Shown here piece after piece: positions 1-29,314 of a DNA stretch of 29,314 nt. A model generated the notes under the pieces. The model was not told the DNA's origin. It saw only the letters and a list, made by a program, of their open reading frames with translations, and did not search any database. The DNA comes from a virus. Lineage: Duplodnaviria; Caudoviricetes. Where the stretch lies: positions 1 through 29,314 of the IMG/VR virus record IMGVR_UViG_3300030430_001561; one strand, given 5' to 3'. A program made the position numbers and the translations under genes. Each line of letters begins with the position of its first letter. Position 1 is the first letter of the stretch.

Positions 1-1758
1 ACATTCCGCGAAGAGGTGAAAGCCGCCCGCAACTGGCGAGACAAGCACCTCATGCACTGGAAGGCGATGAAGGAGCGGTTTACCGGACCTGCATACCGGC
101 ACGAGAACTACATCGAGGGTGCAGACATCGAAAACATCGTCGGCCAATATGTGTCGCTGGTCTTGCCACGGGTGGCATACGACTACCCCCGTGTGCATGT
201 TACCGCCGATGATCCATCACAGGACCGGCGTGGGCGGGCTTTGGAGTTGATGCTAAACCAGTGGTCCAAGCGTTCTGCCTTGCGACCAACACTGCAAGAA
301 CTTGCGACCGATATGTGTTTGCTTTGGGGGGTTGGCTTGGTCACCCCTGAACCAGTCAAGCACCTTCGCCGCATTGACATGGGCGGGGCTGGTCTGATGC
401 CACGGGTGTATCGAATTGCACCCGAGAACTTCTTTGTCGATCCGTCAGCGGAGTCACATCGTGAAGCCCGCTACTTCGGCCATGAGTACCCCATCGACAT
501 CGAAGACCTCGTTGCAATGGCGGAAGATCCCGAGAATAGGTTGGATCTTGCTGTCGTGAAGGAACTCAAAAGTTCATACGACACATACCGTGAGAAGTTT
601 AGAACTTCCCCAAAAGATTTGCCGGAACGTGAACAGACCATCATGATGGAGGTCTGGTGTCCCGAACTGGAGATCGAGGGTGCTGAAGAGGGCGTTCACC
701 ACGGCGGACTGCTGAAGTTTGCCATGAGTGCCGAGAACGACATCGTCATGGTCGGTGAGCCAATCCCGTACTACGGTCCTGCCTGCGGCCCGTACACCAT
801 GATCGGTGCATACGAAGTCCCCTCAGACGTTTACCCGTTGAGTCCCATGGTTATGGCCTTGCCCCTGATTGAAGAGGCAAACGATCACGCCAAGACCATG
901 TCCTACTCCGCTGGTGCATACCGCCGATTGATCGCGGTTGACTCACGCGGAACCAAGATGGCTCAAGACATCGCCTCAACCCCTGACCTGTTTGTTGTAC
1001 CCGCTGAAAATTTAGATCGTGACCGCGTTGTCCCAATGGAAATTGGCGGCGTTACTGAACAGCAGATGGCCTACCAGAACATCATGGCTGCACGCCTTGA
1101 TCGCCTGACGGGCATGTCAGAGGTGATTCGGGGATCGGTAACTGGCGATGCGACAGCAACGGAAATCTCAACCGCTTCGGCCTCCTCCGGTCTCCGACTC
1201 TCATACATCCAGCGTCAGTTTGCTGAGGCTGTGAACTCGTTGATCTACAAGGCAGCGTGGTACGTCATCAATGACACCACAGAGTTGCCTATGGGTCGTG
1301 AAGCGGTTGAAGAGGGCATGCCCGCACGGATGCCCGGCACTGAACTTGGAGTTGATCTTGCAGAGATGACTCTCGATGTGCAGGCATATTCGATGGAAAG
1401 AACATCAGAAGCATTGCAGCAACGCCGTGCTGTTGAGTTGATGCAGATCATCGGTAATGTCGGACAGCAGGCAACCCAGATGCCGTTCATTGATTGGGAG
1501 CGAATGATGTCTGTGGTGGGCGATGCACTGAACATGCCCGACATGGCGGACATCTTGAACGTCGATGAACTCAAACGCATGACTGAACAGGCCCAGCAAG
1601 CACAACAACAGCAGGCCGCGATGCAGCAAGAGCAGGCTGCGGCCAACATTGCTCAGAAGCAGGCGGCTGCTCGCTCAAGAATGCAGACCGGATCAGCCGA
1701 TGTAGCCTCAGAACAGCAAGCCGTGCAGCGTGCCAACCGTGGTTCAGGAGGATTTTGA
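1..1758 (+). CDS. Portal protein (P22-like), 5'-truncated
   Basis: Frame is open from position 1 (ACA TTC CGC GAA GAG GTG...), so the true start lies upstream. >580 aa with portal-like motifs (RIAPENFFVDP, G.S...RG...TATE) and a Gln-rich C-terminal helical barrel; lies ahead of scaffold and capsid. Confidence 0.88.
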   Translation, partial: TFREEVKAARNWRDKHLMHWKAMKERFTGPAYRHENYIEGADIENIVGQYVSLVLPRVAYDYPRVHVTADDPSQDRRGRALELMLNQWSKRSALRPTLQELATDMCLLWGVGLVTPEPVKHLRRIDMGGAGLMPRVYRIAPENFFVDPSAESHREARYFGHEYPIDIEDLVAMAEDPENRLDLAVVKELKSSYDTYREKFRTSPKDLPEREQTIMMEVWCPELEIEGAEEGVHHGGLLKFAMSAENDIVMVGEPIPYYGPACGPYTMIGAYEVPSDVYPLSPMVMALPLIEEANDHAKTMSYSAGAYRRLIAVDSRGTKMAQDIASTPDLFVVPAENLDRDRVVPMEIGGVTEQQMAYQNIMAARLDRLTGMSEVIRGSVTGDATATEISTASASSGLRLSYIQRQFAEAVNSLIYKAAWYVINDTTELPMGREAVEEGMPARMPGTELGVDLAEMTLDVQAYSMERTSEALQQRRAVELMQIIGNVGQQATQMPFIDWERMMSVVGDALNMPDMADILNVDELKRMTEQAQQAQQQQAAMQQEQAAANIAQKQAAARSRMQTGSADVASEQQAVQRANRGSGGF

Positions 1759-2060
1759 TGCCCTCATACGACTTCAAACGTGAATCTGACGGCAAAGTGG
1801 TGGAGATGTGGTACTCCATGTCCACCGTTCCCAGCATTGGTGACGTTGTGACCATCGAAGGTGAGAACTACACACGACTCGTGTCCGACTATCAGGTGTC
1901 AGCCGAGGTCGAGACCATTACCCACAAGTATCCATACGTCTCTCGCAGCATGCCAAAGAACTTGCCGGGCTGTGAGACCAACAAGAAGGGGCAACCCATC
2001 ATCTCAAGCCGCCGACACGAGCGGGAAATCATGAGCCGACACGGCCTAAAGCGGGACTAA
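1758..2060 (+). CDS. FmdB-like small protein (degenerate, zinc-ribbon cysteines absent), 100 aa
   Basis: TGATG overlap with portal stop, AGGAGG at 1746-1751; N-terminus MPSYDFKRESDGKVVE parallels the FmdB pattern MPxYxYxCxxCG; such genes commonly follow the portal in podoviruses. Confidence 0.6.
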   Translation: MPSYDFKRESDGKVVEMWYSMSTVPSIGDVVTIEGENYTRLVSDYQVSAEVETITHKYPYVSRSMPKNLPGCETNKKGQPIISSRRHEREIMSRHGLKRD

Positions 2061-2941
2061 TGAGCGAAGAAACAACCAACGAAGCCACAGAACCCACCGA
2101 AACCCCTGCAACTCCTGAGTTTACGCAGGAAGAAGACGCGGTATTGGACAAGATATTTGACGCACGCGAAGAGAAAATTGAACAAACTCGCGAAGCCGTG
2201 CGTACAACGACTGAACCCTCGGACGAGGCTGCTAGTGACCCGACCTTGACACCAGAACGCCAGCGAGCGTTACGTCGAGCGAAGGTCCCTGAAAGCGTCA
2301 TCGAGAAGTTTGGTGAAGATCAGGCGCAACTCATCGCTTGGGCTGACCAACTTCTTGAAATTCAAGGGAACGTAGACGGGTACGCCGAGCGTATGCGTAA
2401 TTTGGAAGAGAAAGTCGCATCTCAGGGCAACCAACCCGAAAGTGACACGCGGTCTGCGGAACAAAGCAGCGCACCCCAAGACGACGGAACCACCGAAGTC
2501 TCTCAATCCGAAGCGGAAGAAGGCGAAGCAGCCCCGGAAACCACGCCGGAGCCAACTCAAGTTCAACCTCCAAGGAATGTTGTGGAGCAACTGATCGGTG
2601 AGATCACGACTCTGCGAATCGAACAGGCACTCTCGCCCTTTGAAGGGGTAACTGATCAGGAAAGAGTGCAAGTCGTGCAGCGGATGACCGAGATCAACGA
2701 GAAGTCTCCGGGTGAATTCAACGACATCGCTAGTTTGGTAAATAAAGCGGTTGGTGATGTGATGGGCGACCTTCCAACTCCGGTGAATCCCGGCCCCTCT
2801 GGTCAACCTTCTACCCCACCTAGGGCAGTGACTCGGACAGAACGTCCGACAACTCCCGAAGAAGCCGATGAAGCAGCGTTAGACATCATCTTGAATGGTG
2901 GGACGCTCGAAGATGCCAAGCGTGCAGCGATGCGAAGATAA
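2060..2941 (+). CDS. Capsid scaffolding protein, 293 aa
   Basis: Very acidic, Pro/Thr-rich, coiled-coil protein between portal and major capsid; TAATG coupling. Assignment by position and composition. Confidence 0.72.
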   Translation: MSEETTNEATEPTETPATPEFTQEEDAVLDKIFDAREEKIEQTREAVRTTTEPSDEAASDPTLTPERQRALRRAKVPESVIEKFGEDQAQLIAWADQLLEIQGNVDGYAERMRNLEEKVASQGNQPESDTRSAEQSSAPQDDGTTEVSQSEAEEGEAAPETTPEPTQVQPPRNVVEQLIGEITTLRIEQALSPFEGVTDQERVQVVQRMTEINEKSPGEFNDIASLVNKAVGDVMGDLPTPVNPGPSGQPSTPPRAVTRTERPTTPEEADEAALDIILNGGTLEDAKRAAMRR

Positions 2942-2946
2942 CGACT

Positions 2947-2977
2947 GCCTCCCTAGTGGGGGCCTTTTGCACGAAAG
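2947..2977 (+). promoter_or_regulatory. Tandem small hairpins in the scaffold-capsid spacer (weak terminator or mRNA stabiliser)
   Basis: GCCTCCC-TAGT-GGGGGC (2947-2963) followed by CTTTT-GCAC-GAAAG (2964-2977), directly upstream of the purine-rich RBS region (AGGAAATAGAA) of the capsid gene. Confidence 0.35.
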
Positions 2978-2989
2978 CAGGAAATAGAA

Positions 2990-4387
2990 ATGGCTACATC
3001 CATTCGCAACTTCCTCGACTTCATGGACGCAACTGGCCCGGTATATCTGACCGGACCCGATGTCCTTATCAATGAAGCGGTGAAGCGTAATTACCTGTTC
3101 GGCGATTTGATTCGTGAGAAGAACCAAGCCATCCAAGGTGGCAAAGAGATCAAAGATGTTTTGATCCTCGATGATTCCTCCACGTTCCAATACTACCAGC
3201 CGAACGAAACCTTCTCGTACTCAAACCCACAAGTGTTGTCCGACATTACCGCCAACTGGCGATTTGCTATGGACCACATGACCTTTACTGATGCTGAGAT
3301 CGAACTCAACGTCGGTGGTGGGTTGTCCCGTGAAGCCACCAAGTCTGTTTACAAGGATCTCAAGCGAGCCAAAGAACAGCGAATGGTGACCTCCATGGTC
3401 AACGGGTACGAGGATGCATTGTTCCGCCCAACTCAGGGTACGAACTTTGCTGACATGGAATCTGCCACTGGTAAGACTCCATACTCCATCCCAGCATTCA
3501 TTACTGAGAACTGTGTCCAAACCTCCCTCGACGGTGGTGGGGCTGCTGGTCTCCGTGGTGGTATGCCAATCACCTCAACCACTACCGAAGGTGGCGGACC
3601 CGGTGCGAATACCACCATCTTGGGCATCGCTCCCGGCAGCAATGACCGTTGGACCAACGAGGTTGTGTTCTACGACGCGCATGCGTCGTTGGGTATCAAC
3701 TCCAGCGGTCAAATTGGTCAGGACACCGCTTCGTTCAACGCGGCGAAGATTGTGCAAGACAACACCAGTGCAAACGGTGCATTGTCTGCAAACATGCCAA
3801 TCAACGACTTTACCGCAGTGAACGTGTACGGCTTCTTGAACTCGTTTGACGAGATGTATCTTCGTCTTCAGTTCCGTCCGCCAGCCTCGTACGAGCAATA
3901 CTTTGAGAACGTCGTGTTCAACCGTCAGAAGATCCTCTGCTCCCGTGAAGGTTTGAACCTTTACAAGCAAGCATTGCGTTCCGAAAACGACCGAACCTTC
4001 GCTCCTCAAGACGTTGCTTACAACGCCCCAACCTACTCCGGCGTTCCTTTGACCTACGTTGCTCAACTCGATTCAGCCAACATCTATCCGAAGCAAAACG
4101 GAACCGGCGTTCACAACTTTGCCGCATACGACGGCTTCAACTTGGACGCTACTGCTGGTACTACCGAATTGGCTAACGAAGTCATCAACCCCGGACCTCG
4201 GTATATGTTCATCAACGGTGACTACCTCACCCCGGTTCTGCACGCCTCTCGATACATGGAGAAGCACCCAACCATGCAGCACCCAAATCAACCGTTCACT
4301 CACGTTCAGATCACGGACTCGTGGTACAACGTGGTTGCTAACTCTCGTCAACGTCACGGCATCATCGCTCCGATGATCACGGCCTAA
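2990..4387 (+). CDS. Major capsid protein (HK97 fold inferred), 465 aa
   Basis: Position after scaffold; motifs QGGKEI, aromatic E-loop-like FQYYQPNETF, TYSGVPLTY, C-terminal NSRQRHGII typical of podovirus-type capsids; own RBS and C/T-ending codon bias consistent with high expression. Confidence 0.88.
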   Translation: MATSIRNFLDFMDATGPVYLTGPDVLINEAVKRNYLFGDLIREKNQAIQGGKEIKDVLILDDSSTFQYYQPNETFSYSNPQVLSDITANWRFAMDHMTFTDAEIELNVGGGLSREATKSVYKDLKRAKEQRMVTSMVNGYEDALFRPTQGTNFADMESATGKTPYSIPAFITENCVQTSLDGGGAAGLRGGMPITSTTTEGGGPGANTTILGIAPGSNDRWTNEVVFYDAHASLGINSSGQIGQDTASFNAAKIVQDNTSANGALSANMPINDFTAVNVYGFLNSFDEMYLRLQFRPPASYEQYFENVVFNRQKILCSREGLNLYKQALRSENDRTFAPQDVAYNAPTYSGVPLTYVAQLDSANIYPKQNGTGVHNFAAYDGFNLDATAGTTELANEVINPGPRYMFINGDYLTPVLHASRYMEKHPTMQHPNQPFTHVQITDSWYNVVANSRQRHGIIAPMITA

Positions 4388-4405
4388 TAGGAAAGGACAC
4401 TTACT

Positions 4406-4891
4406 ATGGTTAGTATCGCTCCTACACAAGGTCCTCTCGGTATTCCTTTCCGAGTCGAAGATGTTGTCCTCACCGCAGACGCTGCCATTACAAAAGGGCA
4501 GGTCTGCAAACTGACGCTCGATACATCGAACTTGGTTTTTGATGCTGCTACCCCAGCAGCCGCTGCCGACTCGATTTTCGACGCTGATGCTGATGGCACT
4601 TCAGACCTTTTTCATCTTTTCGGCGTTGCCCTTGAGGACATCGCTATCAACAAAAAGGGTTCGTTCCGCTTGAAGGGTGTTGTTGAAGCACTTGGCGGCG
4701 ACACCACCGCTGCACAAAACCCTTTGAAGGTTGGTGCAGATGGCGAACTCGTCGTAGCAGACGGTAACCCTGCTGCTGATGGCGCATCCAACCAGCGCGT
4801 CATTGCTATCTCTCTTGAGACTTTGGCTGATGCCACGCTCAAGAAAGTTCTTTTCGACGGACTCAATGGGTTCGGCGCAATCGAACCCTGA
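4406..4891 (+). CDS. Capsid cement/decoration protein (DUF2190-like), 161 aa
   Basis: Directly after capsid with own RBS (GGAAAGGA); pattern A.AAI.KGQV...GVALEDIA...G...LKG...L.VGADG.L...IAISLE typical of beta-tulip cement proteins. Confidence 0.7.
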   Translation: MVSIAPTQGPLGIPFRVEDVVLTADAAITKGQVCKLTLDTSNLVFDAATPAAAADSIFDADADGTSDLFHLFGVALEDIAINKKGSFRLKGVVEALGGDTTAAQNPLKVGADGELVVADGNPAADGASNQRVIAISLETLADATLKKVLFDGLNGFGAIEP

Positions 4892-4905
4892 TCTTCTGAT
4901 CACCT

Positions 4906-4947
4906 CATGGGAGAGGGGGGCTACCGCCCCCTTCTCCTCTTCCCATG
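4906..4947 (+). terminator. GC-rich hairpin after the head genes; terminator/attenuator that can also pair over the next start codon
   Basis: Inner stem GAGGGGGGC(4913-4921)-TACC-GCCCCCTTC(4926-4934); outer arms CATGGGA(4906-4912)/TCCCATG(4941-4947) are perfect reverse complements and include ATG 4945; pyrimidine tail but no true U-tract. Confidence 0.6.
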
Positions 4948-5724
4948 GCACTTACCTACGCTGACGCTAAGGCCCATGTATTGCTCGCTTGTGGTGGAGA
5001 CCCCTCCACGACAACGACACTTACTGTCAATGATCGCGTTGCTCAGATTCTGAACTTCGCGGGCCACCACCTTTACAGCCACGCTTGGAACTGGCGTGAG
5101 CGTACTGCTGCCAACCTAAGTTTTGAAGCCGATGGCGACACTGTCCGTGACTTTGTAACTTTGCCTGATGATGTCGGCACAATCCTCAACGTGTACCCCA
5201 ACGGCAACACCTTTCGTCGTGTGTTCCTGATCTCACCAGAGGCGTTCTCTCGCTTTGAGTCGGACAACCTGACGATTACCGACGCGGTGTTCTACGTCAC
5301 TCTTGCTCGTGCCAAGCCGGGCAACGACGGTGCAGCATCAACTGGGCAGCCCGCACGGCGGCTGGACATCTACCCAACACCCAGTGCCGCCGAGTCAAAC
5401 GCTCTGTCCATCCGCTACCGGGCAGAGTTTGTCGAGGTTGCAAGCAGCGAAGTTGACAACGCTTTGCTCAATATCCCAGTTGAGTCGCATGTTGAGGCCC
5501 TCTACTTGGAGTACGTCCGAGCGTTTGCTGAAGGTGGCGAAGTCGGCGACACCCTGCAACGGGTGGCAATGGTTGACGCTTCACCCCTGCTGCAAGAAGC
5601 CATGCGTCGTGACGGCGTTGAGACCCCCAACTACGGGCCTCTTCCCATGGCAGTCCGTGGTCGCACCACCTCGTATGGCGGCCTGAACTTCTTCCCTAAC
5701 GGCAACATACCGGACCCATCCTGA
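4945..5724 (+). CDS. Head-tail adaptor / tail tubular protein A-like, 259 aa
   Basis: Helical N-terminus with LN.A...LYSHAWNW, VTLPDD, and RLDIYPTP..L.IRY motifs characteristic of podovirus adaptor proteins; position after head genes. Confidence 0.72.
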   Translation: MALTYADAKAHVLLACGGDPSTTTTLTVNDRVAQILNFAGHHLYSHAWNWRERTAANLSFEADGDTVRDFVTLPDDVGTILNVYPNGNTFRRVFLISPEAFSRFESDNLTITDAVFYVTLARAKPGNDGAASTGQPARRLDIYPTPSAAESNALSIRYRAEFVEVASSEVDNALLNIPVESHVEALYLEYVRAFAEGGEVGDTLQRVAMVDASPLLQEAMRRDGVETPNYGPLPMAVRGRTTSYGGLNFFPNGNIPDPS

Positions 5725-5999
5725 TGGCAAAGAAGAAGACACGAAAGAAGTCGGTCTCCCTTTCCATCAAGCGTGGTGAGAAGTTGCCTGCGTCCAAGGG
5801 TGCTGGTCTGACCGCCAAGGGTCGGGCCAAATACAACCGTGCCACCGGCAGCAAACTCAAAGCACCGCAGCCGGGCGGCGGCAAACGCAAGAAATCCTAC
5901 TGTTCACGCTCCGCAGGCCAGATGCGGATGCACGGTATCAACTGTTCCAAGACCCCGAAGAAGCGTATCTGTGCTGCGCGACGGAGATGGAAGTGTTGA
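5724..5999 (+). CDS. Basic phage protein (DUF6321-like), 91 aa
   Basis: GLTAKGRAKYNRATGSKLKAP...RKKSYCSRS...ARRRWKC matches the pattern I recall for this aquatic-phage family; TGATG coupling. Confidence 0.75.
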   Translation: MAKKKTRKKSVSLSIKRGEKLPASKGAGLTAKGRAKYNRATGSKLKAPQPGGGKRKKSYCSRSAGQMRMHGINCSKTPKKRICAARRRWKC

Positions 6000-6000
6000 A

Positions 6001-6771
6001 ATGGGCCACGAGGTTGCGAAAATTGCTGCTATTTCTTGCACCCACTCCCCACACACCCCAAGTGAGACGCATCAATGGATACTGGAAACGATAGCCAATA
6101 CCAAAGGTCTGACTCACTTCGTGCATTGTGGCGATGTCTTCGACGCACAAGCGGCCTCAGTGCATCCCGACGAAGCCGACCACACCTTGATGGACGAGTA
6201 TCGTCACGCTGCTTCTTTTCTGAAGAGCATTCGCCAGAACTTGCCGGATGGGTGTCGTTTGGTGATCTGCGAGGGGAACCACGACGACAACATCAGACGG
6301 GCGGACCCGAGGCGGATACCGAAAGGTCTGAGAGAGACCGCCTTATGGATGAACACGGAGTATGCGGAGGAGTTCAAGCGGTGGCATTGGCGGCCCTACA
6401 TCAAATCTGCTGCGGGGTGTTACCGGGTCGGACAGGTGGTGTTCTACCACGGGTTCGATTGCGGGTTGACTTCGGACGAGTTGGAGGGCCTACAGATGAA
6501 CAATCAGACGGGATGCCACCCCTACCGCCTGTTTGTGCGTGGGCATACCCATCGTCCGGTCCCCCCAACACAGATGATGCGGACTCGCAAGGTGTCCCTC
6601 CCGTGGTGGTTCATGAATGTGGGGACATGCGGCCCCTTGAAGCCGGACTACATGACGAGGAAGGACACTGGGAACTGGGGATCTGGCTTGGCCTTGATCG
6701 AGGCCCGGATGGAGACAGCGTCCCGCCTGAATGCCAAGGAGTGGGAAGCGGAGTTGAGGACGATGCAATGA
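6001..6771 (+). CDS. Calcineurin-like metallophosphoesterase, 256 aa
   Basis: Motifs ISCTH (variant of DxH), CGDVFD, EGNHD, FYHG, GHTH in canonical order; start taken at ATG 6001, 1 nt after the upstream TGA, not at GTG 5839. Confidence 0.88.
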   Translation: MGHEVAKIAAISCTHSPHTPSETHQWILETIANTKGLTHFVHCGDVFDAQAASVHPDEADHTLMDEYRHAASFLKSIRQNLPDGCRLVICEGNHDDNIRRADPRRIPKGLRETALWMNTEYAEEFKRWHWRPYIKSAAGCYRVGQVVFYHGFDCGLTSDELEGLQMNNQTGCHPYRLFVRGHTHRPVPPTQMMRTRKVSLPWWFMNVGTCGPLKPDYMTRKDTGNWGSGLALIEARMETASRLNAKEWEAELRTMQ

Positions 6772-6944
6772 TTACCGCCGCCGAGAAACTCAAGGCTGAC
6801 TTGGAACGATACGTCGAGAACTTCGCGTTGGAGTTTGAGATGAACAAATGGACCGTCGCAGGTGTCTTGGAAGAGGTCAAGACCGATATCCTGTTTGAGT
6901 CCGACACATGGCCCCAACCCGATTTCGATGAGGATGATGAATGA
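6768..6944 (+). CDS. Small acidic hypothetical protein, 58 aa (MITAAEKLKADLERYVENFALEFEMNKWTVAGVLEEVK...)
   Basis: ATGA overlaps at both ends, GAGGA upstream; helical amphipathic sequence; it is the 3' end of the 6075..6944 ORF. Confidence 0.72.
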   Translation: MITAAEKLKADLERYVENFALEFEMNKWTVAGVLEEVKTDILFESDTWPQPDFDEDDE

Positions 6945-7273
6945 GAACACAAACCCTATTAAGCACCACCACTGGTAGCACCGATGACGTTACTGGAGAC
7001 TCCTTTGAGTCATACCCCGACCACTACAAGTTGACCAAGGGTGTCAACGTGTCCACCAGTGGCGTATGCACCTTTGTCATTACCACGCAAAATGCAACCG
7101 CAACCCTTCAGGGATCAATCGACGGAACTAACTTTGTTGATGTCAAAGCAACCTCGCGGTCTGGTTCCAACATTGCTGAGGGCTATACGGTTGCAATCTT
7201 TCCGTTTATGCGAGTCAAGTTGACTGGCGTTACCGCTGCATCAGTAGTCAAAGTAGATATCGCGTATCCGTAA
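6941..7273 (+). CDS. Small beta-rich hypothetical protein, probably virion-associated, 110 aa
   Basis: Thr/Ser/Gly-rich with TLQGSIDGTNFVDV and PFMRVKL motifs typical of small jelly-roll phage structural proteins; coupled both sides. Confidence 0.62.
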   Translation: MRTQTLLSTTTGSTDDVTGDSFESYPDHYKLTKGVNVSTSGVCTFVITTQNATATLQGSIDGTNFVDVKATSRSGSNIAEGYTVAIFPFMRVKLTGVTAASVVKVDIAYP

Positions 7274-8091
7274 TGGCACTTTGGACACCATCCAACTTGA
7301 GTGCAACCCTGACCGCTTGGCAACAAGGCGGCACTGGTGTCTTCGCTGGTACTTGGACAGACTCTTCTGGCAATGGCAACAACTTAGTCCAATTCTCAAA
7401 AGGCGATCAGCCTGCTGCATCCACCCTGAATGGTTTCACCATTTTGGATTTCACAAGTTCCGAAAATGACCATATGGACTACGGGGATTTGAATGACATG
7501 GATGTTGGCACTGGCAACTTTTATGTTGTCATAGTATTCAACCCAGACACGTTATCTGCAAACCAAGCCCTTCTGGCAAAGCATAGTGGTGCGGATGATT
7601 ATCTTTTTAGAACCACCACCAGTTCGTCGCTACAGCAATATATTGGCAGCACATCATCAGGAGTTGTCTCAACAAGCGGTCTGTTGTCAACTGGAACCAA
7701 TTTTATTGCGTGCGGGTTCCGCCGACTGGACACACACTTTATTCGGGTTGATGGGGTGCAGGTTGCATCGATAGGGAATACCAACGCCCTCAGTAACTCA
7801 AACACGTTTCACGTTGCAGGTCAAGCCTCAGCAGGCACTGCCGCAAATTTTGATGGCAAGATTGCTGAAATCATTTTGGGCGGCGGCAACATTCAAGATG
7901 AAGAGTTGGAGCAAATCGAGGGTTACCTTGAGCGAAGATACCTTCTTGGCAAACTGTCTTCACCGCACCCATATGTTTCACATGCCCCGGCCTTTGGGCT
8001 GCATGGAGTTCACAACCAAGACTTGATAGGCGATCTGGCACTTGATGTGTCAGGCCCCCTCGTCTCAGATACGTTAGCGGGGGCCGTATGA
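7273..8091 (+). CDS. LamG/concanavalin A-like lectin-fold protein, 272 aa
   Basis: WTPSNL...WTDSSGNGNNLVQ...IRVDG...FDGKIAEII...IEGYL...HPY pattern typical of phage LamG-like virion proteins. Confidence 0.75.
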   Translation: MALWTPSNLSATLTAWQQGGTGVFAGTWTDSSGNGNNLVQFSKGDQPAASTLNGFTILDFTSSENDHMDYGDLNDMDVGTGNFYVVIVFNPDTLSANQALLAKHSGADDYLFRTTTSSSLQQYIGSTSSGVVSTSGLLSTGTNFIACGFRRLDTHFIRVDGVQVASIGNTNALSNSNTFHVAGQASAGTAANFDGKIAEIILGGGNIQDEELEQIEGYLERRYLLGKLSSPHPYVSHAPAFGLHGVHNQDLIGDLALDVSGPLVSDTLAGAV

Positions 8092-8609
8092 CTGTCTCCG
8101 ACTTCACCATCGAAAACGTAACCAAAGAGATTGAGAACTGGATCTTGAACTACCTTGACCACCCAAGCGAACACTACAACGGCATGAAGCCCTGCCCGTT
8201 CGCAAGAGAAGCGTGGATCAAGAACAAGTGTCATGTGCTGATTGGCAGTGAACATATGGTTCACCAGATACTGCACACTTGGGACGATCAGTACGAGATC
8301 GTGGTGGTTGCGATTGCAGAGGACGAGACCGAGGGTCTTGAGGAATACTGCAAGATGGTGAACGAAGAGTTGGTGGAGTATGGCACTGACTTGGTGCTGA
8401 TGCCGTTCATTGCGGGTGACGAAGACCCCGATGACCCAGCACTCAAACCTGAATCATGGGGATCAATAATCGACGAGGCGTACTCGTTGGTGTTTGTGCA
8501 GCGGCTGTCCGTCGTAAATCGGATATCCGAGGTACTTGAAAAGATGGGCTACTACGACAAGTTGAGTCCTGAGTTTATGCAATACATCAAAGAAAGACGA
8601 GGTTCATAA
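8088..8609 (+). CDS. DUF1415-like protein, 173 aa
   Basis: WI...L...PCPFA..AW motif and C-terminal LVFVQRL...L.K.GYY resemble DUF1415-related phage proteins; coupled both sides. Confidence 0.6.
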   Translation: MTVSDFTIENVTKEIENWILNYLDHPSEHYNGMKPCPFAREAWIKNKCHVLIGSEHMVHQILHTWDDQYEIVVVAIAEDETEGLEEYCKMVNEELVEYGTDLVLMPFIAGDEDPDDPALKPESWGSIIDEAYSLVFVQRLSVVNRISEVLEKMGYYDKLSPEFMQYIKERRGS

Positions 8610-8731
8610 TGCGTGGACGTAAAAAGGCTATGGGCAAGAAGGTTGGCGGAGCCAAGAAAAAGGTTGGAGCCAAGAAGTTTGCAAACACCGCCTTCGGCAA
8701 GAAGGTCATGGCGAAGAAGCGTAAGAAGTAA
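8609..8731 (+). CDS. Lys-rich microprotein, 40 aa (MRGRKKAMGKKVGGAKKKVGAKKFANTAFGKKVMAKKRKK); not in the ORF track
   Basis: Hand-translated; fills the gap exactly with TAATG overlaps at 8607-8611 and 8729-8733; GAGGT upstream. Confidence 0.75.
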   Translation: MRGRKKAMGKKVGGAKKKVGAKKFANTAFGKKVMAKKRKK

Positions 8732-8895
8732 TGGCAAAGAAGAAAGCCACCAAGAAGGGGCCGAAGCCCACTAACCCTGCTTTGTATAGCCGGGTGAAGG
8801 CGGAGGCCAAGCGAAAGTTTGATGTGTACCCATCTGCGTATGCAAATGCGTGGTTGGTTCGCACATACAAAAAGCGTGGCGGCGGATACCGATGA
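8731..8895 (+). CDS. Basic protein, 54 aa, DUF5872-like N-terminal half (MAKKKATKKGPKPTNPALYSRVKAEAKRKFDVYPSAYANAWLVRTYKKRGGGYR); not in the ORF track
   Basis: Hand-translated; P.NP.LY..VK..AK.KF..YPSAYA..WLV..YK.RGG.Y is a recognisable aquatic-virus motif; TAATG and ATGA coupling. Confidence 0.8.
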   Translation: MAKKKATKKGPKPTNPALYSRVKAEAKRKFDVYPSAYANAWLVRTYKKRGGGYR

Positions 8896-9380
8896 CTTGT
8901 GCAGCGTGCGAAAAGCGACAGGCTCAGGAGCAACGGCAACTCTCTGATTGCGAGAGCCGGTGCAAAGAAATGAGCATCAAGAACCAGAGACTGTCTCTGG
9001 CCTTGGCTGTCGTTGGCACGCTGGTTGGTAAGGAGTCTTTGGACTTCGCTCTCGGTCTTTCTTCAACCCTTGGGCAGATCGCTGCTGTAACCACTGATGA
9101 CACCATGGATTTTGCGGGGGTCGAGGTGACGGTTAGCCAAGGGCAAGAGACCGACCGAGGGGGCTGGAGAAGCAGTTCGGTCCCCTCGGTCGCTGCTCCA
9201 AGCCTGTTGTTCGCAGACTTGCCTGCCTTGACCCCGATGCTCATGCAGCCGGATGCCTTGCCGTTTGACGAGCCAATGGTGTTTGACTTCTTTACAGAGC
9301 AGCGGGCTTCGATTGTTCCAGCCAGCGGACTCGGTGTGCTGGGCATTGCTGGATTCTCACGATCACGGAGGCGAAAGTAA
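8892..9380 (+). CDS. Membrane protein with N-terminal Cys/coiled-coil region and C-terminal PEP-CTERM-like sorting tail, 162 aa
   Basis: Start ATG 8892 (ATGA overlap); MTCAAC...CESRC, hydrophobic LSLALAVVGTLVG, C-terminus IVPASGLGVLGIAGFSRSRRRK. Confidence 0.7.
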   Translation: MTCAACEKRQAQEQRQLSDCESRCKEMSIKNQRLSLALAVVGTLVGKESLDFALGLSSTLGQIAAVTTDDTMDFAGVEVTVSQGQETDRGGWRSSSVPSVAAPSLLFADLPALTPMLMQPDALPFDEPMVFDFFTEQRASIVPASGLGVLGIAGFSRSRRRK

Positions 9381-9631
9381 TGGCAAAGCCCAAAGGCGGA
9401 TTGACCAAATGGTTCAAGGAAGATTGGCGGGACATCAAGACCGGCAAGAAGTGCGGTCGTTCCGGCAAAGAAAAGTCGAGCCGTCCGTACCCGGCGTGCC
9501 GTCCAGCCAAGGTAGCAGCAAAGATGACAGCCGGAGAGAAGAGAGCCGCTGCTGCCCGCAAGACTGGACCTTCTCGTGTGACTTACGCCGTCACCGCCAG
9601 TGGTCGGCGTAGAAAGAAGAAGAAGAAATGA
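9380..9631 (+). CDS. Basic protein, 83 aa, DUF5872-like C-terminal half
   Basis: GGLTKWFKEDWRDIKTGKKCGR...PYPACRP motif; coupled both sides. Confidence 0.75.
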   Translation: MAKPKGGLTKWFKEDWRDIKTGKKCGRSGKEKSSRPYPACRPAKVAAKMTAGEKRAAAARKTGPSRVTYAVTASGRRRKKKKK

Positions 9632-9828
9632 TGGAAGCGTTTGACCAGTGGGCCACCCCGGCCTCGATTCTGATTGGCATCATCTTTGGTGCAGCCCAAG
9701 TCAAGGCTGCCATCGAGTCGCTGCGTCATGCCGTGGACCGGCTTGATCAGGCCGTTCGCCTGCTTGAGACCAGAACTCAAAGCGTCGAGCAGCGTATTGC
9801 CCGGTTGGAAGGAAAGGCCGAAGGATGA
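9628..9828 (+). CDS. Small membrane protein, one TM helix plus coiled coil (holin/antiholin-like), 66 aa
   Basis: PASILIGIIFGAA hydrophobic segment followed by heptad repeat ending RIARLEG; tandem Met-Met start. Confidence 0.6.
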   Translation: MMEAFDQWATPASILIGIIFGAAQVKAAIESLRHAVDRLDQAVRLLETRTQSVEQRIARLEGKAEG

Positions 9829-10295
9829 TGCGTTACCTGCCACTGGTGCTGATGCTGGGCTGCCAAACCACAGGCGGTGGTGGTATGGGTTTTACCTTGC
9901 CCCAGTTGGGGCTGGCCCCGGAGCAGGCGACGGACCCAGCGATTGCAGCACTGGAGCCGTTCCGATGGGCGGGTGCTTTGTGCTTGATGAGTGGGGCGGT
10001 GCTGCTGTTTATCAGCCGAGGTGTCAAGGGGTGGATACCGATGCTGACTGGTATTGGACTTATTGTCCTGAATGTATTGCTGGCGGAAGCCTTGACCTAT
10101 CTGTGGACTCTGGTGCTGATCATCGGAACAGTTGGGGTGGCAACGCTGGTTTTTGGAATCAACCTGAAGGATTTGAAACTATGTCGTATTCGTTCTCTGA
10201 TGTTCTTGCCGCCCTGCTCGTCGTGTCCGGGGCCTTCATCGCCGGAATGTGGGTTGGGCGACCAATCGTCGATTGGCTCAAAGCCAAAATCCTAA
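9825..10295 (+). CDS. Putative lipoprotein with three further TM helices, 156 aa
   Basis: MMRYLPLVLMLG-C lipobox-like start, Gly linker, three hydrophobic segments (WAGALCLMSGAVLLFI, WIPMLTGIGLIVLNVLLA, LWTLVLIIGTVGVATLVFGI), Cys/Pro/Ser tail. Confidence 0.65.
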   Translation: MMRYLPLVLMLGCQTTGGGGMGFTLPQLGLAPEQATDPAIAALEPFRWAGALCLMSGAVLLFISRGVKGWIPMLTGIGLIVLNVLLAEALTYLWTLVLIIGTVGVATLVFGINLKDLKLCRIRSLMFLPPCSSCPGPSSPECGLGDQSSIGSKPKS

Positions 10296-10309
10296 AGGAA
10301 CTTGACTGA
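10181..10309 (+). CDS. Small single-TM protein, 42 aa (MSYSFSDVLAALLVVSGAFIAGMWVGRPIVDWLKAKILKELD), overlapping the previous gene out of frame
   Basis: ATG 10181 with GAAGGA upstream; clean TM helix plus basic amphipathic tail; its TGA overlaps the fibre ATG (TGATG). Confidence 0.68.
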   Translation: MSYSFSDVLAALLVVSGAFIAGMWVGRPIVDWLKAKILKELD

Positions 10310-11778
10310 TGGCAGTAAAGATCCAACTGCGTCGAGGGACGCAAACTGAGTTCAACTCAGCCAACCCAACCTTGTTGGATGGTGAAGTTGCACTGGTGAC
10401 TGATGATAAGAAAATTATCATTGGTCCCGGTGCGTACAACGACCTGAACGCTGCGGGCAAGTTTATTAACTTTCACACCGATCAAGGTCTTGGCACGGTT
10501 GGTGGGGCCAACGGTACAAGTGAGATCCCCATCAAGTTGGTTGGGGCCAGCGGTCAAGCCGTTGCTGCTTTGCAGGTGCTTAAGAACGGCGGGTCCAACG
10601 GCATACTTGAGGTGTTTACTGACAACACCACTGAACTGGTCAAGATCAACGGTGCTGACGGTGCGGTTGATGACATCTCGCTTTTGCTCAAAGCCAAAGC
10701 CAGTCAGACCGCTGCTGTCGTTGAAGTTCAAAGTTCTGATCAAACGACACCCCGCTTTCAAGTTAAGGAAGAGGGCCAAACACTTATTCAGCCAAATGAC
10801 ACCACGGACGTATCACTGGACGTTCGCGGTTCTTCTGGGTCGCAAAGCAGTGGCATCATGCGTGTGCGTCAAGGTAGCAATGACGTATTGGTTGTGAAGT
10901 CTGATGGCGTAGAGTCAGAGCAAACCGTGACCGTTGACGGTGCTAGCATCATCGCACAGGTTGAGGACACCGCCGCATCTAACGTGACCATCACTGCATC
11001 TGCAACCGACTCGGACAAGGTCGTAACTGTCGATGGCAACAGCGGAACTGAGAACCTGTCAATCACCGCAGGTGGTGCTATCGCCACCAACGGAGCCGTA
11101 ACGTCAGAAGGCAAAGGCACGTTTGCAGATGCTGAAATTGATGTGACTGGACGTTCGCTTGGTGTTGCCAGTGTGATGCGTCGGGATGAGATTCTTGCAG
11201 ATTTACAAGCATTCAAGTTGTACGAATACAACGTCACTGGCACTGGGGCCGCACAAAAAATTCAAAAACTGTCAACCACCGATGGTACTCCGGTGAGTGT
11301 TGTAAACCCCTCCAACCTTTTGTCCACTGCGGTTGTAACCAGTTCTGGATCTGAGTCGGATACAGATCCAGACATGAAAGATACGCCGGGCAGTTCTGTT
11401 TTTCCGGCAATTAAACTGGTATCGGGAGAGTCGCTTTTGCTTAAAGTGAATCAAACTGCGACAGCGACCTCTCCGTCTAATGCTACCTCGCGAGTCCAAA
11501 TAAACTCTTACACGTCCGATAGCCTTGCGTCTGGTGTGAAAACCACGATTAGGGACGAAACAAATACTAGTTCTGGATCTGCACCCCTAAGCGTTGTTCA
11601 TGCCGTGACAAACACAAGCGGGTCGGATCGCTTTATTGCTGTTGCGTCTGGGGGGTCGGGTTTTAATTCGGGGGCTGCCAGTGCACTTGTAGGTCAAGTG
11701 TTTATCTGCAAAATGGTGACGACTTTGTTGTCAACGGAGAGGGGATCCTCTGCTTTTGAAATTACTGTTCTGTCCTGA
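10309..11778 (+). CDS. Tail fibre/spike with Mtd_N (hyaluronidase-N-like) anchor domain, 489 aa
   Basis: MAVKIQLRRGT..EF.SANPTL.DGE.A..TD.....IG is the characteristic Mtd N-terminal pattern; remainder Ser/Thr/Gly beta-repeat shaft and a distinct C-terminal domain. Confidence 0.82.
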   Translation: MAVKIQLRRGTQTEFNSANPTLLDGEVALVTDDKKIIIGPGAYNDLNAAGKFINFHTDQGLGTVGGANGTSEIPIKLVGASGQAVAALQVLKNGGSNGILEVFTDNTTELVKINGADGAVDDISLLLKAKASQTAAVVEVQSSDQTTPRFQVKEEGQTLIQPNDTTDVSLDVRGSSGSQSSGIMRVRQGSNDVLVVKSDGVESEQTVTVDGASIIAQVEDTAASNVTITASATDSDKVVTVDGNSGTENLSITAGGAIATNGAVTSEGKGTFADAEIDVTGRSLGVASVMRRDEILADLQAFKLYEYNVTGTGAAQKIQKLSTTDGTPVSVVNPSNLLSTAVVTSSGSESDTDPDMKDTPGSSVFPAIKLVSGESLLLKVNQTATATSPSNATSRVQINSYTSDSLASGVKTTIRDETNTSSGSAPLSVVHAVTNTSGSDRFIAVASGGSGFNSGAASALVGQVFICKMVTTLLSTERGSSAFEITVLS

Positions 11779-14390
11779 TGCCGTACTCTCGCCTCCCCAT
11801 CCCGATTCAAGGTCTTACCGACTCGTTGTCCTTCCGCCAAGCGGCAGAGGGTTTTACGAAGCGGTGCAAGAACGTGTTTCCGTTCGACGCATTTGACAAC
11901 AAGCGTCGAGTGGGTACGCGGCAGGGGTTCTTGCAACTTGCCAAACCCGGATCGACAATTCAAGGAATGATTTCAACGGAATCATTTGTGACGGCGAGTG
12001 ATGATTCAACCTCGATCGACAGGCAGTTGATCTATGTCGTAGACGGCAAAATTTTTGTGACCAATCTTTCTGCCAACCCTGTGCAGGCAACAGCAGTATC
12101 CTCAACATCTCGCAACGCCTTTGACGCAGAATACGATAGCGAAAGCACCGACCTTACCAAGCAGCCACGAGGCACGGCAAACACTGCCAGTGGTAGTCAA
12201 GTGGTTGAGGCTTTGCCTGATTTTACTGGCGGTGATTCTAGTTCAAACCAAGTTTTCAGCACAACTGCTTCTGTTGAAATGGCTGTGATGAAGCATGTCG
12301 GTCGAGCCGACGAAATCGCATCGGGCGCACAAAGAGCGGCTGGCAAGATAACCCTCGACAGCAATCTTGCTGACGGTGAAACCATTACCATTATTGACAC
12401 TGCGGGCACATCAAAGGCTTACGTTGCAAGATCCTCTGCGTCCTCGGCGTTGGAGTTTGCCATTGGCGCAGACGCTACCGCAACTGCAACCAACCTTGCC
12501 ACAAAGATTGAAAGTGCAGACGGTCACAACGGCACAATCATTGTCGAACGAGACAGCAGCCCCGATGGCGACATTTACATCACTCAAAGGGAAGCGGGTA
12601 TTGCTGGCAACACGACTATCAGTGATGGTGGGTCTGGCAACATTTCGCTGGTGCAGTTTGCAGGTGGGCTGGACGCGGCTCCACACAACTACGTTTACAT
12701 GACGGACGGCACGAAGTATGTCAAGGTTGACGTAAGCGTAACCCCTGCCAAGGTTAGCCAATGGATTGGCCCATACAAGACAGTTGTTGCCAGCAACAAG
12801 CGTGCCAAGTTGATTCAGTCGTTTGGCCCTAGAATGGTGTTGTCCGGCATTGACACCGCCCCAACCAACTGGTTCTTTAGCAAGATCAACGACCCATTTG
12901 ATTGGACCCCCGGCAGTGGCTCTGATCTTCTGGTCGATGCCTTGGCGGGTTCATCAGGTACAAAGTTTGGTCAGATTGGCGACAACATCAAAGCACTTGT
13001 CCCGGTAGGCACTAACAGCCTCGTGTTTGGCTGCACCAACTCTATGGTCATGATGACCGGAGATCCAGCGTTTACTGATGTCAAATTCCGTTCCATATCC
13101 AGAACCGTTGGCGTACTTGGCCCAAGAGCGTTTACTCCGGTTGGCGAGATGTCCAGTCTTATTGCATCTACCGAGGGCGTGTTCGGCATTGACCCCAACA
13201 CGTTTGACATCGAAAGAGGGGCAAGGGTAAGCAAGGATCGGCTAGACGGGTTGTTTGCAAGACTTGACTTTGAAAATACCAACATTGTCATGGGTTACGA
13301 CGATGCCAGAAGTGTTGCTCTTATGGCGGTGACAAAGACTGATGACGAATCGTCAAGTGAAATCTTTGCCTTGGATATGTCAAATGGCGGTTGGTGGCAG
13401 TGGCAAATTGCTACGTCTTCCATGCGAGGAATCAACTCTATCGTGAGTTTCCGACCCACGATCAGCGACCGATCTGCACCGTTGCTGGGAACGACACAAG
13501 GCCATTTGTTGTCACAACCAGAAGGCGTTGTTCTGCACCAAGACGGTGCTACTGACAGTAGTGTCGGATTTACATCTTCGTTTGCTCCGTCCACCGACGA
13601 AGGCACGGACATAGATTCCGAGTTGGTGATTGGGCCAATAAACAGCGACCCTTCACGGCGGATCCTGCTTAAAGATGTCAGGATTATTCTTGGTGAAAAA
13701 ACGGAATCCGACACGGACACTCTTGAGAGTGGCCCGTTTATGTCGTTGCTGTTTGGCGACACGGCGCAGAACGCTATTGGGTTTACGTCGGGTGGTAATT
13801 TGACCACCACCAATACTGTGATTGACGGTGGAACGTCTGCTACAAGCGGGTTTGACACAGCCCTGCTTGGCGTAAACCCACTTGATGGTGGTGATGTTGG
13901 CGAATCTACTGGTGACCAAGACAGCGATTACACGGCTATTCTTTGGGGCGGCTTGGCTTTTGACGCAGACGGAACGTATGTTCCAAATACTACAGGCACA
14001 CTGCTGAACAACACCGTGTTCTCAGGGCCGAGTAACTGGACATTGACACGAACAACAGCAGGCAAATGGCAGTTGAAGAATGGTGGAGTGGCATACTACG
14101 AAACGGAAAATGTTGTCTCTGGTTTGCCAACCACGATTCGCCTCAATCAAGACTCAACTCCGCCTTACTTGCCTGCAACAGGACATGTTGGAACTCTGGT
14201 TACCACTGGATTTGCAGAGGCACAGTCAACCTCAAACGTACAACTGGCTCGTGGTCGTTCCACAGCCAAACGCTCCAGAACCCGTGCGAGCGACATATTT
14301 GTAAAGATCGGCGCGAACTCACGCGCATGGGCATTGGAGGATGTCTCCGTTGATGTAGAGGACGGCGGACCCGTCAGGAGTGTTTCGTAA
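11778..14390 (+). CDS. Tail nozzle / DNA stabilisation protein (P22 gp10 / T7 gp12-like beta-propeller), 870 aa
   Basis: N-terminal LPIPIQGL...NVFP...GTRQGF; propeller motifs (WFFSKINDP.DW, IGDNIKALVP, ISRTVGVLGPRAF, S.EGVF); position before the ejection proteins. Confidence 0.78.
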   Translation: MPYSRLPIPIQGLTDSLSFRQAAEGFTKRCKNVFPFDAFDNKRRVGTRQGFLQLAKPGSTIQGMISTESFVTASDDSTSIDRQLIYVVDGKIFVTNLSANPVQATAVSSTSRNAFDAEYDSESTDLTKQPRGTANTASGSQVVEALPDFTGGDSSSNQVFSTTASVEMAVMKHVGRADEIASGAQRAAGKITLDSNLADGETITIIDTAGTSKAYVARSSASSALEFAIGADATATATNLATKIESADGHNGTIIVERDSSPDGDIYITQREAGIAGNTTISDGGSGNISLVQFAGGLDAAPHNYVYMTDGTKYVKVDVSVTPAKVSQWIGPYKTVVASNKRAKLIQSFGPRMVLSGIDTAPTNWFFSKINDPFDWTPGSGSDLLVDALAGSSGTKFGQIGDNIKALVPVGTNSLVFGCTNSMVMMTGDPAFTDVKFRSISRTVGVLGPRAFTPVGEMSSLIASTEGVFGIDPNTFDIERGARVSKDRLDGLFARLDFENTNIVMGYDDARSVALMAVTKTDDESSSEIFALDMSNGGWWQWQIATSSMRGINSIVSFRPTISDRSAPLLGTTQGHLLSQPEGVVLHQDGATDSSVGFTSSFAPSTDEGTDIDSELVIGPINSDPSRRILLKDVRIILGEKTESDTDTLESGPFMSLLFGDTAQNAIGFTSGGNLTTTNTVIDGGTSATSGFDTALLGVNPLDGGDVGESTGDQDSDYTAILWGGLAFDADGTYVPNTTGTLLNNTVFSGPSNWTLTRTTAGKWQLKNGGVAYYETENVVSGLPTTIRLNQDSTPPYLPATGHVGTLVTTGFAEAQSTSNVQLARGRSTAKRSRTRASDIFVKIGANSRAWALEDVSVDVEDGGPVRSVS

Positions 14391-15202
14391 TGGGACTTAG
14401 CGATTTATTTGGCGATGAGGCTGACCGCGACAGAGCAATGCGTCGGGCCTTTGAAGAATACAAGACCGAGATGACGCAGTATCTAGCGGACTTCGAGGTT
14501 CGGTTTGGCGACATTATTTCGATGGTCGAGTCAGATCGAGACGTTGATATTGAAGCATTTACCCAAGGGTTCCAATCAGCAATCGACAACTATCAGGAGG
14601 GTGTCATTGACCAACTGGCGGCAGGGTTTGGGGAAGCACGGGGCCTCATGGAGCAAGGGTTTGACCAAACCCTCCAAGACATCGAACGGGCATCAGAGGC
14701 GGCGAGCCTCCGCTCGTTGGCACAAGGGGCGTTGTCGGGCGTGTCTGGGACAGCATTTGGACAGGCGCAGACTGAAGCAATCCGTGCCGAAGGTGAGAGG
14801 GAACGCAGGCGAGCGGATGAATCGTTCCGTCGAGAGATGTCCAATCTTGCTCTTAGCGAGGCTGGGGCGTTAGCCGAAGCAGAGGGCAATATGACCAACC
14901 TGATGGTGCAACGCACCACAGGGGAAAGTGATCTGAGACGGGCGTACACCGCATCAATTAGTGGCCTGCAATCTACGCTGGCTCAATCCTTGCTTGGTGG
15001 CGGTCAAAGCATCGCACAGGCTGGGTTTGACACTGGCATGGCTCGTGCGCAGAACATTGGATCTGGCTTCAACCTTGGGCAAGTATTGGTCGGAGCCGGT
15101 CTTGCCGCTGCCACTGGCGGGATTGGCGGAGCGTTGGGTCTCAGTGGTGCGGCAGTCAAAGGTCTGACAGCAGGCGTGGCATCAGGAGCGATGAATCAAT
15201 GA
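14390..15202 (+). CDS. Putative DNA ejection/pilot protein, 270 aa
   Basis: MGLSDLFG start, Ala/Gln helical body, Gly/Ala hydrophobic C-terminus; position after nozzle as for P22 gp7-type proteins. Confidence 0.6.
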   Translation: MGLSDLFGDEADRDRAMRRAFEEYKTEMTQYLADFEVRFGDIISMVESDRDVDIEAFTQGFQSAIDNYQEGVIDQLAAGFGEARGLMEQGFDQTLQDIERASEAASLRSLAQGALSGVSGTAFGQAQTEAIRAEGERERRRADESFRREMSNLALSEAGALAEAEGNMTNLMVQRTTGESDLRRAYTASISGLQSTLAQSLLGGGQSIAQAGFDTGMARAQNIGSGFNLGQVLVGAGLAAATGGIGGALGLSGAAVKGLTAGVASGAMNQ

Positions 15203-15909
15203 GCAACTTTAACTACATGGACATGGCAAAAGACCAGTTTCGACAAAAAATCGAAACCACCAAGGCACTTGAAGAGCAAAAGGCTGAGTTCGAGAAGAAA
15301 GCAGAAAAGCGAGGCAAAAGAAAAGCCAAACGAAAAGAGCAGCGTGCAACCATGTTTGCAGGGGCTGTCGAGGCATTTGCTGCCGGTTTGCAAGCAGAGG
15401 GCCTTCGCCGACACAAAATGGGCTTGAGTGGTGCTGGGTTTGCTGAGGCATTTGCTGCTGGTGTTGGGGATGTTGTGGATTTTAGCAAACTGCAACGTGC
15501 TAGAAAAAGGTCAGCCATTGCTCAAAAGTTGGGATTTGTGCCTGCCGAAAGCGATTCAGTAGAGAAAGATTTGGTGGCTCTTGTCAATGCTTTGACGAAA
15601 GGTGAGGCCACGAAAAATTCACAAATGGCTGTAGACCCGAAGATTGATGTTGAAGTCGATGGTGCTGAAGATAAACCCGGACCATTTGAGTCGCCCCAAG
15701 AAGGTGGCGTGACCGAACCAACTGACCAAGAAATGTTGAATAAGGCTGCGGGTGAAAATCAAACGCCCAAGACTCAAAAAACAGACAGCCCCGTTCTCAA
15801 CAACATATTGACCCCTGAAGAGATTGCGTCCATGGGCCTGCAAGAAGAATCTCCGGGGGTGTTTGTAGACTTCACCGGACAGGTGGTAGACGTAAGGAAG
15901 CCTAAGTAA
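15199..15909 (+). CDS. Putative internal virion/ejection protein, 236 aa
   Basis: Basic coiled coil, Ala/Gly amphipathic segments, acidic disordered tail; coupled in the ejection cluster. Confidence 0.5.
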   Translation: MSNFNYMDMAKDQFRQKIETTKALEEQKAEFEKKAEKRGKRKAKRKEQRATMFAGAVEAFAAGLQAEGLRRHKMGLSGAGFAEAFAAGVGDVVDFSKLQRARKRSAIAQKLGFVPAESDSVEKDLVALVNALTKGEATKNSQMAVDPKIDVEVDGAEDKPGPFESPQEGGVTEPTDQEMLNKAAGENQTPKTQKTDSPVLNNILTPEEIASMGLQEESPGVFVDFTGQVVDVRKPK

Positions 15910-17321
15910 TGAGTCAGTTCAATTACCCCAAGACGGAAATGGGCAACCTGTTGCGTAACGGATTTGCCAACCGCAAGCGTTCTGAGACGTTGGCTGGTGA
16001 CAAACAACTCGCGTCTAACAACCCACTCGATTCGTACAAAGCCCTGTCGGACGGCAACTACAAGGGCCTTGAGGGCATCCAGTACGGCACTGCTGGCGGT
16101 TTGCCCGCAGCCATGATGCCTGACGGTCACGTTGTTCTTATTAGTGAAGGCGAAATGATTGCCGGTGTGCAGCAACGCGAGAAGCGTCGGCGGCAAATGG
16201 TTGAAACCATGGCTGACGAAATAGACCGCCGCGAGTTCGGCAAGAAATACAAAGGTCACTACGACAGCACGCTAGAGACGATGGAGATTGACGATGCCAC
16301 TGCCGGTCTTCTTCAAGCCCGGTACGAGGCAGACCCCGGCTCGGCCATCAACTTCTTGACCAAATACAAAATTGACGATGCGGATGAAGTCAAGCGAATG
16401 CAGCGTGACCTTGCCAAAGAACAGCAAGAGCAGTTGTACGCACGCCGAGTTAGTCGTGTCACAGCGTTTGGCAAATTGATGGAAGAATCGTCTGTTGGTA
16501 CTCCAAGCCAAGTTGCATCACGAAAGTCAGCCGCTGCAATGTTGCCCGGCCACTCCTTACGCTTGGCTCAGGTTGGGGCAGACGCTTCATCGTTCTACCT
16601 GCAAGACGATGCTGCTTTGACTGAATTGACCAGCATCACATCCTTGCTCAACGAGGGCGTGGTCAAAACCGCACGCGATGCGTTTATCAACCACGGTGAC
16701 GCACCAGACACCTTTGTTGACAACCAAGCGTTTGCACCTTTGCGTGATGCGTTGACCCAATTGTCTAGTCAGATGGGCGTGACCTTTGATCCAACCACAG
16801 TTGGGCTGGCAATGGTGATGCGTGACTCGGTTGGTCCAGACGTACGCAACACCCCCGTGTATCAAAGCCTGTTCTCAACAAGCGTCAGCCAGCAAGTTGA
16901 AGCCATCGGTGTACCACCAGTCACCGAAGAATTCTCAGACATGGTAAGGCAGGTCCAGCGAGACGAGTCCACTTTCTCGTCTGCTCAAATCCGTGAAATT
17001 TCTCTTCGGGACCAGATGTCGCGACTTGGCGTGCTTGCTCGCAATTTCTTGATCGCACAAGGTCGTGGTGGCGAAATTACCAACAGTGCAGTTGGGGATA
17101 TCAACACTTTGTTCCAAGCGGTGCTGGACAATGACCCGGTTGCTCAGGCCACCGTGTCCCAAGTTCTTGGACAAGACGCACGAAAAATTGCTGCCGACTA
17201 CCTTCAAGGTGGGGACTTGCCCGGCACGTTTGATGCTAGGCTTCCATCGACTACTGAAAGTGATCAAAAGCCTAAAGGAAAAGTGGTTCAGCCATTCGGA
17301 CCGAGGTCACGGCCTAAATGA
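15909..17321 (+). CDS. Putative internal virion/ejection protein, 470 aa
   Basis: Helical protein coupled (TAATG, ATGA) between ejection genes and the giant protein; no catalytic motif recognised. Confidence 0.5.
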   Translation: MSQFNYPKTEMGNLLRNGFANRKRSETLAGDKQLASNNPLDSYKALSDGNYKGLEGIQYGTAGGLPAAMMPDGHVVLISEGEMIAGVQQREKRRRQMVETMADEIDRREFGKKYKGHYDSTLETMEIDDATAGLLQARYEADPGSAINFLTKYKIDDADEVKRMQRDLAKEQQEQLYARRVSRVTAFGKLMEESSVGTPSQVASRKSAAAMLPGHSLRLAQVGADASSFYLQDDAALTELTSITSLLNEGVVKTARDAFINHGDAPDTFVDNQAFAPLRDALTQLSSQMGVTFDPTTVGLAMVMRDSVGPDVRNTPVYQSLFSTSVSQQVEAIGVPPVTEEFSDMVRQVQRDESTFSSAQIREISLRDQMSRLGVLARNFLIAQGRGGEITNSAVGDINTLFQAVLDNDPVAQATVSQVLGQDARKIAADYLQGGDLPGTFDARLPSTTESDQKPKGKVVQPFGPRSRPK

Positions 17322-20300
17322 CCGACATCGACACCTATCTTTCGCAGATTCAACGGCTTGAAGACTCTCTTCTGCCGCCTGATCGGTACTTGGAGATACA
17401 AAAGCAGCAGTCGGAGGGCTTGCGTACCTTGTTCGGCCAGCCTGCCAGCGGGTCTGTGCAGGGTGCTTCATCAGCATTGGAATCTACGATCAAGCAGCAG
17501 TTGGCAAACGCTTACACGGGCCAAGAACTGCTGGAATACTCGCCGGGTCAATACAAGACCCACGCCGCGAGGGAGATGTTCCGCAAGACCTACGACCAAC
17601 GGTTTAGCGAACTGACGAAAGACCTTCAAGATGGCGATGTGCCGGGCTACATCGAGGCGTTCTGGGAGGGCAACACCTCGACTATGGAAGACTCCGTGCT
17701 TCAGTTTGTTGAGCATGGTTTGTCAACGAAAGACTTCAAGTCGGACGAAGAGCGGCAGGCATACGTCGATGCAATGCAACGAGCATCCGCCGCGTACAAG
17801 GGCATCATTGGATCTGGCGGCACTGGAAAGCAAGCGGCCCTGACGTTTGGTGAGACTCTCAACGAGATCACTGGTACTGGTGCAGCGTTTGCTGGTGCTG
17901 GTGCGTTGGCTACGGCTTGGACTGGCCCCGGTGCGTTGGTTGGTGCGAAGATTGGATTTCTTGTTGGCTCTGCGGTGGGTATGGGTCGGCTTGCTTTCCG
18001 TCTTTACGATGCGACCGAACGTGAGTATGAAAGCGAACTGGTAAACGAAAACATCAAGCGAGCCACCGAAGGCCGCGAGATGATGAAATACAACCGCAAC
18101 GAGGTGGTGAAGCGAGCGTCCACTGCGGTTGCAACTGAGGGTTTGGTTGAAGCGGGCAGTGCTTTGGCGTTTGGCTTTGGCGGCAATGCGGCGATACGAA
18201 TGTTGCGACGAGGTGCTGGCGACGTTGCAGATGACGCTGTCAAGGCAGCAACCAAAGCAGCAATCAGAGACACGCAAAGCGTAACCGGACGGGTGCTGCG
18301 GACAGCCGGTGAAGAGATTAAGAAAAAGGTCGGTCACGGCATGGTGACTGAAGGCTTTGAAGAGGGTGCAGCCAACATCCTGAACTCGTTGGCCGCGAAT
18401 GCAATCTCAGAGATTGACATGGATCGCCTTGACTTTGGCGAAGCAGGCCACGACGCATTGATTGGTGCGATTGTTGGCGGTGGTTTGGCAGTTGGAAACA
18501 ACGTGGCTTACGCCCCAATTCAAGCGGGTCTCAGAAGAAAAGCAAGAAAAGAACTAGGCACTCGCATCCGAACTGGTATGGCCGCTGCCAGAGACACCAT
18601 GGAAATGGAGGAGAATCTCGAAGGCGACGTTCAGGCATTTGCTGAAAAGGACGATGCAGCCCAACAAGAAGAGATTGCTGGATTCCAAAGCGAGCGAGCC
18701 AAGTTGGAGGCCGAGCGTGAATCTACACGGCGGCAAAGAATCGAAAAAGCCGCTGAGTTTGGGGAGGCCCGCAAGGCTGGTGAGGAAACCGATGGCTTGC
18801 TTGAAGAATACCAGTTGCTCGAAGAAAAAGAAGCGACCCTAACCTCCGAGATCAATCGTATTGACACCGGCCTTGCTGCTCGCCGAGGTGTTCTTGGCGT
18901 TCCGGTAGCGGGTGGTGAGGCAGCGTCTCAAACTGTTGAGGAGACACTTGACCGTGTAGGCAAACGAAGCGGGGGAACGCTGACTGAGGCAGAAAGCCTT
19001 ACTGAAGATGAGCAAGCAGCGGTGGACATGGGCCGTGACATGGGTGTCGAGGTGGTTGTTTTTGAGGGAAGCCAGCCTTCCTTCTACTCAAACCGAACAA
19101 CCAAAGACGGCAAAGGGGTGCTGTTCCTAAACCGAGATGCAGTTACTTCAAAGGCAGACGGTCAGTCAGAAGTGTTGCACGAGATGGTTCACTACATCCA
19201 GCACACCAACCCTGAGTTGTATTCAGAAATTCGTGCGGAACTCGACGAGTTGTCAATCTTGTCTGCTGGCATGGACTACGTCGCGGTTGGAGAAGATGCA
19301 AGGCCAACCGACAAGCGGGCGGCAACTGCTGCGGTGGCTGTCGCAAACGGCCTGACCTTGGGCAATTCATTGGAAGAGGTTGAGGCTGTTGCACGACTTG
19401 AGGCAGAGGGCGTGGCTCGTGCTTTGGAAAAAGGCAAGCGGGCAAACAAATCTCGGATCGACAACCTGCTGGTCCGTCTTGGACTGGGAACCAAAGAGGA
19501 GACCGCAGCCCGGAATGTTCTTGGCCTGTTGAAGCAAGCCAATGAAGATGGCCGGATGGTTGCCCCAACCGACAAAGTCACCGGCCTCGGTGCTGCTGCT
19601 GTCCGCTTGAGCGAGCAGGCAACTAGCAAAGATATCGCAGAAGAGAAGGCGGAGAAAGCGTCCCAGACCGCACTGCAACCTTTTTACGACCGAATAGATG
19701 CAGCCGGAGCCGCCGAGACACCCGCTGCTGACGAGTCTTCAGCCGAGGCTGCCGAGGTTCCAGAAGGTGACCTGCCAGACATCGACGAAGACATTGACGT
19801 TGACATCTCAGAGAACCGCTTGCGTGCGACTGCTGAAGGCAACCGCATTGCAGTCACCGAGACCCCAGAGTTTAAGAACTGGTTCGGCAACTCCAAGGTG
19901 GTTGACGAGCAAGGCCGTCCCATCATCATGTACCACGGTACAAGGTTTGAGATGGCGGACCTGCCCGGCGGCACATCTATGTCGTTTGACCCGTTGCTGG
20001 GTGACGGGGGCATGCACCTCACCTCACACCCACGAGTTGCCGCCAAGTTTGCTACCCGCTCAATATCTGAACAGATTCTGAAGCGTGAACTACATGGCGA
20101 GGTTCTCAACCACTACCAGATTGAAAACTATCTTGCTCCTGAAGGTGGCCGGGTCTACCCCCTGTACCTACGCATTGAGAAGCCACTGACCATCCGTGAC
20201 ACAGGGTCTTGGAACAGCCAAGAGTCCTTTGAGGTTATTGCTGACTTTGCTGGGGTTCCACGAGTCCGGGCGTACCGGATCGGTGCTGAAGGATTGAATG

Positions 20301-23300
20301 CCGGGTCTCAGATTGCCTTGGCTGAATTGCAAGCGGAGATTGACCACGCAAGAAAGATTGGCGACACGCACACGGAGAACTTGAAGACCAGAGACTTGCA
20401 CCACCTGCAAATGCACATGGCAAACGGTGGGTACACGGCGGCGGACATGGCTCACGGCTTCCCTGTTCACCCCGGCCTGAAGGCCATGAACTTTGGCTTG
20501 GCCCATCTTCTTCGGTCGCTTGGGTACGACGGAGTGCGGTATCTCAACCGATACGAAATGCCCTTGGGCGTGGCTGACACCAAAAGGTTCGGCCACCAAC
20601 AAGGTAGCACTGTTGCAGAGTTTCAATCAAGGTCCGAAGCCAAGTTCAACAAACGTAGCCCGTACAACAACACTCGATACGGCAAGGCATTGACTGACGA
20701 AGAGATGCAGGAACTGCTCGACGAAAACGGAGTCGAGGAAGACATCTGCTACTACTGCATTGATGCCAATCAAGTCAAGTCGGCCACCGCCAACAAGGGT
20801 GGCTACCGCTTGGACTCTGACGATATCAGTGAAAACCGTTCGGTCAGCAAGAAGAAGAAGGCACAGTCGAAGAAGGCCAAGGACCAAGCAGACCGAGCGG
20901 CCCCCGGCCACATCATGCCGGGTGTTGAGAAGGCCCTGTCCGCCGTGACTCTGCTTGACTTGGAACGAGTTGTTCCCGAAGCGGACAAGACCGGCGGCGA
21001 GCCTATGAAGTTGCGGAACGGTCACCCGCATCGCATGGCTGACGGCAGATCCTTCAATCAGATGGAGCCGTCTACCACCATTACCCTGCCACCTTTGACC
21101 GAAGAAGATATGCAGCAGGCTCACGAGGCTGCGGTGTTTGCCATCGGCGGCGAGTCTGAGTTTGAAGCACTCAAGGCCCGCAATGCCATGAAGGTCAAAC
21201 TTGAGCCGAGCGTCCCAAACTTGCAGGTGGGCAACAAGCGTGACGGCATTGACCCCAGTACCCAAGGCGTGCTTGGCACGGAAGAATACAACCGGCTGCG
21301 TGAGGCTAACCCACCAGACCCAGAAGCAGAACCAACTGCGATCTCCGCCGACCTAGTTCACAACGAAGACGGCACACCGGCAATCATTGACCCAGAGTTT
21401 GTCAACGAATCTTTGGCACTGCCCGCCGCCCAGCGGTTCTGGTACGAGACCTTTGGCGAGGACGTAGCGACATTCCTACCAGACATCTTTGGTGCGCACA
21501 ACGACTCACTGCTTCTTGCCAACTTGATCTCAGCCACCTCTGCACAAACTGCGGTCGAGCAGAACATGCGTCGGGGCCTGAGCATCTACGCATCCACCAA
21601 GTCAGGTCAGCCCTCGTTTGTTGGCATGCCCATCCCAACCTCAGTGCAGCAGGCTCAGTTGCTGGAGGAGTACGGTCTTGATGGTCAATACAAGACCGGG
21701 TCATTTGCCCCAACCTTGATGCTTGGTCTGGGTGTGTTCAACGAACAACGCGGCGTGCCGCTGACCGTGCTTGATGTGATCATGTCTCGCTTCTTCAGAC
21801 TGCCTCAGTCGGTGTTCTCCGATCCGATCATGTATCGGTACGGACACACAGTGATGGCGAAGATCGCACAGATCGTCAACCAGAAGCGGGCGATGACTCC
21901 AGAGTATGTTGAGGCCCAAGGGCGTATTCGCAACGGTACGGCCACCGATGCTGATGTGATGTTGGTTGAGGCTGTCCGTCCTTGGCAGGTGCAGGCCGTG
22001 CTTTGGTCCAACCGTGCTGACGATTCAGGCACGTTCTCCGATGCAATGAAGTTGATTCGTGAGGACCTGATTGCCGTGGGCATCGAGCCTGACGATCAAG
22101 GTGGGTTCTCCACCGAGCAGTTGACATCTCCAGAAGCATTGCGTGCCATCGAAGCAGCGTCTGCTGTTCGCTCCGGCACAGTCACATCTCTTCAGGTGGG
22201 ACAAGTTGCAGGCCAAGCGTCGTTGCAGAAGGACAACCTCGTGGCACTGGCTTATGCGTTGCTCAACTCAGATGTGTTGACCGACGCCCAGAAGCAAACG
22301 CTCCGCAACAAACTGAGCAAGGTGACCCAGCAAGACATCAACCTGTTGAAGGAGATTGTTGGCGGTCGCAACCGTTTGACCCCCGCCAAGAACGCTCGCG
22401 TTGGATTGGAACTCGGATCGTACGAGGCGTTTGTGGATGCTGCTCTGGTACAGGATGCGGTCACAGAAGCCATGTCTCGTGTTGCAGCGGAAGGCGGAGT
22501 AGTCGCAGATGTCAAGATCGGGAAGGGCATGGGCGAGACCCTTTCCGTCCGCATTCCGGTCGCTGCCTTTGGCTTGGGCTACAACGCCACGGCTGCCCTG
22601 CCCGCAGCGGAGCAGGCGGGTCTTGACAAGTCAGGACTGTACCGCACAGCCTCGATGGGCTTGATGTCAAACAACAAGGTCTTGGGTGAGGGAACCTACG
22701 CGATTGGTTCGGCAGGTGTCCGTGACGGATTCATCACCCCCGAGGAACACATCCTTGCACCGGGTTTGACGGCAGCAGAGTCCGTGTTCGGTCTGAAGTT
22801 GCTGGGCATTGCCTTGGGACAACGTGTTGTGCGCGCTCACCGGGTGGTTGAAGCAGGGCGAGAGGGTTCTACACCAGCCTTGGCCGTGTTTGTGCCGGGC
22901 CAGTTTGTTCGCCAAGAGGATATGGCAGCCGTTGCCGGTGCGATTGAACCGCACGGTATGCAGTTGATTGTCCGTGCAGTAACCAACGGTTCTTTGGTCA
23001 CCGCCATCCATGCCGATGGTTCAGCCGAGGCTATCACCGACGATGCCACCGATGCCTTTGCCGACGCGATGGCCGCTCGATACACAGGTGACTTGATTGT
23101 TGAAGATATCGCGTTAGACTATGTCGAAGAAGAGACTGGTCTGCGTGGTGACGGCACTGACTCCCCGGCCAAAATCCGGGCCGCCGAAGACAAGTTCATT
23201 CGTCAGATTGCACGCGAGGATGCCTCGCCTAATTCTGACTGGTCCACGAAATTATCAAAGGATGCAAAAAATGATTTCGCCCAAGCCGGTATCACCACCC

Positions 23301-26300
23301 AAGCAGACTTCGCCAAGATTCTCGTCCCCGACCTCAAAGATAAGCAGACACGCGAAGCGTTTGAGCGAGCGGCTCAACTGCCGCTCAAGAGCCGGAAGCG
23401 AATCGCTACAGCACTTGGACGCAGTCGTGCATACCAACTGCATGTGCAGCGTAACCAGATAAGGCAACTGGTTGCCGACTATGTGGTCAAGACCGCAGAC
23501 CCGGTAGCCAAACTTGAACAGCATCTGGTCAAGGCTGCCACCGCTGGTGAAGGGGTTCTGTCTGCGGGTCAAGCAGAGTTCGCTACGTCCCTGATCCAGA
23601 ACGAGACCAGCCAGTCTGAGGACATTTCAGAGAACCGACCCGTGTTCTATCACGGCTCTGATGCCACCTTCGATCAGACGGAGGAAGGCAATCTATACCT
23701 TTCCAAAGATCCAGCGGTGGCAGCACAGGTCGGGTCGAACGTGCGGCGGTTCAACATTACCGGCCCGGTCGAGTCGTTCCTGCCAGAGGACCGAGATGCT
23801 CGGGCCTTTGCCGTGCTGCGATCCGTCTACAACCAAACGGTGGGTACAGACACGTTCCCAACACTGGATGCGTTCATCGTGGCTTTGGACAACGGGACCG
23901 TGTTCCAAACCTTGGCCGATGGAGGGACGCAGGAGACCGTGGTCAACGCATTGATCGACCAGTCTGGTTCGACGGGCGTGCTGATTCCTGACGCGGTCGG
24001 CGGTGCAATCACTGAGACTCTGGTGGTCAGCAACCCAGCAGCGTTGGCTGAGGTGACCGAGGATATCTCTGAGAACCGTGAAGCCCCCAAGACCAGAACC
24101 CAGTTGCAAAACAGGGGCAGGGCAAACCTCAACAAACTCGACAGACACCGTGCTGGTCCGATGTTCGCCATGATCCTTGGTGATGTTGAGAAGACCCAGA
24201 AGGCACTGCTTGGCAATCGTTTGGGTACAAGTCCCGGTCTTGCTGCCACCGACACAGCCCTTGGCGTGATTGAAATCATGGAGCAACTGTCTGCTGCCGA
24301 CGCGGATGCCGTGGCTGAACAACACCTGATTGAGTTGCGAGACGCTACTCGGGCCGCTGGCAAGCGGGCTGCTGATGCAGCCAAGTCCAGAGCCGAGATG
24401 CGAATCGCTGCGGAGAAAAGAAAGAGTGACGAGCAGGCAGTCCGTTTGCGGCAGCAGCGTGTTGACGCTTTGCTCAAAGCAGCCGAGGACAAGAAGAGGG
24501 TTGTCGGCAACCTCAAAGATCGGCTTGCCAATGTCAAAGAGCAGTTGGCGGACGAGAAAGTCAAGAACCGTGCAGCCTTGCAGGCACAGCGTGAGGAGTT
24601 TGAGACCGCCCTCAACGAGTTGGATGCTGACCGGCTGGCCCGCACTGAACGTCTACTGCGGAACATGCGTGAACGATCCGAGCGTGACTTGGAGGCATTG
24701 CAGTCCAAGTACGAGGCTCGTGCGCAGGTCGAACAGATTCGTCGTGAGGCGGTCGAGCGATTCCGCAACATCCTGATTGCACAAGTCATCAAGCGTTTGC
24801 CCAAGTCAGAACGCGGTGCATTCTTGAAGGCACTGTCCAAGCCCAACATCACGCTTGATCGGTTTGAGAAGATCGCCGCCCGCATCCACGAGGCTTCGGC
24901 AACCTATGAAGTTCGTGCCGCCAAGGACAAGTTGGCACGGCAGGCCAAGCGGCTCAAGAAGCGAAAGATGTCGCAGGCCACACGCACGGCTATCCAAGAG
25001 AAGTTGGAAGAAGCCAAACGTCTGCTGGATGTGCAAGCCGCCAAGGCCAAGGCAGCCCAAGAGGGATTGTCTGAGCAGGAGCAGCGTGTCCAGAACGCCA
25101 TGGAGTTGCGGCGTGTGGTCAAGTTGGCGAAGAACGAGATGGGTGAGGCGGAGGCCGCGTATCAGGCTGACCGTGAAGCCTACATGGACACCAAGAACGA
25201 GCGTGGTGCATTGATCCGTCAGCGTGTCGAAGCCATCATCGAGGCGGTATCCAAGATGAAAGATGCCAAGTCAGTGGGCGATGTGGTCGGAGACTCCAGA
25301 GAGACATCGTTCTTGGGCTACCTTGGCAAGCGAGGAACGCTTGACCTCAAGGCCGTCTTGGATGAACTGGGCCTGACCAATGAGCATTCGATCTTGGCCG
25401 CATCCGAGTCGGGCATGCTGTCTGCAAGACGTGAGATTCTGCTGGTGTTGGACGAGGCAGCCAAGGACGCAGGGTTTGAGAGCCTGACCGAACTGGTGGC
25501 TCACACCTCTGGCAGTAAGGGCTTGACCGAACGCAACTTTACCTCGTTCACATACCGGGACGAAAGCGGCAAGTCCAAGACCATACAGATCACGCTGGGT
25601 CAGGCACTCAAACTGCTGGCGTTTGATGACCACACCTTGGAAGAGATTGCCAGCCAAGCCACCAACCGCAAGGGCGTGATTGAGAAGCCGATGAAGTTGG
25701 ACTTCTCGCTGGCCGAGCGTGAGGGCAAGATACAAATCTCGGGCAAAAACTTGGTCGAGGACATCATCAGGTTCCGTGCGCAGGCCGCCGACAACATGCT
25801 GGTGGACAAACGGCTCGCCAAGTTTGTGCAGCGTGCCAAGAAGTTGCGAGAACAGAACGTCCGGCCCGCTGGCATGGCAGCCTTGTACCGTCTGACCGGC
25901 ACGATGCCTGAGCAGATTCCCGGCTACGAACCACGCAAGGTACGTCGGGAGATGGGCGATCCAGAGACAGCACTTGACGGCAACTCCTCGCAGCAAACCC
26001 TTCGCATGGCACAGGGTGCGTCGTTCACCAAGGAGCGAACCGGCGGAGCAACCATCCGAGTCACTGACTTCATGATGGATTACTTTGAGTCGGTGGATGC
26101 TGGCTTACGTTTGGCATTCATGGGTGAGCCAACCCGTGTGATCTGGGCAGCCATCACAGACTCCGAAGTGCAGACTGAACTTGAAAACAAGTTGGGAACT
26201 GACGGCTACCGCAACGTCAAGACCCACATCGGTTATGCCCTTGGTCTGGTTGACCCGACCGGCGGCGACAGCCTTCAGGGTGACATCACATCTGTTGGTG

Positions 26301-27595
26301 CATCCGCCTTGATCTCGTTCAACATCAAGACCTTCTTCAAGGTTCTGTTTGGTGGCATCAACAACCTGCAACTGGATGAAACATCGACGGTGGACATTTC
26401 CAAAGGCACGGCACGAGCCATGAAGTTGTTGATGTCCGGCAGGTTCTCCGAGTTCTATGAGAGCGAGATTCTCGCACGCAACGGATACTTCTGGGATCGT
26501 GATCACTCCAGCCCGATTGACCGGCGGGTCACCTTCACCCGTGATGACGGCATCGCCAACGTCAAGGATGTGGTCAAGTTCAACGAGGTGATGTACCGGG
26601 GTGTCGCCAAGTTCTACGAGGGCTTGCAGGCTTTGGCGGTTGGGGATCGCACCCTTGCCAAGCGTAAGGCGCGCGAAGGCTTGCGAGCCATCCGAGGTAT
26701 GGGTCGTGCCATCCCCGTGCTTCGACTGCTTGACCAGTTCATCGTGGCAAGTGCTGTGCTGTCCAAAGCAGAGCCTGACGCTATCACCGACGAGGCTTTG
26801 CACGAAGCAGAACTCATGGTTCGCAACACCCAGAACACCTCGTCTGCACTGGACGATGCACAGTACGCGGCGGTTGCTCGGGTCAATGGCGGCCTGCCAG
26901 CCCTGCTGACCACATTCTCATCCGACCCTTTGAAGACTGCATCCCGTATGCGTGAAGCCCAGCCGGGTACGCAAAGAGCCAAGCGGATCGCGGTGGCCAT
27001 GGGTGGTAACGCAGGTATCAGCATCCTTGCCAACCACCTGCACCTGATGCTGATGCTCGCCCTGCTTGACGATGATGATGAGGCCGACGAGTTGCTCGCC
27101 GCCTACGAAAAGGCCAAGGTCGCTGATGGTTACGACAAGGTTGTGATTGAAGAAGTGATCGGGCGAACCGGACCTCTGGGCTTCATCTTCGGACGGCCCG
27201 TCTCGTTCCTCTACAATCAGGTAGAGAACGCAATGACTGTGGAGGGGGCCAAGGTCTCACCACGCACGGCCAACCAGTTCGTCGAAGCCATGCTTCCGAT
27301 TGGTATCGCACCCGTTGCCCAGATTCCTGCTCAAGTCATCGACGTTGCGTTCAACAGTGGCAAAGACCCGAACCGGATGTACGAGAACTTTGAACAGTTG
27401 ATGGTGCAGTTGCTTCAGGTTGTGTTGGGTCTGCCCATCGGACCAATGAAGCCGTACCTCGACGCGGGCTTCACCGAGACCAACACGGCGGAGATCAGGT
27501 CAGCCGAGTACGGGCTGCGGAACACGTTGGGCAAAGAGGTTCTCAAGGAACACGAGAAGGTTCTCAAGAAGGGCCGGGCCGCCACTAGGCAATAG
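17318..27595 (+). CDS. Giant polyvalent internal virion/ejection protein, 3425 aa: Gly-zipper membrane region, HExxH metallopeptidase, ART-like module, glycosylase-like/SAM-lyase-like module, second ART-like module, coiled coil and helical C-terminus
   Basis: Gly-zipper (GAAFAGAGALATAWTGPGALVGAKIGFLVG), EGFEEG motif, HEMVH at aa 621-625, FKNWFGNSKVVDEQGRPIIMYHGT...GYDGV...QVKSATAN (ART-PolyVal pattern), WY...SATSAQ...N...VLDV...QAVLW, FYHGS...LYLS; last gene of the structural operon. Confidence 0.85.
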   Translation: MTDIDTYLSQIQRLEDSLLPPDRYLEIQKQQSEGLRTLFGQPASGSVQGASSALESTIKQQLANAYTGQELLEYSPGQYKTHAAREMFRKTYDQRFSELTKDLQDGDVPGYIEAFWEGNTSTMEDSVLQFVEHGLSTKDFKSDEERQAYVDAMQRASAAYKGIIGSGGTGKQAALTFGETLNEITGTGAAFAGAGALATAWTGPGALVGAKIGFLVGSAVGMGRLAFRLYDATEREYESELVNENIKRATEGREMMKYNRNEVVKRASTAVATEGLVEAGSALAFGFGGNAAIRMLRRGAGDVADDAVKAATKAAIRDTQSVTGRVLRTAGEEIKKKVGHGMVTEGFEEGAANILNSLAANAISEIDMDRLDFGEAGHDALIGAIVGGGLAVGNNVAYAPIQAGLRRKARKELGTRIRTGMAAARDTMEMEENLEGDVQAFAEKDDAAQQEEIAGFQSERAKLEAERESTRRQRIEKAAEFGEARKAGEETDGLLEEYQLLEEKEATLTSEINRIDTGLAARRGVLGVPVAGGEAASQTVEETLDRVGKRSGGTLTEAESLTEDEQAAVDMGRDMGVEVVVFEGSQPSFYSNRTTKDGKGVLFLNRDAVTSKADGQSEVLHEMVHYIQHTNPELYSEIRAELDELSILSAGMDYVAVGEDARPTDKRAATAAVAVANGLTLGNSLEEVEAVARLEAEGVARALEKGKRANKSRIDNLLVRLGLGTKEETAARNVLGLLKQANEDGRMVAPTDKVTGLGAAAVRLSEQATSKDIAEEKAEKASQTALQPFYDRIDAAGAAETPAADESSAEAAEVPEGDLPDIDEDIDVDISENRLRATAEGNRIAVTETPEFKNWFGNSKVVDEQGRPIIMYHGTRFEMADLPGGTSMSFDPLLGDGGMHLTSHPRVAAKFATRSISEQILKRELHGEVLNHYQIENYLAPEGGRVYPLYLRIEKPLTIRDTGSWNSQESFEVIADFAGVPRVRAYRIGAEGLNAGSQIALAELQAEIDHARKIGDTHTENLKTRDLHHLQMHMANGGYTAADMAHGFPVHPGLKAMNFGLAHLLRSLGYDGVRYLNRYEMPLGVADTKRFGHQQGSTVAEFQSRSEAKFNKRSPYNNTRYGKALTDEEMQELLDENGVEEDICYYCIDANQVKSATANKGGYRLDSDDISENRSVSKKKKAQSKKAKDQADRAAPGHIMPGVEKALSAVTLLDLERVVPEADKTGGEPMKLRNGHPHRMADGRSFNQMEPSTTITLPPLTEEDMQQAHEAAVFAIGGESEFEALKARNAMKVKLEPSVPNLQVGNKRDGIDPSTQGVLGTEEYNRLREANPPDPEAEPTAISADLVHNEDGTPAIIDPEFVNESLALPAAQRFWYETFGEDVATFLPDIFGAHNDSLLLANLISATSAQTAVEQNMRRGLSIYASTKSGQPSFVGMPIPTSVQQAQLLEEYGLDGQYKTGSFAPTLMLGLGVFNEQRGVPLTVLDVIMSRFFRLPQSVFSDPIMYRYGHTVMAKIAQIVNQKRAMTPEYVEAQGRIRNGTATDADVMLVEAVRPWQVQAVLWSNRADDSGTFSDAMKLIREDLIAVGIEPDDQGGFSTEQLTSPEALRAIEAASAVRSGTVTSLQVGQVAGQASLQKDNLVALAYALLNSDVLTDAQKQTLRNKLSKVTQQDINLLKEIVGGRNRLTPAKNARVGLELGSYEAFVDAALVQDAVTEAMSRVAAEGGVVADVKIGKGMGETLSVRIPVAAFGLGYNATAALPAAEQAGLDKSGLYRTASMGLMSNNKVLGEGTYAIGSAGVRDGFITPEEHILAPGLTAAESVFGLKLLGIALGQRVVRAHRVVEAGREGSTPALAVFVPGQFVRQEDMAAVAGAIEPHGMQLIVRAVTNGSLVTAIHADGSAEAITDDATDAFADAMAARYTGDLIVEDIALDYVEEETGLRGDGTDSPAKIRAAEDKFIRQIAREDASPNSDWSTKLSKDAKNDFAQAGITTQADFAKILVPDLKDKQTREAFERAAQLPLKSRKRIATALGRSRAYQLHVQRNQIRQLVADYVVKTADPVAKLEQHLVKAATAGEGVLSAGQAEFATSLIQNETSQSEDISENRPVFYHGSDATFDQTEEGNLYLSKDPAVAAQVGSNVRRFNITGPVESFLPEDRDARAFAVLRSVYNQTVGTDTFPTLDAFIVALDNGTVFQTLADGGTQETVVNALIDQSGSTGVLIPDAVGGAITETLVVSNPAALAEVTEDISENREAPKTRTQLQNRGRANLNKLDRHRAGPMFAMILGDVEKTQKALLGNRLGTSPGLAATDTALGVIEIMEQLSAADADAVAEQHLIELRDATRAAGKRAADAAKSRAEMRIAAEKRKSDEQAVRLRQQRVDALLKAAEDKKRVVGNLKDRLANVKEQLADEKVKNRAALQAQREEFETALNELDADRLARTERLLRNMRERSERDLEALQSKYEARAQVEQIRREAVERFRNILIAQVIKRLPKSERGAFLKALSKPNITLDRFEKIAARIHEASATYEVRAAKDKLARQAKRLKKRKMSQATRTAIQEKLEEAKRLLDVQAAKAKAAQEGLSEQEQRVQNAMELRRVVKLAKNEMGEAEAAYQADREAYMDTKNERGALIRQRVEAIIEAVSKMKDAKSVGDVVGDSRETSFLGYLGKRGTLDLKAVLDELGLTNEHSILAASESGMLSARREILLVLDEAAKDAGFESLTELVAHTSGSKGLTERNFTSFTYRDESGKSKTIQITLGQALKLLAFDDHTLEEIASQATNRKGVIEKPMKLDFSLAEREGKIQISGKNLVEDIIRFRAQAADNMLVDKRLAKFVQRAKKLREQNVRPAGMAALYRLTGTMPEQIPGYEPRKVRREMGDPETALDGNSSQQTLRMAQGASFTKERTGGATIRVTDFMMDYFESVDAGLRLAFMGEPTRVIWAAITDSEVQTELENKLGTDGYRNVKTHIGYALGLVDPTGGDSLQGDITSVGASALISFNIKTFFKVLFGGINNLQLDETSTVDISKGTARAMKLLMSGRFSEFYESEILARNGYFWDRDHSSPIDRRVTFTRDDGIANVKDVVKFNEVMYRGVAKFYEGLQALAVGDRTLAKRKAREGLRAIRGMGRAIPVLRLLDQFIVASAVLSKAEPDAITDEALHEAELMVRNTQNTSSALDDAQYAAVARVNGGLPALLTTFSSDPLKTASRMREAQPGTQRAKRIAVAMGGNAGISILANHLHLMLMLALLDDDDEADELLAAYEKAKVADGYDKVVIEEVIGRTGPLGFIFGRPVSFLYNQVENAMTVEGAKVSPRTANQFVEAMLPIGIAPVAQIPAQVIDVAFNSGKDPNRMYENFEQLMVQLLQVVLGLPIGPMKPYLDAGFTETNTAEIRSAEYGLRNTLGKEVLKEHEKVLKKGRAATRQ
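19802..19819 (+). repeat. DISENR peptide repeat copy 1 (aa 829-834)
   Basis: GAC ATC TCA GAG AAC CGC; follows an acidic linker and precedes ART-like module 1. Confidence 0.95.
20822..20839 (+). repeat. DISENR peptide repeat copy 2 (aa 1169-1174)
   Basis: GAT ATC AGT GAA AAC CGT; directly ends ART-like module 1. Confidence 0.95.
23621..23638 (+). repeat. DISENR peptide repeat copy 3 (aa 2102-2107)
   Basis: GAC ATT TCA GAG AAC CGA; immediately precedes PVFYHGS of ART-like module 2. Confidence 0.95.
24062..24079 (+). repeat. DISENR peptide repeat copy 4 (aa 2249-2254)
   Basis: GAT ATC TCT GAG AAC CGT; ends ART-like module 2 and begins the coiled-coil C-terminal part. Confidence 0.95.
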
Positions 27596-28109
27596 GCATG
27601 GACAGGTGGTCGATCTCTTGCAAGGTGACATGCACGCCGTCCTCAGCACCGTACTGCTTGGTCGCCGTCAGGTAGATTACCTGTGAGTCATCGACGTACA
27701 GAACATCGTTGACTGCATCCATGATCATCTTGGCGAGGTTGTCAATGTCGGGCCGGGCGGTCATGTAGGCGTGGGCATACCTCTCCAGCACCAGCCCCTT
27801 GGAATCGAAGTGCTTCTTGGGCCTCTTGTAAACAAACACCAAGGAGAGCCGGAGGGGACGGTGCGAGGGTATCCATCCACTCGCCGCTGCTGCTTGCTCC
27901 GCCTCAGCCCTCACCGCTCCCTTCCATGCTCTTGCCTTGGTGTTTGTGATTGACACGGCTCGGCCTTTGAACACCCGAGGGCGTGGCAAAGGGACTGGCC
28001 TGCCGTGGACCTTGAAGACTACAGGCCGTACATGTTTTTCACGATCTTCCTGATGTACGCCTGCGGGGTCTTGGCCTTTTGGCTTCTCTCGATCACTGCT
28101 TCCAGACAT
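27585..28109 (-). CDS. rusA: RusA family Holliday junction resolvase, up to 174 aa
   Basis: GRPVPLPRPR, RPDIDNLAKMIMDAVN and DDSQV motifs; start uncertain (ATG 28109 overlaps the upstream gene by 91 nt). Confidence 0.92.
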   Translation of the reverse strand: MSGSSDREKPKGQDPAGVHQEDREKHVRPVVFKVHGRPVPLPRPRVFKGRAVSITNTKARAWKGAVRAEAEQAAAASGWIPSHRPLRLSLVFVYKRPKKHFDSKGLVLERYAHAYMTARPDIDNLAKMIMDAVNDVLYVDDSQVIYLTATKQYGAEDGVHVTLQEIDHLSMPIA

Positions 28110-28603
28110 TGCTTTGCTCCCAGTTCGTCGTACTGTTCGTACACTTTCCTGACCAACTGGATGGCTTGGTTCATGTCCAGACCCAAGTCAGTCAGCACAG
28201 GATACCAACTGAGTTTGGAGTCATCAGCCCTGACCTCCGTAGCGGGACGAGAAGGGGCCTCTACGCCCTTCCGCTTCCGGGCCTGCCGTGAGGCATCCAC
28301 TGCCCTCTTCTTGGCTGAGGAGCCATTGTGGTCCTCGAACCGAGGAATCTGGAGGCCGCCGTCCACGACCTTCAACCAGTCGATGTCGATCATGGCTTGG
28401 GCGAACCCGGCGGTGGTCTCCTCGTCAACCTCCTCGATGGTCCAGTGAGCAAGCAGTCCGTCCGTGGTCTGCTCGTCCGCGATGCACCAGAGGTTGTAGA
28501 GATGGCCGATGACCTCCGCCCTAGAACGAGTCAATACTCTTGCCAGTGTTCGCACCCGCCCATCGGCGGATAGGGTTGTCCTCATCTTTATCCATGCGGG
28601 CAT
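28019..28603 (-). CDS. Phage replication initiator (replisome organiser-type N-terminal winged helix), 194 aa
   Basis: WIKMRT.L..DGRV..LA...IGHL..LW..AD....DG...GFAQAM..I.WL...L.IPRFEDHNG.SAKKRA pattern of phage replication proteins; C-terminal KTPQAYIRKI; strong RBS. Confidence 0.8.
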   Translation of the reverse strand: MPAWIKMRTTLSADGRVRTLARVLTRSRAEVIGHLYNLWCIADEQTTDGLLAHWTIEEVDEETTAGFAQAMIDIDWLKVVDGGLQIPRFEDHNGSSAKKRAVDASRQARKRKGVEAPSRPATEVRADDSKLSWYPVLTDLGLDMNQAIQLVRKVYEQYDELGAKQCLEAVIERSQKAKTPQAYIRKIVKNMYGL

Positions 28604-28934
28604 AAATTACCTCCTCACGCACAGTGTCAAACATCTTACTAATCCCTGCGCCACCTCCCTTACCTGTGGCTTCAAGGTTCATTTCAATCAGGGCATCCAA
28701 GATTTCCACGGCGATCTTGTCCGAGGAGAACTTGACGGGTGAAAGACCCCGGCTTGGGTGCAGCCCATTGACTGCCGATCTTGCTTGGTAGTACCACTCC
28801 AACGCCTCCTCGCGATGGAACTTGGTGGCGGGCAAGTAGCCGGGCGGGCTGATGATGTAGTCGGGCAGGTGCTTGACCAGCCCCGCTGCCATCGCCTTGT
28901 TCATCCAGAATTCAGAAAGGGATGTCTGAGTCAT
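28521..28934 (-). CDS. Hypothetical protein, about 137 aa
   Basis: Fills the gap between neighbours on the same strand; AAGGAG upstream of ATG 28934; 3' end overlaps the initiator gene by 83 nt. Confidence 0.65.
   Translation of the reverse strand: MTQTSLSEFWMNKAMAAGLVKHLPDYIISPPGYLPATKFHREEALEWYYQARSAVNGLHPSRGLSPVKFSSDKIAVEILDALIEMNLEATGKGGGAGISKMFDTVREEVIYARMDKDEDNPIRRWAGANTGKSIDSF
28609..28616 (-). promoter_or_regulatory. Strong Shine-Dalgarno (GAGGAGGT) of the replication initiator
   Basis: Minus strand reads GAGGAGGT-AATTT-ATG with ATG at 28603. Confidence 0.8.
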
Positions 28935-29314
28935 CAAACGTCTCCTTCTTACTAACGGGTTCTGCCTGCATCAGGTACGCACGGGTGATCTTGAAGCGTT
29001 CCTTACCACGAAACTCGCGGACATCGCCAATGGCTGCAATCTCACCGGGGCAGTTGGCACGCATGGTCTCCATCGCGGCATCGTCCCAGCACTCGATCTC
29101 GATGTCCTCTCCATCAACTGAACCAAAGGCTTTGATCCATTTGTTGCCCTTGGGGGTCTCGTTCTCAAACAACTTCCTGAGTTGCACGACCCTTGTCCCG
29201 TCAGGTGCTGGCCCTTCTGCCCCGCCCCCGACGCTTGCTGGAGGTGGTGCAGGCGTGGGAGACCGGGGGGCTGGGGCAGGGGTGGAAGAAGGCAAGGAGC
29301 CTTGTTGGCTGATC
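28912..29314 (-). CDS. 5'-truncated protein: Pro-rich linker, OB-fold-like domain and SSB-type acidic tail (DDSDIPF)
   Basis: Frame open to the window edge; TPKGNKW...IEIECWD...IGDVREFRG..RFKI resembles nucleic-acid-binding OB folds; ends FDDSDIPF like bacterial SSB C-termini. Confidence 0.7.
   Translation of the reverse strand, partial: ISQQGSLPSSTPAPAPRSPTPAPPPASVGGGAEGPAPDGTRVVQLRKLFENETPKGNKWIKAFGSVDGEDIEIECWDDAAMETMRANCPGEIAAIGDVREFRGKERFKITRAYLMQAEPVSKKETFDDSDIPF

Follow-up and report, generated by a model that had tools for sequence, protein, structure and literature searches.

The peptide DISENR, which occurs four times in a giant protein encoded by the window (the whole 29,314-nucleotide stretch of viral DNA analysed here), is probably a self-processing site for a predicted zincin resident in the same protein. 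The gene, an ORF call at 17318..27595 on the + strand, encodes 3425 amino acids. In this lineage, DISENR would be the form taken by a junction peptide that lies where the modules of the phage protein meet, and by cutting there the protein's own predicted zinc peptidase may free enzyme cassettes, with presumed anti-host roles, from a scaffold that is likely to be packaged in the virion and then injected. Self-processing of polyvalent proteins has been a proposal since 2017; what this family adds is a predicted site, the junction peptide at the cassette borders.

The four copies are exact, all on the + strand, and lie at residues 829-834 (19802..19819), 1169-1174 (20822..20839), 2102-2107 (23621..23638) and 2249-2254 (24062..24079). 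Their positions and codons are as the original prediction gave them, as are the lengths of the segments into which they divide the protein (828, 340, 933, 147 and 1177 residues). Copy 1 follows an acidic linker, has a matching site in orthologues and falls at pLDDT < 50 in an AF2 model. Copy 2 is in the register occupied by I-R-F-S, I-T-E-S or I-R-K-S in other ART-PolyVal proteins, copy 3 opens a lineage-specific cassette and copy 4 opens the fixed C-terminal segment. The peptide is confined to the giant protein, in line with the original observation, since a six-frame scan of the window with one mismatch allowed returned these four copies only. The second-ranked hexamer of the protein scores 18 against 30 for DISENR (BLOSUM62), and no four-copy hexamer arose in 4000 shuffles (2000 of the whole protein and 2000 in 40-residue blocks; maximum three copies). 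Of 11 further cluster members compared, 9 retain all four copies (94 to 100% identical), and the two without any copy are fragments of 486 and 642 residues.

The outer segments are fixed, having homologues in all 12 family proteins. The N-terminal segment (residues 1-828; 17318..19801, + strand) comprises a Gly-rich hydrophobic stretch, a predicted coiled coil, the peptidase and an acidic linker. What was originally called a membrane region is a Gly-rich stretch of moderate hydrophobicity (best 19-residue mean 1.46, residues 205-223). The C-terminal segment (about 1170 residues; 24080..27595, + strand) is the most conserved part; it gave no convincing match in Pfam, PHROG or NCBIfam and no cultured phage matching this part was found in the search. 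Neither fixed segment matched any LPD model, and PDB sequence searches gave nothing useful.

Cassette 1 (19820..20821, + strand) is an ART-PolyVal ADP-ribosyltransferase domain with insertions. The ART-like nature predicted for this 340-residue segment is supported by a Pfam match above cut-off (PF18760, E 8e-12), and it contains YHG at residues 872-874 and GYDG at 1069-1072. Judged by eye, the His of YHG and D1071 of the H-Y-D triad are present and the strand-2 Tyr position is apparently His (GMHLT). Cassette 2 (20840..23620, + strand; about 930 residues), described from its neighbours as a DUF7178-like first half and a ferredoxin-like unit, shifts between lineages as one unit and has homologues in 6 of 12 family proteins. 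Resemblance of the 933-residue segment to DUF7178 clusters has a recognition score below the tool's mark, and the fold model is poor (pLDDT 44.6). Model residues 665-750 gave generic ferredoxin-like matches (Z about 5 to 7), a BFVD search matched other large phage proteins only, and this poor model had no PDB structure match at E 0.001 or better. Neither the SAM lyase nor the glycosylase once suggested for it appeared among its best 50 VIA matches, a result that excludes neither. Cassette 3 (23639..24061, + strand), 141 residues between motifs and missing in the closest orthologues, is a small ART-PolyVal-like domain. The ART-like assignment of this 147-residue segment is supported by language-model features (0.95, with the family on 12 to 24% of cluster members) but not by a Pfam ART match; by eye, the H and Y of the triad are present and the GYDG position reads STG.

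Comparison with relatives places cassette exchange on the motif. At 52 to 61% identity, orthologues read D[IV]SRN at three corresponding joints and have no counterpart of the 147-residue cassette, and the alignment breakpoints fall on the motif. The orthologues P0005-P0008 align to residues 3-2107 (P0008 from 65) and resume at 2249 (P0006 from 2236); in P0005, P0007 and P0008 both alignment blocks end on a single D[IV]SRNR copy. Compared at the protein level, cassette 3 is a gain bounded by two motif copies where the orthologues have one. Pattern scans recovered family DNA at both of 2 viral-contig loci and at 4 of 17 metagenome loci, all of it from lineage C and none from the closest lineage, B. 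In the 12 family proteins, the fixed terminal segments enclose exchangeable cassettes, and splitting at the motifs yields homologous segments. Homology blocks crossed a motif without a partner motif in 3 of 75 cases, against a mean of 48 and a minimum of 25 in 2000 random cut sets. Motifs flank methyltransferase-like, PBECR5 and unnamed cassettes in lineages H-M, and 39-residue segments lie between two motifs in lineages D and E. As cassettes are gained or swapped at a motif that is conserved, the two sequence-based refutations named beforehand (homologues without a conserved motif, and borders elsewhere) do not apply.

The spelling of the motif is lineage-specific (ISENR, ISRNR, ISKAR, xFAR, LEARR, LESRK) and has been altered in concert across the copies, which goes beyond the original prediction. 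At three orthologous sites in five lineages, the mean 5-mer score was 18.5 between different sites of the same lineage and 11.4 between lineages at the same site. This within-lineage effect (permutation p = 0.0003) was not seen in flanking 5-mers. Motif patterns in distant lineages were picked by eye, some once alignments were seen. A blind repeat search ranked the motif first in 6 of 12 mapped lineages (A, B, I, J, L and G014) and lower in E and G, and missed it in C, D, F, H and K, where it was read by eye. No clear motif was found in G006, a capsid relative with an unrelated 3255-residue HExxH protein.

The HExxH motif of the peptidase is located at residues 621-625, as predicted (H621-E622-x-x-H625), within a putative zincin-like metallopeptidase domain (about residues 555-745; 18980..19552, + strand) with E697 as predicted third ligand. 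HE..H (HExxxH in one row) and a downstream EG (E697-G698) are retained in all 16 aligned peptidase domains. The AF2 model of the domain (mean pLDDT 74.7) combines three strands with an HExxH helix and, further on, a Glu helix, the architecture that Iyer et al. 2017 (PMC5512222) give for MPTases. Fold matches to zincins are weak (Z 4.1 to 5.3; Foldseek E 0.08 or worse); the best, among them HtpX, lugdulysin, PprI, abylysin and ArdC, have Z 4.2 to 5.3 and rmsd 2.2 to 4.5 over 59 to 112 aligned residues. A match to the PHROG 87 metallo-protease is also weak (E 0.027). Pfam MPTase-PolyVal (PF18818) does not match the peptidase; MPTases fall into 12 clades (PMC5512222), so one model need not cover all of them. 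An ArdC MPTase did not match in a profile comparison (probability 0.4%), and no relative came up when loci were searched with the peptidase alone. Complex prediction for residues 555-745 with zinc and a 32-residue stretch containing copy 2 gave no answer (score 0.00) and is neutral. The resident domain is best described as a predicted zincin whose catalytic residues are kept family-wide. Motif spelling goes with the peptidase tree, though close kin carry the same labels. Two charge reversals separate the peptidases of lineage A and sister lineage B; one of these, R606 versus E, was rejected as a specificity switch, since it does not track the motif in other lineages.

The giant gene closes the structural module, co-oriented with and downstream of portal, capsid, cement and tail-related ORFs. 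The head module (16..4891, + strand) encodes the portal (16-1758), a 101-residue ORF between portal and putative scaffold, the likely scaffold (2060-2941), the major capsid protein (2990-4387) and cement (4406-4891); all are DISENR-free, and no maturation protease was recognised among them. Three further DISENR-free ORFs (270, 236 and 470 residues; 14390..17321, + strand) lie 5' of the giant gene and, from their position and a Gly-rich hydrophobic C-terminus, are likely to encode smaller ejection proteins. For the giant protein itself, gene position points to a role in the virion, likely that of the large ejection protein in a podovirus-like phage. It is a phage polyvalent protein in the sense of Iyer et al. 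2017 (PMC5512222), with unrelated conflict domains in one large protein (ART-PolyVal above cut-off and a second ART-like cassette), and its relatives carry PBECR5 and methyltransferase-like cassettes.

If DISENR is cut by the resident peptidase, the register of related junctions makes the bond between Glu and Asn (DISE/NR) the most likely one. Cutting could occur either inside the head or after injection. A new cassette would become releasable once the lineage's motif flanked both its sides, and a change in peptidase specificity would force every copy of the motif to follow. The original prediction, of cleavage by the resident peptidase after injection, is partly supported, and we infer the cleavage, its enzyme, the cut bond and the timing from comparative data.

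It is unlikely that DISENR is instead cut by a maturation protease from another phage gene or by a protease of the host, with the zincin acting elsewhere, for example on a host protein or the cell wall. Such a cell-wall role has been proposed for the metallopeptidase of phi24B gp47 (bioRxiv 10.64898/2026.04.10.717836). Among 146 unrelated ART-PolyVal proteins, of which 111 were usable, the protein-specific junction-motif signal is as strong without HExxH (7.64, 51 proteins) as with it (7.68, 60 proteins), indicating that such motifs need no resident HExxH. Several junctions read I-x-E-[SND], and some of the unrelated ART-PolyVal motifs read I-x-E-S, resembling sites of Glu-specific head proteases such as those of T4 and SPN3US, which cut after Glu (PMC5694885). 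However, the portal, scaffold and capsid of the window lack DISENR, and across nine relatives the motif occurs outside the giant gene in one ORF. No protease family was recognised elsewhere in the window, which covers about 76% of the phage genome, or, apart from an ArdC-like gene in one, in 105 ORFs of three near-complete relatives (78 of the ORFs without a Pfam match), where no maturation-protease family was found. In addition, related phages differ in the residue preceding the small-Arg pair (E, R, K or F), a variation that a conserved host enzyme would not readily track. An uncleaved docking signal, through which each module would be packed or threaded by binding a partner such as a chaperone, the ejection channel or the peptidase-like domain, is quite unlikely. 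A concertedly evolving repeated border peptide would suit any single binding partner, and the N4 virion RNA polymerase, which carries an MPTase, is packaged uncut and requires the MPTase region for encapsidation (PMC5512222). Retention of the catalytic Glu and zinc ligands in all 16 divergent rows argues against docking, and the 39-residue segments of lineages D and E may be read more easily as excised spacers than as modules that dock.

Gain of cassettes at the motif would also fit a site of microhomology or recombination in the DNA through which cassettes are exchanged, with the peptide as a by-product, but this is very improbable. In keeping with the claim that the peptide and not the DNA is conserved, codons are identical in 16 of 36 comparisons of identical residues, against 16.2 expected at the codon usage of the gene, and the Ser codons of copies 1 to 4 are TCA, AGT, TCA and TCT. 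This comparison rules out a DNA recombination repeat in this gene. Codon sharing exceeded expectation in three of seven related genes (9/13 against 4.6, 23/50 against 14.8 and 26/52 against 16.8), so short homology may aid exchange; the other four had little or no excess, and synonymous divergence largely refutes recombination as the sole cause. That the motif is a mere conserved tail of the ART-PolyVal domain is hardly tenable. Copy 2 does lie at a conserved position past the ART C-terminal extension, but copies 1 and 3 come after non-ART segments and the motifs of lineages H-M border methyltransferase-like, PBECR5 and unnamed cassettes; these non-ART borders refute it.

The arrangement recalls RNA-virus polyproteins, in which one ORF includes its own protease and the same short site recurs where domains meet. 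It differs in belonging to a structural gene of a dsDNA phage, with a metallopeptidase and variable cargo, and in that cleavage here is a proposal. The T4 head protease has the consensus I/L-x-E, which I-S-E of DISENR fits. The head maturation proteases T4 gp21, phiKZ gp175 and SPN3US gp245 cut after Glu at a short motif repeated in virion and ejection proteins (PMC5694885). They are stand-alone enzymes and process capsid and portal as well, whereas DISENR occurs in a single protein and its sister lineages carry R, K or F for E.

Zincins are the commonest domain of polyvalent proteins, for which autoproteolytic release has been proposed; in the available portion of that study (Iyer et al. 2017, PMC5512222), neither a cut site nor a junction motif is named. 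No description of a junction code of this kind was found in the literature searched, on which the supplements of that study may bear. Like the polyvalent proteins described there, the giant protein is very large and joins an HExxH peptidase to ART-PolyVal, to which relatives add PBECR5 and methyltransferase-like cassettes. Unlike them, as far as that portion extends, it has a defined lineage-specific junction peptide at its borders, onto which cassette exchange maps, a peptidase without a Pfam MPTase-PolyVal match and fixed segments without an LPD match. The N4 virion RNA polymerase and P1 DdrB, a virion-associated protein that is processed, are likewise multidomain proteins with an MPTase, and no repeated site code is described for either in the same portion (PMC5512222). 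For the giant protein, virion association is suggested by position, and, unlike in the N4 enzyme, no RNA polymerase module was detected. Another comparable protein is phi24B gp47, a 2811-residue podophage polyvalent protein with a metallopeptidase, present in virions and proposed as an ejection protein (bioRxiv 10.64898/2026.04.10.717836). Its peptidase is proposed to degrade peptidoglycan, unlike the site-cutting proposed here; the part of that preprint drawn on describes no internal junction motif, and no sequence match to the giant protein was seen.

For this family, exact cut sites and fragment sizes can be predicted and sister lineages provide natural specificity variants (E versus R), and the motif gives objective borders for unnamed cassettes, which are candidate anti-defence effectors. 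It also shows how cargo can be exchanged while leaving the delivery scaffold intact. It is about as likely as not that the family's podophage ejection proteins are polyproteins in the full sense, in which a built-in zinc peptidase reads a short lineage code, code and enzyme drift together, and any domain between two copies becomes a separately released, injected effector. If so, the code would show in general how phage polyvalent proteins are divided into the products they actually yield, and effectors could be listed directly from sequence.

The phage record in the window (29,314 bases) is estimated to be about 76% complete. Its structural module contains genes for portal, likely scaffold, major capsid and cement proteins, tail-related ORFs, three smaller ORFs and, at its end, a giant ORF (17318-27595, + strand; 3425 aa), all co-oriented. 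DISENR occurs in the giant protein at aa 829, 1169, 2102 and 2249. A six-frame scan of the window with one mismatch allowed found no further copy, in keeping with the original observation, which noted the motif in no other protein. The repeat is real and well above chance; 2000 whole and 2000 block shuffles never gave any hexamer four copies. Synonymous codon divergence, also claimed earlier, was confirmed by 16/36 identical codons versus 16.2 expected from codon usage, with Ser encoded by AGT in one copy and TCN in three. All four copies are kept in nine of the 11 other cluster members read, the remaining two being short fragments. A RusA-like resolvase and a replication-initiation-like gene (27585-28603, - strand) run towards the giant gene and extend over its final codons.

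The orthologues P0005-P0008 (52-61% identity) carry D[IV]SRN[RAM] three times, at positions matching copies 1, 2 and 3/4, and lack cassette 3, which lies between copies 3 and 4. BLAST aligns the window protein with P0005, P0007 and P0008 up to aa 2107 and resumes at aa 2249; in each orthologue the two blocks meet at one and the same motif copy (breakpoints for P0006 are 2070 and 2236). Relatives gain or swap cassettes at the motif, as had been proposed. Upstream of the orthologues' single copy, the window protein has approximately 25 residues that they lack. One motif residue is uniformly E in copies of the window lineage and R in those of the sister lineage. At the cassette 3 position, P0010 (aa 2113-2151) and P0220 (aa 2084-2122) have only 39 residues between two motifs, which could be a slot left empty or a spacer that is cut out.

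Cassette 1 (340 aa, between copies 1 and 2), originally labelled ART-like, is ART-PolyVal by Pfam. Cassette 3 (147 aa), originally given the same label, resembles ART-PolyVal clusters in language-model features only. The first half of cassette 2 resembles DUF7178 clusters, and homologous cassettes in relatives weakly match DUF7178; fold matches reveal a ferredoxin-like unit in this cassette. Its structure model is poor, and the original glycosylase-like and SAM-lyase-like labels for it stay putative.

Further lineages were drawn from cluster members and near-complete phage records found via the capsid protein. The C-terminal segment was found in 11 of 23 records searched, and in nine of the ten at least 90% complete. 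Motif spellings are [IVL]-S-[KRAS]-A-R (P0186, P0010), [IV]-A-K-A-R (P0220), L-x-S-R (P0136), x-[FY]-A-R (G004, G005, G008), [LM]-E-A-R (P0227, G010, G011, G014) and L-[ED]-S-R-[KR] (G009, G012). Five lineages were compared at three positionally orthologous sites: the score is 18.5 between different sites of one lineage versus 11.4 for the same site in different lineages (permutation p = 0.0003); the flanking sequence has no such within-lineage likeness. When 12 proteins were split at motifs, all 12 had the fixed N-terminal and all 12 the fixed C-terminal segment, with several cassette classes between them in differing combinations. Of 75 instances of a homology block spanning a motif, only 3 have no partner motif, versus a mean of 48 (minimum 25) for random cuts (2000 trials). 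The small-residue/Arg pair is common to 56 and 55 of 58 motif positions, partly built in because distant-lineage patterns were picked by eye, the alignments had already been viewed when three degenerate sites were added, and two of the 58 hand-placed positions are off by one. Sequence comparison makes a clear case that the junction peptide evolves in concert and that cassettes are exchanged there. Another phage, G006, whose capsid is related (47%), encodes a 3255-aa HExxH protein (L102:4666-14430, - strand) with no match to this family and no clear motif found.

The structure model of aa 541-851 (mean pLDDT 74.7) predicts, at aa 555-745, a three-stranded sheet, a HExxH helix and a later helix bearing Glu; the acidic linker and DISENR copy 1 have pLDDT < 50. 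Zincins are numerous among the best fold-search matches listed, all weak (HtpX, Z 5.3; lugdulysin, 5.0; PprI, 4.8; abylysin, 4.5; ArdC, 4.2). Foldseek matches had E of 0.08 or worse, and Pfam MPTase-PolyVal did not match the peptidase. HE..H and a downstream EG are conserved in 16 of 16 aligned peptidase domains, with HExxxH, a variant described by Iyer et al. (PMC5512222), in G011. In that giant gene (L094:3978-16991, + strand) the motif copies vary most just before A-R (E, A, N, R). Lineage H has a second HExxH domain in a motif-bounded cassette preceding the C-terminal segment (G005 L081:11782-13218, - strand; also G004 and G008).

The lineage motif is restricted to the giant ORF in eight of nine relatives. 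The exception, G010, has one copy (MEARR, aa 403) in a 582-aa gene directly upstream (L091:2483-4228, + strand), a possible trans substrate or chance. The 105 ORFs of G003, G008 and G011, 78 of them without a Pfam match, yielded no maturation-protease family. The resident peptidase is favoured as the presumed cutting enzyme because HE..H and EG are kept, the motif is mostly confined to the giant ORF and no maturation-protease family was found. G003 has an ArdC-like gene (ArdC-N plus MPTase-PolyVal; L076:320-1246, - strand) not seen in G008 or G011.

Separate head proteases are nevertheless suggested to cut junction motifs in some unrelated ART-PolyVal proteins, since many junctions among the matches listed read I-x-E-S or K-S. 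In 111 usable of 146 such proteins, the peptide after an ART end recurs upstream of an ART start within one protein (7.66 versus null 4.74, maximum 5.84; 10,000 permutations), although undetected tandem ART copies could inflate this signal. It is equal with HExxH (60 proteins) and without it (51), some of them fragments or possibly holding variant sites; this equality counts against the resident enzyme. Each protein has its own spelling after the ART end, such as I-R-F-S, I-T-R-S, I-N-E-S, I-L-R-Q or I-V-R-N-P (within P0002-P0158, for example P0016, P0130, P0140 and P0151). I-x-E-S-type examples lack HExxH, and T4-type head proteases may cleave these proteins. The large, ART-rich P0013, P0014, P0018 and P0028 repeat a longer linker (DExKHPR or NHDxxGRF type) between modules in place of a short motif.

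Within the giant-protein family, motif spelling clusters with the peptidase tree, but related lineages share their labels. A charge swap at R606 (R/E) between the window and sister lineages is a lead to specificity that other lineages do not follow. Any cut would probably fall at DISE|NR, by analogy with T4 and SPN3US proteases, which cleave after Glu within a short motif (PMC5694885).

Polyvalent proteins were defined, and MPTase autoproteolysis proposed, by Iyer et al. 2017 (PMC5512222), who cite P1 DdrB, which is processed, and N4 vRNAP, which stays uncut; the available text gives no cleavage site, and that of Iyer et al. 2022 (PMC9503650) adds nothing further on sites. A preprint on phi24B finds a similar giant protein in virions and suggests that the peptidase of that protein acts on the cell wall. 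The class and the proposal of autoproteolysis are known; what appears new is a concertedly evolving junction peptide where cassettes exchange, no description of which was found in the main texts searched.

Self-processing by the resident zinc peptidase is a fairly probable reading, in which the cut itself, the enzyme that makes it, the bond, the timing and the targets remain conjectural. The giant protein would be packaged as a large ejection protein, its fixed segments doing the delivery, and the peptidase would cleave each junction, setting the ART and other cassettes free to act on the host. Exchange may be aided by brief stretches of DNA homology at the motif, because codon sharing among motif copies exceeds expectation in three of seven related genes. 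A cassette would become usable once the lineage's peptide flanks both of its ends.
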